Virus record (IMG/VR): IMGVR_UViG_3300025832_000001 | Direction: 5' to 3' (one strand) | Length of the DNA: 64,000 nucleotides | Source: a virus | Shown here: positions 1 through 64,000 of the stretch, one piece after another | How the letters are laid out: each line of letters opens with the position of its first letter | Numbering within the stretch: the stretch's first letter is position 1 | Notes under the pieces: model-generated | What the model saw: only the letters and a program-made list of their open reading frames with translations | The model's database searches: none | Told to the model about the DNA's origin: nothing | Position numbers and translations under genes: made by a program

Positions 1-1
1 T

Positions 2-361
2 TTTGATTCAGCAAACTTTGATGTATCAAATACTGGTTGGGTACAATTAAACTCCCAAAGGAATCCTTATGGATACAAACAATCATTAAATAATACAGCA
101 CCATCTTCAAGAGCAGAAGCTGGAGGTTTAACTACATTTACTATAGATGTTACTCAATCTGCTGTGGGAGTTACTCCTGCTTGGAAAATATTTGGAACAG
201 GTGCTTTAGCAGAAAACGTTAAAGTAGAAGTTACAAGCGGTTCTGCGCCCTATCAAACAGTATACGCAGATGTGGCTAGAAGTGGATCAGCAACTCTTAC
301 AATAGCATTTACAGGATCTATAGCAAATGACGCTTACCAAGTACTTCTTTCGCACATATAG
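2..361 (+). CDS. Structural protein, C-terminal fragment (5' end upstream of the window)
   Basis: Frame 2 is open from nt 2 (FDSANFDVSNTGW...) to TAG at 359-361. The ORF track shows only the part after an internal start at 164. Same strand as the fibre gene, 22 nt upstream of it. Confidence 0.5.
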   Translation, partial: FDSANFDVSNTGWVQLNSQRNPYGYKQSLNNTAPSSRAEAGGLTTFTIDVTQSAVGVTPAWKIFGTGALAENVKVEVTSGSAPYQTVYADVARSGSATLTIAFTGSIANDAYQVLLSHI

Positions 362-383
362 ATTAACTAATCCAATATAATAT

Positions 384-2873
384 ATGCCATTAAATTTTTT
401 AAATAACGGATATTTCGCCGGAACGGTAGGTATTGGAACGGTTAGTGCTGATTACAAACTTGATATAGGAGGAACAGTAGCTAGCACTGACAACACTGCT
501 AGATTAATGCAAAACAATGGTGGTACTGCTATTAGAATTGGTTCTGGTGGTGGATCAAGTGATGTGGTATTGCTAAGAATAGATGGTAACAGCGTAACTG
601 GTGGACATGATGGCGCTACTGATTCATCAAATTACGGTTTTTCTTTTAAATATTTTGGCTCAGGCGGCGGAAATAATAATAGATTTGGTATTTTATCAGA
701 TAATCAAGTAGCGGCTACGCAAGTCGAAGCTATAACTATTTTGCAAGACGGTTTTATTGGAATCGGAAACACTGCCCCAGGCTACAAACTAGATGTAACA
801 GGATCAGTGCAGTCTTACATATCAGCAACAAGGTACATAAGGCTACAAGGCGCATCGGCAGATTTTGAAGTTGTTTCAGATAATAACACAAAACCCGTTT
901 CAAGAATAACAGGTACAGGAACTGCAGACCTTTTTCAAATATTTGATAATACCACAGAGGTATTTACAGTACTAGACGGCGGCAACGTCGGGATCGGGGA
1001 CACTGGGCCAAATGTTAAACTACAAGTTTCCACAAGTTCGCCAACGAATAATGTAGCTGTCTCAATTGGTGATGGATGGGTTGGCAATAGTAGTTATCAT
1101 AAAGAAGGAGGCTTATTACTTATTAGTGGAACAAGTCAAGACGCAACACAAACTGGAGCAGGTATTGCTTTTCAAACCAGAAACACACAAAACACTAATT
1201 ACTGGAAATCCAGTATGATAATGGATAGAGATGGCGCTATAAGATTTACTCTTGGCGGCGCTGGTACGGTAGCAGGTTCTGAAGATTTTACAATACTTTC
1301 CGGCGGCAACGTCGGGATTGGGGTTACTAGTCCTGCTGCTAAATTACATATAGCTGATACAAATAAAGCTATAAATACAGAAGGTAATTTATTTGTTGCC
1401 ACTACTGATGCTTATGCAATCGATAAAGGAGGGCAGATAAGTTTAGGAGGCGTATGGCATAGCACACCATTAACTATAGAGTTTGCTGCAATTGCTGGAC
1501 GTAAACAAACAGCAGTAAATGGAAACGCGGGTGGTTATTTACAATTATCTACTAGTAATTCTTCTGGTGGAAACTTAACAGAAAAAATGCGTATTACTTC
1601 CGCTGGAGGAATATCATTTGGAACTACAGGAACTGCTTACGGAACTTCAGGTCAAATACTAAAATCAAACGGAAACGCATCACCGACTTGGATCGATGGC
1701 TCAGCTATACCAGGTGTGCCAGCAGGATCTGGTACTACAAACTACTTAGCTCGTTGGACACCAGATGGCGACACATTAGGTAATAGTATTGTTTTTGATA
1801 ATGGTACAAATGTTGGTATTGGTACTTCTTCTGTTGGAACTTACAAATTAAACGTAGACGGAGCTATAAGAATTGGAGTAAGTGGAACTATTCAACCATT
1901 ATTATCAAGAGACTCTTCAACAGGTGGGTTAATTGTTAGCTCAGTAGGAAATAGCGGAGATTTTATATTTCAAGGAACTGGCGGTAGCGAAAAGTTTAGA
2001 ATTAAAGACACAGGCAACGTCGGGATCGGAACGGATAGTCCACTTGGTAAACTACAAGTAAACGAATACACAGTTGCGTCACAAGGAAATCAAAATGTTC
2101 ACGGTGAATTAAGTGTTTTTACAAATAGTGGAGATGAGTCTTTATTTTTAGGTATAAAAAACGCTGCATATCCAAACAGAGGCTGGGCATTTAATCCTGT
2201 TACTTCTGGAGTAAATTCTGATTTACAAATCAAAGAACACGGAGCTTCAGGTGTAAGAATGGTAATTGAATCTGGAGGTAATGTTGGTATTGGAGTAACT
2301 GATCCTACTGAAAAATTACATTTACAATCAACAACATCTGGATGTTTTGTACGTTTTGCAGACCAAACAGCATCAGGGGTATATGTTGGGTCAAGAAATG
2401 ATGAGCTAGAAATTTACGCTGGTAATGCAGAGCGAATGGGAATAGACGCTACTGGTGTAGTGCGGTTTAACGCTTATGGAACTGGCATATTACAAACTGA
2501 TACCAATGGAGTTATTTCAGTAAATTTATCGCCGCTTGTTGATGGTATAACTTTCAACAACGGTGCTTCTATTACTAATCAAATAAACACAGATGTAGAC
2601 ACAGGAACTGAAACAGTGGCTAATGTAGCTATAGCAACATACACCGCAGCTTTCTTTGACTTTGTTATTAAGAAAACAACTAACGTAAGATCAGGTACAG
2701 TTTACGCTTGCCACGATGGCACAAACGTGGAGTTTACAGAAACATCGACACAAGACTTAGGTGACACATCAGATGTTACACTAAGTGTAGATATATCAGG
2801 AACAGACATGAGGTTGAGAGCTACAACAACCTCGGATGACTGGAGTGTTAAATCATTAATAAGAGCAATATAA
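384..2873 (+). CDS. Tail fibre-like protein built from reiterated GNVGIG..P..KL.V units
   Basis: 829 aa, rich in G/T/S/N. Seven copies of the G-x-[VI]-G-I-G-x(3-6)-KL-x-[VI] unit (e.g. GNVGIGDTGPNVKLQV, GNVGIGVTSPAAKLHI, GNVGIGTDSPLGKLQV, GNVGIGVTDPTEKLHL). The same unit fills the 1921-aa fibre downstream. Confidence 0.7.
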   Translation: MPLNFLNNGYFAGTVGIGTVSADYKLDIGGTVASTDNTARLMQNNGGTAIRIGSGGGSSDVVLLRIDGNSVTGGHDGATDSSNYGFSFKYFGSGGGNNNRFGILSDNQVAATQVEAITILQDGFIGIGNTAPGYKLDVTGSVQSYISATRYIRLQGASADFEVVSDNNTKPVSRITGTGTADLFQIFDNTTEVFTVLDGGNVGIGDTGPNVKLQVSTSSPTNNVAVSIGDGWVGNSSYHKEGGLLLISGTSQDATQTGAGIAFQTRNTQNTNYWKSSMIMDRDGAIRFTLGGAGTVAGSEDFTILSGGNVGIGVTSPAAKLHIADTNKAINTEGNLFVATTDAYAIDKGGQISLGGVWHSTPLTIEFAAIAGRKQTAVNGNAGGYLQLSTSNSSGGNLTEKMRITSAGGISFGTTGTAYGTSGQILKSNGNASPTWIDGSAIPGVPAGSGTTNYLARWTPDGDTLGNSIVFDNGTNVGIGTSSVGTYKLNVDGAIRIGVSGTIQPLLSRDSSTGGLIVSSVGNSGDFIFQGTGGSEKFRIKDTGNVGIGTDSPLGKLQVNEYTVASQGNQNVHGELSVFTNSGDESLFLGIKNAAYPNRGWAFNPVTSGVNSDLQIKEHGASGVRMVIESGGNVGIGVTDPTEKLHLQSTTSGCFVRFADQTASGVYVGSRNDELEIYAGNAERMGIDATGVVRFNAYGTGILQTDTNGVISVNLSPLVDGITFNNGASITNQINTDVDTGTETVANVAIATYTAAFFDFVIKKTTNVRSGTVYACHDGTNVEFTETSTQDLGDTSDVTLSVDISGTDMRLRATTTSDDWSVKSLIRAI
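981..997 (+). repeat. GC-rich 17-mer GGCAACGTCGGGATCGG, dispersed repeat in both fibre genes
   Basis: Exact copies start at 981, 2013, 8976 and 10107. One-mismatch copies are at 1304 (..GGGATTGG), 7105 (CAAAACGTCGGGATCGG) and 7443 (GGCAACGTTGGAATCGG). All encode G-N-V-G-I-G in frame. Other GNVGIG units use AT-rich synonymous codons. Confidence 0.9.
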
Positions 2874-3583
2874 TGGGATTTTATAGAGGACCAAATATAG
2901 TAACGGATGAATTAAAATTTGCAGTAGATGCAGGAAGTGAAAGAAGTTATTCTGGTAGTGGAACCGCTTGGAATGACTTAATAAGTAATAATAACGGGGT
3001 TTTAACTAACAGCCCTGCTTTTAGTGCAGCAAACGGTGGATCTTTTGATTTTGATGGTGTAGATGATTATGTTAGTGTACCAAGCTCTACAGACTTAGAT
3101 TTAACTAACGTAGGTACTATATCTGTTTGGATCAAACCACATACTGTAACCCAAGGTAGTTATGCTAATATGGTAGCAAGAAGTACAGGGGGCGGCACCA
3201 ATCAACAAGCATATAATTTTACTTGGAGGCAAGCGAGCAGCGCTATTCAGCTTGAAATTTGTAATGGTAGCGGAACTTATAATCGTGCAAATATGACACT
3301 CCCTACAACAGCAAACGTATGGTATAATTTAACAGGCACGTGGAATGGATCAAATTTAACAATATACAGTAATGGGGTTTCTCAAGTTACCGCAACTCAA
3401 ACTACAAACGCTCAAGTTTTAAATACAGCTTTAACAATTGGAGGTTATACTTATAAAGGCGCTGGTGGAGCTCAGGAATATTTTAACGGTAATATATCTA
3501 ACGTTAAAATATATAAAAAAGGCTTTACCGCTGCAGAAGTATTACAAAACTATAACGCACAAAAATCAAGATTTGGATTATGA
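2873..3583 (+). CDS. LamG/concanavalin-A-like lectin domain protein, paralogue 1 (putative receptor-binding or fibre accessory)
   Basis: 236 aa. Has the FDFDGVDDYV motif, then WIKP, WYNLTGTWNG and LTIYSNG strands, and a C-terminal AEVLQNYNAQKSRF. This pattern is typical of Laminin_G_3 jelly-roll proteins. ATG overlaps the fibre stop (TAATG). Confidence 0.65.
   Translation: MGFYRGPNIVTDELKFAVDAGSERSYSGSGTAWNDLISNNNGVLTNSPAFSAANGGSFDFDGVDDYVSVPSSTDLDLTNVGTISVWIKPHTVTQGSYANMVARSTGGGTNQQAYNFTWRQASSAIQLEICNGSGTYNRANMTLPTTANVWYNLTGTWNGSNLTIYSNGVSQVTATQTTNAQVLNTALTIGGYTYKGAGGAQEYFNGNISNVKIYKKGFTAAEVLQNYNAQKSRFGL
3530..3565 (+). repeat. 36-nt perfect direct repeat, copy 1 (3' end of LamG paralogue 1)
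   Basis: GCTGCAGAAGTATTACAAAACTATAACGCACAAAAA is identical at 3530-3565 and 4457-4492. Confidence 0.9.
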
Positions 3584-3822
3584 TAACATACATTACAATA
3601 AATATGTCTGAAATAGCATTGGTTGATTTCAATCAAGTGTTAGAAACATCAGAACAAACACTTAGGCTATCAGTTGATGGTTTACAAACAGTATTAAAAT
3701 GGGAAGGTGCAGAGCCTGCATTTGTATCAACATTAAGTTCATACGAAGGACCTTATACCCACGAAGAAATTTTAGTAATAATGGCAACTCCAGAATGGAC
3801 TGACCCAAACCCACCAGAATAA
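3580..3822 (+). CDS. Hypothetical protein (80 aa) between LamG paralogues
   Basis: ORF overlaps the upstream stop by 4 nt (ATGA) and ends 1 nt before the next ATG. No recognisable motif. Confidence 0.45.
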   Translation: MITYITINMSEIALVDFNQVLETSEQTLRLSVDGLQTVLKWEGAEPAFVSTLSSYEGPYTHEEILVIMATPEWTDPNPPE

Positions 3823-3823
3823 T

Positions 3824-4507
3824 ATGGGAGCTTTTGGAGGACCAGATATAATAACAGACGGATTAATATTTGCAATAGACGCAGGAAGTACACGAAGTTA
3901 TGTAAACCCTGTCACTACTGTTAATAATTTAGCTGGTTCAAACACAGCAACTTTATATAATGGAGTAGCTTTTAGTACTGCTAATGGTGGTATATGGGAT
4001 TTTGATGGAGGAGATGATTATGGTGTTTTACCTAACTCTGCAATACCCACTGGAAATCAAATAACAATGTCCTTTTGGGTTGAAGTAGATTCTGTTCAGA
4101 ATTCTTCAATAATAGCAGGTTCATCAAATAATTCTACTCAAAATCTTAATGTACATTTACCTTGGGGTAATAGCATTGTTTATTTTGACGCGGGCAGTGG
4201 TGCATCATCAACTTCAAGGGTTCAATACACTCCAACAGCGGCTGAATTAACAGGTTGGCATAATTGGGTTTTTACAAAAAACGCTTCTACCGGACTTCAG
4301 AAAATTTATTTAGATGGCACTGAGAAATCATCAGGCTCTGGAAGAACGGCAACTATACCTGCATTGACTGTAGTAAATTTAGGTAGATTTTATACTGCTT
4401 TATATTATAATAACGGTAAAATGGCAAATGCATTGATTTACGATACAGCTTTAAGTGCTGCAGAAGTATTACAAAACTATAACGCACAAAAAAACAGATT
4501 TATATAA
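3824..4507 (+). CDS. LamG/concanavalin-A-like lectin domain protein, paralogue 2
   Basis: 227 aa. N-terminus MGAFGGPDIITDGLIFAIDAGSTRSY matches paralogue 1. Also has WDFDGGDDYG, WHNWVFT, KIYLDG and a C-terminal AEVLQNYNAQKNRF. Confidence 0.65.
   Translation: MGAFGGPDIITDGLIFAIDAGSTRSYVNPVTTVNNLAGSNTATLYNGVAFSTANGGIWDFDGGDDYGVLPNSAIPTGNQITMSFWVEVDSVQNSSIIAGSSNNSTQNLNVHLPWGNSIVYFDAGSGASSTSRVQYTPTAAELTGWHNWVFTKNASTGLQKIYLDGTEKSSGSGRTATIPALTVVNLGRFYTALYYNNGKMANALIYDTALSAAEVLQNYNAQKNRFI
4457..4492 (+). repeat. 36-nt perfect direct repeat, copy 2 (3' end of LamG paralogue 2)
   Basis: Identical to 3530-3565. Confidence 0.9.
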
Positions 4508-5196
4508 TGTACGTAGGACCAGATATAGTAACAGACGGATTAGTATACGCATTAGACGCTGCTAATTCTAAATCATACTCAGGCAGTGGCACTTCAGCTA
4601 CTGATCTGACTGGTGACTCAACAAGCACTACACTTATAAATGGTGTTGGATATTCTTCTAATGATTTAGGATATTTTGATTTTGATGGTATAGATGATAA
4701 AATATCTGTACAATACGCAGCGCAACCAGCCACTTCTGGAATCACAGTTATAGCTTGGGTATACCCGGATGAAGATGCTACCACGGGTGGTAGAACAAGA
4801 GGTTCAGCTTGGGGTGGACCTGGAGCAATGTATTTAGGATTGTGGCCAAATTCAAGTGCTGGTTCTTCAGCTATTCACGCTGGTGTACAAACTGCTTCTG
4901 GTCGTCCAACTATTCAAACAGGAACTATATACACTAATCAATGGAGTATGTTAGCAATGTCCTATGATGGATCTAATACAAAAACTTATGTAAACGGAGA
5001 GCTTATAGGCACAGTATCTCAAACTGGTAACATTACATCTGGCACAATTTATTACGTAGGTACTTACGCAAACTTAGGAGATAGCAACCATAATTTTCCT
5101 GGGCGTATTTCCTATGCTACAATGTATAACAGAGGTTTAAACACAACTGAAATACAACAAAATTACAACGCTATAAAAAGCAGATATAATTTATAG
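4507..5196 (+). CDS. LamG/concanavalin-A-like lectin domain protein, paralogue 3
   Basis: 229 aa. Has MYVGPDIVTDGLVYALDAANSKSY, FDFDGIDDKI, KTYVNGE and a C-terminal TEIQQNYNAIKSRY. Its ATG overlaps the preceding stop. Confidence 0.65.
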   Translation: MYVGPDIVTDGLVYALDAANSKSYSGSGTSATDLTGDSTSTTLINGVGYSSNDLGYFDFDGIDDKISVQYAAQPATSGITVIAWVYPDEDATTGGRTRGSAWGGPGAMYLGLWPNSSAGSSAIHAGVQTASGRPTIQTGTIYTNQWSMLAMSYDGSNTKTYVNGELIGTVSQTGNITSGTIYYVGTYANLGDSNHNFPGRISYATMYNRGLNTTEIQQNYNAIKSRYNL

Positions 5197-5237
5197 AATA
5201 ATAACTTTTTGGATAATGAAAAAAAGATAATAATAAT

Positions 5238-8200
5238 ATGGCGAACGAATTTAAAATAAAAAAAGGCTTAATTGTCACAGGCGCATCAGGTGGAACTGTT
5301 GTAGATATACAAGGTTCACAAGGGCAACTGTTTTCAGTAACCGACGATTTAAGCGGATCTATATTCGCTGTGTCAGATATATCTGGTGTACCTATATTCG
5401 ATGTCAACTCAAGTGGACTTTCTACTTTTGACGGCTTAGTATCTGGTATTACACCAGTAAATGCAGCTAACTTTGTAACTAAAGCATATGTTGATGGATC
5501 AGGTGGTGGTACAGGGCCTTTTTTACCACTAGCTGGTGGAACGTTAACTGGAACTTTAATATCAACTGAAAATCAAGGATCTGCAAGCATATATATTAAT
5601 TCATCAAGACCATCATTAGGATTTACAGATACTAATTCTTTTCCAGATCCAAATGATATTTATTTAATTAGAGGTACGTCTGGTGCAAAATTAGTGTTTC
5701 AATTTTATGATGATAGTTCTTCAACAGCAACAGAAACATTTAGCATTGATCCTCAAGGAAACTCTGTATTTCAGAATACTCTTGTTGCAAAAGGGAATAT
5801 AACATCACAAACAACAGGAGGTGCTGGCTTAAACCTTAGAAGAGACGATACATCAATATCTGGAACAAATACTTTAGGTTACATTTTGTTTCAAGGCGAT
5901 GATCCAACAGATGGCACTTTTAATAATGGCGCAGCTATTTTTGGAAAAGCAGATGGTAGTTGGAGTTCTGGTGCTTACCCTGGGCAATTACTATTACAAA
6001 CAAGAAACACAACTGGAGGTTTAGTAACTGCACTAACATTAGCTAAAGATCAAAATGCAACTTTCTCTACTCAAGCGTTTGCAACAACAGCTACATCCTC
6101 TGGAGACGCATCATCAACTCTAACAACAAAAGGTTATGTAGACGGTTTAATAACTGGAGCTACAATATATAGAGGAACTTGGCAGGCAGGTATATCCGCT
6201 ACATCAACAGGAACAACTTCTTCCAGTACGACATTAACAGTTTCTGCAGCTATACTTGATGCTGCTGGTAATACACCTGTTTTAGTAGGAGCTGTAGTTA
6301 CAGGAGCTGGAATAACAGGTACTGTAAAAGTAGCATCTGTTACTTCATCTACAGTTTACGAATTAGACACAGCAATAAGTGCAACAGCAACCGCGTACAT
6401 ATTTTCCCCAATATATGGAGCTCCTGATTTAAGTGGTGTAACACAAACATCTGGATACTACTATATCTGTAGTGAAGCAGGTAGTGCAACACCTAATGGC
6501 GCAGGCACAGAACCTAATACTTGGGATGTTGGTGACTGGGTTATATGGAATGACGATGTTGGTGCTTCTGGTGAATGGCAAAAAGTAGATAACTCATCTG
6601 TATTATCAGGTGTAGGTACAGGGCAAACTGTAGCTTTATGGGAAGGACCAAGCTCTGTTACAGATTCAGAAACTTTAGGTAATAGTATACTTACACAGCA
6701 ATCAGACGACGAAATTAGTATTTTATCTACAAGCGCCACAACAGGTCAATTAGGTAAGCTTACTATATATGGTTATGATGATGGAGATACTAATGTTAAA
6801 AATTTGCAATTAAACGTAGATAATGGCGGAGATTCTAATATTATAGCGTCAGGACCTTATTTATGGCTAGACTCAGCTAGTTATATTGCATCTAAAAAAG
6901 TACATATATTTCAACAAGATATATTTATGTACAATAATAACCATATTAGATTTTTAGATGGACCAGGTGATAGTTGGAATGATGTACTTGGTGTTACTAG
7001 TGCAGATATTGTACAAATAGGTGCAATAGCTAGTTTTAATACAAATCTTGGTGAAGTCGCTATATATTCTAACAATACTGAAGCTATAAGAATAGACGTA
7101 GATCAAAACGTCGGGATCGGGACGGCTAGTCCTGATTCTCCATTAGAAGTTCAATTTACAGAGGCAACAGGTACTGCTAAACAAATGTTGCATATAGATT
7201 ATAATTCCACCAACAACTATGGTAGTGGATATTTAAAAATATCAGCAGGTGGAAGCTCTCAAGCTTTAACGTTTATAGAACAGGTTACAAGTGGAGGTAA
7301 TGGGTTATTTGGAACTTATATAGATACAAATATTATAAATAAAGGTTTGTCTGCTTCTGCTCACGGAAATATAAATTTCGTAACAGGATCAAGTACTTCT
7401 GCAAGTAGTATAGTTATGACTATTGGTGGAGGTTCTCAAAAAGGCAACGTTGGAATCGGGACGACTTTACCTGGGTATAAACTAGATGTAGCTGAAAAAA
7501 TTAGAATGGTTGGTGGTTTAAAAATAACACCAACTACTTCAAATTTATATGCTGAAGATGGTACTTTATCTTATTACTCAGCTAGTAATGGAGTTTATTT
7601 AAATGGTGCTGGCGCAAATGGTTGGTTAAGGTTGAATGCATCTGGAGTTCAGAATGATCAAAATTCAATTAACATATATGGTAGTGCTGGAAATTATATG
7701 AATTTTAGAACTGCTAATTCTACAAGGATGATTATTAATTCCGTTGGCAACGTTGGAATTAATACAACTTCTCCTGTTGTAAGATTGCACGTTCAAGGTA
7801 ATAATATCGCAACAAGAACAACCACAACGGCTCAGTCTGTTTTAAGATTAGTTAGGGATGTTACTGATGCTGCTTTTCCAAGCACTAAAGATAGTGCTGT
7901 AGATTTTATGCTTTCAAGGCAGCAATCGGTTAATAATAATCTACCTTATACAAGATTAGATTTTAGATTAGCAGGAACAACTGATAGCTCAACACCTTCA
8001 TTAGATGTTATGAGTTTGTTGTACAACGGAAACGTAGGGATTGGGACAACTAATCCTCAGACTAATCTTGTTATATCTAACGCAGCTGGAGGAACTGGAG
8101 GTGTTAATCTTGAAATACAACCTATATCAACTAGTGTTGTTCAAAGTTACATTAACAGAAGCGTAAGCCCTGCTGTTTATATAAAAAATGAACAAAGAGC

Positions 8201-11003
8201 TTTGACCCATGAATGGGATATAAATCTTACAACCAAATTAACTTTAAATTCTACTGGTCTAATAGCTGCTGATAATATAGATGCTTCAAGCTATTCAGGG
8301 CCTGGGCAAGGTTTAGATAATTTATTGCCTTTAGGGGTTTATTCTACAACGCCAGGCACGGCGGGTGTTTTAATAAAAACAAATATAGCATCAAATAATT
8401 ATGGTTTTATATTTGGAACTATTAATTTAGAACAGTTTAATTTTACAAGTGTACAAAGAATTCAACTTTCTGCTACAGTAGCAAGCAATGGAACTGTAGT
8501 AACCAAAGCCGCAACTTCTGATATTGCAATAACTATGAAACTGTTTCATGTAGGTGGATACTGGCATATACACTTGCCAACCGCGAGCACTTATGTTACA
8601 GCATCTGCTTATATATATACAGGAGCAGGTTATCAGGGCCAAGCAAAAGGATTTAACGAAGTTAACACTATAACGGTGAATCCTGTTCCTTCGGGAGCAA
8701 CAAGTTCTGTTGATATTGTTGCAGATGTTTATGTAACAACTGGTTCTGCTGGCGGATCGGGTCCATTTTTACCACTTTCAGCTGGGTCAAGTTATCCTTT
8801 GACTGGTACCTTGTATTTGGGTAACGTAGGGAGTGACCAAAAAATACAATTTCAAAGAACTGGGGGAAATGTTTATTCGATAGAGCATGACTCTGCGCAA
8901 TTATACTTTTACAACAGAACGACTACAGAATCTCCTTTAGTAATACAAAACGATGGAGATGTTCTAATGAATGCAGGCAACGTCGGGATCGGAACGACTG
9001 GGCCTTCTAAAAAATTAGAAGTTAATGGTAGCTTTAAATTAGGAACAAACGCTTATATTGAATATGGAGGTGTTTATCCTTATACTATAACGACTGCAAA
9101 TACAGCAGCTGTAGGTAATTTAGTTTTTTCCGCAGGTTTAGGAAGTGCTGCATATGAATCAAGAATAGATTTACAAGGGACTAACACAGCAGGCGTTGCT
9201 GGTATAACATTATCTACTGCATCAACTGCCAGAATGGTTGTAACTGCAGATGGAGATGTCGGTATCGGAACATCAACACCTAACGCTAAACTTGATATAC
9301 AAGGAACACAAGGTCAGTTATTCTCAGTTACAGATGATTTATCTGGTGAGATATTTGCAGTGGCAGATATATCTGGTGTACCTATAATGACAGTTAATTC
9401 AAGTGGTGTATCTTACTTTGACGGAAACGTCGGTATTGGAACGACTAACCCTGCTTCAACTTTAGAAATAGCAAAAAACGACCAAACAAATGGAGCAACA
9501 TTAAGTATTACTAATAGTTTTAATGGTAGTGATTGGAGTGCAGGAGACATTATAGGGGCAATTAATTTTAGAATGGATGACACTTCTAATGCTGAAAAGA
9601 TTAGGGGTCAAATAAAGGTTTTTGAAGATTCTGCAACCAGCTCTGCATACCCTCCATTTAATGCAATGTCTTTTTCTACAGCAAATGGTAGTTCTTTGAT
9701 AGAAAGAATGCGTATAAACAGTTCTGGAAACGTTGGTATAGGAACAGGTAGTGCTGTTTATGGAGATTTACATTTACAAGGTAGTCAGCAGGATATAGTA
9801 TTAACAAATAATGCTGCTGATGGAGCTGCTAATTCAACTATATCAAGGATTATAGGTCAAGCAAGAGGTTACTCCAATAATGGCTCCGCTATGCAGTCTA
9901 TTGATTTTGTAACAAATGCAACAACTTGGTATAAAGGGGATATAGTTTTTAAAACCAACAACACAGACGGGACTGATACAAGCGTTGCTGCTACTGAAAG
10001 AATGCGTATTGCATCAAATGGTAATGTTGGTGTTGGATTTACAAGTCCTGATTTATCTCCTTTGTCAAGTATGAAACTATCCGTTAATGGTAATGGTTAT
10101 TTTGCAGGCAACGTCGGGATCGGAGTTACTGGACCTCAATCAAAACTACATATAGAAACAGGTAGTGGAGGTACTTACATTCCAAACGCAAGTCACGATG
10201 ATGTGACTATTGAAGGTAGTGGAAATATTGGGTTACAATTATTTAGCCCTAATACTACTTACCAGTATATCGCTTTCGGCGATCCTGATAGTGTTAACGC
10301 AGGCTATATAAGGTATCACCACGGAACCAACAAAATGGTGCTTAGAACAAATGGGGGTGATCGGTTGCATATAGACTCTTCTGGTAACGTTGGTATTGGT
10401 CCTAGCACAACTAGTCCAGCGCATAAGCTAGAAGTTAGAGATGGAACTATTAGTGGGGAAATAGCTAAATTTTCTGCAATCGGTGCCACAGTTGTTATTG
10501 AATCATCTACAGCAGGTAATGCCAAGCTGTTTTTAAAACCAAATACTACTGGTTCAAAAAGAGGTGAATTTAGGGTTACAGACGCTAATGATTATGGTTT
10601 TTTATGGACAGCTGACACTAGCGCTAATGGAACTGCTTATATGGAATTAGAAGCAAGTTCTACTGGGGGTGGAGATTTAACAGTAAAAGGAGATGTAATA
10701 GCTTACGGCTCGCCTTCTGATAAAAAATATAAAGAAAACATTAAGCCAATTGAAAGCGCTTTAGATAAAGCAATGAAACTTCAAGGTGTTACATTTGATT
10801 GGAAAGACAGTGAGAGTATATTAGAAATAAAAAAAGATATAGGTTTTATAGCTCAAGATGTTCAAGAAGTGTTACCAGAACTAGTTAGAGAAAATAAAAA
10901 AGGAAATTTATCTTTAAGGTATCAAGGTATAACACCTATATTATTAGAAGCTATAAAAGAATTAAAAGCAGAAATAGAGGAACTTAAAAAACAAATTAAG
11001 TAA
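5238..11003 (+). CDS. Giant tail fibre/spike protein with C-terminal peptidase-S74 intramolecular chaperone domain
   Basis: 1921 aa with about 11 GNVGIG..P..KL.V units. The C-terminus from Ser codon 10716 reads SDKKYKENIKPIESALDKAMKLQGVTFDWKD...GFIAQDVQEVLPELV...LRYQGITPILLEAIKELKAEIEELKK. This matches the autoproteolytic chaperone domain of endosialidase-type fibres (S-D-x-x-x-K-x-N-I start, terminal coiled coil). Confidence 0.85.
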   Translation: MANEFKIKKGLIVTGASGGTVVDIQGSQGQLFSVTDDLSGSIFAVSDISGVPIFDVNSSGLSTFDGLVSGITPVNAANFVTKAYVDGSGGGTGPFLPLAGGTLTGTLISTENQGSASIYINSSRPSLGFTDTNSFPDPNDIYLIRGTSGAKLVFQFYDDSSSTATETFSIDPQGNSVFQNTLVAKGNITSQTTGGAGLNLRRDDTSISGTNTLGYILFQGDDPTDGTFNNGAAIFGKADGSWSSGAYPGQLLLQTRNTTGGLVTALTLAKDQNATFSTQAFATTATSSGDASSTLTTKGYVDGLITGATIYRGTWQAGISATSTGTTSSSTTLTVSAAILDAAGNTPVLVGAVVTGAGITGTVKVASVTSSTVYELDTAISATATAYIFSPIYGAPDLSGVTQTSGYYYICSEAGSATPNGAGTEPNTWDVGDWVIWNDDVGASGEWQKVDNSSVLSGVGTGQTVALWEGPSSVTDSETLGNSILTQQSDDEISILSTSATTGQLGKLTIYGYDDGDTNVKNLQLNVDNGGDSNIIASGPYLWLDSASYIASKKVHIFQQDIFMYNNNHIRFLDGPGDSWNDVLGVTSADIVQIGAIASFNTNLGEVAIYSNNTEAIRIDVDQNVGIGTASPDSPLEVQFTEATGTAKQMLHIDYNSTNNYGSGYLKISAGGSSQALTFIEQVTSGGNGLFGTYIDTNIINKGLSASAHGNINFVTGSSTSASSIVMTIGGGSQKGNVGIGTTLPGYKLDVAEKIRMVGGLKITPTTSNLYAEDGTLSYYSASNGVYLNGAGANGWLRLNASGVQNDQNSINIYGSAGNYMNFRTANSTRMIINSVGNVGINTTSPVVRLHVQGNNIATRTTTTAQSVLRLVRDVTDAAFPSTKDSAVDFMLSRQQSVNNNLPYTRLDFRLAGTTDSSTPSLDVMSLLYNGNVGIGTTNPQTNLVISNAAGGTGGVNLEIQPISTSVVQSYINRSVSPAVYIKNEQRALTHEWDINLTTKLTLNSTGLIAADNIDASSYSGPGQGLDNLLPLGVYSTTPGTAGVLIKTNIASNNYGFIFGTINLEQFNFTSVQRIQLSATVASNGTVVTKAATSDIAITMKLFHVGGYWHIHLPTASTYVTASAYIYTGAGYQGQAKGFNEVNTITVNPVPSGATSSVDIVADVYVTTGSAGGSGPFLPLSAGSSYPLTGTLYLGNVGSDQKIQFQRTGGNVYSIEHDSAQLYFYNRTTTESPLVIQNDGDVLMNAGNVGIGTTGPSKKLEVNGSFKLGTNAYIEYGGVYPYTITTANTAAVGNLVFSAGLGSAAYESRIDLQGTNTAGVAGITLSTASTARMVVTADGDVGIGTSTPNAKLDIQGTQGQLFSVTDDLSGEIFAVADISGVPIMTVNSSGVSYFDGNVGIGTTNPASTLEIAKNDQTNGATLSITNSFNGSDWSAGDIIGAINFRMDDTSNAEKIRGQIKVFEDSATSSAYPPFNAMSFSTANGSSLIERMRINSSGNVGIGTGSAVYGDLHLQGSQQDIVLTNNAADGAANSTISRIIGQARGYSNNGSAMQSIDFVTNATTWYKGDIVFKTNNTDGTDTSVAATERMRIASNGNVGVGFTSPDLSPLSSMKLSVNGNGYFAGNVGIGVTGPQSKLHIETGSGGTYIPNASHDDVTIEGSGNIGLQLFSPNTTYQYIAFGDPDSVNAGYIRYHHGTNKMVLRTNGGDRLHIDSSGNVGIGPSTTSPAHKLEVRDGTISGEIAKFSAIGATVVIESSTAGNAKLFLKPNTTGSKRGEFRVTDANDYGFLWTADTSANGTAYMELEASSTGGGDLTVKGDVIAYGSPSDKKYKENIKPIESALDKAMKLQGVTFDWKDSESILEIKKDIGFIAQDVQEVLPELVRENKKGNLSLRYQGITPILLEAIKELKAEIEELKKQIK

Positions 11004-11470
11004 TGGCTATACCAACTTCAGGAGCATTATCTATGGAATCCATAGCGCAAGAGGCTTTATATGGCACTTGGGGGTCAGGAACGATAACTGGTCCAATTTC
11101 TATGTACGATATGATAAATGGCGGAAACACTAAGGGGTCTGGTAATTCATATCCTACGGTAAACGATGGGTGTACACCAAATCCTGTTGATAGGAGCTAT
11201 TATCAAATTACTTTAACGTTAGCCCAATCAGGCAATACACAACAAGTAACCGTTTTTACAACAAGAAACCCTATTACTGGTTTAGTAACAAATGATGTTT
11301 TATATGATTATGTAAATGGATCATATGCAGCTTGGACGGGTGCTTCACAAACTTATTCATATTGGATATTTGGTCAAGGAACATTTTTTGGTTGTACATC
11401 AAGTGAGTGTCCTAACATTTCAGTTAGTTCGTCTGGGGTAGTAACTACTAACGGGTGTCTTTGCCCATAA
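11003..11470 (+). CDS. Hypothetical Cys-containing protein (fibre-module accessory), related at its C-terminus to the next gene
   Basis: 155 aa. ATG overlaps the fibre stop. Ends ...SSGVVTTNGCLCP, compared with ...VSGVCTSVGICSP in the 280-aa neighbour. Confidence 0.5.
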   Translation: MAIPTSGALSMESIAQEALYGTWGSGTITGPISMYDMINGGNTKGSGNSYPTVNDGCTPNPVDRSYYQITLTLAQSGNTQQVTVFTTRNPITGLVTNDVLYDYVNGSYAAWTGASQTYSYWIFGQGTFFGCTSSECPNISVSSSGVVTTNGCLCP

Positions 11471-11479
11471 ATATAAATT

Positions 11480-12322
11480 ATGCCTATAGCTTATCCATAT
11501 AGATTTTCCGATTGGTACGGTTACGATAAAGACTGTACGCCAGTTGGTCCTGCTTTTTACATGACTAACACCGGTGTGGCTACAACTGCAACACCAGCGT
11601 ATTCATGTAACTATATATTTGATGGGAGTTTTTATGCTTCAATTTATTATCACGATGGAAGCGGTTCTACGCCTGTAGTAGGAGATACTGTTTATACAGA
11701 TTCAGCTGGTAATAACGAATATAATCCTTCAAGTAATTTATGGAAGGGTAATGCAACCGGTCATACCACAGGAGGTACAGGTTTGTATAGGTTTGATAGT
11801 GGAAGTGGACAAGTAAAACAATTATATACGTGTGGCCTAAGTTCATTTAGCAGTTCTGTTGACAATAACCCATCCAGTGTTTGTAGCGCAACTATGAATC
11901 AAACTTATTATCATAATGGAACTGGAACAATACCTATAGCTGGTAATACTACTTATTCTTCAAACAGTGGAACATATCCTTATTTATCATCTGGAAATTA
12001 TAAAGTATCGTCAACTCAATATATTACAGTTGGGTCGAATGGGTTAGTTTCAAGCTTAAATACCTGTGTAACATTAACATCTTTTAGCTCGGGGTCAGGG
12101 CAAACTGATGTAAAGTTCGTATGCACACAATCTGTAAATACAACAAAATACCATGATGGGTCAGGGTCTAATCCTCAAGTTAATGATAATGTTTACGATA
12201 ACTCTACGGGGACTACAGCAACTTCAAATGGATTTTATACAGTTGGAAGTGGTAGCAATATATTAGGCTACTACAGAGTGGTAAGCGGAGTGTGCACATC
12301 GGTTGGAATATGTTCACCGTAA
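11480..12322 (+). CDS. Hypothetical protein with three Cys-bracketed ~65-80-aa repeats
   Basis: 280 aa. The core Y-[YH]-[HD]-G-[ST]-G-x-x-P-x-x-[GN]-[DN]-x-[VT]-Y occurs three times (YYHDGSGSTPVVGDTVY, YYHNGTGTIPIAGNTTY, KYHDGSGSNPQVNDNVY). Each module lies between Cys residues (C43-C118, C135-C196, C215-C272/278). Confidence 0.5.
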   Translation: MPIAYPYRFSDWYGYDKDCTPVGPAFYMTNTGVATTATPAYSCNYIFDGSFYASIYYHDGSGSTPVVGDTVYTDSAGNNEYNPSSNLWKGNATGHTTGGTGLYRFDSGSGQVKQLYTCGLSSFSSSVDNNPSSVCSATMNQTYYHNGTGTIPIAGNTTYSSNSGTYPYLSSGNYKVSSTQYITVGSNGLVSSLNTCVTLTSFSSGSGQTDVKFVCTQSVNTTKYHDGSGSNPQVNDNVYDNSTGTTATSNGFYTVGSGSNILGYYRVVSGVCTSVGICSP

Positions 12323-12352
12323 AATAAATAAATAAATCTTTAAAATTAAAAA

Positions 12353-12733
12353 ATGGCAATTACTTACAAATGGGATATCCCGCAAATGAATGCTCACATC
12401 CAAGCGGATGGGCAAGACAACGTAATCTACACAGTACATTACAGATACACAGGCTCTGAAGAATCTGGAGGTGAAACTTATTCATCAACTAGCATTGGAA
12501 CACAAAGTTATACATATGTAGCAGGTGAGCCTTTTGTACCTTACGAAGATACTGAAGCTTTTGAAGCTGTAGTTATTGGATGGTTAGAAGGATCATTAGA
12601 CGTGCCAGCAATACAAGCTAGCATAGCCGCAAGTATAGAATCTCAAATTACACCTGTAAACGAAGACTTATACTTCACATGGCAAAATCCAACTCCACCG
12701 GTACCACCAGTAGAAGAGGAAGAAGAAGAATAG
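12353..12733 (+). CDS. Hypothetical protein with a poly-Glu C-terminal tail
   Basis: 126 aa ORF ending PPVPPVEEEEEE. No motif recognised. Confidence 0.45.
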   Translation: MAITYKWDIPQMNAHIQADGQDNVIYTVHYRYTGSEESGGETYSSTSIGTQSYTYVAGEPFVPYEDTEAFEAVVIGWLEGSLDVPAIQASIAASIESQITPVNEDLYFTWQNPTPPVPPVEEEEEE

Positions 12734-12818
12734 GTAAATATTACTAAAAACAAGTGATAATACAAATATACCCTGCTCGGGAAGAGCATTAACCAATGTC
12801 TAACTAAAACCAAAACCA

Positions 12819-13109
12819 ATGACATTTTATTACCAGACTAGTTCGTGGAATAGTCAACCACAAGTTACAGATGAAACCAAGAAAGTATGGGAGCATATAA
12901 TTCAGAAAAAAAACTGGAGGATTGTTCAACTACCAAATGGATTTTTTCAAACTGAATACCTTGATCCTAAAGAAGAAGATTCTTGGATCGACGTAACGAG
13001 ACGTGAAACAATGGAAGGTGCAGAGTCAGCAATTGACGCTTCAATTAACCATTATGAGAAAAAACTTTCTTATATTCGCGGACCACAAGTCGTTAAAACC
13101 TTTAAATAA
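12819..13109 (+). CDS. Hypothetical protein
   Basis: 96 aa ORF on the same strand as its neighbours. No motif recognised. Confidence 0.45.
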   Translation: MTFYYQTSSWNSQPQVTDETKKVWEHIIQKKNWRIVQLPNGFFQTEYLDPKEEDSWIDVTRRETMEGAESAIDASINHYEKKLSYIRGPQVVKTFK

Positions 13110-13117
13110 AATAAATC

Positions 13118-13137
13118 AAATTAAATTAAATTAAATT
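13118..13137 (+). repeat. (AAATT)x4 tandem pentamer abutting the GroEL start codon
   Basis: AAATTAAATTAAATTAAATT is followed directly by ATG at 13138. Shorter versions sit before the ATGs at 31012, 36674 and 56735 (- strand). Confidence 0.85.
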
Positions 13138-14712
13138 ATGTCTGACAAAATAGTCAAAAACTTAAGCTTTGGTGACAAAGCTAAGTTTGAAGTATTTAAA
13201 GGAATAGAACAACTCACAAGTGCTGTTGGCTCCACATTAGGGGCCAGCGGTAAATGTGTGATAATGGAGGACAGTAACGGTGATCCTATAATAACAAAAG
13301 ATGGTGTTACAGTTGCTAATTCTATTATATTAAAAAATCCTATTCACAATATGGGTGCTACACTTTTAAAAGAAGCAGCACGTAAAACGGTAAAAGAAGC
13401 TGGAGATGGAACCACCACAGCAACAATATTAGCACACGCTATATTAGCTGAGGTTTATAACTCTAAGCAAAAAGATACTAGTATAAGAGTAACTAAACAA
13501 AACATCTTAGAAGCTGTTAATGACGTTATAAGTTATATAGATAAAAACAGTATTGAAGTGTCAGGTGACATGATAGATAATGTAGCAACTATATCAACTA
13601 ATAACGATAAAGAGTTAGGTAAGTTAATAGCTGATGCTTTTAGAGAGGTTGGCACAACGGGTGTTGTAACAATGGAAGCCTCTGAATCAGGTAACACGGA
13701 AGTTGAAATACTAGAAGGCGTTGAATATAATAGAGGTTATTCTCACGCAAACTTTACAACTAATAAAGAAAAGAAAACCGCTGAATTAGAAAATCCAGTT
13801 GTTTTAATAATGGAATCAAAAGTAGATTCAATAAGGCAAATACAATCAGTTTTAGAACATGTTATAAAAAATAATAAATCATTATTATTAATAGCTGAAA
13901 TAGAACCACCAGTGTTATCAGCTCTTATGATGAATAAAATGAAGGGTAATATAAAGCTTAATGTTATTGAGCCTCCTTCTTATGGTTTAAATAGAAAAAC
14001 AATACTAGATGATTTAGCTTTGCTAACAAATTCTACGATTGTAAATGAAGACCTAGGAGACGACTTAAGCGTTATAGACTTAGATTACTTAGGTCAATGC
14101 GTTAAAGCTTCTTCTGACAATGAAAGAACGATTATAACAGTAGATGATCTAAGTGACGAAGTGCTAGACATTATAAAAAGCATTAAAAAAGAATTAAAGC
14201 AGAAAAATAAACCACATACAATTATAAATCTAGAAAGAAGATTGGCTAGATTGTCAGCTAAAGTAGCTATAGTTAAAGTTGGTGCTAATTCTGATATTGA
14301 ATTAAAAGAAAAAACAGATAGAGTCGAAGACGCTATTTGCGCTACTAAAGCCGCAATAAAAGAAGGTATAGTACCAGGTGGAGGAATCGCCTTATTAAAC
14401 GCTTCAAATAATTTAAAATCTAAATCAATAGGCCAGCAGTGTTTATACAATGCTATAAAAGCTCCTTTTAATATGATACTAAGTAATGCAGGTTTGTCTT
14501 TAACTAAAAAACAAGATGATTATTTAGTTTCTAATGAAGGTTATGGTTTAGATGTGGTTACAGGAAATATGGTAAATATGGTAAAAGAAGGTATTATAGA
14601 CCCTTCTCTTGTTACTAAAAGTGCCCTTATAAATGCGGCTTCTGTAGCTACAACTATTATGTCAACCGATTGTGTAATCAATAACGTAAGAGTAGATGAA
14701 AGCGCTAGGTAG
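13138..14712 (+). CDS. groEL: GroEL-type (Cpn60) chaperonin
   Basis: 524 aa. N-terminus has KFG..A......GI..L..AV..TLG..G. The canonical nucleotide-binding block AGDGTTTATILA is at about nt 13399-13434. Also has IVPGGG and DPSLVT motifs. It lacks the GGM-repeat C-terminal tail. Confidence 0.9.
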   Translation: MSDKIVKNLSFGDKAKFEVFKGIEQLTSAVGSTLGASGKCVIMEDSNGDPIITKDGVTVANSIILKNPIHNMGATLLKEAARKTVKEAGDGTTTATILAHAILAEVYNSKQKDTSIRVTKQNILEAVNDVISYIDKNSIEVSGDMIDNVATISTNNDKELGKLIADAFREVGTTGVVTMEASESGNTEVEILEGVEYNRGYSHANFTTNKEKKTAELENPVVLIMESKVDSIRQIQSVLEHVIKNNKSLLLIAEIEPPVLSALMMNKMKGNIKLNVIEPPSYGLNRKTILDDLALLTNSTIVNEDLGDDLSVIDLDYLGQCVKASSDNERTIITVDDLSDEVLDIIKSIKKELKQKNKPHTIINLERRLARLSAKVAIVKVGANSDIELKEKTDRVEDAICATKAAIKEGIVPGGGIALLNASNNLKSKSIGQQCLYNAIKAPFNMILSNAGLSLTKKQDDYLVSNEGYGLDVVTGNMVNMVKEGIIDPSLVTKSALINAASVATTIMSTDCVINNVRVDESAR

Positions 14713-14956
14713 AAATTTAATAATAGAAAAAATAAAAGAAGGAACTACCTCAACAAAAGGTGGTTTACTTTTAGCTGAATCACATAAAGATGACATTAGG
14801 TATTTAAAAGCCAATGTAATTAGTATAGGTGATGAAGTTGAGGGATTGAATACTGGTGATGTTATATTTTACGACAGACATTCAGGTCACAAAGTAGAAT
14901 TAAAAGATAAGTCGTACCACGTAATAAAATTACAAGACGTGGTCGTTGTTTTATGA
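14696..14956 (+). CDS. groES: GroES-type (Cpn10) co-chaperonin
   Basis: 86 aa. LGRNLIIEKIKE....TKGGLLLAES..........ANVISIGDEV.GLNTGDVIFYDRHSGHKVELKDKSYHVIKLQDVVVVL follows the GroES pattern (mobile loop, GG, VGD, terminal hydrophobic strand). Overlaps the groEL 3' end by 17 nt. Confidence 0.75.
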   Translation: MKALGRNLIIEKIKEGTTSTKGGLLLAESHKDDIRYLKANVISIGDEVEGLNTGDVIFYDRHSGHKVELKDKSYHVIKLQDVVVVL

Positions 14957-15402
14957 AAAAGCTATCAGCAAGTGATTTAAAAGATATAAACTTGCTTAAA
15001 CATTACCGGATAATCCGCAAATGGGCTTCCAAAAACAACGACTTAAATGAAGCTGATTTAGAGTTGTTAATATACTTAGACTGTGTTGACTTATTTACAA
15101 TTAAAGATTTCAAAAAAGGTGTTTATTCTTATAGCTGGGATAACAGAAGGTGGAGTAGATTAATAAAAGATAATTGGATAGTTGTTTGGAGAAAAAGAAA
15201 TAGAACTAATCAAACTTATAATATATATAAGGTTTCTGTTAAAGGCAAACAATTAATTAGTAGGATGTATAGAATAATGCTACAAGAAGAAGAAATACCA
15301 ACTAGCACTAGAAGAAATAAAATAATGAAAAGAAAAACATATATGGATAAAGTATTGACTACATCTATAAATGATATAAACAAGGAAATAAATAAAAACT
15401 AA
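14953..15402 (+). CDS. Hypothetical basic protein
   Basis: 149 aa, rich in K/R/W. ATGA overlap with the upstream gene. Confidence 0.45.
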   Translation: MKKLSASDLKDINLLKHYRIIRKWASKNNDLNEADLELLIYLDCVDLFTIKDFKKGVYSYSWDNRRWSRLIKDNWIVVWRKRNRTNQTYNIYKVSVKGKQLISRMYRIMLQEEEIPTSTRRNKIMKRKTYMDKVLTTSINDINKEINKN

Positions 15403-15405
15403 ATT

Positions 15406-15624
15406 ATGCACGATTTAAAATACGATCCATCAATGGAAAAATTAAAGCCAGGAAAACACGTAGGTATAGTAGGTGAATCTCACATATGGGATGGACCTCT
15501 AGATCAGTCAGGTAGAGCTCATGGTATGGGTTCAAGTTCTGGTATAACTGGAATGCAAATATTAAAAGCGCCTATTTCTTACAAAGGAACAAGCCCTGTG
15601 ATACTTGCACAAGAAGAATCATAA
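15406..15624 (+). CDS. Hypothetical protein
   Basis: 72 aa ORF, tightly packed with its neighbours. Confidence 0.4.
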   Translation: MHDLKYDPSMEKLKPGKHVGIVGESHIWDGPLDQSGRAHGMGSSSGITGMQILKAPISYKGTSPVILAQEES

Positions 15625-15636
15625 AAAATAAAAAAA

Positions 15637-16140
15637 ATGAGTACATACAACGCATCATTAACCGTTATACCCAGTGACGATTATAATTTACCTCAACCTG
15701 GGTTATTAAAAACTGGATCAGCGGCTGCGGGTTCTAATACTACAACTTTAATTGATTCATCTGCTGAGTTTACAAATGCTAAAACAAACGCATTGGGGTA
15801 TAACATAAGCAGTGGTGATATTATATATAACAAGACGCAGAGCAAATGCTATCAAGTTAAAAACGTAGTAAGTGACACAACTATAACTATAGCTACAGCA
15901 GGCGTTGCAATAGCAACCAATGATGTGTATGAAATATACAAAGGCAATGTAGCTGGTAGCGAGGGTTATTCTTTGTACTTTGGAACTACAGGTGATGTTA
16001 AAATTACAGATGTTTCAGGAAATACAACAACTATAAATAATATTCCAGCTGGTAAAATACTTGATCTACAAGTGGTAAAAGTTTTTGCTTCTTCACCAAC
16101 ACCTCCTATTGACATAGTATTATTAGATAAATTAGATTAA
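15637..16140 (+). CDS. Hypothetical protein (possible virion component)
   Basis: 167 aa, rich in T/S/A/G and beta-like in character. Confidence 0.45.
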   Translation: MSTYNASLTVIPSDDYNLPQPGLLKTGSAAAGSNTTTLIDSSAEFTNAKTNALGYNISSGDIIYNKTQSKCYQVKNVVSDTTITIATAGVAIATNDVYEIYKGNVAGSEGYSLYFGTTGDVKITDVSGNTTTINNIPAGKILDLQVVKVFASSPTPPIDIVLLDKLD

Positions 16141-16148
16141 AAAAAATT

Positions 16149-16697
16149 ATGGCATATAAACAAAACTTTGGCCCTTCAAGAAAATCTGGTAAAGCTGTAT
16201 CCATGTGCGGTGTTTCAAGAATAACCAACGAATCATATGGCGCTGAGATTGGTGGAGCTGCAGATAACGCATATTCAAATTACCAAGGAAAGGCAACAGA
16301 AGCTAATGCTTATGTGCAATCTGACATACCTACAGGTGGTATGACTATTGATGGTTCTACTGGAAAATCAAGTGGCGGTAAGAAGACTAGCATAAAAAAA
16401 GATAGTGACGGCGGTGTTACTAAGTTGGGTAGATTAAACAATAAAGTACAAAAAGTAAAAGATGGTGGAGGTAATAAAGCTAAAGAAGCTAGATTAAAAG
16501 GTAGAATAAATAGAACTGAAAAAAGACAGTCTGAAAGAGCTGTACGAGTAGAGAAAAGAAACGAAAGAAAAATGGATCGTACTGTAAAAAGAGAAAAAAC
16601 TAAAAACAAAATTCATAATTTCTTTAGTTCAGATAAATACGATATTAAAGAAACCAAACCAAAAAGCTCTGGTTATAAAGGTTGGGGAATGTTTTAA
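16149..16697 (+). CDS. Small Lys/Gly-rich protein, MAYKQNFGPSRK-leader family, member 1
   Basis: 182 aa. N-terminal MAYKQNFGPSRKSGK is nearly identical to the N-terminus at 18066. The C-terminal half is highly basic and low in complexity. Confidence 0.55.
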   Translation: MAYKQNFGPSRKSGKAVSMCGVSRITNESYGAEIGGAADNAYSNYQGKATEANAYVQSDIPTGGMTIDGSTGKSSGGKKTSIKKDSDGGVTKLGRLNNKVQKVKDGGGNKAKEARLKGRINRTEKRQSERAVRVEKRNERKMDRTVKREKTKNKIHNFFSSDKYDIKETKPKSSGYKGWGMF

Positions 16698-16707
16698 AAA
16701 ATAAATT

Positions 16708-17202
16708 ATGGCATACAAACAAAAAGGACATTACGGTAAATATAGCGGAAACGCTAAACACTCTAAACATCACATGGTTAATTCGTGGGAAGAAGAAGAT
16801 GTGAAAAGAGGAAAACAGCAAATGAAAGAAGGTCACAAAGGCCACGCTGAAGCTTTATTTGATGATGCTCATGGTAGTTACAATTACGATGGTCATAACT
16901 CAACAGGTAGTGAATCACCTGCAAATTTTCTTGGTGGAGTTTTTGGAGCTGCCGGAAAACTAGTTGGAAGAAAAGGTAGTAGAAGTAGACTGAGACAACA
17001 CAGTGAAGTAATGGATGCTTTAGGTAGGATAGAAGGTGAACTTGGTGGTGGTGAAAGCCAATCTCTTGATCCACAACAACCGGTTCAAAATGAATTACCA
17101 ACCCCACCGTCTCAAACAATGGCAGAAGGTATTGCTTCTTTAGGTACAGCTTTTTCAGACAATCCATCTATTGATCAAGATAAAATTGACGTAGATTTAT
17201 AA
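16708..17202 (+). CDS. Small charged protein, MAYKQ-leader family, member 2
   Basis: 164 aa. N-terminus MAYKQKGHYGKYSG. Rich in His, Gly and charged residues. Confidence 0.5.
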   Translation: MAYKQKGHYGKYSGNAKHSKHHMVNSWEEEDVKRGKQQMKEGHKGHAEALFDDAHGSYNYDGHNSTGSESPANFLGGVFGAAGKLVGRKGSRSRLRQHSEVMDALGRIEGELGGGESQSLDPQQPVQNELPTPPSQTMAEGIASLGTAFSDNPSIDQDKIDVDL

Positions 17203-17233
17203 TAAACAGAGTAAACTGACAAATCAAAACAAA

Positions 17234-17261
17234 CATTTAACATTTAACATTTAACATTTAA
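17234..17261 (+). repeat. (CATTTAA)x4 tandem heptamer in an intergenic region
   Basis: Four perfect copies followed by CAAAAAAAAGATT-ATG (start at 17275). Lies in the 72-nt gap after 17202. Confidence 0.9.
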
Positions 17262-17274
17262 CAAAAAAAAGATT

Positions 17275-17568
17275 ATGGCAAATTACATTAAAATTAAAGC
17301 TACAGACGTAGACGTAACTAACGTAACTTCTGATTTATTATTAGGAGAGATTGTATCAGTAGCACAAGGTTTAGCTAATGGTACTGGAGACGCAAACAAA
17401 TTCACAGTTTACAACAGTATCGGAAAAAGCTTTCTATTTACTACAACTGGAAAAGCTAAACAATGGGCTGAAGCTGTTCAAAAAGCAATTACAGCTAATC
17501 CAGGTGGTATCATGTCAATTGTACAAAACAGTACAGGCGTTAAGATAACTGCATTAGTTATAGCATAA
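17275..17568 (+). CDS. Hypothetical protein
   Basis: 97 aa ORF preceded by the heptamer repeat and an A-tract. Confidence 0.45.
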   Translation: MANYIKIKATDVDVTNVTSDLLLGEIVSVAQGLANGTGDANKFTVYNSIGKSFLFTTTGKAKQWAEAVQKAITANPGGIMSIVQNSTGVKITALVIA

Positions 17569-17570
17569 CT

Positions 17571-17726
17571 ATGAAATCTAAGGGATTAGGCGACGATGTT
17601 GCTAAGTTTACAGAAAAAACAGGTATTAAGTCCGTTGTAGATAAAGTATCTAGCGGACTTAACCTTCCCTGTGGTTGTAAACAAAGACAAACAACGTTAA
17701 ACAAAATGTTCCCTTATAAAGATTAA
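17571..17726 (+). CDS. Small conserved-looking protein (51 aa), below the ORF-track cut-off
   Basis: Hand translation: MKSKGLGDDVAKFTEKTGIKSVVDKVSSGLNLPCGCKQRQTTLNKMFPYKD. It exactly fills the 17569-17727 gap. The GLGD..AK.T...GIK...CGC..R...LN..FP pattern resembles small proteins I recall from marine phages (unverified). Confidence 0.5.
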   Translation: MKSKGLGDDVAKFTEKTGIKSVVDKVSSGLNLPCGCKQRQTTLNKMFPYKD

Positions 17727-17727
17727 T

Positions 17728-18057
17728 ATGGCTTTTAAAATGAAATCACCGTTTGCTTTATCTACTACTCCAGTATATGAAAGAGAATTACCGGAGGGTA
17801 TATTAGGTAAAGGTAATAAGAATGGAACTATATTAATTTCAGAAGACATTATTAAAGATCCTGAACAAACTAAAAGTATAATTGATCATGAAGAAGTTCA
17901 TATAGATCAAATAAAAAGAGGTGATTTAGATTACGATAGTAAAAATGTCTATTGGAAAGGAAAAAAATACTCTCGATCTAAAATGAAAGAGGGCAATCCT
18001 AATTTACCTTGGGAAAAAGAAGCTTACAGTAAAACTGATAATTATAACAAATATTAA
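17728..18057 (+). CDS. Small protein with an HExxH motif and an MAFKMK leader
   Basis: 109 aa. Contains DHEEVHIDQ (H-E-x-x-H). The N-terminus MAFKMKSPF resembles the MAYKQ leaders of neighbouring genes. Confidence 0.45.
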   Translation: MAFKMKSPFALSTTPVYERELPEGILGKGNKNGTILISEDIIKDPEQTKSIIDHEEVHIDQIKRGDLDYDSKNVYWKGKKYSRSKMKEGNPNLPWEKEAYSKTDNYNKY

Positions 18058-18065
18058 AAAATACA

Positions 18066-18464
18066 ATGGGATATAAACAAAATTTTGGTCCAAGTAGAAA
18101 AGGGGCTAAGCACGGAAAAGACATGATTTCAAGAATCATGAGTAACACAGATACAGTGAGTCCATTAGATAACTCTGTTCAACATTTAAAAGGAATGAAA
18201 GGAGCTAAAGATGGTACTAAAGATTCAGGTATGTATAGAAAATCTTACATGAAAGGAGACTCTTACGCTGTACCAGCTGACAAACTAAAAGGTATACAAA
18301 AATCAGAAGGAATGTCAAGAGAAGGTTCTAAACCAGATTATATAGATATTGATGGTGATGGAGATAAAAAAGAATCAATGAAGTCTGCATCTGATGGAAT
18401 GTCAAGACAAAAATATGGTGGTAACAAAGGAGACTTAAGAAGATCTGCTAAAAAAGATTATTAA
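18066..18464 (+). CDS. Small Lys/Gly-rich protein, MAYKQNFGPSRK-leader family, member 3
   Basis: 132 aa. N-terminus MGYKQNFGPSRKGAKHGK matches 16149 at 10 of the first 12 residues. Confidence 0.55.
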   Translation: MGYKQNFGPSRKGAKHGKDMISRIMSNTDTVSPLDNSVQHLKGMKGAKDGTKDSGMYRKSYMKGDSYAVPADKLKGIQKSEGMSREGSKPDYIDIDGDGDKKESMKSASDGMSRQKYGGNKGDLRRSAKKDY

Positions 18465-18470
18465 AATAAA

Positions 18471-18932
18471 ATGCCAAAAAAGAAGTTTTCCGAAACAAAA
18501 GTAGGTAAGTTTTTAGGTAGTGTTGCACCAGGAATATTAGGTGTAGCAAGTGACTTATTGCCAGACGCTGGCTTATTAAACGTTGTTAAAGGTTTAATAA
18601 TAAAAGACGAAACTATCAAACCTGAAGACAAAGAAACTGCTTTAAAACTATTAGAACAAGATCAAGTAGAGATGCAAGAAGTATCTAAACGTTGGGCAAG
18701 TGACATGAAATCTGATTCATGGCTTTCTAAAAACACACGCCCAATGTCATTGATATTCTTAACGGTATCTATGGTAATACTTATACTGCTAGATAGTTTT
18801 AAAATAGAGTTTCATGTAGCTGAGGGATGGGTTTCATTATTGCAAACTCTTTTAGTTACAGTGTACGTTGCATACTTTGGTTCACGTGGAGCGGAAAAAT
18901 TCAAAAGTATAGGTAATAATAATAATAAGTAA
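18471..18932 (+). CDS. Membrane protein, possible holin (3-TM GTA-type pattern)
   Basis: 153 aa. A charged N-terminal region (ETALKLLEQDQVEMQE) is followed by W..K.TRP and hydrophobic segments (MSLIFLTVSMVILILL, WVSLLQTLLVTVYVAYF). The layout resembles the holin-of-3TMs family. Not adjacent to the endolysin. Confidence 0.35.
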   Translation: MPKKKFSETKVGKFLGSVAPGILGVASDLLPDAGLLNVVKGLIIKDETIKPEDKETALKLLEQDQVEMQEVSKRWASDMKSDSWLSKNTRPMSLIFLTVSMVILILLDSFKIEFHVAEGWVSLLQTLLVTVYVAYFGSRGAEKFKSIGNNNNK

Positions 18933-18958
18933 AATTAATAACAATTAAATTAAATCAA

Positions 18959-19216
18959 ATGAGTAAAAAAGTAAAAAAGATTACAGAAGAAGAATTAAAG
19001 AACATAAAAGAAGTTAGTTCTAAATACAATGGGATTCTAACAGAAATGGGTTTTCACCAACTAAGACAGTGCAGTTTATCTAAATTAGCTGAGGAAGAAA
19101 TTGAAAAGCTAGATAAAGTTAAAAAAGATTTAGAAGAGAAATACGGTCCAGTTAACATTAACTTAGAAGACGGTACTTATTCTGAAATAGAATCACAGGA
19201 AGATAAAAGTGAGTAA
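18959..19216 (+). CDS. Hypothetical coiled-coil protein
   Basis: 85 aa, rich in E/K. Confidence 0.4.
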   Translation: MSKKVKKITEEELKNIKEVSSKYNGILTEMGFHQLRQCSLSKLAEEEIEKLDKVKKDLEEKYGPVNINLEDGTYSEIESQEDKSE

Positions 19217-19436
19217 TATTATTAGAAAAATCAGTATTGGTTCTGACTATAAAAATGATGCAATGCATTATTCTTTAGGTCAACAAGTATATGGTGGTCA
19301 TGTTATATCACATATACTAGAAAATACTGAAGACAATTCTTATAATATTCATATAAAGAAAGATGATGAAATATTGCCATGGAAGAAATTTAATTCTAAC
19401 ATGGCAATATCCATCGAGTACGATTTACAGTATTAA
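19209..19436 (+). CDS. Hypothetical protein
   Basis: 75 aa. Overlaps both neighbours by a few nt. Confidence 0.4.
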   Translation: MSNIIRKISIGSDYKNDAMHYSLGQQVYGGHVISHILENTEDNSYNIHIKKDDEILPWKKFNSNMAISIEYDLQY

Positions 19437-20047
19437 TGAACTCACTATACGACTTTATAGTTAGACCTCTTGGAAAAGAATATTCTAACGATATAAATAT
19501 AGGCGGTGTTAAATTAATTTTAAACACCAAGATAGAAAGTTTTAAATTTGTAAATAACTTAGCTGTAGTTGTTTCAATTCCTCTAGCTTATAAAACACGT
19601 GTTAATGTTGGCGATATAATAGTTATACATCATAATGTGTTTAGAACTTTTTACGATATAAAAGGTAAAAAGAAAAAAAGTAGGTCTTGGTTTAAAGAAG
19701 ATTTGTATTTCTGTTCTTTAGATCAAGTTTATTTATATAAGAATAAAAACGACGACGATTTTAAATCTATAAACAATAGATGTTTTATAAAACCATTAAA
19801 ATCAAAACGTAAGTTTAGCGTAGACAAAGAGCAAAAGCTTATTGGTATATTAAAAATAGGTAATAGTTCGTTAGAAGCCGCCGGTGTGAGCGAGGGAGAC
19901 CTTGTTGGTTACACCCCGTATGGAGAGTATGATTTTATTATTAACGATGAAAGATTGTACTGTATGAAATCAAATGATATTGTAATTAAATATGGAGATA
20001 AAGAAAACCAAACTGAATATAATCCAAGCTGGGCAAATAGCGGTTGA
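19436..20047 (+). CDS. Hypothetical protein with a GroES-fold-like sequence pattern split by a ~100-aa insertion
   Basis: 203 aa. The blocks VRPLG, IGGVKLILNT, LAVVVSIP and VNVGDIIVIHHNVF at the N-terminus, and GDLVGYTPYGEYDFIINDERLYCMKSNDIV at the C-terminus, parallel GroES blocks (IRPL, AGGIVL, VLAVG, VKVGDIVIF, EVLIMSESDIL). Eye alignment only. Confidence 0.3.
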   Translation: MNSLYDFIVRPLGKEYSNDINIGGVKLILNTKIESFKFVNNLAVVVSIPLAYKTRVNVGDIIVIHHNVFRTFYDIKGKKKKSRSWFKEDLYFCSLDQVYLYKNKNDDDFKSINNRCFIKPLKSKRKFSVDKEQKLIGILKIGNSSLEAAGVSEGDLVGYTPYGEYDFIINDERLYCMKSNDIVIKYGDKENQTEYNPSWANSG

Positions 20048-20273
20048 TGAATTAATAAAGGTAGCTAAAGAACCTATTGTAGACTCTGGTGATGATATAT
20101 CAGCAGATCGTTTAAAAAACGCAGCGGCAACAAAAAAACTAGCTATATTTGATGCTTTTGAAATATTAACAAGAATTCAAGAGGAGAAAGATATATTAAA
20201 TGAAAAACCTAAAGAAGTGAAAGAAGAAAAAGCTTTTAAAGGTTTTGCTGAAGGAAGGTCTAAAAATGTATAA
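19992..20273 (+). CDS. Hypothetical protein; small terminase subunit candidate by position only
   Basis: 93 aa ORF immediately 5' of, and overlapping, the large terminase. Its 5' end overlaps the previous gene by 56 nt, so the true start is uncertain. Confidence 0.25.
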   Translation: MEIKKTKLNIIQAGQIAVDELIKVAKEPIVDSGDDISADRLKNAAATKKLAIFDAFEILTRIQEEKDILNEKPKEVKEEKAFKGFAEGRSKNV

Positions 20274-22482
20274 GCAAAGTTTATATAAAATATTAGATAA
20301 TTATATTAACGCTAAAATTCTTAAAAGAAATAATAAGTACAAAAAGTGGGAGTATGGTTATAATGAAAAGCATGATATTGTTATAATATCCAAAGATGGT
20401 ACTATAGGTGATGTATATGAAATAGATAACTTAAAAATAGCATTACCATCTACTCCAGAAAAAGTTATTAATTTAGGTAATAAAAAATGGAGCAAGGTTG
20501 ATCCACCTGTAGAATTTAAGAGTATAAAAACAATATTCGACTGGGAGGATTACCCTATAGAATTTAAAGAAAAATGGTATGATTACATCAATGATGAGTT
20601 TAATAAAAGAGAAAAAGGTTTTTGGTTCATTAATAAGGACATTCCTACTTATATTACTGGTACTCATTACATGTACTTGCAGTGGTCCAAGATTGATGTT
20701 GGGAAACCAGACTTTAGGGAATCAAACAGATTATTCTTTATATTCTGGGAAGCTTGCAAGGCCGATATTAGATCCTATGGGATGTGCTACCTTAAAAACC
20801 GTAGATCTGGATTTTCTTTCATGTCATCAGCTGAAATTGTTAATCTTGCAACAATATCCTCGGATTCACGGTTCGGTGTATTGTCCAAATCTGGACAAGA
20901 TGCTAAGAAGATGTTCACTGACAAGGTGGTACCAATCTCTGTTAATTATCCGTTCTTCTTCAAACCCATCCAGGACGGAATGGACCGTCCAAAGACCGAG
21001 CTTGCCTACAGGGTCCCGGCCTCGAAATTTACCAGGAGACGACTCGATTCCAAGGATAGATCCAAGCAAGAAGCCCTTGAAGGTTTGGACACGACCATCG
21101 ACTGGAAGAACACGGGTGATAACGCCTACGATGGGGAGAAACTTAAACTCCTCGTCCATGATGAATCGGGGAAGTGGGAAAGGCCGAACAACATTCTCGA
21201 CAACTGGAGGGTTACAAAAACCACCCTTAGATTAGGTAGTAGAGTAATTGGTAAGTGTATGATGGGATCAACATCAAACGCTTTAGATAAAGGAGGAGAT
21301 AATTTTAAAAAATTATACTACGATTCAGATGTTACAAAAAGAAACGCCAATGGACAGACTCGCTCAGGACTATATTCTTTGTTCATTCCTATGGAATGGA
21401 ACTACGAAGGATACATTGATTCTTATGGAATACCTGTCTTCGACACACCACAGAAAGCAGTTACAGATCCGCATGGCACGAAGATAAAGCAAGGTGTAAT
21501 AGAGTATTGGCAGAATGAAGTTGAGGGATTAAAAGGTGATCAAGACGGTTTAAATGAATTTTATCGCCAGTTTCCAAGAACAGAGGAGCACGCTTTTAGA
21601 GATGAAGCAAAACAATCTTTATTTAATCTAACTAAAATATATGAGCAAATAGATTGGAACGGAGACTTGAGACATAGTAATTTAATAACTCAAGGTAATT
21701 TTCAATGGGAAAATGGAATAAGAGATACTAAAGTTATTTTTGTCCCTCATAATAAGGGTAGATTTTATGTATCTTGGATACCATCACCGCATTTGCAAAA
21801 TAAAATTATAATAAAAAGAGGTTTAAAATATCCAGCTAATGAACATATGGGGGCTTTTGGTTGTGATAGTTATGATATATCAGGAACAGTAGACGGTAGA
21901 GGATCTAATGGAGCTTTACATGGTTTAACCAAGTTTAGTATGGAAGATGCTCCAGCTAACCACTTTTTTTTAGAATATATAGCTAGACCTCAAACTGCAG
22001 AAATATTTTTTGAAGATGTATTAATGGCTTGCATATTTTATGGTATGCCTATACTTGCGGAGAATAACAAACCTAGATTATTATACCATTTTAAGAGAAG
22101 AGGATACAGGGGTTTTGCAATGAACAGACCAGATAAACTTAAATTATCAGTAACAGAAAGAGAGATAGGTGGAATACCAAACTCTAGTGAGGATATAAAA
22201 CAAGCACACGCTGCTGCAATTGAATCATATATTGAAGATTTTATTGGCATAAAAAACAATGGTGAACACGGGGAAATGTATTTTCAAAGAACACTAGAGG
22301 ATTGGGCCAAGTTTAATATTAATAATAGAACAACACATGATGCTTCTATAAGCTCTGGTTTAGCAATAATGGCTTGTAATAAAAACAAGTATAGACCTGT
22401 AGCACGTCTAGAGAAAAAAGTTTTTGATCTAGGAATAAAAAAATACAGTAATAACGGTCTTATGTCAAAAATAATTGAATAA
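20245..22482 (+). CDS. terL: Terminase large subunit
   Basis: 745 aa. P-loop-like KNRRSGFS, Walker-B-like KLLVHDESGKW (about nt 21148-21168) and C-terminal acidic nuclease-type blocks (GAFGCDSYD, PILAENNK). The next gene is portal-sized. Confidence 0.65.
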   Translation: MLKEGLKMYKQSLYKILDNYINAKILKRNNKYKKWEYGYNEKHDIVIISKDGTIGDVYEIDNLKIALPSTPEKVINLGNKKWSKVDPPVEFKSIKTIFDWEDYPIEFKEKWYDYINDEFNKREKGFWFINKDIPTYITGTHYMYLQWSKIDVGKPDFRESNRLFFIFWEACKADIRSYGMCYLKNRRSGFSFMSSAEIVNLATISSDSRFGVLSKSGQDAKKMFTDKVVPISVNYPFFFKPIQDGMDRPKTELAYRVPASKFTRRRLDSKDRSKQEALEGLDTTIDWKNTGDNAYDGEKLKLLVHDESGKWERPNNILDNWRVTKTTLRLGSRVIGKCMMGSTSNALDKGGDNFKKLYYDSDVTKRNANGQTRSGLYSLFIPMEWNYEGYIDSYGIPVFDTPQKAVTDPHGTKIKQGVIEYWQNEVEGLKGDQDGLNEFYRQFPRTEEHAFRDEAKQSLFNLTKIYEQIDWNGDLRHSNLITQGNFQWENGIRDTKVIFVPHNKGRFYVSWIPSPHLQNKIIIKRGLKYPANEHMGAFGCDSYDISGTVDGRGSNGALHGLTKFSMEDAPANHFFLEYIARPQTAEIFFEDVLMACIFYGMPILAENNKPRLLYHFKRRGYRGFAMNRPDKLKLSVTEREIGGIPNSSEDIKQAHAAAIESYIEDFIGIKNNGEHGEMYFQRTLEDWAKFNINNRTTHDASISSGLAIMACNKNKYRPVARLEKKVFDLGIKKYSNNGLMSKIIE

Positions 22483-24864
22483 ATGAAAATATACACTAAC
22501 TCAAATAGCGCGTTTCCAAGTCAGGTAGTACCAGACGCAGAAAAAGCTACGTTTGAATACGGTTCGCAAGTAGCTTCTGCTATTGAGACAGAATGGTTTG
22601 GTGCGGGTAGAACTAACGGTAATAGATACTTAACTAGTTTCAATAACTTTCATCATCTTCGTTTATATGCTCGTGGAGAACAGTCCGTTCAAAAATACAA
22701 GGATGAATTATCTATTAATGGAGATTTAAGTTATTTAAATCTTGACTGGAAGCCAGTGCCAATACTTGCTAAGTTCGTAGATATAGTTGTAAACGGTATT
22801 TCTAGTAAAGAGTATGATATAAAAGCTTATTCACAAGATCCTGAGTCAGTAAAGAAAAGAACACAGTATGCAACTAATGTTGCTAAAGATATGTTTGCAG
22901 CCGAGCAAATTCAAAAAGCTCAACAAGATTTAGGTATAAACATGTCTTCATCTAATGTGCCAAAGGATCAATTACCTGAAACTAAAGAAGACTTAGAGCT
23001 GCACATGCAGCTGTCATATAAACAGTCTGTAGAAATAGCAGAAGAAGAAGCTATCTCAACAACATTAGCAAACAATAAATGGGAGTTAACTAAAAGAAGA
23101 TTAAATGAAGATTTAGTTGTATGTGGTATAGCTGCCGCTAAAACTAATTTTAATAAAGCCAACGGGATAACATTAGACTATGTAGATCCAGCTTATTTAA
23201 TATACTCTTACACAGAAGATCCAAATTTTGAAGATATATATTATGTTGGTGAGGTTAAGTCTATAACAATACCTGAACTTAAAAAACAATTTCCGGATAT
23301 TTCAGAAGATGAATTACAAAGAATTCAAGAAATGCCTGGTAACAAACAGTATATAACTGGGTGGGGTAATTATGATAACAACACTGTTCAAGTTTTATAC
23401 TTTGAATATAAGACTTATACTAATCAAGTTTTTAAACTTAAAAGAACTGACCAAGGATTAGAAAAGATAATTCAAAAAACAGACAAGTTTAATCCACCAG
23501 AAAACGATACATTTGAAAAGGTGTCTAGGTCTATTGAGGTTCTTTATTCTGGAGCTAAAGTTTTAGGCACAAATACAATGTTAAAATGGGAGCTAGCTGA
23601 GAACATGACTAGACCATCAGCTGATACTACTAAAGTGGAAATGAACTACACTATCTGTGCACCTAAAATGTATAAAGGTAGAATAGAATCATTAGTTGGT
23701 AGATGTACAGGTTTTGCTGACATGATACAGATTACACATTTAAAAATGCAACAAGTTTTAGCACGTATGGTGCCAGATGGTGTATTTTTAGATATGGATG
23801 GTTTAGCTGAAGTAGACTTAGGTAACGGGACAAACTATAACCCAGCTGAAGCATTAAATATGTATTTCCAAACTGGTAGTATAGTTGGTAGATCACTTAC
23901 TCAAGATGGAGATCCCAACAGAGGTAAAGTACCTATACAAGAACTACAGACGTCAGCCTCTGGAGCTAAACTACAATCCCTAATACAAACGTATCAGTAT
24001 TACTTACAAATGATAAGAGATGTCACGGGATTAAATGAGGCTCGTGACGGTAGTATGCCTGATAAAGACGCGTTAGTTGGTTTAGCTAAAATGGCAGCTA
24101 ACCAATCTAACATAGCTACAAAACATATAAACAACGCTAGTTTATATATAGCTTTACGTATATGTGAAAACATATCACTAAAAATAACTGATGTATTAAA
24201 CTTTCCTTTAACTGCTAATAGCTTAATTGAAAGTATATCTCTTTATAATGTAGAAACATTAAGAGAAGTACAGTATCTAAACTTACATGACTTTGGTATA
24301 TTTTTAGAACTAGAGCCAGACACAGAAGAAAAAGCTCAATTAGAACAAAACATACAGATCGCATTACAATCTGGTGGCATTGATTTAGAAGATGCTATTG
24401 ATGTTAGACAAATAAAAAATCTAAAGTTAGCTAATCAACTCTTAAAACAAAAAAGAAAAAAGAAATACAAAAGAGATCAAGCAGCGGCTCAAGCAAATAT
24501 ACAAATGCAGGCTCAAGCAAATGCTAAAACAAATGAGCAAGCTGCGTTAGCTGAGGTTCAAAAACAACAAGCATTGACTGAGCAACACGTTAATTTAGAA
24601 AATGCAAAATCTCAGTTTGAAATACAAAGGATGCAAGTAGAGCTAGAAGGTAAAAAGCATTTGATGGCTCAGCAATTCGAATACGATAGGCAATTAGCTG
24701 AGATTGAAGCTCAAACTAAAACTTTAAAAGAACAAGAAATAGAAGATCGTAAAGATAAAAGAATAAAGATGGAAGGTTCTCAACAAAGTCAATTAATAGA
24801 TCAAAGACAAAATGATCTACTTCCTATCGACTTTCAACAATCACAAGTTGGTGAAGGATTTTAA
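22483..24864 (+). CDS. Portal protein
   Basis: 793 aa. Its ATG abuts the terminase stop. Followed by scaffold-like and capsid-like genes. Has a long Q/E/K-rich helical C-terminus. Call rests on size and synteny. Confidence 0.55.
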   Translation: MKIYTNSNSAFPSQVVPDAEKATFEYGSQVASAIETEWFGAGRTNGNRYLTSFNNFHHLRLYARGEQSVQKYKDELSINGDLSYLNLDWKPVPILAKFVDIVVNGISSKEYDIKAYSQDPESVKKRTQYATNVAKDMFAAEQIQKAQQDLGINMSSSNVPKDQLPETKEDLELHMQLSYKQSVEIAEEEAISTTLANNKWELTKRRLNEDLVVCGIAAAKTNFNKANGITLDYVDPAYLIYSYTEDPNFEDIYYVGEVKSITIPELKKQFPDISEDELQRIQEMPGNKQYITGWGNYDNNTVQVLYFEYKTYTNQVFKLKRTDQGLEKIIQKTDKFNPPENDTFEKVSRSIEVLYSGAKVLGTNTMLKWELAENMTRPSADTTKVEMNYTICAPKMYKGRIESLVGRCTGFADMIQITHLKMQQVLARMVPDGVFLDMDGLAEVDLGNGTNYNPAEALNMYFQTGSIVGRSLTQDGDPNRGKVPIQELQTSASGAKLQSLIQTYQYYLQMIRDVTGLNEARDGSMPDKDALVGLAKMAANQSNIATKHINNASLYIALRICENISLKITDVLNFPLTANSLIESISLYNVETLREVQYLNLHDFGIFLELEPDTEEKAQLEQNIQIALQSGGIDLEDAIDVRQIKNLKLANQLLKQKRKKKYKRDQAAAQANIQMQAQANAKTNEQAALAEVQKQQALTEQHVNLENAKSQFEIQRMQVELEGKKHLMAQQFEYDRQLAEIEAQTKTLKEQEIEDRKDKRIKMEGSQQSQLIDQRQNDLLPIDFQQSQVGEGF

Positions 24865-24890
24865 ATTTTAACAATTAATTATATTATATC

Positions 24891-26102
24891 ATGTCAGAAA
24901 CAAAAACAAATGAACCTGTTAAACAGGAAGGTGAGTTTAAATTAAAAAAGAAAACACCTAAAAAATTAGGGATTACCAATAATGATCCCGTTAAAGTAGA
25001 TTTAACTAAACCAGAAGCAACAGGGGAAGTAGTTCCTGATGTTGTTAAGGTTGATATACCTAAAGACGATGCCATTCAAATCGGAGAAACAGAGAAAGTG
25101 GATGTGGGCGAACAAGCCGGAGATAGCACTAAAGTGGACAAACAAGTACAAGAGTCCACTGAAGATGCTCAAGAGTCTTCACCAATCCAAGAAATAATAG
25201 AAGAAGATAAAGATAAAGTAAAAGAGATTAAAAAAGAGATTGTTGAAGCTAAACAAGAGCAACAAATTCTTAATAAACCTTTACCTGAAAACATCGAAAA
25301 ATTAATTGACTTCATGGAATCTACTGGTGGTACAGTAGAAGATTATGTAGCATTAAATAAAGATTACTCATCTCTTGATAGTGCACAGCTATTAAGTGAG
25401 TATTATAAAAAAACAAAACCACATTTAGATCAAGAAGAAATAAATTTTCTAATGGAAGATGCTTTTAACTTTGACGAAGATGTGGACGAAGCAAGAGAGA
25501 TTCGTAAGAAAAAACTTGCATATAAAGAAGAAGTTGCAAAAGCTAAAAGCTATTTAGAAAGTTCAAAAAGTAAATATTACGAGGAAATCAAGTTGAAACC
25601 AAGTGCCACTGGAGAACAAAAAGAAGCTTTAAACTTTTACAACAACTATAAGCAACAACAAGAGCTTGCAACTAAATTACATGGTGATTTTAGAGACAAT
25701 ACTAAAAAATTATTTTCTTCAGACTTCAAAGGTTTTGATTTTAACGTAGGAGATAAAAAATTTAGATATGGAGTAAAAGACCCTGTTAAGGTTGGTGAAA
25801 CTCAATCTGATGTACAAAACTTTGTTAGTAGATTTTCTAATGATGAAGGTCAAATTGTAGATCAAAAAGGGTATCATAAAGCAATGTATGCTGCGATGAA
25901 CGCTGATAAACTAGCTCATCATTTTTATGAACAAGGGAAAGCTGATGGCATTAAAAATGTTATTAGTAGCTCTAAAAATCCTTCAAAAGACGGACCGAGG
26001 CAAGTTGCTGATGGAAATGTTTTTATAAACGGGTTAAAAGTAAAATCAATTAGTGGTTTAGATTCATCAAAATTAAAAATCAAAACAAAAAAATTTAACT
26101 AA
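24891..26102 (+). CDS. Scaffolding protein (putative)
   Basis: 403 aa, very rich in E/K/D with predicted coiled coil. Lies between the portal and capsid genes. Confidence 0.5.
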   Translation: MSETKTNEPVKQEGEFKLKKKTPKKLGITNNDPVKVDLTKPEATGEVVPDVVKVDIPKDDAIQIGETEKVDVGEQAGDSTKVDKQVQESTEDAQESSPIQEIIEEDKDKVKEIKKEIVEAKQEQQILNKPLPENIEKLIDFMESTGGTVEDYVALNKDYSSLDSAQLLSEYYKKTKPHLDQEEINFLMEDAFNFDEDVDEAREIRKKKLAYKEEVAKAKSYLESSKSKYYEEIKLKPSATGEQKEALNFYNNYKQQQELATKLHGDFRDNTKKLFSSDFKGFDFNVGDKKFRYGVKDPVKVGETQSDVQNFVSRFSNDEGQIVDQKGYHKAMYAAMNADKLAHHFYEQGKADGIKNVISSSKNPSKDGPRQVADGNVFINGLKVKSISGLDSSKLKIKTKKFN

Positions 26103-26117
26103 TTAAAATTACAAATT

Positions 26118-27602
26118 ATGGCTTTAACTCCTCAATTTGGTTCGATAGTACCATCGCAAGCTCAACAAACTCTTGCGAGTAATTATCTACAATTTGACAA
26201 TGGCACGAACGATTTCGCACAACAATACTTACCTGAGCTTTATGAGCAAGAGGTAGAAAGATATGGTAACAGAACGTTATCAGGATTTTTACGTATGGTT
26301 GGAGCAGAAATGCCGATGACATCTGATCAAGTTATTTGGTCTGAACAAAACAGACTACACATTTCATACGATAACTGTACAGTTGCTGGTGCTGCCGGTG
26401 CTGCTGCAACTATCACAATCCCTGTTACAGCTGCTAACGCTGCTGTACCAGTACTAAACGTTATTTCTCCACTATCAACTATTGTTGTAATGGATGACTT
26501 TGGAAACGAAGTAAAATGTTTAGTTACTTCTTCTGACACACGCGCTGCCGGTGGTGGTGGTAACCCAGGAAGATTAATAGTTGAACCTTACCAAGGTGCT
26601 AACCTTGCTGCTAGCGGTATTGCTAACGGTAATCCAGTTAAGATCTTTGTATATGGTTCTGACTTTCAAAAAGGAAGTAGTACGTTAAATGCTCCTCAAG
26701 GCGCTAACGTTGGAGCTTCAGCTGCTAACCCTATGGTTACTGTTGATCCTGCATTTACTACTTTTTCTAACTCTCCAATAATCTTAAGAAGCCAATACAC
26801 AATCAATGGTTCTGACACTGCTCAGATCGGTTGGGTAGAAGTTTCTACTGAAGATGGAACTGGAGGTTATTTATGGTATCTAAAAGCTGAGTCTGAAACA
26901 AGACTAAGATTTGAAGATTACTTAGAAATGGCAATGGTTGAAGGTGAACTTAACGCAGGCGCTGCTGGTGTACCAGCTGCTAATCCTGGAACTGAAGGTT
27001 TATTTGCTGCTATTCAAAATGGCGGTAACGTTGAAGTAGGTTTCACTGCTGCTGCTGGTTTAGATTCATTTGATGACATTCTTAAAAACCTTGACACTCA
27101 AGGAGCTATTGAAGAAAACATGTTATTCTTAAACAGAGCCACTGCTCTTGATTTTGATGATATGTTAGCTGGTATCTCTGGAGGTTTTGCAGGTGGTGTA
27201 GCTTTCGGTTTATTCGAAAACTCTGAAGAAATGGCATTAAACTTAGGATTCTCTGGATTTAGAAGAGGTTCTTATGATTTCTATAAAACAGATTGGAAAT
27301 ACTTAAACGACGCTTCAACGCGTGGTGCAATGACTGGTCCTGCTTCTATCGAAGGAGTATTAGTTCCTGCAGGTACTTCTACTGTTTATGACCAAATCTT
27401 AGGTACAAACATTAGACGTCCTTTCTTACATGTAAGATATAGAGCTTCTCAAGCTGATGACAGAAGAATGAAATCATGGTTAACTGGTTCAGTTGGTGGT
27501 GCATTCACATCTTCATTAGATGCAATGGAGGTAAACTTCTTATCTGAAAGATGTTTAGTAACTCAAGCTAGAAACAACTTTGTATTATTCAAAGGGATCT
27601 AA
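26118..27602 (+). CDS. Major capsid protein (putative)
   Basis: 494 aa, rich in A/G/T/V. Follows the scaffold gene. Codon choice differs from its neighbours (many GCT/GGT/ACT codons). Followed by the clearest intrinsic terminator on the + arm. Confidence 0.6.
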   Translation: MALTPQFGSIVPSQAQQTLASNYLQFDNGTNDFAQQYLPELYEQEVERYGNRTLSGFLRMVGAEMPMTSDQVIWSEQNRLHISYDNCTVAGAAGAAATITIPVTAANAAVPVLNVISPLSTIVVMDDFGNEVKCLVTSSDTRAAGGGGNPGRLIVEPYQGANLAASGIANGNPVKIFVYGSDFQKGSSTLNAPQGANVGASAANPMVTVDPAFTTFSNSPIILRSQYTINGSDTAQIGWVEVSTEDGTGGYLWYLKAESETRLRFEDYLEMAMVEGELNAGAAGVPAANPGTEGLFAAIQNGGNVEVGFTAAAGLDSFDDILKNLDTQGAIEENMLFLNRATALDFDDMLAGISGGFAGGVAFGLFENSEEMALNLGFSGFRRGSYDFYKTDWKYLNDASTRGAMTGPASIEGVLVPAGTSTVYDQILGTNIRRPFLHVRYRASQADDRRMKSWLTGSVGGAFTSSLDAMEVNFLSERCLVTQARNNFVLFKGI

Positions 27603-27623
27603 TTGATTCAACAAATGTAATTC

Positions 27624-27655
27624 TTACCCTCGTTGTATTAACGGGGGTAATTATT
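27624..27655 (+). terminator. Rho-independent terminator after the capsid gene
   Basis: Stem TTACCCTCG (27624-27632) pairs with CGGGGGTAA (27642-27650), giving 9 bp with one G-U. Loop is 9 nt and TTATT follows. Confidence 0.6.
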
Positions 27656-27688
27656 ACCCTTATTAAAATTATTTAATTATATTATATT

Positions 27689-28459
27689 ATGAAAAAAACT
27701 AAAGAATTACCTAGTCATGAAAAAGGCTGGGAAATAAAGGATAGACATTATTATTTAACGGGTAACAAAAGTCCGTTGACATTAACTATACCTAGTAAGC
27801 ATACAAAAAAACACGCTTTATTATTTTACGACGAGCAAAAAGGAATGCAAAGAGAGCTGCGTTACGCAACGAACCAATCCTCTGTTTTCGTAGATGAACA
27901 ATTAGGTGAAGCCACTATGGGTCACATAACTTTTAAAGATGGTGTTTTAACTGTTAAAAAAAATCAACAGAACTTACAAAAAATGTTATCACTATATCAC
28001 CCTTTATTAAATGGTATATATAGAGAACACGATAAAGTTGAAGTTGCAATAGATGAGTTAGCTAATATTGAGTTAGAAATAGATGCTTTAAACTCAGCTA
28101 AACAAATGGATATAGAACATCAAGAAGCTATATTAAGAGTAGAACTTGGTAGTCAAGTAAGTAAAATGAACTCAAAAGAAATTAAAAGAGATTTACTTCT
28201 ATTTGCTAAACAAAACCCAAGCACTTTCTTAGCTTTAGCTAACGATGAAAATGTTCAACTTAGAAATTTTGCTATTAAAGCAACTGAAGTAAACATAATT
28301 AAATTATCTGCAGATCAAAGAACTTTCACATGGGGTTCCAACGGTAAAAAATTAATGACCGTTCCTTTTGACGAAAATCCATATTCAGCTTTTGCTGCAT
28401 ATTTAAAGACTGATGAAGGTGTAGAGATATATAAATCTATAGATAAAAAAATAAATTAA
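27689..28459 (+). CDS. Hypothetical protein (head-associated by position)
   Basis: 256 aa ORF after the capsid terminator. Confidence 0.45.
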   Translation: MKKTKELPSHEKGWEIKDRHYYLTGNKSPLTLTIPSKHTKKHALLFYDEQKGMQRELRYATNQSSVFVDEQLGEATMGHITFKDGVLTVKKNQQNLQKMLSLYHPLLNGIYREHDKVEVAIDELANIELEIDALNSAKQMDIEHQEAILRVELGSQVSKMNSKEIKRDLLLFAKQNPSTFLALANDENVQLRNFAIKATEVNIIKLSADQRTFTWGSNGKKLMTVPFDENPYSAFAAYLKTDEGVEIYKSIDKKIN

Positions 28460-28500
28460 CAAGTGATTATAATAATAGGTGATCACTTGTGTGGTCACCT
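28460..28500 (+). promoter_or_regulatory. Two mutually exclusive hairpins
   Basis: Hairpin A pairs CAAGTGAT (28460-67) with ATCACTTG (28482-89): 8 bp, 14-nt loop. Hairpin B pairs AGGTGATCAC (28477-86) with GTGGTCACCT (28491-500): 10 bp with one G-U, loop TTGT. They share 28482-86. No U-tract follows either. Confidence 0.4.
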
Positions 28501-28522
28501 AATATTAATACAATAATAACTT

Positions 28523-29740
28523 ATGGCAATTAACGTAAATACAGTATACACAACTGTCTTGTCTATTTTAAATAAAGAACAAAGAGGATACATAACGCCT
28601 GATGAGTTTAATAAATTAGCTACACAAGTACAGTTAGAAATATTCGAAAACTATTTTGAGGATTATAATCAACTATTAAGAATACCACAGACTGACACAG
28701 AATACGTTAATAGACAAAGAAATTATAATACAGCAATATCTATATTTAAACAATTTGGTACAACAACAAGTGTTCCTGTAGGATTAGTAAGATCACTAAG
28801 TATAACTAATGCTGGATCTGGCTATTCAGGAGCAACAAATAGAGCTACCACAGATGTGGGTGCTGGTAGTGGTTTAACTGTTGATATTGAAACTGTAGTT
28901 CCAGGATTTTCAGTTATAAATGCGGGTCAAAACTATACTAACGGTATAAACTTAGCGACAACAACAGGTGGTGGTGGAACTGGCTTAACAGTGAATATAA
29001 ACAGTGTTGGGGTTTCAGGTAATATTACTGGTATAACAATAAACCAACCCGGTACAGGTTATGCTAATGGCAACGAAATATTAACTATAGTACAAGCTGG
29101 GCAAACAGGTACTCAATGTACTATAAAATTAAGCTCACCTAGTATTGGTGCTATACAAAACATAACAGCAAATAATGGTGGTAGTGGTTATAGCGTGGGA
29201 GATGTTATCGGTGTTACTGGTCCGGGAACATTAGCTACAGCTACAGTGACTTCTGTTAATACATCATTATACTTTCTTCCCCCGTCAAATACACATAGGA
29301 TCGGTACTGTTATATTTAAAGATAAAGAAATACAAAGAGTTGATAGAAACGAACTTCTTTATTTAAACCTATCCCCAATAACAAAACCTTCCGAAACTTT
29401 CCCTATTTATACATATGAGCAGTCCACTATTGGAACTAGCGGTGATGACACAGGTCAACAACATATATACGTTTATCCTGAATCTATAACAACAGCTAGT
29501 GACGTGACCGTAAGTTATATAAGAAAACCTAATAATGTTGTGTGGGGCTTTACCACTGGAACTTTAGGTCAATACATTTATAATAAATCTTTGTCAACTC
29601 AATTTGAATTATCTAATATAGAACAAACAGAGGTTATATTAAGAATATTAGCTTATGCAGGTGTTGTTATTAGAGATCCTCAAGTAGTACAAATAGCATC
29701 TCAAGCAATTCAAGCAGAAGAAACAAACTCTAAATCATAA
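28523..29740 (+). CDS. Virion protein with four ~30-aa GxGY repeats
   Basis: 405 aa. Contains ITNAGSGYSGA...GSGLTVDIETV, VINAGQNYTNG...GTGLTVNINSV, ITINQPGTGYANG...GTQCTIKLSS and ITANNGGSGYSVG...GTLATATVTSV (about nt 28798-29260). Confidence 0.5.
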   Translation: MAINVNTVYTTVLSILNKEQRGYITPDEFNKLATQVQLEIFENYFEDYNQLLRIPQTDTEYVNRQRNYNTAISIFKQFGTTTSVPVGLVRSLSITNAGSGYSGATNRATTDVGAGSGLTVDIETVVPGFSVINAGQNYTNGINLATTTGGGGTGLTVNINSVGVSGNITGITINQPGTGYANGNEILTIVQAGQTGTQCTIKLSSPSIGAIQNITANNGGSGYSVGDVIGVTGPGTLATATVTSVNTSLYFLPPSNTHRIGTVIFKDKEIQRVDRNELLYLNLSPITKPSETFPIYTYEQSTIGTSGDDTGQQHIYVYPESITTASDVTVSYIRKPNNVVWGFTTGTLGQYIYNKSLSTQFELSNIEQTEVILRILAYAGVVIRDPQVVQIASQAIQAEETNSKS

Positions 29741-29746
29741 TAAATC

Positions 29747-31006
29747 ATGGCAGGTAGCGTAATCAAACCTCAACCGCAAGACGGACTTATACAGGAAACT
29801 GGTCAACAATACTTTCAAGGTACTCAACCTTTTAAAGGTACTAACACTGCTGGTCAAGTATTAAAAACCACATTTAACACTGATTTAATTTTTTATGATT
29901 CTACGCCTGGTACAGAAAACTATGCGTTAAATAATTTTAAGATATACACTAGTTCGAGTGCAATTCCAGGAAGTTGGACAGAAAAAACAACTAATTATAC
30001 TGTTAATGGTAATGATATAACATTTACTACAGCAAGTTCTGACTACATAGTAGTACAATTAAAAATACTAGATGGTGGTAAGTATGGCAATACAGTTGAT
30101 CAAAAAGCTTTTGGTCAAACAGTTGAAGATAACTATGGAGGTTATCAATATGTAAAATTGCAGGATATTGTAAATAATTTTATAGTAGCCTTTGTTGGTG
30201 AGGGAAAACTTATATTAGATGTAAAAAGAACTGATATTATTTTTCACGCAAAAAGAGCTATACAAGAATTTAGCTATGATACTTTAAAGAGTATCAAATC
30301 TTCTGAATTATCAATACCAAATAGTTTAACTTTAGTTTTACCACAGGATTATGTTAATTACGTTAAGCTTTCGTGGGTTGATCAACTAGGTGTTTTAAGA
30401 CCTATATACCCAACAAATAACTTAACTACAAGTCCTTACAATACTCAAATACAAGACTCATCAGGTATACCTACACAAGATAATTATGGTAATGATGTTG
30501 AAGGAACTTCTCAAACACAAGAAAGGTGGCATAATAGTAATATTGGTTTAATCAACGGTGATTTAAATTCAAACAATTTTACTAATGAAATGTGGGCTTA
30601 TAATTGGGATTATGGTGGTGATTTCTTTGGCGGTAGCTGGGGACAAATGTTTGGTTTAGAACCACAGACTAGTCAAGTAAATGGTTGGTTTAACATGAAT
30701 GAAAGAGAAGGTAAGGTTTCTTTTTCGAGTAACTTAAAAGATAAGTTAATTATATTTGAATATATATCAGATGGTTTAGCTACTGATATGGACACTAGAG
30801 TACCTAAGCTAGCTGAAGATGCTATGTATTCATATATAACACATGCTGTAATAGCTAGCAGAATTGGTCAACCAGAATATATAGTACAAAGATTAAAAAG
30901 AGAAAAAAGTGCAAAGCTTAGAAATGCAAAAATAAGATTATCTAATATTAAACTTGATGAGATAGTTCAAGTAATGAGAGGTAAGTCTAAATGGTTAAAA
31001 CATTAA
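29747..31006 (+). CDS. Hypothetical structural protein (tail/adaptor candidate)
   Basis: 419 aa ORF in the structural block. Confidence 0.45.
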   Translation: MAGSVIKPQPQDGLIQETGQQYFQGTQPFKGTNTAGQVLKTTFNTDLIFYDSTPGTENYALNNFKIYTSSSAIPGSWTEKTTNYTVNGNDITFTTASSDYIVVQLKILDGGKYGNTVDQKAFGQTVEDNYGGYQYVKLQDIVNNFIVAFVGEGKLILDVKRTDIIFHAKRAIQEFSYDTLKSIKSSELSIPNSLTLVLPQDYVNYVKLSWVDQLGVLRPIYPTNNLTTSPYNTQIQDSSGIPTQDNYGNDVEGTSQTQERWHNSNIGLINGDLNSNNFTNEMWAYNWDYGGDFFGGSWGQMFGLEPQTSQVNGWFNMNEREGKVSFSSNLKDKLIIFEYISDGLATDMDTRVPKLAEDAMYSYITHAVIASRIGQPEYIVQRLKREKSAKLRNAKIRLSNIKLDEIVQVMRGKSKWLKH

Positions 31007-31011
31007 ATTAA

Positions 31012-34000
31012 ATGGCTGAAGTTAAAAATGCTTTTATAGCTTCTAAAATGAACAAAGATCTTGATGCAAGACTTGTTCCGTCAGGAGAATACAGAAATGC
31101 AATAAACGCTCAGATTAGTAGATCTGAAGGAGCAGATGTGGGTGCTTTAGAAAACGTTTTAGGTAATCAGCTTAAAGTAGATTTTTCTTTATTAGTTTCT
31201 TTGCCATCAGGTACTTTAAAAACAATAGGTACTTATGTAGATGAGATTAATAATTTTATATATGTTTTTTTAACTAACCACACAGGTAGCACTTATAGCA
31301 CTACGGCTAAAAATTATATATTTAGATACGATGTTTTAAGTGGTACATCTGTTAAACTTGTAGAAGGTGCTTTTTTAAATTTTTCTACACAAAATAAAAT
31401 ATACGGTATAAATGTCTTAGAAGATTTTTTATTTTTTACTGACAATAGAAATCAACCTAGAAAAATTAATACAGTAATAGCGGCTGGATATGGAAATCCT
31501 TATGACAGTGAAGATACAATAAGTGTAGCTAAAATTAACCCATATCAACCAATACAGCTTTATCAAAAAATAACATCTAGCATAGCTAGTGAGTTTACGG
31601 CACCATCAACAGATCAAGCTATAAATAGCTATCAAACTACTATGCAAAATGTTAGTGATGAAAAACTACCCGATGGCACTAGTAACAATCCTTATTATGA
31701 TTCTAATTTTGTTGGTGATACAGAGTTATTAGATGACAAGTTTATTAGATTTTCTTATAGGTTTAAATTTAAAGACGGAGAATACTCTTTATTAGCTCCT
31801 TTTACTCAAGTAGCTTTTATACCTAAACAAGATGGTTATTTTTTATATGATGCTTCGGATAACATAAACGATATGAACGATGCTTTACAAAGTACAGTTG
31901 TTCAGTTTATGGAAAATAAAGTAGATAAAATACAGTTAATAATTCCTATGCCATTAAACGAAGTTGGTGCTTCTTTAACAACCGGTACTATTAGTAGTTC
32001 TTTAGATATTGATGAAATAGATATTATATATAAAGAATCTGGAAATTTATCTATACAACTAGTAGATACTATAACATCAGATCAACTAACGGGAACATCT
32101 ACTTTTTATAATTATTCTTACAATTCTACTAAACCTTGGAAAACTCTTCCGCCATCAGAATTAACTAGAGTGTACGACAAAGTACCTGTTAAAGCTTTAG
32201 CTCAAGAAGTTACAAGTAATAGAATTGTTTACGGTAATTATCAAAACAAACACACTTCTCCAGAGTCATTAGATTATAATTTAGCAGCAACATTTAAAAG
32301 TGCCTTCGCTGTGAATACAGGTGCTAATGAAGTAACTAATACCACTAGCATCGTAGAATATCCTAACAGTACTTTAAAGCAAAATAGAAATTATCAAGTT
32401 GGTTTTGTTTTATCAGATAGATACGGAAGATCTTCTTCTGTCATATTATCTAATGCTGATGACAATGTACAATCAGGTGGAATTAATTATGGTGGATCGA
32501 CTTTATATTTACCGTATAGAGATGCTTCACTTCAAACCGAAACTTTTCCAGGCGATTCTTTAAAGGTTATATTAAATTCTTCTATAGGTCCAGCGGATCC
32601 TAACCCATCAACTAATTGGCCTGGTATATATAACGGAGACAAAACAAGTTCTGATTATAATCCTTTAGGTTGGTATTCTTACAAGATAGTTGTAAAACAA
32701 ACAGAACAAGATTACTACAATGTATATCTTCCCGGTGTTATAGCTGGACAACCTAAAACATCTGAAGACAATGGTGATGAAAATGAAAACACTTTATCTC
32801 ATACCGTCTTGCTAAATGATAATATAAATAAAGTACCTAGAGATTTAACAGAAGTCGGACCGCAACAAAAACAATTTAGAAGTTCAGTTCGTTTATTCCC
32901 AAGAGTAATAAACACAAACAAAGTTCCAACAAACAATACCGCTAATACTCAGTACACTATAGGTGAAGGTAACAAGCAATTTCAAACATCGCAAAAGGGT
33001 TTAACTGTTTCCACGATATCAAATCTTAGAGATTTATTTGATTACGATCCAATTAATCCACCCGTGCCAGATCAATTTCCTCAATTTTATTTATATGATT
33101 CTAATCCATTAATTGCTAGATTAAGTACAGAAAATAAATTAGGTGAATTAGCGGACTTTACGACTCCTTCCGGTAATAAGTCCTACGAGGCTGGTAGTAC
33201 TATTTTTGGTACACCATTTTTTCCTTTAAGTACTAACTGTAATGATGGTGTTGTTGATGACACAACCTCTTATTTTGCATCATCAAACACACCAGCGTTT
33301 GTAACAGGTACACAGGGTCTACCAACAACATATGTATCCACTAATCTTTTTGAGGCAAATTGGGTTGGTGGTCCAACAGGAATAAATATTTCTGGATGGA
33401 AACTAGATTGTACAGCCACTGGAGCTTCAACTAACCCTGCTGGTACTAATAAAAAGAATTGGTTATTGTTTGATGATGATACTCAAATACCTGTTGGAAA
33501 GCAAGTTAAAATAACTGGTAGACGTGGTGGTATAAACCCTGGAATACAGCAACTATCTGTAATGGAAACAGATGCTGTAGATTCTTTAATTGATATATAC
33601 TATGAAACAACATCAGCTGGATTAATAACAGATATAAACAACGTAACCGCTACAGACACTGGTGCGGCAACTGCTTTATCTGGATTTGTACCCGTAGGTT
33701 TTAATGAAGGAATTGCTCTTAATGCTAGTGTTTTTAATGCTAGTAGTGGTGTTAAAGCTTTAAACGCGGCAAATCAAGTTATACCTACTGCAGATACTAC
33801 TCCATCTGGATCTAACACTGTTGTATTTGCTATGACAAGCGTTATGAATAACGAATCAACACCAGCTAATGTAACAAGTTATTTTTCAAACTGGACTGGT
33901 AACCAAGCAACTGGTTTTACTGTAACTATAAATCAAGATTTCTTAAACAATGTTTGGTATGGTAGCAATGTAGGTCAAAGAACTTTTATATTTAACTTTA

Positions 34001-34767
34001 CTGTTTCTGTAAACGGCTTTAATAACTCTACGTCATTTTCAAGAACTATAGACTTAGAAAATATAAATCCTATATTATGTCCTAATGGAAACGCTATAGA
34101 CGTAAATTTAAGTGTATCAGCTAGCCAGATAACAAACATTGTAGCTAAAAACGGAGCAAGTCCTTGTGTGGCTAACGGTAATTTAAACTCAGGTAGAGAT
34201 ATCACATGGAGTATTATTTCAGCCGTAGGAGCCAACGGTAATAGTTATGTAAATAGATTTTCAATAGCTAGCACAGCTACAAATCTACAATCTACCGCTA
34301 CGCTTAGTAGAAGTATGGGTGGTAATTTTATTACTCAAAATTATACTGTAACAGTTAGAGCCAGTGATCCAGGTGGCTCAACAGATCAAGTAGTTAATAT
34401 AACTATGGGTAACACGCCTCAATACGTTAAAGACCATGTTTTAACATTAGTATTAGCAGGTGAAAGTCAAGGTGATGATTTCGAATGTACCATAATAAGT
34501 ATAAATGATAGTACCACAGCAAATAATGGGTGGTATATTTTTGATTACGAATGGGATACTTTAAATAACTCTAATCCAATATTACTAGATAGAACTAATG
34601 CTTGTACTGGTAATTGCTCTCAGTTTAGTGGTGAGTGGTTTTTTAGTTCAACAAGTCAATCTGATGCTTTAGACTTATGGGAGGCGTCTAAACCAAGCGG
34701 ATCTTACGCTGGCTCAACTACTACCACCATAAACATAGGATCAAACTATCAGTTTGCTATTGTGTAA
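31012..34767 (+). CDS. Large structural protein (tail/nozzle candidate)
   Basis: 1251 aa, rich in N/T/S. No enzymatic motif seen. Confidence 0.5.
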   Translation: MAEVKNAFIASKMNKDLDARLVPSGEYRNAINAQISRSEGADVGALENVLGNQLKVDFSLLVSLPSGTLKTIGTYVDEINNFIYVFLTNHTGSTYSTTAKNYIFRYDVLSGTSVKLVEGAFLNFSTQNKIYGINVLEDFLFFTDNRNQPRKINTVIAAGYGNPYDSEDTISVAKINPYQPIQLYQKITSSIASEFTAPSTDQAINSYQTTMQNVSDEKLPDGTSNNPYYDSNFVGDTELLDDKFIRFSYRFKFKDGEYSLLAPFTQVAFIPKQDGYFLYDASDNINDMNDALQSTVVQFMENKVDKIQLIIPMPLNEVGASLTTGTISSSLDIDEIDIIYKESGNLSIQLVDTITSDQLTGTSTFYNYSYNSTKPWKTLPPSELTRVYDKVPVKALAQEVTSNRIVYGNYQNKHTSPESLDYNLAATFKSAFAVNTGANEVTNTTSIVEYPNSTLKQNRNYQVGFVLSDRYGRSSSVILSNADDNVQSGGINYGGSTLYLPYRDASLQTETFPGDSLKVILNSSIGPADPNPSTNWPGIYNGDKTSSDYNPLGWYSYKIVVKQTEQDYYNVYLPGVIAGQPKTSEDNGDENENTLSHTVLLNDNINKVPRDLTEVGPQQKQFRSSVRLFPRVINTNKVPTNNTANTQYTIGEGNKQFQTSQKGLTVSTISNLRDLFDYDPINPPVPDQFPQFYLYDSNPLIARLSTENKLGELADFTTPSGNKSYEAGSTIFGTPFFPLSTNCNDGVVDDTTSYFASSNTPAFVTGTQGLPTTYVSTNLFEANWVGGPTGINISGWKLDCTATGASTNPAGTNKKNWLLFDDDTQIPVGKQVKITGRRGGINPGIQQLSVMETDAVDSLIDIYYETTSAGLITDINNVTATDTGAATALSGFVPVGFNEGIALNASVFNASSGVKALNAANQVIPTADTTPSGSNTVVFAMTSVMNNESTPANVTSYFSNWTGNQATGFTVTINQDFLNNVWYGSNVGQRTFIFNFTVSVNGFNNSTSFSRTIDLENINPILCPNGNAIDVNLSVSASQITNIVAKNGASPCVANGNLNSGRDITWSIISAVGANGNSYVNRFSIASTATNLQSTATLSRSMGGNFITQNYTVTVRASDPGGSTDQVVNITMGNTPQYVKDHVLTLVLAGESQGDDFECTIISINDSTTANNGWYIFDYEWDTLNNSNPILLDRTNACTGNCSQFSGEWFFSSTSQSDALDLWEASKPSGSYAGSTTTTINIGSNYQFAIV

Positions 34768-35162
34768 TGAAATTGTATAGTAAAAAAGAAATAGATATCT
34801 ATATAAAAAAATTGTTACAATTAAAATGGGCTAATTATGATGTATATTTAGTAGGTGGTGCAATTTATAAACAAGAAACAAAAGATATAGATATATGTAT
34901 TGTTGGGTCTAGTGATTCAAATAAAGTTTCTAAATTAATAGAACAAAGTAGAAAGTTAGGTCCATTTGATATTTATTATTGTAATGAAGATCAAATAGGT
35001 AATCAAAAACCACGTGCTGCTAAATCTTATGATAGAGGTCATATCAAAGCAAAACAAAGAAAAGGTGAATGGATTGATGGATTATTCTGGCAATATTTAG
35101 ACTTTTCGTATAAAAAATTTAATCCAAAACCACTATTAATATATAAAGGTAGCGGAAGTTAA
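34767..35162 (+). CDS. Minimal Pol-beta-superfamily nucleotidyltransferase
   Basis: 131 aa. YLVGGAIYKQETKDIDICIVG has a G-G pair (34854-59), an 8-residue spacer and D-I-D (34884-92), so it closely approximates the hG[GS]-x(9-13)-Dh[DE]h signature. It also resembles the LVGGAVRD....DIDI head motif of CCA-adding/poly(A) polymerase enzymes. Its ATG overlaps the upstream TAA by 1 nt. Confidence 0.5.
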   Translation: MKLYSKKEIDIYIKKLLQLKWANYDVYLVGGAIYKQETKDIDICIVGSSDSNKVSKLIEQSRKLGPFDIYYCNEDQIGNQKPRAAKSYDRGHIKAKQRKGEWIDGLFWQYLDFSYKKFNPKPLLIYKGSGS

Positions 35163-35187
35163 TAAAAAAATAAGTAACTATATTAAT

Positions 35188-36663
35188 ATGGCGGCTATAA
35201 TAGAAGTAAAATATTTCAACTCTTTTCTATTGAAAAAGACTATTGGTAGTTCAAATAAATTACCTTTATGGAATGGCTCTAGAGGTATTCCTAAAGTTGG
35301 TAATATGCAGGGTGGTTATAGTCAAGTTGGAACAGCTTATAGTTCTACAGATAACTGGCTTGTAGAGGAATCTAGAATAAGAGGAGGTTATAATAATACT
35401 ATCGTTGATTTAGGGCCTAGAGCTTTTTTAGTAGAAGAAGAATTAAACGGCGTGCAGAGAATTAACTCGTTGATATATTCTGGAATATTTAATTCTAGAA
35501 CAGGTATAAATCAGACAAATGTTTTTCCAGTAGGTGAAGACATTAGCAAAAGTTTAGATCCTTCACAAGGTAGCATACAAAAGTTATTTGCTGAAAATAC
35601 GAACTTAACTATATTTCAAGAAAATAAAGTTAGCTATTCTTTAATAGATAAAGATGCTATATATACAGCTGAAGGTGGTGGTGTTCAAGTAAGTCAATTA
35701 AATTTAGTGTTAGGTCAGATAGTACCTTACTTAGGTAATTTTGGTATAGGTAAAAATCCAGAATCATTTGCAACTTATGGATTTAGAAAATATTTTGTTG
35801 ATCCAGATAGAGGTGCAGTATTAAGACTGTCTAGAGATGGTATAACTGAAATATCTAATTACGGTATGTATGACTTCTTTAGAGATGAATTATCTAATGT
35901 AAACACTAATACTAGTTCTGGAAATATGCCAGGTGGTTGGGATATACACAACAAACAATATGTGGTGTCTTTACAAAATACAGCTGACAGCAAGTTCAGC
36001 ACATTATCTTTCGATGAGTCAGTAAGGGGTTGGACTAGTTTTTTTACTTACAAACCAGAGTTTATGGTTAGTTTAAGAAATGATTTTTACAGTTTTAATA
36101 ACGGTATACTATATCAACACTATAGTGATTCTGTAAACAGAGGAAATTTTTATGGAGTAAATAATAATACATCTATAACATTTATATTTAACCCTAATGT
36201 TAGTATGTCTAAAAACTTTAAAACTATAAACTATGAAGGTAGTAATGGTTGGAGAATAGACTCTATAGAATCTGATCAAACTGGACCTGATAATTATAAC
36301 GGTGTTTATAGTAATGTTACAGATCTTACAGCTTCTATACCTAGTTATTTGGGGGGAGAATACATATTAAACCCAGTTACTAATGAGGTTGTTTACCCAG
36401 CACAGTATGGTACTGTATTTGGAAATGATAATCCTCCATATAATAGAAGCTACGCTGGGTTTGTTAGAAAAGAAAACAAGTATGTTGCAAACCTAATTAA
36501 TGCAACACCATCTACTCAAGGTGAAGTTATATTTGGTAACCAAATGAGTGGTATAAAAGGGTACTTCACAACAGTAACAATATCAACAGACGATGCAACA
36601 GCAGTAGGAGAAATTAAAGAATTATTTGCTGTCTCTTCTGAATATGTGCAGTCGGCTTATTAA
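35188..36663 (+). CDS. Hypothetical structural protein
   Basis: 491 aa ORF in the structural block. Confidence 0.45.
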   Translation: MAAIIEVKYFNSFLLKKTIGSSNKLPLWNGSRGIPKVGNMQGGYSQVGTAYSSTDNWLVEESRIRGGYNNTIVDLGPRAFLVEEELNGVQRINSLIYSGIFNSRTGINQTNVFPVGEDISKSLDPSQGSIQKLFAENTNLTIFQENKVSYSLIDKDAIYTAEGGGVQVSQLNLVLGQIVPYLGNFGIGKNPESFATYGFRKYFVDPDRGAVLRLSRDGITEISNYGMYDFFRDELSNVNTNTSSGNMPGGWDIHNKQYVVSLQNTADSKFSTLSFDESVRGWTSFFTYKPEFMVSLRNDFYSFNNGILYQHYSDSVNRGNFYGVNNNTSITFIFNPNVSMSKNFKTINYEGSNGWRIDSIESDQTGPDNYNGVYSNVTDLTASIPSYLGGEYILNPVTNEVVYPAQYGTVFGNDNPPYNRSYAGFVRKENKYVANLINATPSTQGEVIFGNQMSGIKGYFTTVTISTDDATAVGEIKELFAVSSEYVQSAY

Positions 36664-36673
36664 ATTAAATTAA

Positions 36674-37081
36674 ATGGATTTTAAAACAAGAACATTACTA
36701 GAGGAAGACTATAGTATGTTAGAAAACTGGTGGAAAGCTTGGGGCTGGCCAGCAGTAAGTAAAGATATACTACCAGACAATGGAACCGGTGGAGTGATGG
36801 TTGAATACAAAAATAAACCTATTGTAGCTGGATTTATATACTGGAGCAATTCTGGTTTATGTTGGTTTGATTGGGTCGTATCAGATCCTGAGGGCAACAA
36901 AAGAGCTAGACCTTTAGCTGTGAAACTTTTGATTGAAACAGTAGAGCAAATGGTAAAAGATGCAGGTAAAAAATGTATTATGTCAATAAGCAGAAGTAAC
37001 AGTCTGTTAAAGATACATAAAAAATTAGATTGGGTTGTTGATGAAACACCTTCTCACGAAATGATAAAAAGAATAATTTAA
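36674..37081 (+). CDS. Hypothetical protein; weak GNAT-acetyltransferase-like pattern
   Basis: 135 aa. The length and the alternation of beta strands and a helix (IVAGFIYW...WVVSDPEG...RPLAVKLLIETVEQMVKDAG) recall GNAT motif A, but the Q/R-x-x-G-x-G/A signature is absent. Confidence 0.25.
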   Translation: MDFKTRTLLEEDYSMLENWWKAWGWPAVSKDILPDNGTGGVMVEYKNKPIVAGFIYWSNSGLCWFDWVVSDPEGNKRARPLAVKLLIETVEQMVKDAGKKCIMSISRSNSLLKIHKKLDWVVDETPSHEMIKRII

Positions 37082-37093
37082 AACAATAAAAAT

Positions 37094-37771
37094 ATGGCAG
37101 TAGTATCAGCAGTAGCGGTAGGCGTAGGTATGGCAGCGACAGCAGTCGGTGGAGCCGTAGCTGCTAACCAAGCTAAGCAAGCGGCAAAAGGCTATAAGAA
37201 TGAAAAAGAAAGAGCTAGGGCAGAAATTGAACAAATAAAATCAGAGAGAACTCCTATAGTAAATCCATACGCTGGAGTTACTGATCTTAGTGGTATGGTA
37301 AGTAATCCATTCGCTAATTTAGGCGTTGCAACTCAAGCTGCTGAATTCCAAGCAGAACAAGCTGATATGTCTTTAGCTAGTAGTTTAGATTTATTAGCGG
37401 CAACAGGTGCTGGTGCAGGTGGTGCAACCGCTTTAGCTCAAGCTGCATTACAAAGTAAAAAAGGTATATCTGCTAGTATAGAACAACAGGAAGCTGCTAA
37501 CGAAAAACTTAGAGCACAAGGTCAAAGCGAGGCTGATAAGCTAAAGATGAGTGAACAAATGAGATTACAACAAGCAGATGCCGCTGGAATACAGTATGAG
37601 TTTCAAGCTAGAGAAGCCAGAACAAATGCTGATTTAGGTTTTGCCGCTGGTAATATGCAGCAAGCTGCACAAAATCAAGCAAACGCCAAAGCTGCTCAAG
37701 GTCAAGCTTGGGGTAATGCTTTAAGTGGAATAGGTGGTGGACTAATGGCTATTGGTGGAGCTGCAAAATAG
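37094..37771 (+). CDS. Internal virion/ejection protein candidate (A/Q/G-rich with hydrophobic termini)
   Basis: 225 aa. N-terminus AVVSAVAVGVGMAATAVGGAVAA and C-terminus GIGGGLMAIGGAAK are Gly/Ala hydrophobic segments. The centre is a Q/A/E-rich helix. Lies upstream of two large core-like genes. Confidence 0.4.
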   Translation: MAVVSAVAVGVGMAATAVGGAVAANQAKQAAKGYKNEKERARAEIEQIKSERTPIVNPYAGVTDLSGMVSNPFANLGVATQAAEFQAEQADMSLASSLDLLAATGAGAGGATALAQAALQSKKGISASIEQQEAANEKLRAQGQSEADKLKMSEQMRLQQADAAGIQYEFQAREARTNADLGFAAGNMQQAAQNQANAKAAQGQAWGNALSGIGGGLMAIGGAAK

Positions 37772-37790
37772 GTGTAAAAAATAAAAAAAT

Positions 37791-39470
37791 ATGAGCGCAT
37801 ACGATAACCCAAGAATAATAAACGATCAATCTGCTATGGCTTGGGCTAACGCCTCTGCTAAGGTTACACAAACTATGCTTCAAGGCATACAAAATGTAGT
37901 AAAGTTTAGAAACGAGCAAAAAGCTATTGCTGCCGCAAAGCAAGAAAAGTTCAATTCAGTGTGGACAGCAGCTTCACTTACTCAAAATAAAAACTTAACC
38001 GACGCTGTAACTACGGCTAAAGCTAATCCTAATGCTGACAAAACATTAATAGAGCAATTCCAAAGAATACAAGAAACGTTGATGCAAGGTGGTGAGGGTG
38101 TTATGGGTTCTATAGAAGCTCAAACTTTATTAATGACTAAATCTAATTTAAGTAGAGAAGAAAGAAACGAGTTACAAAATATAGTTAACAGGTCAAACAC
38201 AAACATGGCTTCAATAGTTAATGATGGTGGTAAAATAATGACTGATGTAGAGTTAATAAAGTCTTACGCTGGAAGCAGTGGTCCACAAAGAACTATGTTT
38301 TGGGAAGGTGGTAGCAATGGTGTTACAGGTCAAATAGCATCTCAACTAGCTGGTATGAGTTTAAGTAACATAGCTATAGACGGCGTTAAATCAACTAAAA
38401 AAGCAACACATACTTCTGAAGGTAATTTTGTAACAATAGAAAGTACATTAAAGAAAAGTAATGACTTAGTAAAAAATTTAGATCTTAATAAAGACTTTAT
38501 AAAAGATAACGGAGACGGTACAGTAACATTTAAGTGGCAAAAGAATATGTCACAGTGGGACGGCAATCTTCTTAACAAAACAGAAGATGGAACTGATTAT
38601 GATAAAATAGCTAAAGAACAAGGTATAGATGAAAATGGAGAACTAGCTAAGTCTTTTAGAACTCCATTAAACGCTATAACTTCAGTTGGTAAAGATGGTT
38701 ATCAAAACGTTATAAGCAGAGAGTTTGTAGATACACAGGCGCTGGATAACAAGTTTGAATCTACATTGAAAGGTAGAGCTGCAAGCATTTTAGGCATGGA
38801 TAACCCTGAAGCAATACAAGCGTACTTAGAACAAAGACTAGGTATGGGTGAAGTTAATATAAAGAAGTTTTTAGAAAAAACACAAGCTGATAAAGTTAAA
38901 ACTCTTACTGAATTAGAGATGGTTGCTATGCGAGAGCATTACGACTTAGTGCCTGAGGTAGATGGTATTGATGCTTTTGATAAAGAAGAGTTAAAAGATA
39001 AAATAAACCCTAAAACAGGTGTTAAATATACAGAGCAAGAATTAGCTAACATGGCTACTATGGGTGATCAACCTGGATTTAAGTTAGTTGTTAGAAAATT
39101 AAGTCAAGAAGATGTTGATCAAATTAATGAAGCTGGTATAAACGGTTACTCAGAAGGTATGGAGGGTTATTTTTACGAAACACTTTCTACAAAATCTACA
39201 CCAAAAAGTAACACTGGTACAACAACTCAATATGATAATGTTTTTAATAAATTATTTAAAGATATTAAAATGGATAATGCCGAATTAGAAAGTATTTTTG
39301 CGGATCCTAAACCAACACCAGCTACATACGGTCAATCGGGATTAAAAATTTATTATGGGTATGATAAAGACAAAGAATATGTTCGTAAATATGCAAAAAA
39401 TGCTGCAGGAATATATGAGTTTACGGGTAATGAAATACCTCAATCAGTACTAAAAACAATATATAGATAA
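37791..39470 (+). CDS. Internal virion/core protein candidate
   Basis: 559 aa ORF. Its stop lies 1 nt before the ATG of the giant gene. Confidence 0.4.
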   Translation: MSAYDNPRIINDQSAMAWANASAKVTQTMLQGIQNVVKFRNEQKAIAAAKQEKFNSVWTAASLTQNKNLTDAVTTAKANPNADKTLIEQFQRIQETLMQGGEGVMGSIEAQTLLMTKSNLSREERNELQNIVNRSNTNMASIVNDGGKIMTDVELIKSYAGSSGPQRTMFWEGGSNGVTGQIASQLAGMSLSNIAIDGVKSTKKATHTSEGNFVTIESTLKKSNDLVKNLDLNKDFIKDNGDGTVTFKWQKNMSQWDGNLLNKTEDGTDYDKIAKEQGIDENGELAKSFRTPLNAITSVGKDGYQNVISREFVDTQALDNKFESTLKGRAASILGMDNPEAIQAYLEQRLGMGEVNIKKFLEKTQADKVKTLTELEMVAMREHYDLVPEVDGIDAFDKEELKDKINPKTGVKYTEQELANMATMGDQPGFKLVVRKLSQEDVDQINEAGINGYSEGMEGYFYETLSTKSTPKSNTGTTTQYDNVFNKLFKDIKMDNAELESIFADPKPTPATYGQSGLKIYYGYDKDKEYVRKYAKNAAGIYEFTGNEIPQSVLKTIYR

Positions 39471-39471
39471 T

Positions 39472-42400
39472 ATGGAAGAAGTTTATATCATAGATGGTAA
39501 TGAATATACTCTAGCTGAAATACAAGACTTTGCTTCAGCGGCGGGTTTAGAACTAGAAGATTATTTATCTAAAAATAACATAAGTAAAAAAGAAATTAAG
39601 AACGCTGAACAAGATTTTCAAAAGGGTGTTGTAGACAATGTGGATGCAACTGTAACACCCAAAGCTCCGGAAGCATCCGAGACTCCAAGTACTATGGAAC
39701 AAGTTTTGGACGTTGGTTCTTTGGGCTCGTCATTAGCAAATCCCATACTAGGAATATCTAATTTATTTAGATTAGCTAAAAAATATGATAAAGGAGAAGA
39801 GGGTGATTTTAGTGTAACTGAAGAACTAAAAGATATACCCCAAAGGGTTTGGGCCTCAACATTATCAGTGGGTGAGACTTTATCTAATGTACCTGGTTGG
39901 TTAAATAGACTACAATTCAATATTGCTAAATCTTTTGCTGACGAGGAGTTTCAAGAAAAGTTTGACGAAATGAGCGCACAAGAACAAGATGATCTTGTAC
40001 AAAACATTTCCTCTGCTACAGCCGCTGCAACTCCTGGTGTTGGAGGTTTTATACCAGCTTTAGGTAAACCAGGAAGAGAAAAAGCAGCTGAACTTAAAGC
40101 ATCTGCTGAAAAATGGAGAGAAGATTTAGAAGAATATGATAAAACTATATTCCAAGCTTTTGCTCAAGGACAAGTAATAGAAGGTGTTACAAGAACTTTT
40201 GCTGGCGCTATGGAAACAATACCATCAATAGCTCAAGCTATGATACCTTATGTGGGTATAGGTAGTATAGTAGCTGGTCAAGCCGCTCAAGCTGATGCTG
40301 AAAATATAGAAAAAGGTGAAAAATTAAATACAAAAAATTTAATATATTCAACAATTATAGGTGCTTCTGAAGGTTTATTAGAAATTACTACTAAAAAAAT
40401 AGGTGGTAAAATGTTTAAGGATCTTGCTGGTAAAAGCAAAGAATATGTTAAGCAAACGCTTAAAGGTGTTACTCTAAAATTAAGTAAAGAAGCTGGATCA
40501 GAGGGTTTATCAGAGTCTGCTACGTTAACCATTAATAAAGCTGCTGATATGCTTATTATGGGTGATGAAAAAGCTTTTGAAAACTATTGGTTAGAACTGG
40601 CTGATACTTTTATAATAGGTGCTGCAACTGGTGGCGGTATGAGTGGTACAGGTACTGCTGGTATTATAATCAGGGATGCTCAAGCAAATAATTCTATGCG
40701 TAGAAGTATTGAAGATAGTCAATACAACTCAATATTTGAGGCTTTTGATGGAACTGAAATTACAGATGATAAAATTAAATTAGCTGAAAATAAATTTGCT
40801 AATAGAAAATTAGAATTAGAATTAAAGCAAAAAGTATCATCAGGTGACTTAACAATAGAACAAGCTAACGATATAAAAATAAATTTTAGATCAACTCAAG
40901 GAGCAGTTAATATAGCTAAAAACCTAAAAATACAAGGTCCTTTATTAAAAGAAACAGTACAGTTATTGGAAGAAAGCTCTTTACTTAGAGCTGAAATAAA
41001 AAAAGCAGGTGACAACAAAGCTTTAGTAGATACACAAAAGAAAAAATTAGTAGAAATAGAAAATAGATTAGGGCAAATAAGTGCTGAAAATCAATTAGCT
41101 ATATCTACAGAAACAATAACTGATTTATCTAAAGGAGTTGAAGGTTTAACTGTTTTCACGGTTGAAAATGCTAAAGAAGCTGAAACATTATCTAAGGACC
41201 CTAAGTTTGACAACGTTGACAAGAAAGCGTTTGGACAACAAGGTTTTATATTGCAAAATAAAGAAACTGGTGAACAAACTATAGTTATAAATAAAGAGCA
41301 ATCAGCTAAAGATCTTGCTGTTGATGTAGCAAATCATGAATTTCTACATGCTTTATTATTTAAAACATTAAAAAATAGTAAAGGTACTGCTATAAATTTA
41401 GGTAAGGAATTAAAAACAGAGTTGTTTAAAATTGAAGGTATAGAAAATACTGAGTTTGCAGCTAGGTTAGAACAATATAAAGCAGATCCTGAGTCAGTAA
41501 AAATGGAGGAAGTTTTGACTTTATTTTCTGGAGCTATACAAACAGGTGATATAAAATTTAACCAAGGATTTTTTACTAAAGTTGGTGATATAATAAGAAG
41601 ATTTTTACAAAACGCTGGATTAAAAAACATTAAGTTTAACGAAGCTAAAGATGTTTATAACTTTATAAAAGATTATAATACAAGTCTAGAAAAAGGTAAA
41701 TTAACAAAAGCTCAGGAAAAATTATTTACTGAACGAGCTCAAGGTGATTTAGTTAAAAGAGAATATAAAACAAAAGATGATTCAACTGTTAAAGAGTCTA
41801 AATCTTTTTATGATAGCTTAACACCTGAAGAGTTGGTTCAAATTAAAAAATCTCCATCAAGCCAACCATCTGAGATTTCAAAAGCAGATAAAGCTTTGTT
41901 AAATCAATTTGATTTATTAGCTTTAAATGCTTTAAATTATGATACACGTAAAGGTGATTTTAAAAGAGAAGATGTTTTATCTGCTGCTAGAGAATTTTTA
42001 CCAGGTATAGTAGAAAGGTTTGATCCTAATACAGCTAAGTTTTCTACATTTGTAGACAACAATATGAGACCTAAACAACAGCAGATATACGAAGAGGTAA
42101 AAGGATTATCTCGTGAGGCTGATAGACTTGATTCTCCTGAGGCTAAAGAAATTGTAGCTGAAGAAACCGTTGTAGAAGAAAAACCAGTTGTTAAAGAGAC
42201 TAGAATTAATCCATTAAACTTTGACAAAGTAAACAAAGCGGAGGTTGAAGCTGTGGTTGATATAAAAACAGAAGAGATACCTGGTTTGTCTTTTAAGGAG
42301 GTTTCTGATAGATATGCAGGTAAAGCTGCGTCAAAAATATTTAACGTACCAGAAGCTAAAATAACTGATCCGAAGAAAAACTTAACATATGCTAAGAAAA

Positions 42401-45400
42401 TAGTAAATGGTATACCAGAACAATCAGAAGCTGGTAACATACAAGAGTTTTTTAGATCAGGGCAAAACGCTAGGAATTTTATAAGAATACTACCACCTGA
42501 AAATGTTAGTAGCTCTTCAGCAACTATAGACGAACAAGGTGAGAATATAGATGTGTCTAGAGACGTATTAGGTAGAGCTTTAGGTTTAAATAATAAACTA
42601 CTTAATTATTTTTATAATAAAACAAACAGAAGATCTAAAGGTAAATCATCTCAACCCACAGTGTGGGAGCTTAAAGAAGAATTTAAAAATCCTACATCAG
42701 AAATAGTAGACAAGTTTAAAACAGAGTTAGGTATAACACCAAGAGGTGAATTAAATCTATACGATAGAAACATAGGTCAATTATTGAAAGGTGCCGCTAA
42801 GTTACAAGGTCAAAATACAGCTAATGTTATTGCTCGTGATAAAGTAAAACAATCAACTGTAAAAACCGCTAAGCCAACTAAACAAATACTAGCTGACGTT
42901 GCTTCAAGTAAGTCTAGAGTTATGGCTGCAAAAGCTAAACCAAAATCTCCCAAACAATTGTCTAATGATATTAAAAAATCAACTAAACAAATTAGAGCTT
43001 TTGATAAGGTATCTGTAACAAAAGCAAGAGATGGAGGTAAAAAGGGTAGGGCATATAATAGAGACGCTAAGCTACCAGAAACTGTTAGAAGTTTTAAAGG
43101 TGAAACAATTATACAAGGTTTTAATAGAACTTTAAATAATTTTTCTGAAAGATTTCCGGGATACAACTCATACTTTAAAAATGCTTTGGTATTTGGTGAA
43201 ACAAGATCTCCATATGGTAAAGTTGATAGGTTTAAACAAGGTGTTGTAAATAAAGGAAAACAAAAAGATATTCGTAGAACACCTATTACTAAAGATAGAA
43301 AAATAACTAATGCTTATGCCAAATCTATTTTTGAAACTGGCTACGTAGCGAAAGAAAAAGCTAAATTAAATGTGTTGAAGGATTTTTATTTAGCTGCAGA
43401 AGCTTATTTAAAAGATAATCCTAAAGATATTTGGGTGTTTGATGAAATTACTTCTGCTGCAACTAATTCTCAAAATGCTCCTAACAGAGCTTTAGCACCA
43501 GCCCTTATAGTTCAAGTTGATTCTAATATGAAGCCTTTACAGGGTGTTAAAGGAATTGAAGAGCATACTGAGCCTCAAAACAACATAGGAACAATGTTAA
43601 CACAGGCCGCAAAAGATGGTAATGTGAAACAAATCTGGCCTATAGTAGAAGCATCTTACATGCAGGGTTGGATAGATTTAGATAATAACGATTTATTAGA
43701 TGTGGACTTTAAAACATCTATGCCTGAAGCATATTACAAAGGTGTTGAGCTTTATTTAGATGGTAAGTTAAAATTAGACCAAGGTTTACTATCTACAATA
43801 AGGTTAAGTGAGGCTGGTATAGATTTATCTAGTATGATGTATATACCTACTAAGCAAACCTTAGCTGAGTATTTTTTTGAAACAAACGAAGTTCCTGTAG
43901 AATTACAAAAAACTTTAATGAACGATTTATTCTCTGGTAATAAAACATTGAGAGAAATAAAAGATGAAGCATTATTTAATAGAGATGTTACTAATAGAGA
44001 AAATGAAACATTTAAACCAGACGCTAAGAAAGTTGTAGTAAAAAATAACAAAGCAGATAAAGCTATGGCTAATGCTAGAAGTAGTATTAAGTATTCTAAA
44101 AACAAAAAGAAAGCTAGAGTATTTGATTTCGACGACACGCTAGCTCAGTCAAACAGCAAGGTTATAGTAAACATGCCCGATGGTACTAGCAGAAAAATAT
44201 CTGCTACAGAGTTTGCAACAGAGGCTCAAGCTTTATTAGACCAAGGTGCTGAGTTTGATTTTGTACAATTTAATAAAGTTATTGATGGTAAAAAAGGACC
44301 ACTGTTTGAAGTCGCTAAAACAATACAAGATAAAAGAGGATCTGAAGACTTGTTCATATTAACGGCAAGACCTCAAGCTGCAGCTTTAAATATTAAAGAG
44401 TTTTTAGAAGGACTAGGTCTTAGTATACCTTTAAAAAATATAACAGGCTTAGCAGATGGAAGGCCAGAAGCAAAAGCAGATTGGTTTGTAGATAAATACG
44501 CTGAAGGTTATAATGATTTTTATTTCGCAGATGATGCTCTTAAAAATGTAAAAGCTGTTAAAAAAATATTTGATGTGCTTGATGTTAAATCTAGAGTACA
44601 ACAAGCTAGAATTAAATTTGCTAAATCACTAGATAGTGAGTTTAATAAGATGATAGAAAGAAATAAAGGTGTTAAGGCTCAAGCAACTTTTTCTGATATA
44701 AATGCCAGAAGAAAAGGTCGTAAACAAAAAAAATACGCGTTTTTTATTCCACCATCTGCTGATGACTTTAGAGGTTTAACAATGTATACGTTCGCTGGTA
44801 AAGGTAAACAAGGTGAAGCTGATCAAGCATTTTTTGACAAAGCTCTTATAAAACCTTACATGAAAGGTATTAATGCTATGGAAATAGCTAAACAAAGAAT
44901 AAGAAAAGACTATAGTGCTTTACTACAGTCACATCCTATTATTAAGAAACAATTAAAGAAAAAGTTTCAAGGAACTAAATACACTTTAGATGAAGCTACT
45001 AGAATATATTTGTGGAGTAAAGAAGGTTTTGAAATACCTGGTTTATCTAAAACAGATCAAAAAGATATTGTAAAGAAATTTGGTAAAGATGTAGATCTTG
45101 TAGCATTTTCAGAAGGAGTAAAACTTATAACTAGATTAGATCAATTTGTGGAGCCAACAGCTGCTTGGGACGGAACAACTATTATAGGTGATTTAAGTAG
45201 AGTTGGTAGAGATATAAACAGAGCTGAGTTTTTAAAAGAATTTACAGATAATGTAGATGAAATATTTAGTGATAAAAACTTAAATAAAATTGAAGCTCTT
45301 TACGGTTTTAGAGTTAGAGAATCTTTAATTAATATTATAGATAGAATGAAAACCGGTAGTAATAGATCAAGTGGTCAAGGCCGTATTGTTGCTAGGTGGA

Positions 45401-46881
45401 ATAACTGGGTTAATAACTCTACTGGTGCTATAATGTTCTTTAACAGACGATCTGCTTTACTACAGTTAATGTCCTCTGTTAACTTTGTTAATTGGTCAGA
45501 CAATAATCCTTTAAAAGCTGGAATAGCTTTTGCTAACCAACCACAATATTGGGGTGATGTTGCTAAACTTTTTAATTCAGATAAATTAAAACAGAGAAGA
45601 TCAGGTTTACAAAGTGATATACAAGAAGCTGAGATAGCTCAAGCGGCTAAGAACAACGGTATGGAGGGTGTTATTTCTTATATATTAAAAATAGGGTTTA
45701 CACCTACACAGGTAGCAGATAGTATAGCTATAGCAACAGGTGGGGCTACGTTTTATAGAAATAGAATAAACACGTATAAAAAAGCTGGATATGAATTAGC
45801 TGAAGCAGAACAAAAAGCTTTTGATGATTTTAGTGCTATATCAGATGAAACACAGCAATCAGCAGATCCAATGCTTATATCAGGTCAACAGTCTAGTGTG
45901 TTAGGTAGATTAGTATTAGCTTTTCAAAATACACCTATGCAATATACTAGGCTTATGAAAAAAGCAGGTCAAGACTTGATAAACGGTAGAGGAGATAAAA
46001 GAACTAATATAAGTAAAATAGTTTATTATGGGTTTGTTCAAAACTTAATATTCTCTACTTTACAAAACGCTTTATTTGCTTTGATACCAGGATTTGAAGA
46101 TGAAGAAGAGGATTATGCTACGGATAAAGATAGAGATAAAGCTATAGAGAAAAAATCTAAAAAATTAGATACTAAATTAGCTAGAGCTGGAAACAGTATG
46201 ATTGATACAATTCTACGTGGATCTGGTTTAGCAGGAGCCGTTGTTTCCACAATAAAAAATGTATTAATGGAATACAAAAAACAACAAGGTGAATCAGAGT
46301 TTAATAGAGAAAATGCTCAAGTTTTAATTGCGGCTTTAAATATATCTCCACCAATTGGTAGTAAAATTAGAAAAATAAACAATTTTTTAACAACTCAAAA
46401 GTATGAAAAAGATGTATTAGCTGAAAGAGGTTTTGACGTAATGATTGATGGAAAATTTCAATTAAGCCCAGCGTATGACATGCTTGGTGAATTAAGTTCT
46501 GCGACTTTAAATCTACCTTTAGACAGATTGTTTGATGAAGTAAACGCATTAACTGAAGCTTTAGACACACGTAATACTAATTACCAACGTATAGCTTTAG
46601 GTTTAGGTTGGAGACAGTGGGATGTAAACGCTAGATCAGAAGAACACGACTTAATAAAACTAGAAGGTAAAGCTAAAAGAAAAGAAGCTGGTAAAGAAAA
46701 AGCTAAAATAACTAGGCAAAAAAAGAAAATAGAAAAAGCTGATTATTATAAATACAGGCAAGAAGCTTTTAAAACCATACCTATAAAAGTTGAAGATAGT
46801 TTAAGAAAAATAGAAAGAAGTACAGGCGTTATGACACCTAAGTTTAAACTAGAAAAATTAGTGGAAAAACACGGAATATGA
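39472..46881 (+). CDS. Giant multidomain virion protein (ejected core/polyvalent-type) with zincin HExxH and HAD-phosphatase motifs
   Basis: 2469 aa. HEFLH lies at 41335-41349 (aa 622-626). The HAD motifs are: I, RVFDFDDTLA (D-x-D-x-T at 44125-44139, aa 1552-1556); II, FILTARP; III, RPEAKADW; IV, YFADDALKNV (about 44521-44550). Long K/E-rich linkers. Occupies the position of the T7 gp15/gp16 analogues. Confidence 0.65.
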   Translation: MEEVYIIDGNEYTLAEIQDFASAAGLELEDYLSKNNISKKEIKNAEQDFQKGVVDNVDATVTPKAPEASETPSTMEQVLDVGSLGSSLANPILGISNLFRLAKKYDKGEEGDFSVTEELKDIPQRVWASTLSVGETLSNVPGWLNRLQFNIAKSFADEEFQEKFDEMSAQEQDDLVQNISSATAAATPGVGGFIPALGKPGREKAAELKASAEKWREDLEEYDKTIFQAFAQGQVIEGVTRTFAGAMETIPSIAQAMIPYVGIGSIVAGQAAQADAENIEKGEKLNTKNLIYSTIIGASEGLLEITTKKIGGKMFKDLAGKSKEYVKQTLKGVTLKLSKEAGSEGLSESATLTINKAADMLIMGDEKAFENYWLELADTFIIGAATGGGMSGTGTAGIIIRDAQANNSMRRSIEDSQYNSIFEAFDGTEITDDKIKLAENKFANRKLELELKQKVSSGDLTIEQANDIKINFRSTQGAVNIAKNLKIQGPLLKETVQLLEESSLLRAEIKKAGDNKALVDTQKKKLVEIENRLGQISAENQLAISTETITDLSKGVEGLTVFTVENAKEAETLSKDPKFDNVDKKAFGQQGFILQNKETGEQTIVINKEQSAKDLAVDVANHEFLHALLFKTLKNSKGTAINLGKELKTELFKIEGIENTEFAARLEQYKADPESVKMEEVLTLFSGAIQTGDIKFNQGFFTKVGDIIRRFLQNAGLKNIKFNEAKDVYNFIKDYNTSLEKGKLTKAQEKLFTERAQGDLVKREYKTKDDSTVKESKSFYDSLTPEELVQIKKSPSSQPSEISKADKALLNQFDLLALNALNYDTRKGDFKREDVLSAAREFLPGIVERFDPNTAKFSTFVDNNMRPKQQQIYEEVKGLSREADRLDSPEAKEIVAEETVVEEKPVVKETRINPLNFDKVNKAEVEAVVDIKTEEIPGLSFKEVSDRYAGKAASKIFNVPEAKITDPKKNLTYAKKIVNGIPEQSEAGNIQEFFRSGQNARNFIRILPPENVSSSSATIDEQGENIDVSRDVLGRALGLNNKLLNYFYNKTNRRSKGKSSQPTVWELKEEFKNPTSEIVDKFKTELGITPRGELNLYDRNIGQLLKGAAKLQGQNTANVIARDKVKQSTVKTAKPTKQILADVASSKSRVMAAKAKPKSPKQLSNDIKKSTKQIRAFDKVSVTKARDGGKKGRAYNRDAKLPETVRSFKGETIIQGFNRTLNNFSERFPGYNSYFKNALVFGETRSPYGKVDRFKQGVVNKGKQKDIRRTPITKDRKITNAYAKSIFETGYVAKEKAKLNVLKDFYLAAEAYLKDNPKDIWVFDEITSAATNSQNAPNRALAPALIVQVDSNMKPLQGVKGIEEHTEPQNNIGTMLTQAAKDGNVKQIWPIVEASYMQGWIDLDNNDLLDVDFKTSMPEAYYKGVELYLDGKLKLDQGLLSTIRLSEAGIDLSSMMYIPTKQTLAEYFFETNEVPVELQKTLMNDLFSGNKTLREIKDEALFNRDVTNRENETFKPDAKKVVVKNNKADKAMANARSSIKYSKNKKKARVFDFDDTLAQSNSKVIVNMPDGTSRKISATEFATEAQALLDQGAEFDFVQFNKVIDGKKGPLFEVAKTIQDKRGSEDLFILTARPQAAALNIKEFLEGLGLSIPLKNITGLADGRPEAKADWFVDKYAEGYNDFYFADDALKNVKAVKKIFDVLDVKSRVQQARIKFAKSLDSEFNKMIERNKGVKAQATFSDINARRKGRKQKKYAFFIPPSADDFRGLTMYTFAGKGKQGEADQAFFDKALIKPYMKGINAMEIAKQRIRKDYSALLQSHPIIKKQLKKKFQGTKYTLDEATRIYLWSKEGFEIPGLSKTDQKDIVKKFGKDVDLVAFSEGVKLITRLDQFVEPTAAWDGTTIIGDLSRVGRDINRAEFLKEFTDNVDEIFSDKNLNKIEALYGFRVRESLINIIDRMKTGSNRSSGQGRIVARWNNWVNNSTGAIMFFNRRSALLQLMSSVNFVNWSDNNPLKAGIAFANQPQYWGDVAKLFNSDKLKQRRSGLQSDIQEAEIAQAAKNNGMEGVISYILKIGFTPTQVADSIAIATGGATFYRNRINTYKKAGYELAEAEQKAFDDFSAISDETQQSADPMLISGQQSSVLGRLVLAFQNTPMQYTRLMKKAGQDLINGRGDKRTNISKIVYYGFVQNLIFSTLQNALFALIPGFEDEEEDYATDKDRDKAIEKKSKKLDTKLARAGNSMIDTILRGSGLAGAVVSTIKNVLMEYKKQQGESEFNRENAQVLIAALNISPPIGSKIRKINNFLTTQKYEKDVLAERGFDVMIDGKFQLSPAYDMLGELSSATLNLPLDRLFDEVNALTEALDTRNTNYQRIALGLGWRQWDVNARSEEHDLIKLEGKAKRKEAGKEKAKITRQKKKIEKADYYKYRQEAFKTIPIKVEDSLRKIERSTGVMTPKFKLEKLVEKHGI

Positions 46882-47336
46882 AAATAAGTAAACATATATC
46901 ATATAATGAAGCTGTATATTCTAACACAGCTAAGCGTAGACAGATAGATAACAAACCTAACACGGAACAAGTAGACGCGATGAAAACAATTGCTTTAAAT
47001 ATATTTGAACCATTAAGAAATTTTGTAGGTGGTCCAATAAAAATTTCAAGCATGTTTAGATCAGAGAAATTAAACAAAGCCATAGGAGGTTCGTCAACCT
47101 CACAACACGTGAAAGGTCAAGCAATGGATCTTGATGATACATACGGTTATAAGACTAACGCAGAGATGTATAATTGGATAAAAAACAATTTAAATTTTGA
47201 TCAACTGATATGGGAGTTTGGTACTGATTCAAACCCAGATTGGATACACGTATCTTATGTTAACGATAAGGATAACAGAAATAGATGTTTAAAAGCTTAC
47301 AAAGAAAACAACAAAACAAAATACAAAATTATTTAA
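46878..47336 (+). CDS. Peptidase M15 family endolysin (VanY / L-Ala-D-Glu peptidase type)
   Basis: 152 aa. SQHVKGQAMDL (H-x6-D) plus DWIHVS give the Zn-ligand pattern of the M15 family. ATGA overlap with the giant gene. Confidence 0.75.
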   Translation: MKISKHISYNEAVYSNTAKRRQIDNKPNTEQVDAMKTIALNIFEPLRNFVGGPIKISSMFRSEKLNKAIGGSSTSQHVKGQAMDLDDTYGYKTNAEMYNWIKNNLNFDQLIWEFGTDSNPDWIHVSYVNDKDNRNRCLKAYKENNKTKYKII

Positions 47337-47363
47337 AACACCAACACCTTATAAAAAATAAAT

Positions 47364-47648
47364 ATGGCTAACAAGATTTCAGAAAACACTGAGTTAACTT
47401 TAGATTTAAAGACATTAATAATTATAGTAAGCTTTGTCATAACAGTGGCGGGCATGTGGTTTGCTATACAAGCGGATATTCAGTTAGCTAAAGAGCTACC
47501 CGAACCACCTGTAACTAGAACCGAGTATGATTTAAAAGATCAATTGATTAGGGAAACTATAATGAACACACAATCTAAGGTAGAAGAAAATAGTGATAAA
47601 CTAGATAAAATAGATGAAAAATTATACGAAATAATAGAAAAAAAGTAA
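47364..47648 (+). CDS. Single-TM coiled-coil protein; holin or i-spanin candidate
   Basis: 94 aa. TM segment LIIIVSFVITVAGMWFAI followed by a charged helical tail. Lies immediately after the endolysin. Confidence 0.4.
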   Translation: MANKISENTELTLDLKTLIIIVSFVITVAGMWFAIQADIQLAKELPEPPVTRTEYDLKDQLIRETIMNTQSKVEENSDKLDKIDEKLYEIIEKK

Positions 47649-47651
47649 ATC

Positions 47652-47990
47652 ATGAAAAATATCCTAACTTTAATAACAATACTTATAACAACTGTATGTT
47701 TCTCTCAAGAGTACACGTTGTTAGAAATAAACTCAGAGTGGAATTGGAGAAATTCAGCCAAAATAGATAAAGTTAAGGGTGTAAAACACCAGGTGGCGTA
47801 CTTAGAAAAACAGTCTGATGATTTTAAAAAGAAAGTAAAATCTGTTCCTTTAGTTATATTATATAGAGACAATAGTGCTATAATGCAGTGGACCGCTGAT
47901 ATAAGTTTTAAACTTATAATAACAGAAGAACAGATTAAAGCTGCAATAGAAAGATCTAATAAAATAGTAAGAAAAAAAACAAAAAATTAA
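47652..47990 (+). CDS. Secreted/lipoprotein-like protein; o-spanin candidate
   Basis: 112 aa. N-terminus MKNILTLITILITTVC-FSQE is a signal peptide ending in Cys. Lies in the lysis neighbourhood. Confidence 0.3.
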   Translation: MKNILTLITILITTVCFSQEYTLLEINSEWNWRNSAKIDKVKGVKHQVAYLEKQSDDFKKKVKSVPLVILYRDNSAIMQWTADISFKLIITEEQIKAAIERSNKIVRKKTKN

Positions 47991-48001
47991 AAATTTAAGT
48001 A

Positions 48002-48190
48002 ATGTTAAAAAAAGGTGGATTTAAAAAAATAATATCAGAAACACAAGGTAAAAAACAAGAAGAAGAAGGATTGTCTAGAAAAAAATCAAAAAAGAAAAAT
48101 CCTTGTTGGAAAGGTTACGAGGCAATAGGCATGAAAAAGAAAGGTGGAAAAACTGTACCTAACTGTGTTCCAAAGAAAAAGAAAAAATAA
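48002..48190 (+). CDS. Lys-rich small protein with a C-W-K-G-Y ... P-N-C motif
   Basis: 62 aa. Contains NPCWKGYEAIGMKKKGGKTVPNCVPKKKKK. Confidence 0.45.
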   Translation: MLKKGGFKKIISETQGKKQEEEGLSRKKSKKKNPCWKGYEAIGMKKKGGKTVPNCVPKKKKK

Positions 48191-48465
48191 TGTATACACA
48201 AAAAAACTCTCCATTTTCTAGGGTTAGAAAAACAACTAAAGGTAAGGGTCGTAACTTTCGTACTACAAAGGAAGGTGCGGGTATGACATCTGCTGGTGTT
48301 AAGAAATATAGAAAAGAAAACCCTGGAAGTAAATTAAAAACAGCTGTAACAGGTAAAGTTAAACCAGGCAGTAAAGCCGCTAAAAGAAGAAAATCATTTT
48401 GTGCTAGATCTAAAGGTTGGACCGGTGAAAGAGGTAAGGCCGCTAGACGTAGATGGAAATGTTAA
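48190..48465 (+). CDS. Arg/Lys-rich small protein with a RRKSFCAR motif
   Basis: 91 aa. Contains GMTSAGVKKYRKENPGSKLKTAV...GSKAAKRRKSFCARSKGW. Its ATG overlaps the previous stop. Confidence 0.45.
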   Translation: MYTQKNSPFSRVRKTTKGKGRNFRTTKEGAGMTSAGVKKYRKENPGSKLKTAVTGKVKPGSKAAKRRKSFCARSKGWTGERGKAARRRWKC

Positions 48466-48469
48466 AATT

Positions 48470-48586
48470 ATGAAGAAAATAATAGACAAACTACAGTCAT
48501 CGTGGAATAAGTTATTATATAAACTTATGTTTAAGAACTATATGGAAAAGTCTAAGGCTTCCAAGAAAAGAAAGGGACGAAAATAA
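48470..48586 (+). CDS. Short basic ORF (38 aa from the internal Met; the track ORF starts at 48401)
   Basis: The ATG at 48470 lies just after the previous stop (48463-65). The 48401 start would overlap that gene by 65 nt. Confidence 0.25.
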   Translation: MKKIIDKLQSSWNKLLYKLMFKNYMEKSKASKKRKGRK

Positions 48587-48627
48587 AACTGGGCGTACCA
48601 TACCCAAAAGTTCCTGTAACCAAGAAA

Positions 48628-48654
48628 GGGCCCTCATTACGAGAGCCCTTTTTT
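48628..48654. terminator. Bidirectional intrinsic terminator between the convergent arms
   Basis: GGGCCCTC (48628-35) pairs with GAGAGCCC (48641-48), giving 8 bp with one mismatch. Loop is ATTAC. Followed by TTTTTT and preceded by AGAAA. Confidence 0.65.
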
Positions 48655-48727
48655 GATATGTATAGATTATTGAATTTTTTATACCTATTAGTTATTGTAT
48701 GTATAAAAAAGTCATAACTTTTAGCCT

Positions 48728-50425
48728 TTAGCCATCACACGCTAAACAATCTTCACTCATTGCTTGTTGTGCTATATCTCCACGAAGCACTGATTCAGTT
48801 CTAGTATAGTACAAGGTTTTAACACCTTTTTTCCATGCATCAAAATGAACCTTATTAATCCACTTAGGTGTTGCTGAACTAGGAAAAGCTAGATTTAAAC
48901 TAACTGATTGATCTATATACTGCTGTCTCAATCCTGCCTGTCTTATTAATTCTAATTGATTTATTTCTTTAAAAGTTTTAAACACTTCTTTCGTAGAGTC
49001 TTCTAAACCTTCTATGTCCTGAACAGAACCACCGTCTGCTAAAATTTTGTCCCATGTTTCTTTATTATTTATTTTAAGCTTTTTTAATTTTTTTTCTAAT
49101 GTCGGGTTTTTCCTAATGAAAGTCCCCTTCGCACTCTGCTCTGTAAAAACATTCGCAGCCCACGGCTCAATACCAGGCGAAACATTTCCACTAAGCTTAC
49201 TGTTGCTAACAGTAGGAGCAATAGCACGTAAATGAGTATTGCGCATACCAGTTCCAGCACACCACAAAGGTTCTCCATAAATTTCCGCCAAATCTCTAGA
49301 AGCCCTTTCGCTTTCAATTTTAATCTGACTAAAAATCTTCCTAGTTTCAAACTGAGATAATAACCCTTCGAAAGGTAATCCTTTCTCTTGTAAATAAGTA
49401 TGCCATCCCAATACTCCCAAGCCCAACGCTCTTCCTTTTTGAGCTGAGCGTACTGAATTCTCGAAGCCTCGTAATCCTTTAGCTCTTTGTATAAACTCTT
49501 CCATGACTCCATCAAGGAAATATATACTGTCGTAAATAAGGTTTGTATTTTTCCATTCATCATATTTAGCTAAATTTAAAGATGATAAACAACATACAAA
49601 ACTATGGTTTTCATCTGTGTGTAATGTTATTTCTGAACATATGTTAGTCATATGTACCTTTAATCCATTTTCTTTATATGCTGCTGGATTTGCTTTGTTA
49701 ACATTTCCCTTAAACATAATATACGGCTCTCCAGTTGCTTTTCGCTTTCTAAGTAATTTACCCCATCTAGCTCTAGCTTCTTTATCTCCTTGTTCAAGCT
49801 TACGCATAAATTTATCACCAACAATTGCGCACTGATGTAAGTTAAGCGACTGTCTGTTAACATCTCCTTTAGGTTCCCTGATTTCAAGCCACTCCTCGAA
49901 GTCATCATGTTCAATGTTGATATTAACTGAGGCAGCTCCACGACGGACACTCCCTTGATTAGTCGCAAGAATTGTTGAGTCATATATCTTGCAGAAAGGT
50001 ACGACTCCATCTGATGTTCCATTACCTGTTATTTTAGTGCCGGCGGGTCTAATCATATTAACTCCGATACCAACTCCACCGCCATGCTTAGCGAGTAGCA
50101 TCATCTCTAAATTCTTTTGTCCTATATCCTGTATACTGTCAGCTACATCAATACCAAAACAACTAATAGGTAAGCCACGATCAGTCCCGGTATTAGACAA
50201 TACAGGGCTAGCAAGGCAAAGCCAGCCATTCCAAATATAATCAAAAAACGTTTCGGCCATTTCTGGTTTATATAACCTACGAGCAACTGTTTTAGCGACT
50301 CGTATGTATGCTTCTCTAGGTGTTTCTCCGTCAAATAAATATCCCCCGGATATAGTCTTCTTGTATACGTCCGTATTACCCCACGCAGGGTAATCTTCTC
50401 CTTTTTTCCATTCATTGTTCCACAT
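48728..50425 (-). CDS. nrdA: Ribonucleotide reductase class I large subunit, short form lacking an ATP-cone
   Basis: 565 aa. Has PISCFG, NICSEITL (N-x-C-x-E), CCLSSLNL, TLYYTR (Tyr-Tyr pair) and a C-terminal CLACDG cysteine pair. Confidence 0.9.
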   Translation of the reverse strand: MWNNEWKKGEDYPAWGNTDVYKKTISGGYLFDGETPREAYIRVAKTVARRLYKPEMAETFFDYIWNGWLCLASPVLSNTGTDRGLPISCFGIDVADSIQDIGQKNLEMMLLAKHGGGVGIGVNMIRPAGTKITGNGTSDGVVPFCKIYDSTILATNQGSVRRGAASVNINIEHDDFEEWLEIREPKGDVNRQSLNLHQCAIVGDKFMRKLEQGDKEARARWGKLLRKRKATGEPYIMFKGNVNKANPAAYKENGLKVHMTNICSEITLHTDENHSFVCCLSSLNLAKYDEWKNTNLIYDSIYFLDGVMEEFIQRAKGLRGFENSVRSAQKGRALGLGVLGWHTYLQEKGLPFEGLLSQFETRKIFSQIKIESERASRDLAEIYGEPLWCAGTGMRNTHLRAIAPTVSNSKLSGNVSPGIEPWAANVFTEQSAKGTFIRKNPTLEKKLKKLKINNKETWDKILADGGSVQDIEGLEDSTKEVFKTFKEINQLELIRQAGLRQQYIDQSVSLNLAFPSSATPKWINKVHFDAWKKGVKTLYYTRTESVLRGDIAQQAMSEDCLACDG

Positions 50426-50426
50426 A

Positions 50427-50591
50427 TTATCCTATAAAATGTTTTGTCCAGGCTATTAGCCCATTAAAATTTAAAGCAACTAAATTCCATTGCTTTCTTG
50501 ATGCTGTCTGAATCATTACACATATAAAACCTAGTATATAAAGTTTAGGTTCTAATGTCCATTGTGCTGCTATTAAAAAACCAGCACCCAT
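50427..50591 (-). CDS. Small two-TM membrane protein (54 aa from Met35; the track start at 50693 is less likely)
   Basis: MGAGFLIAAQWTLEPKLYILGFICVMIQTASRKQWNLVALNFNGLIAWTKHFIG. The 50591 start avoids a 92-nt overlap with the upstream gene. Its stop lies 1 nt before the nrdA ATG. Confidence 0.4.
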   Translation of the reverse strand: MGAGFLIAAQWTLEPKLYILGFICVMIQTASRKQWNLVALNFNGLIAWTKHFIG

Positions 50592-50601
50592 ATACCCTGC
50601 T

Positions 50602-50832
50602 CTAGTCGCTAGTCGCTTCCAAGGGCTCAGCCTTTTCTGTCTTACTAGACTTCTCAATAACGTCGGCTTTAAGTTTTTTAATCGCTTCATCATAATCTGG
50701 CATATTTTTAATTGTTTCTAAAGTTCCTATAGCTAGATCTTTTATTTGAGCTAGCTCATTAATCATATGTTGAGACACTCTTGTAAGTGCCTCAACTTTG
50801 TTTTTCATTTCTATTAATTTATTTTCTTTCAT
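50602..50832 (-). CDS. Hypothetical coiled-coil protein
   Basis: 76 aa. ATGA-type overlap with the upstream gene. Confidence 0.4.
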   Translation of the reverse strand: MKENKLIEMKNKVEALTRVSQHMINELAQIKDLAIGTLETIKNMPDYDEAIKKLKADVIEKSSKTEKAEPLEATSD

Positions 50833-51386
50833 ATATATTTATAAAACATTACAATAACTATTCTTTGGTTTTTATATTCATTAGGATATTTACTATGAAA
50901 ATATTCACAAGGATAAGACAATAGTCTGTTATCCTTATAACCAATAACACTGCTTAGTTTCCATTTAGTTTTGTCATTTGAATCTTCTTTAAGTATTCTG
51001 TTAAACTCATCACTACTAGATTTAATATACGTGTGACCATAATTTTCATGTTCCCAAAAAGCTGTACCATGTAACTTATCTTCATTTGCTTTAACATATA
51101 AAACTATAGCTCTATCGGGCTGATCACCATTTATAATAGTATCATTATGTATACGCCAATCATTATCTTGACCTAACCTAGCTTCTCTAGCAAAAGATAA
51201 TATATTTTTTATTTTTCTACCTTCTATCTTTTCTAGTTTATCTACTATAAAATTATTAAATTCACTAGGTAGATCTTTAGTCCAAAAAGATTTATCTGGA
51301 TATTTTATCTCTTCAAATTCATCAACATAGTTTAGCAAAGCTTTATATAGATTTTTTGGTAAAAAATTATCTTGTATATAAATCAT
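50829..51386 (-). CDS. 2OG-Fe(II) oxygenase superfamily protein
   Basis: 185 aa. WRIHNDT supplies H-x-D. The distal FHSKYPNEYKNQRIVIVMF supplies H...P.......R.V.V.F, the usual second His and 2OG-binding Arg spacing. Confidence 0.5.
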   Translation of the reverse strand: MIYIQDNFLPKNLYKALLNYVDEFEEIKYPDKSFWTKDLPSEFNNFIVDKLEKIEGRKIKNILSFAREARLGQDNDWRIHNDTIINGDQPDRAIVLYVKANEDKLHGTAFWEHENYGHTYIKSSSDEFNRILKEDSNDKTKWKLSSVIGYKDNRLLSYPCEYFHSKYPNEYKNQRIVIVMFYKYI

Positions 51387-52355
51387 CTACCAAATATCTT
51401 CATAATCCTCATTTTCCCCAGCCTTTGAATAATCTGTCGGCCTAATAGCGAAGAAATCAGTATGAGTGACGCCCCCGGTAAGATGATAAAACCAATCCAA
51501 ATTAGACGCTGCTTTGTTGTCATACGCAAAATAGCTACCCAGGTCGACATAACCAAGTTCAACGAGTTTTTCATTTGTTCTCTTTTTTATAAAGTGTTTA
51601 AGATCATTAGATGATATACCTTCTATGTCACCCATTTCAAACATTTTATCTATATACTTTTCTTCTAGACCAACCATAGTTTCTGCAGCCTTTATAACAT
51701 CTTCTCTACATAAACTTAGTAATTGATTATCTTCTTCACACATGTGTTTAAACAATTGACAACCCATTTTACTGTGTAAACTTTCATCACGTACAGACCA
51801 TTTCATTTGTTGACCAATGCCTTTAAGTAAGTTACGCAGCTGAAATGAATACAGTACAGCAAAAGCAGAGTATAAACTAACTCCTTCAGCAAACGCACTA
51901 AACACAGCTAAAGACTTACCAATCTCAATTGTATTATCTCCAACATATGCTACTAAATTGTCAAATCTTTCTGCTGTAGCAGGTTCATGTAAAAACGCCT
52001 CGTAATCTTCTAGCTTTAATGTTTCATTTAAATAACTATAAGCTACAGCATGAACCGTCTCTTGTGATCCAAACATCATTGCCATTTGCTGGATCTCGTG
52101 TTTCGGAAACCATCCAACAACTTTCTGAGTCCAATAATCGGACACGGCGCATTCTGTTTGAGCGAACCCAAGTAGAATGTTTCCGACGAGGTTTTTTTCT
52201 TTTTCATTAAGTTTTTCATTCCAATCTTTTATATCACTTTGCATCGATATCTCGGTATGTAACCAAAATGCCTGTGCTTGCTTTAACCAACCCTCAGTAT
52301 AATACTCAGGATATTCAAACGGTTTGTACGCTACGCGCTCATCAAATAATCCCAT
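51387..52355 (-). CDS. nrdB: Ribonucleotide reductase class I small subunit
   Basis: 322 aa. SQETVHAVAYSY gives E-x-x-H-x-x-x-Y (radical Tyr). Also has FAEGVSLY, VRDESLHSKM (E-x-x-H) and an acidic C-terminus ENEDYEDIW. Confidence 0.9.
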   Translation of the reverse strand: MGLFDERVAYKPFEYPEYYTEGWLKQAQAFWLHTEISMQSDIKDWNEKLNEKEKNLVGNILLGFAQTECAVSDYWTQKVVGWFPKHEIQQMAMMFGSQETVHAVAYSYLNETLKLEDYEAFLHEPATAERFDNLVAYVGDNTIEIGKSLAVFSAFAEGVSLYSAFAVLYSFQLRNLLKGIGQQMKWSVRDESLHSKMGCQLFKHMCEEDNQLLSLCREDVIKAAETMVGLEEKYIDKMFEMGDIEGISSNDLKHFIKKRTNEKLVELGYVDLGSYFAYDNKAASNLDWFYHLTGGVTHTDFFAIRPTDYSKAGENEDYEDIW

Positions 52356-52501
52356 TATCTATATATTTCTAAAGCTATATCAACAAGTGGTAAATATAAT
52401 ACGTATGTTGTTTGTTCTAGTTCTTCATAAGTTCTAATACCTATTAGTATTCCAGGGTAAAACCCTAGTGATAAGCTCCAATCTTTAATCTCATTTGCCA
52501 T
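52355..52501 (-). CDS. Unlisted small ORF (48 aa)
   Basis: Hand translation: MANEIKDWSLSLGFYPGILIGIRTYEELEQTTYVLYLPLVDIALEIYR. Its TAA overlaps the nrdB ATG (TAATG). Confidence 0.3.
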   Translation of the reverse strand: MANEIKDWSLSLGFYPGILIGIRTYEELEQTTYVLYLPLVDIALEIYR

Positions 52502-52667
52502 ATACTTTTATTCCATATTTATTTTGTATCTCTACAAGCTCTTTGTAGATTATTTTATTTCTATTTTCAAAACTCCACTTCCACCATGTATCGATTTTTC
52601 TTTCAGCATACTTTTGTCTAGCTATTCTTTTAGCTTCGAAAGGATTAACCTTACTGTCTCGTCGCAT
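52491..52667 (-). CDS. Unlisted small ORF (58 aa)
   Basis: Hand translation: MRRDSKVNPFEAKRIARQKYAERKIDTWWKWSFENRNKIIYKELVEIQNKYGIKVYGK. Overlaps the next ORF's start by 11 nt and the upstream gene's end by 46 nt. With the 48-aa ORF it fills a gap that otherwise has no listed ORF. Confidence 0.3.
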   Translation of the reverse strand: MRRDSKVNPFEAKRIARQKYAERKIDTWWKWSFENRNKIIYKELVEIQNKYGIKVYGK

Positions 52668-53077
52668 TCTTTATGATTTTGTGGTTTATATAATGTAAGT
52701 GGTCCTAATCTTCTTTCGGTTATAAGCTTTTTAAATAACTTCCATCTTAATGGAAATGATTCGTTAGCTCTACCTTTAGTTTCGATTATAAAACCCTTAC
52801 CTACAAAGTCAGGTGTATATTTTATATTCAGTATCTTTTTATTACCTCTGTTTTTGTATTCTCCTTTACCATTACTACATCTTTCATATGCCTCAAAAGG
52901 AAAATCAAATGCTTCTGACAATTCAAAAGTCTGACCTTCGTATAAAGCTGTTATCTTAGCTTTACGTAATGCCATATACATATAACGTTCTAAACCAGAC
53001 GCGAAGTTGATCCCATCATATGAGATCTTCTTCGACTGAACTGGTCCCTTTTTTCTTTTATAAGATTTCTTCTTCAT
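52622..53077 (-). CDS. T7 endonuclease I-like Holliday junction resolvase
   Basis: 151 aa. FASGLERYMYMALRKAKITALYE and KYTPDFVGKGFIIETKG parallel T7 gp3 FRSGLEDKVSKQLESKGIKFEYE and TYTPDFLLPNGIFVETKG (T7 sequence recalled from memory). Confidence 0.7.
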   Translation of the reverse strand: MKKKSYKRKKGPVQSKKISYDGINFASGLERYMYMALRKAKITALYEGQTFELSEAFDFPFEAYERCSNGKGEYKNRGNKKILNIKYTPDFVGKGFIIETKGRANESFPLRWKLFKKLITERRLGPLTLYKPQNHKECDETVRLILSKLKE

Positions 53078-53369
53078 TTACTTCTATATGATAATGCTCT
53101 CCATCGTTACCGTTTTGACCTATAATATTTATACGGTTCAACATAGCTTCTTCTATCTCATCTCTCAAACAATGTTTAGCTGATTCAAGATACAGTATTG
53201 CATCCATTAGTTCTTCTTGTACATCAATAATAAATCTATTGAGATCCTTCTTTTGACCTTCTATTTCTTGCATCATTGTAGCTCCATATTTCTTTTGACC
53301 TATTAAGCTACGTTCGTCCATCTTCCTTAGTACGTTTTGTACTATCTTGTCTTTAGTTTTAATCTGCAT
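53058..53369 (-). CDS. Small all-alpha NTP pyrophosphohydrolase-like protein
   Basis: 103 aa. GQKKYG followed by DVQEELMDAILYL gives an E-E-x-x-D metal-binding motif of MazG/HisE/dimeric-dUTPase type. Confidence 0.4.
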   Translation of the reverse strand: MQIKTKDKIVQNVLRKMDERSLIGQKKYGATMMQEIEGQKKDLNRFIIDVQEELMDAILYLESAKHCLRDEIEEAMLNRINIIGQNGNDGEHYHIEVNEEEIL

Positions 53370-54135
53370 CTTTTACGAATGTTCCGTTAATCATTTTACC
53401 TGTTCTACCTGCTATAACTTTATAAGCTTCATCAATACAATATTCTATATCATATCCTTCTAGGTGAGCTAAATTAGTTAATACAACAACTATATCACCT
53501 ATAGCATCTATTATTTCTGGTTTATCATTTTTAAGTAATGCTTTAGCAAGCTCACCAGCTTCTTCTTGTAATTTAACATATTGTGTATGTGAATTACCTT
53601 CGTTATATAAGCCTCTTGTAGCTGCCCAGTTACGTATTAAATCAAATCTTTCACAGTCTTTATTGTTTTTTAAACAACTTTCTACATTGTCTTTTGGATT
53701 AAAGAAAGCTTCATAAAAAGCTTTGTTGTAGATATAACATCTATCTTTATTGTACATTGATGTCTTAACATTTGCCATTATCCATCTTGTATTCTCTTTT
53801 GTTATTTTAAACTGGCCGAATTCTGTATTCCAAGTTAAACCTAGATTATCCATTAGTCTTCCTTTTAATTTACTAGTCGGACAGGGAAATGTTGAGGTTT
53901 GTTCTGTTGCGTTTATTTTCATTTTATTAAATAAGTTTTTATATAATTTTCTATCGACCTTATAGCCGTAAGACTTTTGAAGTTCTATTTCACGGTCTGA
54001 TATATAATCTATATCTTCTGACTGTTCAAGAACTTCATACTCATTCTCCTTATAGCCTTGTATAAGGGAAACTCTACTACTAAGATCACGTGTAACACCG
54101 ATCTTTTTACCTGGTATGTGGTATAAATAATACAT
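53359..54135 (-). CDS. MazG-type nucleotide pyrophosphohydrolase with an N-terminal extension (weak GIY-YIG-like start)
   Basis: 258 aa. The C-terminal ~95 aa read KLQEEAGELAKAL....IIDAIGDIVVVLTNLAHLEGYD...AYKVIAGRTGKMINGTFVK, a classic MazG core (EExxE, DxxGD). The N-terminus YYLYHIPGKKIGVTRDLSSR recalls GIY-(x)n-YIG-x-T-x-x-L-x-x-R. Confidence 0.65.
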   Translation of the reverse strand: MYYLYHIPGKKIGVTRDLSSRVSLIQGYKENEYEVLEQSEDIDYISDREIELQKSYGYKVDRKLYKNLFNKMKINATEQTSTFPCPTSKLKGRLMDNLGLTWNTEFGQFKITKENTRWIMANVKTSMYNKDRCYIYNKAFYEAFFNPKDNVESCLKNNKDCERFDLIRNWAATRGLYNEGNSHTQYVKLQEEAGELAKALLKNDKPEIIDAIGDIVVVLTNLAHLEGYDIEYCIDEAYKVIAGRTGKMINGTFVKDAD

Positions 54136-54143
54136 AATTTATC

Positions 54144-54785
54144 TTAAAGTTTATTATTATATAAATGCATATTATGTGCGTGATGATAATACCATCCGAC
54201 GTCTATAGACAGTCTGTCTGCAATCATTTTTTGTAACGATGAAAATTGATACTGATCATTACAGAAACCGTACCAGATGTCATTAGAACGCATATAAACA
54301 GACATACATAATTTATTATTAATTATTGTAAATTGTATTGCATATGTGCATGGGGTATCTTTACTGTATTTATTATACTCTTTGCAGTCGTATATACTTA
54401 TAGCGGCGTGTCTAGTATCAGGATTATCTTTTAACTTAGCTATAACATAATCAATTTGATTATTACGCTGCCATTGATAACCATAATTACTATTTACATT
54501 ACCATTACTATCAGCCATACGTTCCCATATAGGTGGTATCTTACCATATAATTGACCTAACTTAATTATATTAGGATCACCGGATAAATACCATTGCCAT
54601 TCAGCTTCAGCATACTCAAGACTCCACTTACGTTCTCTGTTTTTAATATGATTATCAAGTGGATCTTCTATAGTAAAACCAACGTTAAATAAAGCTTTAG
54701 TATCACCAAAGTCTATACCTTCAACTCGTAATTCATGTAGTATACAGTTGAATGCTTCGTTTGCATGTAAAAATTTAGTTCGCAT
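54144..54785 (-). CDS. Thymidylate-synthase-superfamily pyrimidine C5 transferase, dCMP hydroxymethylase-like
   Basis: 213 aa from MRTKF (the track start at 54842 would overlap the upstream gene by 68 nt). Catalytic Cys in DTPCTYAIQF (codon 54348-50). Has YMRSND and GFCND (Asp codon 54255-57) where ThyA has QRSxD and GLPFN. The EWQWY, NSNYGYQW and NPDTR blocks resemble T4 gp42 as I recall it. The protein ends 4 residues after HLYNN. Confidence 0.65.
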   Translation of the reverse strand: MRTKFLHANEAFNCILHELRVEGIDFGDTKALFNVGFTIEDPLDNHIKNRERKWSLEYAEAEWQWYLSGDPNIIKLGQLYGKIPPIWERMADSNGNVNSNYGYQWQRNNQIDYVIAKLKDNPDTRHAAISIYDCKEYNKYSKDTPCTYAIQFTIINNKLCMSVYMRSNDIWYGFCNDQYQFSSLQKMIADRLSIDVGWYYHHAHNMHLYNNKL

Positions 54786-55026
54786 ATTTTTTATAATAAT
54801 ATTTATAGTATTCAAATATTTTCTCCCATAATTCTTTTTCATTAAAAAATTTAGGGGATCTGTTTACTTTTCCATTTATCTCTATATCTATATACCATGA
54901 TACAAAGTTTTCTTTACAATAAGGTGATATATATATTCCATTATTTATACACCACCTGTATGCCTCGAAATCTTTTTTATCATAAGAGTATATTTCTTTT
55001 TGTTTCTTTTTTCTCATTATTCCCAA
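54775..55026 (-). CDS. Hypothetical protein
   Basis: 83 aa ORF overlapping the primase-helicase 3' end by 10 nt. Confidence 0.4.
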   Translation of the reverse strand: MGIMRKKKQKEIYSYDKKDFEAYRWCINNGIYISPYCKENFVSWYIDIEINGKVNRSPKFFNEKELWEKIFEYYKYYYKKYAN

Positions 55027-56735
55027 GGCATAGGATCATTATCACTTATTGTTTCGTGCGGTATAAAACAACCTGATTTTGGCTCCCATTTAAAATGTGC
55101 TTCAGCTCCGTTTTCACCAAGATTTTGAAATTTAACTTTTAGCACCTTGGCTTTAACAGTTTTTTGTTCATAATTTCTATGAACCAATATACCATGATAA
55201 CTAGCATCATACCATTCGCCACCACCCTTTATATTATACATGGTTGGTTCTTCCATTTTACCATCTTTATCTTTGTACATTTTAGTTGGGTGTGCAACAA
55301 CAAACACTAATACATCATACTTCTTAGCAAAAACTTCAATTTTAGTTAGATATTCCATTGTGTAGCGATTAACGTCTTCTGTTTTAGAATCAACATCTCT
55401 AACTTTATTAAAAGGGTCAATGACTAAACATTTAATACCTTTACGTTTCACTAACTCTGCACCTTTACGTAATACAGATTCTAATGTATAACGCTCCATA
55501 TCAATATGAAAATAATTACTATTACAATGGTCTGCTATTTGATTCCATCTATCACCACCAATATCATCTCTAGTAGGCATTCCTTCCCACGTTTTACGCA
55601 TTAACTTGTGAGCATGTAAATACGTTGGCGCATTCTCTGGCGAAGCAAAAGCCGTCTTCCAACCGTAGTTACGATTATACCCGACAACCATTTGGTCAAC
55701 GAAGTCTGATTTACCTGAACTAGGGATACCAGTGACAGTAATAAATTGACCGGTGTAAGTAGAAAATATGTCATCAAAATTCTCAAGGCCAACTTGATAT
55801 CCTTTCTTAAAGCCATTACGAACAAAGTCAGTAACTTCATCTTCAATATCTCTGAATGTCGTAACATTTTCAAGTGGTACGGGTCTCGCTCCGGTAATAC
55901 GCTGAACCAGCTTTTGTTTTCCATATTTTAATAAGTATTCATTCGCATCTTTACAGTCATCAAAAGACGCTAAGTAACAAACTTCAGCTCCAAGTCTACG
56001 GACTAATTCTGATTGTAATGCTTGCCCTGCTTCGTCTGAATCAACTGCTAGTATTATTTTTTCTTTGTCTTCAAAATAGTCTATACAATTATCAAGATAA
56101 TCTAGATTATTAGAATTTAATGTAGCACCGTTAGGTACAGATATACTATTAGGTATACCAGCCTCGTGTAATGCTAACACATCCATCTCTCCTTCTGTTA
56201 TAATACAGTATTCATAACCTACAATACTATTAATATTATAAAATACTTTTTCAGCTCCTTTGTATAATTTAAAATTCTTACGACCATCTCTGTATTTAAC
56301 ATTTATAAGTTGATCGCCCATAAAGTAATTAAACTTTATAGTATTCTCGGTCCTACCGGTTTGCGGCATATACTCAGCACCCTCATCGACATTTAAGTCG
56401 ACAAGAGTTTGAGCTGATATACCTCTTGTTTCAAACCATTTAATTACTTTATCACTTAAAAACTCTGGTTTTTCAGGATCAGCTTTAACAACTGGTCTTA
56501 CATATTCTTTTTCACTAGCACCTTTACGTTGATAAGTGTGTAACTGAAATGAGGTGTTACAATTGTGACAAGTACCGAGACCCCGTTCCCAATCATAAGA
56601 CGCACATTTCGCTTTTTGATTCTTGGGTTTTCTATCGTGAGAACAAAGAGGGCATATACCCTGCTTTTTTCCCTCTTCAAGCTTATGTTGATTGAATTCA
56701 TCAATCAAAAATCCATTGATCTCTGTTGTCTGCAT
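55017..56735 (-). CDS. Bifunctional primase-helicase (T7 gp4-like)
   Basis: 572 aa. Zn finger CPLCSH...CHNC. TOPRIM blocks IITEGEMDVLALHEAG and AVDSDEAGQ. DnaB-type Walker A VTGIPSSGKSDF and Walker B KCLVIDPF. Confidence 0.85.
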   Translation of the reverse strand: MQTTEINGFLIDEFNQHKLEEGKKQGICPLCSHDRKPKNQKAKCASYDWERGLGTCHNCNTSFQLHTYQRKGASEKEYVRPVVKADPEKPEFLSDKVIKWFETRGISAQTLVDLNVDEGAEYMPQTGRTENTIKFNYFMGDQLINVKYRDGRKNFKLYKGAEKVFYNINSIVGYEYCIITEGEMDVLALHEAGIPNSISVPNGATLNSNNLDYLDNCIDYFEDKEKIILAVDSDEAGQALQSELVRRLGAEVCYLASFDDCKDANEYLLKYGKQKLVQRITGARPVPLENVTTFRDIEDEVTDFVRNGFKKGYQVGLENFDDIFSTYTGQFITVTGIPSSGKSDFVDQMVVGYNRNYGWKTAFASPENAPTYLHAHKLMRKTWEGMPTRDDIGGDRWNQIADHCNSNYFHIDMERYTLESVLRKGAELVKRKGIKCLVIDPFNKVRDVDSKTEDVNRYTMEYLTKIEVFAKKYDVLVFVVAHPTKMYKDKDGKMEEPTMYNIKGGGEWYDASYHGILVHRNYEQKTVKAKVLKVKFQNLGENGAEAHFKWEPKSGCFIPHETISDNDPMPWE

Positions 56736-56745
56736 TTAATTTAAT

Positions 56746-57054
56746 TTAAAATGGTAAATCATCTGCCGGTTGAGCTACCGGTTGAGCTTGTTGTGGTTGA
56801 TCTGTTCTAGGAGCAGCGGCTACGTTATCACCGTTGGTCCAAACGACTTTAACATTACCTAAGTAAGTTTTAGCTACTTTAGCTTCACGTTCTTCTTTCG
56901 ATTGTTCGACAACAACAGGACCTTGATTACCGAATTGATCTACTTCGTCGTTTAAGGTTATTGTTATTGGTAAGTATTTACCTTTTTTACCTACATATAT
57001 TTTATCTTTAGGTATTTCATTAAGGTTAATACTAGCTTTTATTATACTAGCCAT
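56746..57054 (-). CDS. ssb: Single-stranded DNA-binding protein (short form)
   Basis: 102 aa. A beta-rich core is followed by a P/Q-rich linker and the C-terminal tail ADDLPF, the canonical SSB acidic tip (compare DDDIPF). Lies between the recombination and replication genes. Confidence 0.6.
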   Translation of the reverse strand: MASIIKASINLNEIPKDKIYVGKKGKYLPITITLNDEVDQFGNQGPVVVEQSKEEREAKVAKTYLGNVKVVWTNGDNVAAAPRTDQPQQAQPVAQPADDLPF

Positions 57055-57055
57055 A

Positions 57056-57232
57056 TTAATATTGATTTACTTGGTTAAACATTCTTGTTATTTGCTCTTT
57101 TGTAGCACCTGAATTTCTTCGTAAGTTATCTACTGCTTTAGTATGGTTTTGATTAGTATAAAAATTATCTATACTTGTGTTAATTCCTGATACTGTACAT
57201 ACTCTTGTTTGGGTTTTTCTGGTTCTTGCCAT
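57056..57232 (-). CDS. Unlisted small ORF (58 aa)
   Basis: Hand translation: MARTRKTQTRVCTVSGINTSIDNFYTNQNHTKAVDNLRRNSGATKEQITRMFNQVNQY. It fills the gap between the exonuclease and SSB. Its stop lies 1 nt before the ssb ATG. Confidence 0.35.
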   Translation of the reverse strand: MARTRKTQTRVCTVSGINTSIDNFYTNQNHTKAVDNLRRNSGATKEQITRMFNQVNQY

Positions 57233-57234
57233 AA

Positions 57235-57966
57235 TTAAAGGGTTTTGTTAATAAAATATTGAGTTGGGTCAAAGCCTTCAGACTTATAAAATAATTCATA
57301 AGCCTGTACTGCTCTTTCGACTTTGTCCTTACCTCGTTCATAAAATTGTGGTGAGCAGTCAAAAATACCTATTTGACCTGTGTTTTTATCTATAACGATA
57401 AACACCATTTCGTAGCCAAATAGTTTACTATAAATATAAGCTTGAGAGTCGTAATTGTACTTAGAGGCTGAATATTTAAATTTATTAAGATCTGCTGTTG
57501 TCTTTAAATCAACAACTAGTTTTTCTGAATGGTTTATAATATCTGCTTTTCCTTTCCACTTGTGACCTTCAAGCTCTGTAATTCCAGGCACTTCGTATTC
57601 GCATTGTCCTTCTCTTATTAAATCATAACATATCTTGTTAGCTAACATCTTATCTGTTAGTTTTTCTATGTTATCAACTTCATGTTGTAAAAGACACAAC
57701 TCTCCGCCTGACATCTCTTTATACACTTTAGTATTTCTAGTTGTAGCTTCTATAATCTTAAACTTTTTAAGTTTGTCAGGTTCTAGAATAGCAGTGTGAA
57801 AATATCCACCTACTAAAAACGCTGGTCTAGCTTCAGAAGCTTTACCTAGTGCTAAAGGGTTTGTAAGTAAAGTACTGATATCAGAATTACTAAGATACTT
57901 TTTACCAAAGTCACCGTAGTAATGTTCATCATCACGTAGCTTTTCAATTACTTTTTCTTTATTCAT
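57235..57966 (-). CDS. PD-(D/E)XK family exonuclease (recombination partner of Erf)
   Basis: 243 aa. GGYFHTAILEP is followed by GKADIINHSEKLVVDLKTT, giving D...D-L-K as the PD-(D/E)XK core. Confidence 0.6.
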   Translation of the reverse strand: MNKEKVIEKLRDDEHYYGDFGKKYLSNSDISTLLTNPLALGKASEARPAFLVGGYFHTAILEPDKLKKFKIIEATTRNTKVYKEMSGGELCLLQHEVDNIEKLTDKMLANKICYDLIREGQCEYEVPGITELEGHKWKGKADIINHSEKLVVDLKTTADLNKFKYSASKYNYDSQAYIYSKLFGYEMVFIVIDKNTGQIGIFDCSPQFYERGKDKVERAVQAYELFYKSEGFDPTQYFINKTL

Positions 57967-57967
57967 A

Positions 57968-58516
57968 TTATAGTGTGTTTAGTGCTCCTTCAACTTCTTG
58001 GGAAAGCGCATACTTAGCTTTTATAGCCTCTATTTTACCACCCGCCGTTATATATTGAACCGCTTTTTCATAAGCTGGATCTTTTTTAGAGGTTAAAGTT
58101 GGTTTCTGTGGCTTAAACTTCTTTTTACCATGATCATTAGTTGCATCACTATCAGCGGTATCATCAATTAGAAATAAATTCCCGAGAGCATATTTTTTTG
58201 CATACGAAGATGCTGATCCGAATTGTTGAGGTACGTTCATACCTTTTTGATTCAAGTCTACACCTACAATAGCGGTAGCACTTATAGAGTTTTCTCCATC
58301 ACTAACGTTTGCAGTAGACTGCATCATGGGTAATGGATCAACGCTTATAATCTCTTCATTGATTGTTACTGATACTCCTAACTCTAAGAGAAAGGGTTTA
58401 GTTGCTTCTAGGATGTCTTCGGCTGATCTGAAGTTATATTTGCCGAATGAATTAAATCTACTTTTTTTCGATTTAAATTTAGTCTGGATTGTAGCCAGCT
58501 TTTCGTTTATAGTCAT
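57968..58516 (-). CDS. erf: Erf-family single-strand annealing protein
   Basis: 182 aa. NSFGKYNFRSAEDILEATKPFL, DGENSISATA, QKGMN, GSASSYAKKYALGNLFLIDDTADSD closely parallel P22 Erf as recalled (NSFGKYKYRSCEDILE..., SSYARKY..NGLF.IDD..DAD). Confidence 0.75.
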   Translation of the reverse strand: MTINEKLATIQTKFKSKKSRFNSFGKYNFRSAEDILEATKPFLLELGVSVTINEEIISVDPLPMMQSTANVSDGENSISATAIVGVDLNQKGMNVPQQFGSASSYAKKYALGNLFLIDDTADSDATNDHGKKKFKPQKPTLTSKKDPAYEKAVQYITAGGKIEAIKAKYALSQEVEGALNTL

Positions 58517-58579
58517 TGGTTTATTTGGTTTTTCTTATTAATATAATTACACATAATTTTTATGTTTTACATACGTAAA

Positions 58580-59335
58580 CTAAAGATAGTCAATCACTTG
58601 TGAGTGATCTACACTGTCAATTAATTTTTGTACTGCTTGTTTTTTTATTTCAGAAACTCTCACATAATCACTTACTCCTTTTATATTTAACAATACTGCT
58701 ATTTGCTTAGCCGAGTGTTTATCACAATCAAGCCCGTAAGATAATCTAAGAACTTCGTATTCTTGTTCGTTTAAATGTTTTTTAAGTAATCCTTGTAAAT
58801 ATATATTTAGTAAATTTATATTGTAAGGTTCTGAGTTGTCTGGTAACTGTTGCACCATTGACTCACCTTCTTCATTTAGTGGTTGAGCGTCTATAGATAA
58901 AAATTTAGACATAAAAAACATCTCAACCATTTTTTTGTTTTGAGGATTATTTCTTATTTCATTCATCTTGTGCTCAGGTATTCTCATATTACCGCTGTGC
59001 ATATCTATTCTGCGTCTAATAGATCCTTTTATTCTTTTGCTAAAAAAGCTTTTTAAGGTTTTTTCTTGATCTTCAGATTTAGATAACATTTCCCAATCTA
59101 GTTTATCTACAGCTCTAGTTAATGCTTCATTGCCTATTTGCAGTAAATCTAATATAGATAATACTCCTGAAGCTTGTTGAGTTGTTGAGAATTTTCTGGC
59201 TAAGTTTTCTACTAATGGCATAAACTTAACTATAAGTTCATCTCTAGTGTACTCGTCCCAAAACAATCCTTCAGGCATAGAAGCTTTTATATCTTCTTTA
59301 TACCTAATATAGTTTTGTACATTATATTTCTTCAT
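58580..59335 (-). CDS. Sigma-70 family RNA polymerase sigma factor
   Basis: 251 aa. Region-2-like LDLLQIGNEALTRAVDKLDW. Region-4 HTH LNEQEYEVLRLSYGL...SAKQIAVLLNIKGVSDYVRVSEIKKQAVQKL. Confidence 0.65.
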   Translation of the reverse strand: MKKYNVQNYIRYKEDIKASMPEGLFWDEYTRDELIVKFMPLVENLARKFSTTQQASGVLSILDLLQIGNEALTRAVDKLDWEMLSKSEDQEKTLKSFFSKRIKGSIRRRIDMHSGNMRIPEHKMNEIRNNPQNKKMVEMFFMSKFLSIDAQPLNEEGESMVQQLPDNSEPYNINLLNIYLQGLLKKHLNEQEYEVLRLSYGLDCDKHSAKQIAVLLNIKGVSDYVRVSEIKKQAVQKLIDSVDHSQVIDYL

Positions 59336-59960
59336 TTAGTATTTTTATTTCTTGTTTTAACTCGTCATTTATATGACGGTATATTGTTCTTTTAGACACA
59401 TCTAGCAACCCAGCTATTCTACCTACACATATGTGTTTACCTAATTCATTTAAATCAAGCATGCATTGATATATAGCTTCGGGGTCAATTCTAGAAGATC
59501 TACCTATTAATTTACCTACTATACTTAATTTTTCACTTGTAGTTAACATGCAAAAGTCTTTAAATATTACTTTACGTAATTTATTAATAGGAGGCTCACC
59601 ACCTATAGTAAACACGTCATCAATCATCTCATTTAATTTTCTATTACTAATAAAGAATGTAACAAATCCGTTTTCTTTATTTGCTATAAATTTAAATATA
59701 GAACGCATATCATCTTCAAGTGACACAATGTCACCTTCAATACCGTCTTGATTTAAATAATATAACACAAGAAAGTGCCATTTTAATGATTTGTATGTAG
59801 TTATTTTAGCTTTAGTATTAAATAAGCTATAATGCTCATACGTGCCTTTTTTAAAGAACATATATTTACTAGTTTCAATATCAGGCATGTCATTTATAGG
59901 AAATTGCCTATAAACAATACGTCTATCATTTAACCATTTTATATTTCTTTCTTTTGACAT
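59322..59960 (-). CDS. Hypothetical protein with a C-terminal helix-turn-helix
   Basis: 212 aa. GRIAGLLDVSKRTIYRHI is a typical HTH (Hin/resolvase-like). Overlaps the sigma gene start by 14 nt. Confidence 0.4.
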   Translation of the reverse strand: MSKERNIKWLNDRRIVYRQFPINDMPDIETSKYMFFKKGTYEHYSLFNTKAKITTYKSLKWHFLVLYYLNQDGIEGDIVSLEDDMRSIFKFIANKENGFVTFFISNRKLNEMIDDVFTIGGEPPINKLRKVIFKDFCMLTTSEKLSIVGKLIGRSSRIDPEAIYQCMLDLNELGKHICVGRIAGLLDVSKRTIYRHINDELKQEIKILNEEI

Positions 59961-59994
59961 TAGCCTATTACTTTTTAATACTTAAAGGCTGTTG

Positions 59995-60189
59995 TCACAG
60001 TCCTAAGTATTTTAATCTTCTGTTATATTTTAAAAAAAGTTTACTTTTTATTTTTGCTAGTTTTATATCACCATTTAATAAATGGGTTACTATATTACCA
60101 TGTGTACTAGCTATTGCTAGTTCTAGATACTTTTTGTGCGCCTTTTTTCTTCGGCTTTCTGTAAGATTTAATTTTATCGTTAATTCCAT
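59995..60189 (-). CDS. Hypothetical basic protein
   Basis: 64 aa. Co-oriented with the arm, and preferred over the antisense + ORF 59954-60208. Confidence 0.3.
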   Translation of the reverse strand: MELTIKLNLTESRRKKAHKKYLELAIASTHGNIVTHLLNGDIKLAKIKSKLFLKYNRRLKYLGL

Positions 60190-60200
60190 TATAATTGGTT

Positions 60201-60674
60201 TTAATTAAGTGGTCTGCTAATTTTTTGCTCATTTTTTCCTTTTATTGATTGTTTTTCTTGTTCATAATAATTCCAGTAAGCTGATATACTATCGCCTTCT
60301 ACCTTGTATTCATCAGGCATACATTGTGGAGGTTCGTTAAAACTGCCATTTGGTATACCTGGAGGATAACAACCTAGAGGTTTTTCACATTTAGTTATAG
60401 TTAAATGTGTTTTACCGTATCTAGCTGTGTATTCTATACCTAAAGCTATCATATGATTATATAGCCATCTATAGTTATTTTTGTTTTGTCTGCACCATAT
60501 AGTTGACGGATGATTGTAATGTGCTTTTTTGTATGGCACATTATCTCCATTATCGTAATGATGATGCGCGGTACAAAGCATCTGGGCTGATTCTAAGATC
60601 ATTTTAACCACATGCTTATTGTATTGTACCTCTGCAGCTTTATAAGGGCATTTATCTAAATAAAATATATTCAT
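60201..60674 (-). CDS. Conserved-looking hypothetical protein, Cys/His-rich
   Basis: 157 aa. Has MNIFYLDKCPYKAAEVQYNKHVVKMILESAQMLCTAHH...HPSTIWCRQ...YTARYGKTH. I recognise the D..H..KM.LE.AQ.L pattern as a recurrent phage family but cannot name its function. Confidence 0.45.
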   Translation of the reverse strand: MNIFYLDKCPYKAAEVQYNKHVVKMILESAQMLCTAHHHYDNGDNVPYKKAHYNHPSTIWCRQNKNNYRWLYNHMIALGIEYTARYGKTHLTITKCEKPLGCYPPGIPNGSFNEPPQCMPDEYKVEGDSISAYWNYYEQEKQSIKGKNEQKISRPLN

Positions 60675-60773
60675 TTATATCTTTTATTATTTAATCTATT
60701 GTAATGTTTGTCTAATAATAGGTTTGCTACCTCTTCTGATATTAAGTTATCGTTGTATAATTGCCATATTAAT

Positions 60774-61607
60774 TTACTCATAATTACGTATACATTTAAA
60801 TAGTGGGTGTCTATAGCTATTTGCTTTAGTTCGCTGGAAATAAGTAAAGGTAGCACGCTTGCCAATATAAAAATCAACGTTCTTAAGCATATTAGCTAAA
60901 TCCTTGTAGGAATAACCTTTACCTGGTGGACAACCAAACTGTATACCTTCGTCATCTATCATTATGAATTTGCCAAGTGTGCCTGTCCTTTTACCTTTAC
61001 CCGCTACATAACCAACAATAGTTGCTTCTGTATCACTAAAGTCTTTAAATTTCATTAAGTCGTAAGACCTACCGTGTTTGTATAGACCATCTAGCCTTAT
61101 AATACTACCTTCGTAACCTTGATCTAAGAAATCAACGTGAAGATCTCGAGCGTAATTATAACTATCAACAAGCTTCGCGGGTACATACTTGATTTGAGCA
61201 TCATATATAGTTGATGTTACAAGCTGTTGCATACGAGTTTTATAGCTGTCATACATGACACCGTCAAAGTAATCGTACACGTGGAATTGCACAAGATGTT
61301 GAGCATCTAATCTATCATCTGCGGTAGGTTTTTGCTTACGAACTAATGATATAATTTTTTCGAAATCATTTTTAAGCTTGTGATTATACAACTCACCGTC
61401 GAGTATTACATCTGGATTTTGCTTAAAAAATGATATAAGTGCTAACTCAATATGAGCTAGATTTTTAAATTGTTTGCCGGTACGAGAAAACGCTCCGTCT
61501 TTTGTAAACAGACAACGAACTCCATCCAACTTAGGTTGTATGTATACCGGTTGAGCCCAATCAACTCGATTGTCATCGAACTTGTGGGCTAACATTGGTT
61601 TTTGCAT
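60774..61607 (-). CDS. lig: ATP-dependent DNA ligase
   Basis: 277 aa. Motif I QPKLDGVRC (K-x-D-G adenylation lysine). Motif III DGELY. Motif IV EGSIIR. Motif V LMKFK. Confidence 0.9.
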   Translation of the reverse strand: MQKPMLAHKFDDNRVDWAQPVYIQPKLDGVRCLFTKDGAFSRTGKQFKNLAHIELALISFFKQNPDVILDGELYNHKLKNDFEKIISLVRKQKPTADDRLDAQHLVQFHVYDYFDGVMYDSYKTRMQQLVTSTIYDAQIKYVPAKLVDSYNYARDLHVDFLDQGYEGSIIRLDGLYKHGRSYDLMKFKDFSDTEATIVGYVAGKGKRTGTLGKFIMIDDEGIQFGCPPGKGYSYKDLANMLKNVDFYIGKRATFTYFQRTKANSYRHPLFKCIRNYE

Positions 61608-61909
61608 TATTTAAATTTATTTAATTTTTTTTCTATTTTAATTATTTTCGTCTTTAATTCTTCACATCTATTATAATCTTCTACTTTTAGATTAAAGTCT
61701 AATTGTGTCATTAAAGCAGCGAGCTCAGCTAGTAATTCTTGCTCTTCATCTTCTTCGGTTATTATTTCTTGACCTTGAAGTATGCCTTCTAGTACTAGAT
61801 GAGATATTCTTTCTGCTAATTTTTCAATTTCTTCGTTTGTCATATATATATTATCCAAATCAATTCGTATTAAGTCTGTAAAAGTTCCAGTCAGTGTAAT
61901 CCATTTCAT
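61607..61909 (-). CDS. Hypothetical acidic coiled-coil protein (likely start at Met23, nt 61843)
   Basis: 100 aa track ORF. The 61843 start avoids a 50-nt overlap with the upstream gene. Confidence 0.4.
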   Translation of the reverse strand: MKWITLTGTFTDLIRIDLDNIYMTNEEIEKLAERISHLVLEGILQGQEIITEEDEEQELLAELAALMTQLDFNLKVEDYNRCEELKTKIIKIEKKLNKFK

Positions 61910-62321
61910 TGTTATATTTTTCTATAACTTTTTCTATTGGTAAAACAAAAACATTTTCACTTTTATAATTATCATAACAGCTAATCCATACATCAGGTTT
62001 ACCTGTCCATAATATATATGTATAGTGATGATCTATACAATCTACACTAGGGTATAAATATTGACTGTTATAATGAAAATCTTTTACTAAATGAGAGGCT
62101 ATACGAGATGCATCGCCAAAATTAGTAAATCCTTGATCTTGTTGCATATGCTTCACCCAGTTAGCTAACTGTACACCCTGCCATTCAGGGTAACCATCAT
62201 GATGTAAATACATATTTACATAGCTTTTGTCAGATAACAAAGTTGGCTTACAAGCAAAACCAAGGTGATTGTGTTGAGCATCTGCTCTGTTCACAACCAT
62301 AGTTAAGTTTCTTGTGCTCAT
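61860..62321 (-). CDS. Hypothetical protein
   Basis: 153 aa ORF, rich in His/Tyr/Trp. Confidence 0.45.
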   Translation of the reverse strand: MSTRNLTMVVNRADAQHNHLGFACKPTLLSDKSYVNMYLHHDGYPEWQGVQLANWVKHMQQDQGFTNFGDASRIASHLVKDFHYNSQYLYPSVDCIDHHYTYILWTGKPDVWISCYDNYKSENVFVLPIEKVIEKYNNEMDYTDWNFYRLNTN

Positions 62322-62509
62322 TATTTGTTGTTTTGTGCTTTATAGTCTATAATAAAGCCGGTTAATACTATTAAATTCATACCTACACTAGCAAGAAGCT
62401 CGTATAAAGCGTGAAAAGAGTGAATAGATAAATGTACATGCCCCACTACCCAAAACGGAATAGCAAGATTTTGACTTACCCATATTATTGTATATTTTAT
62501 AAATTTCAT
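62321..62509 (-). CDS. Small membrane protein
   Basis: 62 aa with two hydrophobic segments. Begins 3 nt downstream of the tRNA. Confidence 0.35.
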   Translation of the reverse strand: MKFIKYTIIWVSQNLAIPFWVVGHVHLSIHSFHALYELLASVGMNLIVLTGFIIDYKAQNNK

Positions 62510-62511
62510 TG

Positions 62512-62585
62512 GTGCGCAGGGAGGATTCGAACCTCCGACCTCTAGCTTATGAGGCTAGCGAGCTGACCATCTGCTCTACCGCGCA
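62512..62585 (-). tRNA. tRNA with CAT anticodon (elongator Met, or Ile2 if lysidine-modified)
   Basis: Hand-folded cloverleaf on the - strand. Acceptor TGCGCGG/CTGCGCA (one G-U). D arm GAGC-AGATGGTCA-GCTC. Anticodon arm CTAGC-CTCATAA-GCTAG. Variable loop AGGTC. T arm GGAGG-TTCGAAT-CCTCC. No initiator features (no 3 G-C pairs in the anticodon stem). The 3' CCA is not encoded (C-CAA). Confidence 0.85.
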
Positions 62586-62588
62586 ATT

Positions 62589-62861
62589 TTAATCTAGTAA
62601 TGCCATATATGCACTACTATTATTATTTCTAAACCACCTTAGTGCTTTATCAAAATCCCTTATTATTTCATCATTGGCTCTATTTGAGCCAGTTGCAAAT
62701 ACCATATTACAACCCATTATAAAGTCATAAATTGACAGTTCTAACCCTGTTAGATCGAAACTTTCTCCTGAAAAAGGATTTGTTACTGTGTCGCCTTTCG
62801 TATATATTTGTCCTGTAAACCATTTAGGTGCTTGTTTTTTAGTTGTTTTGTTCATATTCAT
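62589..62861 (-). CDS. Hypothetical protein
   Basis: 90 aa ORF. Confidence 0.4.
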   Translation of the reverse strand: MNMNKTTKKQAPKWFTGQIYTKGDTVTNPFSGESFDLTGLELSIYDFIMGCNMVFATGSNRANDEIIRDFDKALRWFRNNNSSAYMALLD

Positions 62862-63282
62862 AACCTTCTTCTATCAGTTCGTGTTCTACTTCTTGTTTAA
62901 TATCGTTGACATAAGCGTCATAAACCTGCATTACAGCGTCTTCTACATAGTAAGCCTCTAGGTCATCTACGTATATTAACTCATTATAGTCAGTCATAGC
63001 TTCTACTAGTTTCTCTGAAAGTTCATTATCGTAATAGTGAACATCTTCATTTATACATATATTTCTGCCATCACCAGATGTTGTAACCCATACTTCATAG
63101 CCATCAGCTGTAGTTTCAGCGTATATACTGTAGTCGGGTGTGCCATTCCAGTTATCTGTTAGTTCAAAATCATAGTGTTTTTGTATAACTACTAAAGCTT
63201 CGTCATTTTCAATATCAAATTTAACACCATGCGCTTCTAATCTTTGATCGATTAGATCTTCTGTTATTAGTTTTTTACCCAT
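62839..63282 (-). CDS. Highly acidic early protein
   Basis: 147 aa. By hand count about 38 D/E against 8 K/R. Lies near the promoter-proximal end of the - arm. Confidence 0.45.
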   Translation of the reverse strand: MGKKLITEDLIDQRLEAHGVKFDIENDEALVVIQKHYDFELTDNWNGTPDYSIYAETTADGYEVWVTTSGDGRNICINEDVHYYDNELSEKLVEAMTDYNELIYVDDLEAYYVEDAVMQVYDAYVNDIKQEVEHELIEEGYEYEQNN

Positions 63283-63514
63283 TATTTATAATTTTATCAC
63301 CATACATAAAGCTGAAAGAGGACATATCGTAGCTATTTATACTTGAATAAGTCATTAGATCTTTCATTTCATCGATAGTAAGTTCATTCCACATTAACTT
63401 TGACATTAACGTGTATTTTAATCTTTTAGCGGTGCTGTACTTTCTAGCACTAGCTTGTAATTCTTTTTTAACGTCGGGCAATAACTTGTCGTAGACGGAT
63501 TTAATTTTACTCAT
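63275..63514 (-). CDS. Hypothetical protein
   Basis: 79 aa ORF overlapping both neighbours by 8 nt. Confidence 0.4.
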   Translation of the reverse strand: MSKIKSVYDKLLPDVKKELQASARKYSTAKRLKYTLMSKLMWNELTIDEMKDLMTYSSINSYDMSSFSFMYGDKIINNG

Positions 63515-63920
63515 ATTTTTTCCAGTTTTTAAGATAATAATTTAACATGTATACCATTCTTGTTAATGGATTGTGTATTAAGGCTCTAGCTTTACCTTCA
63601 CCTTTGTGTATTTCAATCAATCCATCACTATTAAGAGATACCCATTGTTGTTTTTGTGTGTACTGAGGATTTATTTGATATGCTGAGTGACAACCATTTT
63701 GTCTTCTAACATAACCTGATTTAAACGTAGCTAATCTTAATCTCTCACTTTTTTTCCAACCTGGTCTGCTAGGACAAGGAAATTCAAACTCTCTAGTGCC
63801 ATTTTTAGCTTGCCTTTGAGTAGTTATTTCTTTAATGTTGTACTCGATTAATAACCTACGTGCGTAGGAATCCTCGAGCATTTGGCGTTCTTGTTGCCAA
63901 GTGTACTTACTTTGGTTCAT
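63507..63920 (-). CDS. Hypothetical protein
   Basis: 137 aa ORF. Confidence 0.45.
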   Translation of the reverse strand: MNQSKYTWQQERQMLEDSYARRLLIEYNIKEITTQRQAKNGTREFEFPCPSRPGWKKSERLRLATFKSGYVRRQNGCHSAYQINPQYTQKQQWVSLNSDGLIEIHKGEGKARALIHNPLTRMVYMLNYYLKNWKKYE

Positions 63921-63936
63921 ATTTATTTAATTTTAG

Positions 63937-64000
63937 TGGAAGTGGGCGGAATCGAACCGCCGTTTAAGTTAGTGTGACTTTCGTCTCCTATTTCTTAGCT
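63937..64000 (-). tRNA. tRNA-like element, 3' portion only (truncated by the window edge); identity unresolved
   Basis: The - strand reads ...GGCGG-TTCGATT-CCGCC-CACTTCC-A, a canonical T arm, 3' acceptor strand and discriminator ending at 63937. Upstream sequence (AGCTAAGAAATAGGAGACGAAAGTCACACTAACTTAAAC) does not fold by hand into a standard anticodon arm. Confidence 0.45.

What the first reader, a model, noticed from the sequence alone, without database searches (positions are those of the whole stretch)
39472..46881. 2469-aa virion-module giant protein with a zincin HExxH motif and a complete HAD-phosphatase motif set
Seen in sequence: HEFLH lies at 41335-41349. About 930 residues later there is a compact HAD-like module with all four motifs in order: RVFDFDDTLA (44125-39), FILTARP, RPEAKADW and YFADDALKNV. 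Long K/E-rich linkers flank it. The gene follows two core-like genes and is translationally coupled (ATGA) to the endolysin. Established knowledge: DxDx(T/V), a Ser/Thr, a Lys and DD define HAD phosphatases. Podoviruses eject large internal proteins, and multi-domain polyvalent virion proteins are known to deliver enzymes into the host. Inference: this may be an ejected effector carrying phosphatase/nucleotidase and metallopeptidase activities. Such activities could act on host envelope, nucleotide pools or signalling molecules at the moment of infection. A HAD domain embedded in an ejection protein is not something I know to be described.
Basis: partly seen in the sequence, partly recalled or inferred. 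Interest (0 to 1): 0.7.

Follow-up and report, generated by a model that had tools for sequence, protein, structure and literature searches.

The report
Giant phage virion protein carrying phosphatase
The last gene of this marine phage's particle-building block encodes a 2469-residue, cysteine-free protein that joins a self-processing-type zinc protease to a complete, conserved HAD phosphatase; it probably travels in the virion and enters the host with the DNA, and a phosphatase has not been catalogued as cargo in this class of phage proteins.

Summary
None of this is chance. The protein has only 6 His, so 0.001 HExxH are expected, and the ordered HAD motif set appeared in 0 of 20,000 shuffles.

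- **Zincin:** H622, E623, H626 and E680 are invariant across diverse homologues.
- **HAD:** D1552, D1554, T1556, T1631, K1668 and D1687/D1688 are invariant in the homologues aligned.
- **Structure:** AlphaFold models (pLDDT 82 and 86) give the canonical zincin and HAD topologies. Fold-search support is moderate for HAD and weak for zincin.
- **Family:** The protein belongs to a large, uncultured family (at least 2,300 clusters at 50% identity). Its members are 2,000-3,400 residues long, share a C-terminal core of about 700 residues, have one HExxH, and almost never contain Cys. About half carry the HAD module. Some relatives have a P-loop kinase inserted in the HAD flap, and one has ART-PolyVal.
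- **Context:** The gene sits where related Flavobacteriia podoviruses encode giant "structural proteins".

Best reading: a capsid-cargo "polyvalent protein" whose zincin processes it and whose HAD is a delivered phosphomonoesterase. Packaging, ejection, activity and substrate are inferred. It is a new variant of a known kind.

The parts
39472..46881 (+). Giant ORF of 2469 aa with 0 Cys and 6 His. It is the last gene of the structural block.
   Evidence: It has 85 giant homologues. The family of its C-terminal core has 2,321 clusters at 50% identity.
39790..40647 (+). N-terminal conserved module (aa ~107-392). It is Gly/Ala-rich and moderately hydrophobic (IPSIAQAMIPYVGIGSIVA; GAATGGGMSGTG). 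I propose it as a packaging, anchor or membrane-contact module.
   Evidence: It aligns with the N-terminus of the giant last structural-block gene of Maribacter phage Panino (aa 13-301, E=2e-28). The match to the elemoE giant structural protein is weak (E=0.004). About 65 of 85 homologues have it. There is no strong transmembrane segment (maximum Kyte-Doolittle score 1.46 over 19 residues).
41089..41724 (+). Zincin-like (gluzincin-type) metallopeptidase domain, aa ~540-751. HEFLH is at nt 41335-41349 (H622, E623, H626). The third ligand candidate, E680, is at nt 41509-41511.
   Evidence: H622, E623, H626 and E680 are invariant in 18 whole proteins and in 30 diverse domain sequences. The AF2 model has pLDDT 82.3 and pTM 0.81: an N-terminal helix, a 3-stranded sheet, a helix carrying HExxH and a later helix carrying E680. 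BFVD hits at probability >=0.98 are to giant phage structural and uncharacterised proteins. The domain profile matches the elemoE structural protein at E=1.1e-11. Pfam gives only weak zincin hits.
41842..44091 (+). Variable middle region (aa ~791-1540) with no recognisable family. It contains a conserved EEHxEP motif (aa 1363-1368, nt 43558-43575) and Y1396.
   Evidence: Only 15-45 of 85 homologues share it. There are no Pfam or PHROG hits. The EEHxEP motif and Tyr are conserved in 19 homologues, in a protein with only 6 His.
44110..44607 (+). HAD-superfamily phosphatase domain, aa ~1547-1712. Motif I is D1552-x-D1554-x-T1556 (nt 44125-44139). Motif II is T1631 (nt 44362-44364), motif III is K1668 (nt 44473-44475), and motif IV is D1687/D1688 (nt 44530-44535).
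   Evidence: All catalytic residues are invariant in the 19 sequences of alignment A1, and spacing is fixed in 44 homologues. The AF2 model has pLDDT 85.8, with each motif at the expected strand or helix end and a flap hairpin after strand 1. The best PDB matches are HAD enzymes (6iuy_B, E=1.3e-4). Pfam DUF2608 matches 16 of 19 members and PF12710 HAD matches 6 of 19.
44629..46671 (+). C-terminal core (aa ~1720-2400), the region that defines the family. It is mostly N/Q/R/G/S-rich conserved motifs, and its function is unknown. I propose a structural or ejection role.
   Evidence: 83 of 85 homologues have it. A phmmer search found 2,321 representative proteins, in nearly all of the 150 best listed at the C-terminal end of 2,000-3,400-aa proteins. 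There are no Pfam, PHROG or PDB matches.
31012..36663 (+). Muzzle-like tail protein upstream, split into ORFs of 1251 aa and 491 aa with a 131-aa ORF between them.
   Evidence: phrog_14478 matches both ORFs, and Pfam crAss_MUZ_C scores 33.4 bits against a cut-off of 27. Both ORFs map onto the single phi38:1 gp097.
36674..39470 (+). Three small ORFs (135, 225 and 559 aa) between the muzzle-like gene and the giant gene. The 225-aa and 559-aa products also have no Cys. They are candidate co-cargo or ejection proteins.
   Evidence: They occupy the positions of phi38:1 gp098-gp100, which are annotated as structural proteins. The 135-aa ORF is homologous to the counterparts in Panino, elemoE and MW202828.
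46878..47336 (+). M15 endolysin. Its ATG overlaps the giant ORF's stop codon (ATGA).
   Evidence: Peptidase_M15_3 at E=8e-17 and phrog_894 at E=2e-32. The overlap was read directly from the sequence.

Best explanation
The gene encodes a capsid-cargo 'polyvalent' protein of a marine Bacteroidota (Flavobacteriia-type) podovirus.

The proposed mechanism runs as follows. The protein is made late with the other virion proteins and packed inside the particle. Its N-terminal module (aa ~107-392) and its C-terminal core (aa ~1720-2400) provide the packaging and ejection scaffold. The absence of Cys and the scarcity of His suit a polypeptide that must be extruded partly unfolded through the tail and the periplasm. 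The single zincin-like metallopeptidase (H622, E623, H626, E680) cuts the polyprotein into working pieces, during maturation or after delivery. The HAD module (D1552 as nucleophile, D1554 as acid/base, T1631, K1668, D1687/D1688) is an active Mg2+-dependent phosphomonoesterase. It reaches the host with the DNA, before any phage gene is expressed.

Its most likely substrate class is a macromolecular phosphate end. The leading candidate is a polynucleotide 3'-phosphate, in PNKP-like end healing that would undo damage from host defence nucleases. The reasons are that the cap is small and that relatives insert a P-loop kinase in the HAD flap.

Shown by computation: the domain identities, conservation, family architecture and synteny. 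Inferred: packaging, ejection, self-processing, catalysis and substrate.
For: **Domains.** The zincin ligands and all HAD catalytic residues are invariant. The AF2 models are confident and have the right topology. The best PDB matches to the HAD model are HAD enzymes. Homologues match Pfam DUF2608 and HAD models.

**Virion context.**
- The block from terminase, portal and capsid through the muzzle-like gene to the giant gene is collinear with phi38:1, elemoE, Panino and MW202828.
- Each of those phages ends the block with a giant ORF of 1691-3859 aa. It is annotated 'structural protein' in phi38:1 and elemoE.
- The elemoE protein shares the zincin domain (E=1.1e-11), and Panino shares the N-terminal module (E=2e-28).
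- In PhicrAss001 the genes after the muzzle gene are mass-spectrometry-verified cargo proteins, proposed to be ejected partly unfolded (PMC10172136).

**Polyvalent character.**
- The zincin metallopeptidase, defined as HExxH plus a Glu in the next conserved helix, is the hub domain of polyvalent proteins and is proposed to process them (PMC5512222).
- One homologue has ART-PolyVal and others have P-loop kinases.
- HAD is present in 44 of 85 homologues and 58 of 123 representatives, irrespective of core similarity.
- BFVD matches are to polyvalent and structural giant proteins.

**Composition.** The protein has 0 Cys where about 18 are expected (P~2e-8). 111 of 123 family representatives and all three cultured positional analogues also have none.

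**Substrate hint.** In at least 5 homologues and 4 further representatives, a Walker-A kinase of about 200 aa sits in the turn of the flap hairpin. It scores AAA_33 at 4.5e-15 and has weak matches to zeta toxin, the CthPnkp kinase, T4 Pnk and PSTK.
Against: - There is no proteomic or experimental evidence for this protein or any sequence homologue. The 'structural protein' labels belong to positional analogues that share at most one domain.
- The window sequence itself is below Pfam thresholds: DUF2608 scores 14.7 bits against a cut-off of 22.6, and zincin families reach only E>=0.026.
- Foldseek TM-scores are low (0.3-0.5). The zincin model has no PDB hit below E=0.07.
- There is no strong transmembrane segment that would support channel formation.
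- The PNKP-like reading is weak. hhalign against T4 Pnkp aligns only motif I (probability 39%). The window protein has no kinase, and no ligase was seen. The kinase is about equally close to zeta toxin, which phosphorylates a sugar nucleotide.
- The fold matches to Legionella Lem4 and Ceg4 would fit a protein phosphatase equally well.
Confidence: 0.6

Rival explanations
1. The protein is packaged and ejected as above, but the HAD module is a small-molecule phosphatase or nucleotidase. It would act on NMPs or dNMPs, sugar phosphates, or a phosphorylated cell-wall precursor. The effect would be to reshape host pools or envelope synthesis at entry.
For: Most characterised HADs act on small molecules. 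A cytosolic 5'-nucleotidase (7zeh) and sugar-phosphatase-like HADs are among the fold matches. The inserted kinase of relatives has its best PDB sequence match to zeta toxin, a UDP-GlcNAc kinase (1gvn, E=0.003). PMC5512222 notes zeta-like kinases in polyvalent proteins and interprets them as acting on the cell wall.
Against: The cap between motifs I and II is small: about 55 residues, with no four-helix bundle in the model. In HADs that usually goes with macromolecular substrates (established knowledge, cited from memory). A few enzyme copies per virion are a poor way to shift a metabolite pool. A kinase and a phosphatase acting on the same small-molecule position would form a futile cycle.
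Confidence: 0.25
2. The HAD module is a protein phosphatase effector, in the way Legionella injects the HAD-fold phosphotyrosine phosphatases Lem4 and Ceg4. It would switch off a host kinase-based defence or a regulator such as a BY-kinase or Ser/Thr kinase at the moment of entry.
For: Lem4 (6cgk, 6cgj, 6cdw) and Ceg4 (6aok) are among the better fold matches (probability 0.4-0.66, TM up to 0.45). The cap is small and the predicted site is open. The closest sequence family is the uncharacterised DUF2608.
Against: The matches are weak (E about 0.1). There is no sequence similarity to any solved structure. I could not verify any link between DUF2608 and Lem4/Ceg4. This reading does not explain the kinase insertions.
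Confidence: 0.15
3. The protein is not packaged. It would be a late cytoplasmic multi-enzyme or scaffolding protein encoded next to the lysis and nucleotide-metabolism genes, acting during assembly or DNA processing inside the infected cell.
For: There are no proteomic data for this family. The gene abuts the endolysin and lies near ribonucleotide reductase genes. No Pfam virion domain such as MuF or an LPD was detected.
Against: It is on the same strand as the structural genes, tightly packed with them, and ends the structural block as in phi38:1, elemoE and Panino. It shares domains with those giant virion genes. Its Cys-free composition is shared with them and with the two upstream ORFs. 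Its architecture is that of a polyvalent protein.
Confidence: 0.12
4. It is the counterpart of the crAss-like virion RNA polymerase, a giant protein with a DFDxD catalytic motif as in phi14:2 gp66. On this reading 'FDFDDT' would be that motif rather than HAD motif I.
For: The protein is of similar size, sits in a similar position after a muzzle-type tail gene, and contains the string DFDD. In crassviruses that position encodes the polymerase cargo (PMC10172136).
Against: The sequence is D-F-D-D-T, not D-F-D-x-D. It lies at the end of strand 1 of a confidently modelled HAD fold, followed by invariant motifs II-IV. Half of the family lacks this segment altogether. Single-sequence and profile searches against all PDB sequences gave no hit; gp66 is, from memory, among them. 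No invariant DxDxD occurs anywhere in the alignment.
Confidence: 0.02

Closest known systems
Polyvalent proteins of phages and conjugative elements (Iyer, Burroughs, Anand, de Souza, Aravind 2017; PMC5512222)
   Same: Both are giant multi-domain polypeptides encoded with virion genes. Both have a zincin-like metallopeptidase (HExxH plus a Glu on the next conserved helix) as the recurring hub domain. Effector domains are swapped among relatives: ART-PolyVal and P-loop kinases occur in homologues.
   Different: That paper does not mention a HAD domain or any other phosphatase. None of its Pfam models (MPTase-PolyVal, LPDs, MuF) matches this protein. The 700-residue C-terminal core and the N-terminal module are undescribed.
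Giant terminal 'structural proteins' of Flavobacteriia podoviruses: Cellulophaga phage phi38:1 gp101 (Pervagoviridae), Flavobacterium phage elemoE (3694 aa), Maribacter phage Panino CDS0069, MW202828 (3859 aa)
   Same: They hold the same genome position, last in a collinear structural block after the muzzle-like gene. The three checked (phi38:1 gp101, elemoE, Panino) are Cys-free. elemoE shares the zincin domain and Panino shares the N-terminal module.
   Different: None has the HAD module or the C-terminal core. Overall sequence similarity is otherwise undetectable.
Crassvirus cargo proteins (PhicrAss001 gp45-gp50; phi14:2 gp66 virion RNA polymerase)
   Same: Large proteins encoded just after a muzzle-type tail gene. 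They are stored in the capsid and proposed to be ejected partly unfolded ahead of the DNA (PMC10172136). The window's tail gene carries the crAss_MUZ_C domain.
   Different: There is no RNA polymerase motif and no sequence or profile similarity to any solved structure. The cargo enzymes here are a protease and a phosphatase.
T4 polynucleotide kinase-phosphatase (PseT/Pnkp) and other PNKPs
   Same: The HAD DxDxT phosphatase has a [S/T]-[G/A]-R motif II. In relatives it is joined to a P-loop kinase of the AAA_33, PNK or zeta type.
   Different: hhalign aligns only motif I (probability 39%). The kinase is inserted in the flap hairpin rather than fused at an end. The window protein has no kinase. 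T4 Pnkp is a cytoplasmic early enzyme and is not virion cargo.
Pfam DUF2608 (PF11019, which I place in the HAD clan from memory) and the Legionella HAD-fold effectors Lem4 and Ceg4
   Same: DUF2608 is the nearest sequence family (16 of 19 homologues, best E=3.8e-6). Lem4 and Ceg4 are HAD-fold phosphatases delivered into a target cell, and they are among the fold matches.
   Different: The window sequence is below the DUF2608 cut-off (14.7 bits against 22.6). The Lem4 and Ceg4 matches are weak (E about 0.1). The delivery route, a phage capsid rather than a type IV secretion system, is unrelated.

Membership tests
HAD superfamily phosphatase | Motif I hhhDxDx(T/V) at the end of strand 1. An Asp at the +2 position is typical of phosphatases. 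| tested here: met
   VFD1552-F-D1554-D-T1556-L. D, D and T are invariant in the 19 aligned sequences, and the motif is present in 44 of 85 homologues. It lies at the end of strand E20-24 of the model.
HAD superfamily phosphatase | Motif II (Ser/Thr at the end of strand 2), motif III (Lys) and motif IV (DD or DxxxD at the end of strand 4), in that order. | tested here: met
   T1631, K1668 and D1687/D1688 are invariant. They sit at the end of E100-104, at the start of H138-150, and at the end of E155-160. Spacing is fixed in 44 homologues. The ordered set appeared in 0 of 20,000 shuffles.
HAD superfamily phosphatase | Rossmannoid fold with a flap beta-hairpin after strand 1, and structural similarity to solved HADs. 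| tested here: met
   The AF2 model has pLDDT 85.8 and a hairpin at E37-40/E46-49. The best PDB match is the HAD-type domain of 6iuy_B (E=1.3e-4, probability 1.0), followed by other HADs at probability 0.5-0.66. TM-scores are low (0.3-0.45), so the support is moderate.
HAD superfamily phosphatase | A sequence-profile match above a curated family threshold. | tested here: not met
   For the window sequence, DUF2608 scores 14.7 bits (cut-off 22.6) and PF00702 scores 13.9 bits (cut-off 26.4). Homologues do better: DUF2608 matches 16 of 19 with best E=3.8e-6, and PF12710 matches 6 of 19. PDB profile search found nothing.
HAD superfamily phosphatase | Mg2+-dependent phosphoryl transfer through an aspartyl-phosphate intermediate. 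| not testable with these tools
   This needs an enzyme assay with D1552 and D1554 mutants.
Zincin-like metallopeptidase of polyvalent proteins (gluzincin type) | HExxH on a helix, plus a Glu ligand on a following conserved helix. | tested here: met
   H622, E623, H626 and E680 are invariant in 18 whole proteins and 30 diverse domains. HExxH lies in helix 80-93 and the Glu in helix 135-152 of the model. This matches the definition in PMC5512222.
Zincin-like metallopeptidase of polyvalent proteins (gluzincin type) | Core fold: an N-terminal helix and a three-stranded sheet before the active-site helix. | tested here: met
   The model has H2-14, then E20-25, E52-57 and E63-68, then H80-93 (pLDDT 82.3, pTM 0.81).
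Zincin-like metallopeptidase of polyvalent proteins (gluzincin type) | Significant similarity to known zincin families or structures. | tested here: inconclusive
   Pfam gives only weak hits: Peptidase_M61 at 0.026, DUF3267 at 0.09-0.28, and M78 and SprT-like in a few members. The best PDB fold match is Certhrax at E=0.07. BFVD gives probability >=0.98 to giant phage structural and uncharacterised proteins, with weaker hits (probability 0.69-0.89) to polyvalent-associated and MuF-C proteins, a 'Peptidase' and a 'Lethal factor' entry further down.
Polyvalent protein (sensu Iyer et al. 2017) | Several unrelated effector or enzymatic domains in one polypeptide of a phage or conjugative element, with domain shuffling among relatives. 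| tested here: met
   The window protein has the zincin and the HAD. Relatives add a kinase or ART-PolyVal, or lack the HAD.
Polyvalent protein (sensu Iyer et al. 2017) | Packaged in the particle and delivered with the DNA. | not testable with these tools
   The only evidence is positional: synteny with annotated structural giants.
crAss-like virion RNA polymerase | A DFDxD metal-binding motif in a double-psi beta-barrel. | tested here: not met
   The string is DFDDT and it lies inside the HAD fold. There is no invariant DxDxD and no profile hit to any PDB sequence.
Polynucleotide kinase-phosphatase (PNKP) | A P-loop 5'-kinase and a HAD 3'-phosphatase in one protein, with similarity to T4 or mammalian PNKP across the phosphatase domain. 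| tested here: not met
   The window protein has no kinase. hhalign against T4 Pnkp covers only motif I (probability 39%). TIGR01664 (DNA 3'-phosphatase) reaches only E=0.18. Relatives do pair the HAD with a kinase, so 'works like' remains open.

The most novel reading that the evidence does not exclude
The HAD module, paired in relatives with a P-loop kinase built into its flap, is a capsid-delivered polynucleotide end-healing enzyme. It would enter with the genome and remove 3'-phosphates, while the kinase variants would add 5'-phosphates, at RNA or DNA ends cut by host defence nucleases before any phage gene is expressed. That would make nucleic-acid repair a pre-packaged counter-defence, spread across thousands of uncultured marine phages. 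The kinase-in-flap architecture would also be a new way to build a PNKP.
Probability: 0.2. Interest if true: 0.8.

Novelty: new variant of a known kind. Interest (0 to 1): 0.55.

Why it matters
Phages are known to carry enzymes in the capsid to win the first minutes of infection. Known examples include RNA polymerases, ADP-ribosyltransferases and anti-restriction proteins. A phosphatase is not in that catalogue.

Here a fully intact HAD phosphatase is a recurrent cassette in a very large family of giant proteins from uncultured marine phages (at least 2,300 clusters at 50% identity). Those phages are related to phages of Flavobacteriia.

- If the domain is delivered and active, it defines a new class of early effector.
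- The kinase-in-flap variants would then suggest pre-packaged nucleic-acid end repair.
- The family's strict avoidance of cysteine gives a simple sequence signature for finding ejected proteins.
- The 700-residue C-terminal core and the N-terminal module are undescribed domains worth structural work.

Tried and rejected
1. **Virion RNA polymerase reading of 'DFDD'.** Rejected. The string is HAD motif I, and there is no PDB or profile similarity.
2. **Stand-alone HAD genes.** A profile search returned many ORFs of 140-350 aa, and I first read L003 and L004 as split-gene versions. tblastn showed that motif I lies in the previous ORF in another frame. The contigs are frameshifted or low-coverage assemblies: ribonucleotide reductase is fragmented in L004, and the L006 contig is labelled '3x'. 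This is not evidence for free-standing HADs.
3. **Sequence or profile searches of the whole protein and of each domain against PDB.** Nothing was found.
4. **PHROGs on the giant protein.** No family matched.
5. **NCBIfam on the HAD and zincin segments.** Only TIGR01664 at E=0.18.
6. **tblastn of the whole protein and of the N-terminal module against 50,697 phage records.** Only Maribacter phage Panino matched.
7. **Transmembrane helices.** None is convincing.
8. **hhalign of the HAD profile against T4 Pnkp.** Only motif I aligned.
9. **Promoter and terminator scan around the gene.** Counts were at chance level.
10. **Literature.** There are no papers on DUF2608 and none on HAD domains in ejected phage proteins. 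The primary papers for the elemo and Cellulophaga virion proteomes are not in the searchable library. The 'structural protein' labels therefore rest on the GenBank records alone.


Full report
**1. The observation**

The + strand carries an uninterrupted ORF at 39472..46881 encoding 2469 aa. HEFLH is residues 622-626, nt 41335-41349. The four HAD-like strings are present in order:
- RVFDFDDTLA, with D1552, D1554 and T1556 (DFDDT at nt 44125-44139);
- FILTARP, with T1631;
- RPEAKADW, with K1668;
- YFADDALKNV, with D1687 and D1688.

The stop codon overlaps the ATG of the next ORF (ATGA). That ORF is an M15 endolysin (Peptidase_M15_3 at E=8e-17, phrog_894 at E=2e-32).

The motifs are far from chance. 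The protein contains only 6 His, two of them in HEFLH, so 0.0011 HExxH are expected. An ordered HAD motif set appeared in 0 of 20,000 shuffles of the sequence.

**2. Where the gene sits**

The window carries the late region of a phage, and all the genes below are on the + strand:
- tail fibres;
- a GroEL homologue;
- terminase (20245-22482);
- portal (22483-24864);
- a capsid-type virion protein (26118-27602);
- a muzzle-like tail protein (31012-34767 and 35188-36663; phrog_14478; Pfam crAss_MUZ_C at 33 bits, above its cut-off);
- three small ORFs;
- the giant ORF;
- the endolysin.

The portal and the muzzle-like protein find the same 87 phage records. All are podoviruses of Flavobacteriia: the Flavobacterium 'elemo' phages, Cellulophaga phages such as phi38:1 (Pervagoviridae), Tenacibaculum phages, Maribacter phage Panino, and an uncultured genome, MW202828.

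The block is collinear with these phages. Each ends it with a giant ORF: 1691 aa in phi38:1 (gp101), 3694 aa in elemoE, 1829 aa in Panino and 3859 aa in MW202828. The phi38:1 and elemoE records annotate theirs as 'structural protein'.

In the crassvirus PhicrAss001, which has the prototype muzzle protein, the genes after the muzzle gene are cargo proteins detected by mass spectrometry. [quoted passage not shown]

**3. The family**

A search of 5.8 billion proteins found 85 homologues. All are metagenomic and 1,700-3,460 aa long. Mapping them onto the query shows how each region is shared:

| Region | Residues | Homologues sharing it (of 85) |
|---|---|---|
| C-terminal core | ~1720-2400 | 83 |
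| N-terminal block, including the zincin | ~100-780 | about 65-76 |
| HAD segment | ~1547-1712 | 44 |
| Middle region | ~790-1540 | 15-45 |

A full phmmer scan of 1.84 billion cluster representatives with the C-terminal core gave 2,321 hits, 1,517 of them at E<=1e-30. In nearly all of the 150 best listed the match lies at the C-terminal end of a 2,000-3,400-aa protein.

Among 123 full-length representatives:
- 118 have exactly one HExxH;
- 58 have the HAD module;
- 111 have no cysteine at all.

Presence of the HAD does not track core similarity. For example, P0010-13 share 53-54% core identity with the query and lack the HAD, while P0014-24 share 36-47% and have it. The HAD therefore behaves as a cassette.

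Other relatives carry P-loop kinases (AAA_33 at 4.5e-15; Zeta_toxin), and one carries ART-PolyVal.

This is the pattern that Iyer et al. 2017 (PMC5512222) named polyvalent proteins. In these, a zincin-like metallopeptidase, defined as HExxH plus a Glu on the next conserved helix, is the commonest hub domain and is proposed to process the polyprotein. That paper never mentions a phosphatase.

**4. The zincin domain**

H622, E623, H626 and E680 are the only invariant columns in an alignment of 30 diverse domain sequences with 22% mean column identity. They are also invariant in 18 whole proteins.

AlphaFold2 on that alignment gave pLDDT 82.3 and pTM 0.81. The model has an N-terminal helix, three strands, a helix carrying HExxH and a later helix carrying E680. 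This is the core described for these peptidases.

External support is uneven:
- Pfam gives only sub-threshold zincin hits (M61, DUF3267, M78, SprT-like).
- The best PDB fold match is Certhrax at E=0.07. From memory, its N-terminal domain is lethal-factor-like.
- Against predicted viral structures, seven matches have probability >=0.98. All are segments of giant phage proteins, and they include 'Structural protein' of Cellulophaga phage phi17:2. Further down the list (probability 0.63-0.89) are MuF-C and 'large polyvalent protein associated domain' proteins and the Tenacibaculum phage Gundel_1 structural protein.
- The domain profile matches the elemoE giant structural protein at aa 1486-1665 with E=1.1e-11, around its HEIFH.

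I take the domain as a genuine polyvalent-type zincin. The claim about its fold rests on motif and topology more than on fold-search statistics.

**5. The HAD domain**

In the 19 non-redundant sequences aligned (48-69% identical to the query), the nucleophile Asp, the +2 Asp, Thr1556, the motif II Thr, the motif III Lys and the motif IV DD are invariant. Spacing is fixed across the 44 HAD-bearing homologues.

AlphaFold2 gave pLDDT 85.8 and pTM 0.78. Every motif sits at the canonical place:
- DxDxT at the end of strand 1;
- a flap beta-hairpin next;
- Thr at the end of strand 2;
- Lys at a helix N-terminus;
- DD at the end of strand 4.

The best PDB match is the HAD-type phosphatase domain of Dunaliella GPDH (6iuy_B, E=1.3e-4, probability 1.0). 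Other HADs follow at probability 0.5-0.66: a cytosolic 5'-nucleotidase, PH1952, XCC2798, the Nir2 LNS2 domain, and the Legionella effectors Lem4 and Ceg4. TM-scores are only 0.3-0.45.

The window sequence is below Pfam thresholds. However, 16 of 19 homologues match DUF2608 (best E=3.8e-6) and 6 match PF12710 HAD. Membership of the HAD superfamily is well supported. The subfamily is not resolved.

**6. What the HAD might act on**

Two observations bear on this.

First, the segment between motifs I and II is short. It holds the hairpin, two helices and a short strand. In HADs that goes with open active sites and macromolecular substrates. This is established knowledge cited from memory.

Second, at least five homologues (P0005, P0006, P0009, P0036, P0065) and four further representatives have a Walker-A kinase of about 200 aa that replaces the turn of the flap hairpin (…KVIVNM|kinase|KIxATxFA…). 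This is the classical insertion point for HAD caps. Other relatives carry unrelated inserts of 44-145 aa at the same place.

The kinase is equidistant from several known kinases:
- zeta toxin (E=0.003);
- the CthPnkp kinase domain (E=0.04);
- PSTK (E=2.9e-4);
- bacterial Pnkp (E=0.0017);
- T4 Pnk (E=0.43).

A kinase welded to a phosphatase makes biochemical sense if the two act on different positions, as in PNKP (5'-OH and 3'-phosphate). That is why I rank polynucleotide end healing first.

The case is weak, for three reasons:
- hhalign against T4 Pnkp aligns only motif I (probability 39%).
- The window protein lacks the kinase.
- No ligase was seen.

Protein phosphatase (Lem4/Ceg4-like) and small-molecule phosphatase remain live rivals.

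**7. Composition**

The giant protein has 0 Cys. The other ORFs in the window average 0.71% Cys, so about 18 would be expected (P~2e-8). It has 6 His where 32 would be expected.

The two ORFs just upstream (225 and 559 aa) are also Cys-free. So are the giant terminal proteins of phi38:1, elemoE and Panino and 111 of 123 family representatives.

This shared constraint is what one would expect of proteins that must unfold, pass through a narrow tail and cross an oxidising periplasm. That explanation is an inference.

**8. What it is not**

The protein is not the crAss-type virion RNA polymerase. 'DFDDT' is HAD motif I, no DxDxD is conserved, and no profile hit to any PDB chain exists.

The 'stand-alone HAD genes' suggested are artefacts of frameshifted or low-coverage assemblies.

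**9. Verdict**

Both enzyme assignments hold. The virion-cargo reading is well supported by context but unproven.

The zincin part is ordinary for this class of proteins. Four things are new relative to what I could find described:
- a conserved, catalytically complete HAD phosphatase as a cassette in giant virion proteins;
- its kinase-in-flap variants;
- the large family defined by an unknown C-terminal core;
- the strict avoidance of cysteine.

I rate it a new variant of a known kind, of moderate to good interest.

Noticed in passing
window 39472-46881, 37094-39470; L001, L005, L007: The giant protein has no cysteine and only 6 His. The two upstream ORFs (225 and 559 aa) also have no Cys, as do the giant terminal 'structural proteins' of phi38:1, elemoE and Panino and 111 of 123 family representatives. 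This may be a usable sequence signature of ejected or cargo proteins.
   Followed up: partly
homologues P0005, P0006, P0009, P0036, P0065 (and P0209, P0246, P0248, P0270): A P-loop kinase of about 200 aa (GGPGAGKT; AAA_33/Zeta_toxin) is inserted exactly in the turn of the HAD flap hairpin, so the kinase occupies the C1-cap position of the phosphatase. P0039, P0051, P0068 and P0035 carry unrelated inserts of 44-145 aa at the same point.
   Followed up: partly
window 43558-43575 (aa 1363-1368) and aa 1396: An EEHxEP motif plus a downstream Tyr is conserved in 19 homologues within the otherwise unassigned middle region. It is notable because His is so rare in this protein. It may mark a third catalytic or metal-binding module.
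   Followed up: partly
window 31012-36663: The muzzle-like tail protein is a single gene in phi38:1 (gp097), elemoE, Panino and MW202828. Here it is split into ORFs of 1251 aa and 491 aa, with a 131-aa ORF (34767-35162) between them that has weak nucleotidyltransferase hits (NTP_transf_2 at E=0.017; phrog_1614 at 3.7e-5).
   Followed up: no
window 13138-14712: The phage encodes a GroEL-type chaperonin (phrog_5725, E=4e-136). Related podoviruses (MW202828, elemoE) also carry GroEL or cpn10 genes.
   Followed up: no
window 44629-46671 (aa ~1720-2400): The C-terminal core of about 700 residues has many invariant N/Q/R/G/S positions (for example FFNxRSAxLQ, GFTPTQxADSxAIAxGG, SQQSxxP). It has no match in Pfam, PHROGs or PDB, yet it defines more than 2,300 protein clusters. 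It is an undescribed, abundant phage domain.
   Followed up: partly
L001 (Maribacter phage Panino) 11959-17448: Panino's giant terminal gene is annotated 'tRNA methyltransferase' in GenBank. Its N-terminus is homologous to the N-terminal module of the window protein (E=2e-28). The annotation probably describes at most one internal domain of another polyvalent virion protein.
   Followed up: no
window 5238-11003 and 62511-62585: There is a 1921-aa tail-fibre protein with multiple fibre-family matches, and a single tRNA-Met on the minus strand. The window's G+C content is 33.7%.
   Followed up: no

Follow-up and report, generated by a model that had tools for sequence, protein, structure and literature searches.

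A candidate dCMP hydroxymethylase encoded beside a MazG-type pyrophosphohydrolase in a probable marine flavobacterial phage

Gene content of the locus

We analysed 64,000 nt of viral DNA from IMG/VR record IMGVR_UViG_3300025832_000001, a stretch referred to here as the window. The genome (33% GC) belongs to a lineage with genomes of ~69 kb, probably phages of marine Flavobacteriia. A gene for a protein resembling thymidylate synthase (TS) lies between a primase-helicase gene and the genes of a class I RNR, within a densely packed early/replication operon, and forms a cassette with the two genes downstream of it. The features considered here, all on the minus strand, are as follows.

48728–52355, minus strand: class I RNR (alpha 48728–50425, beta 51387–52355), separated by small ORFs and by a possible oxygenase of 185 aa
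52622–53077, minus strand: DUF1064 protein, predicted PD-(D/E)XK-type endonuclease/resolvase (Pfam DUF1064, 6.9e-8; phrog_190 Holliday junction resolvase, 3e-11)
53058–53369, minus strand: third gene of the cassette, encoding a conserved protein of 103 aa that bears a DxxEExxD motif; no family match
53359–53679, minus strand: MazG-type all-alpha NTP pyrophosphohydrolase domain, residues ~153–258 of a 258-aa protein
53680–54135, minus strand: N-terminal domain of ~150 aa fused to MazG, conserved, no family match
54144–54785, minus strand: TS-fold enzyme of 213 aa, predicted dCMP C5-hydroxymethylase (Pfam PF00303, PDB matches, AF2/Foldseek, residue signature)
54775–55026, minus strand: 83-aa ORF directly upstream, overlapping the start of the TS-like gene by 11 nt, position conserved in related contigs
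60774–61607, minus strand: ATP-dependent DNA ligase (Pfam DNA_ligase_A_M, 1.4e-13; DNA_ligase_OB_2, 3.1e-8)

The 83-aa ORF had no family matches in Pfam, PHROGs or NCBIfam. At the other end of the cassette, the DUF1064 gene overlaps the 103-aa gene by 20 nt, and gene packing suggests that it belongs to the same transcription unit. The class I RNR that the original prediction had placed nearby was found there: the NrdA-like protein matched NF006577 with 663 bits (cut-off 620), NrdB is encoded at 51387–52355, and related contigs matched Pfam Ribonuc_red_lgN/lgC and Ribonuc_red_sm. The pathway discussed below would draw its dNDPs from this RNR.

The TS-like protein carries the residues of dCMP hydroxymethylases

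The protein encoded at 54144–54785 matched PF00303 (Thymidylat_synt) in a Pfam search (1.9e-27), and its best PDB sequence matches in HMMER were the CMP hydroxymethylase MilA (4e-22) and T4 dCH (7.6e-19). Its AF2 model (pLDDT 88.6) gave Foldseek E-values between 3e-17 and 6e-15 against MilA, TS and T4 dCH, and the best match was MilA (TMq 0.85, E 3e-17). This significance lies far beyond chance, and the protein is a TS-fold member of the ThyA superfamily. While the mechanical ORF begins at 54842, the Met at 54785 is the likely start of the gene, since most homologues are 213 aa long and the resulting 11-nt overlap with the upstream gene recurs in related contigs. Numbered from this Met, the catalytic Cys of the TPCTY motif is residue 146 (codon 54348–54350) and the Asp proposed to set specificity is residue 177 (codon 54255–54257), both at the codons originally predicted. 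The translation contains DTPCTY, YMRSNDIWYGFCND, AEAEWQWY, NSNYGYQW, NPDTR and HLYNNKL, and hence every motif that had been quoted from it (among them the EWQWY, NSNYGYQW and NPDTR blocks); the strings that had been given for T4 gp42 (RELEWY, NSNYGWAIW, NPDSR and MRSNDVVFGFRND) all occur in the real T4 sequence.

The position that distinguishes dUMP from dCMP enzymes (Asn177 in E. coli, Asp179 in T4) carries the predicted Asp: in an ungapped HMMER alignment and in MAFFT, Asp177 aligned with Asn177 of E. coli ThyA. The reference catalytic set (T4 Cys148/E. coli Cys146, Glu58, Tyr94, Arg166, His207 and Tyr209) aligned with Cys146, Glu62, Tyr101, Arg166, His207 and Tyr209, which are invariant in homologues. 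At all eleven scored positions (Y94, D143, C146, T147, R166, S167, N168, D169, D177, H207 and Y209, in E. coli numbering) the protein is identical to T4 gp42. D143, C146, T147, R166, S167, D169, D177 and H207 were invariant across 43 close homologues; among the 121 nearest 50%-cluster representatives, D177 and D169 were present in all and D143 in 119.

Experiments have tied some of these positions to chemistry: N177D leads to dCMP, L143D/E accompanies hydroxymethyl products and D169N accompanies 5-hydroxy products (PMC13326640). Hydroxymethyl transfer is associated with an open active site, in which an acidic residue replaces Leu143 and the ThyA C-terminal lid is missing (PMC13326640, PMC5175136), and Ser/Arg in place of Ala176/Lys133 separates deoxy from ribo substrates (PMC5175136). 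In the TS-like protein, Ser167 aligns with Ala176 of MilA and Arg125 with Lys133, thus indicating a deoxyribonucleotide substrate. As read from the alignments, the protein has the published markers of a dCMP hydroxymethylase, namely Asp143, Asp177, Ser167/Arg125, a retained Asp169 and no C-terminal tail. The original prediction had left 5-methyl and 5-hydroxymethyl products open; the residues favour hydroxymethyl.

The lack of a ThyA-type C-terminal tail was also borne out, since in the alignments the protein ends six residues past His207. The predicted stop four residues after HLYNN was miscounted: the end lies two residues after HLYNN and four after HLY. This makes the protein shorter there than any characterised family member, and only eight of the 121 cluster representatives have 12 or fewer residues after His207. 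C-terminal truncations of MilA were insoluble (PMC5175136).

T4 gp42 (EC 2.1.2.8; PDB 1B5E, 6A9A) shares with the TS-like protein the fold, the eleven active-site positions and the absence of the ThyA lid, and its gene likewise lies among replication and nucleotide-metabolism genes. It differs in sequence (27% identity), in length (246 aa versus 213), in ending 30 rather than six residues past His207, and in its second phosphate-binding Arg, which is His126 in the TS-like protein. MilA, the CMP 5-hydroxymethylase of Streptomyces rimofaciens (PDB 5B6D, 5JNH) and the best match in both sequence and structure, also has Asp at the Asn177 and Leu143 positions, whereas its Ala176/Lys133 pair confers ribose preference and its extra five-helix C-terminal domain is absent here.

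The MazG fusion and the 103-aa protein

A MazG core (EEAGE, DAIGD) had been predicted directly downstream of the TS-like gene, and it was confirmed: the 258-aa protein scored above the gathering cut-offs for PRA-PH (27.6 bits, cut-off 21.3) and MazG (25.3 bits, cut-off 22), its PHROG matches (phrog_1992 and phrog_715) are both MazG-like, and its domain profile matched PDB 1vmg at 1.1e-6. The metal-binding motifs QEEAGELAKA and EIIDAIGD (EExxE and ExxD type) are invariant. This core is confined to residues ~153–258. For the domain in front of it, the first 60 residues are predicted to form beta-beta-alpha-beta-alpha and residues 1–60 alone were modelled confidently by AF2; it had no Pfam match even at E 10 and no Foldseek matches. 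Compared by hhalign with a T4 GIY-YIG protein, it reached a probability of 0.2%.

The original prediction had counted two NTP pyrophosphohydrolases, and of these the MazG protein stands. The 103-aa protein contains a QEELMD motif, had no match in Pfam, NCBIfam or PDB, and matched only PHROGs of unknown function. Its hhalign probability against MazG was 0.1%, and larger alignments raised this to 1.2% (P 0.043), with a co-linear but non-significant match.

A viral MazG can favour dCTP and dGTP (PMC6850273), and the MazG domain is a candidate dCTP/dCDP pyrophosphatase, a role to which we give an even chance. There was no detectable similarity between the MazG protein and the T4 dCTPase gp56. Substrate preference is not readable from the sequence of this MazG type, which is common in phages without known modification, such as Staphylococcus phage K.

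The cassette is conserved in related viruses

Linkage was surveyed in 80 related viral contigs or loci from IMG/VR, and adjacency was counted where downstream sequence exists. MazG lies directly downstream of the TS-like gene in every such locus. The N-terminal domain is fused to MazG in 73 of the 80 loci, and the 103-aa gene follows in 69; MazG stands alone in five, with 4 nt shared between the MazG start and the TS stop. More than 590 relatives are present in IMG/VR, and protein matches number in the thousands, Tara samples included. The conserved linkage is established by computation, as are the fold, the homology and every diagnostic residue. In some relatives, a PLP enzyme or sugar-nucleotide genes are found instead of a glycosyltransferase or carbamoyltransferase.

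The TS homologues closest to ours from cultured phages are those of the Bacteroides phages BF503P2 and BF486P2 (44% identity over 92% of the query), which have the same signature and a short C-terminus and whose hosts belong to the phylum inferred here, Bacteroidota. These phages differ in encoding a pair of TS paralogues and, in place of the MazG fusion, a dUTPase. Their label, "deoxycytidylate 5-hydroxymethyltransferase", is an annotation that we could not trace to an experiment, and no published measurement of the composition of their DNA was found. Other Asp177 TS homologues from cultured or assembled phages adjoin an NTP pyrophosphatase or a dUTPase, and Enterococcus phage VPE25 additionally has an annotated beta-glucosyltransferase.

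In the MetaGPA survey (Yang et al., eLife 2021, PMC8670742), the domain ranking first for association with cytosine-modified viral contigs was Thymidylat_synt, Asp177 was among the two top-scoring residue positions (with 147), PRA-PH co-occurred with TS, and DNA ligase domains were also associated. PRA-PH is the Pfam family matched by our MazG protein. The pair of TS and PRA-PH/MazG is a published correlate, and with Asp177 it is an already known marker of cytosine-modified viral contigs. The phage analysed here resembles these contigs in its Asp177 Thymidylat_synt, PRA-PH and ATP-dependent DNA ligase. They differ in their carbamoyltransferase and dCMP deaminase, neither of which is present in this phage (no carbamoyltransferase match was found in the window).

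Predicted pathway and alternative explanations

We consider it somewhat better than an even bet that the TS-like protein works like T4 gp42, as a folate-dependent dCMP C5-hydroxymethylase, and acts with the MazG cassette in a phage whose DNA contains 5hmC. By homology, Cys146 would attack C6 of dCMP, Asp177 would select and protonate the cytosine ring, and the methylene of CH2-THF would be moved to C5. The active site appears open, with Asp at the Leu143 position and the C-terminal lid missing, so the exocyclic methylene would be resolved by water and not by hydride, giving 5-hydroxymethyl-dCMP (hm-dCMP). The most probable task of MazG would be the conversion of dCTP to dCMP and PPi, removing the competitor and feeding the hydroxymethylase. 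Phosphorylation and polymerisation of hm-dCMP would fall to host enzymes or to a phage protein not recognised as such, and the phage DNA would carry 5hmC, possibly modified further, as a shield against host nucleases. That the substrate is dCMP and the product hm-dCMP is quite likely; that cytosine is actually replaced in virion DNA has an even or slightly favourable chance. A cytosine-modification pathway of a known kind in a marine phage is credible but unproven.

T4 requires its gp1 kinase to use hm-dCMP, and besides gp1 it supplies the gp56 dCTPase, its own polymerase and glucosyltransferases. Of these, the dNMP kinase, polymerase and glucosyltransferases were not found here. No kinase family matched in the window, where the sole Walker A motif is that of the primase-helicase, and no dNMP kinase turned up in the remaining ~5 kb of the genome or around the gene in relatives; the original prediction had reported neither a dNMP kinase nor a glycosyltransferase in the window, and this now extends to the rest of the genome. 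DNA polymerase and glycosyltransferase genes were likewise not found in the window, in the ~5 kb outside it or within 8 kb of the gene in the 80 relatives. As none of these three functions could be recognised, we infer 5hmC incorporation rather than show it, and the missing kinase weakens the step to modified cytosine in virion DNA.

The same absence of a kinase, a polymerase and a downstream modifying enzyme favours a different use of the cassette, in which hm-dCMP is made (or dCMP bound) with little incorporation, and TS and MazG drain or manipulate the host dCTP pool for an AT-rich genome or provide a modified nucleotide for a non-DNA use. Cyanophage MazG has been proposed to hydrolyse dGTP and dCTP, recycling nucleotides from a GC-rich host (PMC6850273), and MilA/BcmA shows a cytosine-type TS fold outside DNA metabolism (PMC5175136). 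In addition, the window has a deficit of CATG, GGATCC and GGTACC. This suggests persisting restriction pressure and would not be expected under full protection of all C-containing sites, although as evidence it is weak. We nevertheless regard this use of the cassette as unlikely, because draining the pool does not require a hydroxymethylase whose catalytic residues are all unchanged across hundreds of variants, and viromes show a statistical association between TS homologues carrying Asp177 and DNA with modified cytosine (PMC8670742). Ser167/Arg125 point to a deoxyribonucleotide as well, and a related TS homologue, expressed by itself in E. coli, gave a detectable modified base in DNA, implying that host kinases can carry some flux (PMC13326640).

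Other readings concern the chemistry. An XP12-like methyltransferase making 5-methyl-dCMP, and DNA with 5mC rather than 5hmC, would agree with Asp177, which alone specifies only cytosine: N177D variants of true ThyA make 5-methyl-dCMP (PMC8670742). It is very unlikely: at the Leu143 position the protein has not a bulky hydrophobic residue but Asp, a feature that goes with hydroxymethyl products (PMC13326640), His147 has become Thr as in T4 gp42, and the C-terminal stretch with which ThyA shuts its active site for hydride transfer is missing altogether. Very little probability also falls to another C5 chemistry on dCMP, either an undescribed transfer or a flavin-dependent 5-hydroxylation, with which the short C-terminus may be connected. 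The 5-hydroxy-dCMP synthases RB69 gp48, DLP3 gp80 and HY126 (PDB 9IQC) are short, use dCMP, have Asp177 and an acidic residue 143 (E143 in RB69), and match well in structure (flavin-dependent dCMP monooxygenase 9iqc, 234 aa, TMq 0.83, TMt 0.76); RB69 gp48 ends 14 residues after the His. They bind flavin, however, and D169N, found in every homologue experimentally shown to make 5hodCMP (N169 in RB69; PMC13326640), is absent here, where Asp169 is invariant. Finally, source databases label the protein "thymidylate synthase", and its identity to E. coli ThyA (28%) is not below that to T4 gp42 (27%). That it provides thymidine-type nucleotides, whether as an ordinary thymidylate synthase or as an enzyme hydroxymethylating dUMP, is nonetheless extremely improbable: Asp177, Asp143 and Thr147 stand where ThyA has Asn, Leu and His (L143/H147/N177 in E. 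coli), the tail is missing, and the NCBIfam ThyA equivalog models gave at most 82 bits against cut-offs of 108–576 bits. The uracil-specific E. coli ThyA and CBA120 dUMP hydroxymethylase both have Asn177.

Implications of a predicted hydroxymethylating cassette

If the dCMP hydroxymethylase reading is correct, a widespread marine phage group would have hydroxymethylated cytosine. This would influence the effectiveness of host defences (restriction, CRISPR, glycosylases) against these phages, and would affect the behaviour of their DNA in library preparation and in enzymatic or bisulfite-type assays. It would also mean that the modification can run on host kinases and polymerase, and that a 213-aa enzyme defines the minimal TS-fold hydroxymethylase. 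As the principle was set by T4 and the MetaGPA survey, the gain is incremental unless the N-terminal domain or the 103-aa protein proves to have a new activity. It is improbable, in our estimate, that an abundant marine Flavobacteriia-type lineage replaces cytosine with 5hmC or a derivative by a minimal three-gene cassette, lacking its own dNMP kinase and DNA polymerase, with one or both of these proteins adding such an activity; this could be, for example, a non-P-loop hm-dCMP kinase, a pyrophosphatase specificity subunit or a discriminator against unmodified DNA.

A predicted dCMP hydroxymethylase in a three-gene cassette

The ThyA-like enzyme (hereafter the TS enzyme) is encoded in a compact minus-strand cassette of three genes, inside a block of replication and nucleotide-metabolism genes. 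The cassette and two other genes of the genome are as follows.

54144-54842, minus strand: ThyA-like ORF (likely start 54785, giving 213 aa)
53359-54135, minus strand: 258-aa protein, a MazG fusion
53058-53369, minus strand: 103-aa protein
55017-56735: primase-helicase, upstream of the cassette
58580-59335: sigma-factor-like protein

The gene spacing, with overlaps of 11 nt and 20 nt and one gap of 8 nt, indicates that the cassette is co-transcribed. Also upstream are an 83-aa ORF, an Erf-like annealing protein, a DUF3799 nuclease and an ATP-dependent DNA ligase. Downstream lie a DUF1064 nuclease and then the alpha and beta genes of the class I RNR, whose proximity had been noted in the original prediction.

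The TS enzyme matched Pfam Thymidylat_synt at 1.9e-27, as well as four PHROGs, all annotated "thymidylate synthase". Its best sequence matches in the PDB were the CMP hydroxymethylase MilA (4e-22), a bacterial TS (2.6e-19) and T4 dCMP hydroxymethylase (7.6e-19). An AlphaFold2 model built from 43 homologues was confident (pLDDT 88.6, pTM 0.85), and Foldseek placed MilA first (TMq 0.85, E 3e-17), followed by E. coli TS and T4 dCMP hydroxymethylase; the flavin-dependent dCMP monooxygenase 9iqc was also structurally close (TMq 0.83). Whole-sequence identity to E. coli ThyA (28%) was about the same as to T4 gp42 (27%). Since overall identity cannot separate the subfamilies, the assignment was made by residues that have been characterized experimentally (E. 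coli ThyA numbering, except for MilA).

The substitution Asn177Asp turns TS from dUMP to dCMP (PMC8670742; PMC13326640). In the HMMER alignment to a bacterial TS, YMRSNDIWYGFCND aligns ungapped with YQRSADVFLGVPFN, which places the Asp of the window protein on E. coli Asn177. MAFFT gave the same placement in alignments that included E. coli ThyA, T4 gp42 and other family members. This is the specificity position to which the Asp had been assigned from the sequence alone; the codon coordinates given then for Cys146 and Asp177 were correct, the quoted motifs were all present in the translations, and the T4 gp42 motifs cited alongside them were found in the T4 sequence. At position 143, a bulky Leu keeps water out and goes with methylation, while Asp or Glu goes with hydroxymethylation; Asp169Asn is the mark of flavin-dependent 5-hydroxy-dCMP synthases (PMC13326640). 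Deoxyribose substrates go with Ser167 and Arg126, and the ribo-specific MilA has Ala176/Lys133 (PMC5175136).

The TS enzyme has Tyr94, Asp143, Cys146, Thr147, Arg166, Ser167, Asn168, Asp169, Asp177, His207 and Tyr209, and T4 gp42 has the same residue at all of these scored positions (11/11). In contrast, E. coli ThyA differs by Leu143, His147 and Asn177, the CBA120 dUMP hydroxymethylase by Asn177, and the RB69 gp48 5-hydroxy-dCMP synthase by Glu143 and Asn169. The diagnostic residues were invariant across 43 close homologues; among the nearest 50%-identity cluster representatives (those of at least 190 aa), Asp177 and Asp169 were each found in 121/121 and Asp143 in 119/121. Against the NCBIfam ThyA equivalog models, the TS enzyme scored at most 82 bits, while the cut-offs are 108-576 bits.

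The protein is exceptionally short: it ends 6 residues past His207, compared with 30 in T4 gp42 and 57 in E. coli ThyA, and thus lacks the C-terminal lid with which ThyA covers the folate. Only 8/121 cluster representatives have 12 or fewer residues after His207. The earlier description of a protein without the C-terminal tail held, with the correction that it stops two residues past HLYNN and not four. T4 dCMP hydroxymethylase is likewise without a ThyA-type lid, and its site has been described as more open (PMC5175136). By every sequence criterion tested, the TS enzyme belongs with the T4-type dCMP hydroxymethylases. The core idea of the original prediction is sound, and the 213-aa protein is probably a dCMP C5-hydroxymethylase; a hydroxymethyl rather than a methyl product is predicted from the published Leu143 correlation.

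The cassette is conserved among related phages

Near-identical metagenomic contigs of 62-70 kb carry the three cassette genes in the same order. A scan of IMG/VR contigs, queried with an alignment of 9 sequences, revealed at least 590 relatives, and linkage was counted in the best 80 of these loci (67-98% identity, all of one broad lineage). Wherever downstream sequence was available in these 80, a MazG gene directly followed the TS gene. The MazG was of the fused form in 73 of the best 80 loci, and in 5 it was a stand-alone protein (about 104 aa) that at its start shares 4 nt with the TS stop. In 69 loci the 103-aa gene was next in order. Because the 80 loci represent the same lineage, the sampling of linkage in more distant clades was limited to three GenBank phages, where an NTP pyrophosphatase or dUTPase was also near the Asp177 TS homologue. 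In Enterococcus phage VPE25, an annotated beta-glucosyltransferase adjoins its Asp177 TS homologue.

PLP enzymes participate in known pyrimidine hypermodification pathways. In one sub-lineage (L077:7108-8965; also contigs L058, L060, L082, L092 and L093), a 297-aa PLP-dependent enzyme of the PALP family overlaps the TS start and the stand-alone 104-aa MazG overlaps the TS stop; these phages may therefore further decorate 5hmC. Within 8 kb of the cassette, five related contigs have a DAHP_synth_1 (KDO-8-phosphate-synthase-like) gene and five a CTP_transf_3 cytidylyltransferase gene (loci L067:15176-15955 and L084:11611-12285). These sugar-nucleotide genes could serve DNA glycosylation or remodelling of the host envelope.

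One supported MazG domain in the cassette

The original prediction placed two NTP pyrophosphohydrolases next to the TS gene, a MazG core and a second EExxD protein. The MazG domain is genuine, although the core comprises just the C-terminal 105 residues of the 258-aa protein. The MazG/PRA-PH domain lies at residues about 153-258, with Pfam scores exceeding the gathering cut-offs; the PHROG matches of the protein are annotated as MazG-like pyrophosphatases, a PDB profile search with the domain gave 1vmg at 1.1e-6, and the motifs QEEAGELAKA and EIIDAIGD are invariant. No likeness to the T4 gp56 dCTPase was detectable (profile probability 1.6%), and the same type of MazG domain is common in phages that are not known to be modified.

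The 103-aa protein had no match in Pfam (E up to 10), NCBIfam, or the PDB by sequence or profile. Its reading as a second MazG was not accepted: hhalign against the MazG alignment gave a probability of 0.1%, and with larger alignments, of 67 and 74 sequences, the match was co-linear but its probability was only 1.2% (P 0.043). Lacking both a match in these databases and a significant profile comparison with MazG, this protein leaves the claim of two pyrophosphohydrolases unsupported.

Residues 1-150 of the 258-aa protein had no Pfam match (E up to 10). The AlphaFold2 model of the whole 258-aa protein (pLDDT 49.9) was confident solely over residues 1-60, modelled as a beta-beta-alpha-beta-alpha unit, and Foldseek results on the model were meaningless. 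The N-terminus (window 53680-54135, minus strand, residues 1-60) reads YYLYHIPGKKIGVTRDLSSRV...DREIELQ. T4 breaks down unmodified host DNA with the GIY-YIG enzyme EndoII. A GIY-YIG nuclease identity for this domain, suggested by a YxY...IG.T..L..R pattern and the predicted topology, was rejected, with no Pfam match and an hhalign probability of 0.2% against T4 SegF; a motif-level resemblance remains.

A proposed pathway and its main weakness

In the proposed mechanism, RNR provides dCDP and hence dCTP, which MazG would split into dCMP and PPi. The hydroxymethylase, judging from its residues, would convert dCMP, CH2-THF and water to hm-dCMP and THF. More speculatively, a host CMP/dCMP kinase and NDP kinase might raise hm-dCMP to hm-dCTP. 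This might then enter DNA through the host replisome, with the phage primase-helicase doing the priming.

Compared with T4, the pathway falls short on two counts, the phage kinase and the glycosyltransferase. The sole Walker A motif of the window is in the primase-helicase, and PHROGs and Pfam searches of all substantial window ORFs found no dNMP kinase, DNA polymerase, glycosyltransferase, carbamoyltransferase, dCMP deaminase or dUTPase, in agreement with the earlier statement that neither a dNMP kinase nor a glycosyltransferase was visible. The roughly 5 kb of genome beyond the window contain tail-type and small early ORFs only. No DNA polymerase gene was recognizable in the roughly 69-kb genome (window 1-64000 and contig L012:3682-9725), despite a primase-helicase, ligase, Erf-type recombinase, RNR and sigma-factor-like protein, and no post-replicative hypermodifying enzyme was recognizable either. 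The accessory genes that the 80 relatives carry within 8 kb of the cassette include some for JmjC/cupin proteins, a PLP-dependent enzyme, a KDO8P-synthase-like protein, a cytidylyltransferase, a metallophosphoesterase and a 5'-3' exonuclease; none encodes a kinase, polymerase or glycosyltransferase.

Since a phage kinase and polymerase were not found, the steps from hm-dCMP to the triphosphate and its polymerization must use host enzymes or an unrecognized phage protein. This dependence is the main weakness of the modified-DNA claim. A related TS homologue expressed alone in E. coli gave a trace of modified base in DNA (PMC13326640).

Palindrome counts in the whole window gave a signal that was weak as well as ambiguous. 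CATG was observed 95 times versus 162 expected under a Markov model (z -6.3), GGATCC 2 versus 10.3 and GGTACC 3 versus 11.6, while GATC, TCGA and AGCT were not depleted. The depletion of some C-containing palindromes is weakly at odds with blanket protection.

Relation to known modified viromes, host and neighbouring genes

In the virome survey MetaGPA, Thymidylat_synt was the domain with the strongest association to cytosine-modified viral contigs, Asp177 was among the two top-scoring positions (the other being 147), PRA-PH was found together with TS on modified contigs, and an association was also seen for DNA-ligase domains (PMC8670742). All three domains are also present in the window. Environmental phage genomes that pair an Asp177 TS with a MazG/PRA-PH domain have been described before. 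The present phage has a few modest peculiarities: a TS enzyme whose C-terminus is the shortest in the family among characterized members, a novel domain fused to MazG together with a conserved 103-aa partner, and a genome in which a phage polymerase and kinase are not recognizable.

The primase-helicase most resembles its counterparts in Cellulophaga, Tenacibaculum and Flavobacterium phages (33-42% identity). The GC content is near 33%, and Tara and further marine samples are the source of many homologues. A host among the marine Flavobacteriia is probable. The 4.2-kb region had no megablast match among GenBank phages, which leaves it without a close cultured relative in that set. A literature search on DNA modification in Flavobacteriia or Bacteroides phages yielded nothing usable, and no published DNA composition was found for phages of the BF503P2 type. 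The cultured Bacteroides phage BF503P2 carries a pair of Asp177 TS paralogues separated by 2 kb (L001:5124-5930 and 8004-8684), both annotated dCMP hydroxymethyltransferase, with a dUTPase in between.

Between the two RNR subunit genes sits a 185-aa ORF (50829-51386, minus strand) with one HxD motif (His80-Asn-Asp82) and weak matches to DUF6445 (6e-4, below the cut-off) and phrog_1644; it may be a 2OG/cupin-type oxygenase. JmjC and cupin genes occur in the same module of related contigs (L075:13165-13992, L024:12905-13255). Virion proteins, terminase, portal and lysis genes are found on the plus strand (1-48.5 kb), together with a GroEL/GroES pair. The GroEL-like chaperonin (13138-14712, plus strand; Cpn60_TCP1 1.1e-56, GDGTTT motif) lies amid structural genes, and a PHROG match on the same strand points to the co-chaperonin GroES. 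The C-terminal domain of the Crassvirus muzzle protein (PF25729, 6.2e-8) was matched by one plus-strand protein, and three plus-strand proteins carry Laminin_G_3 domains.
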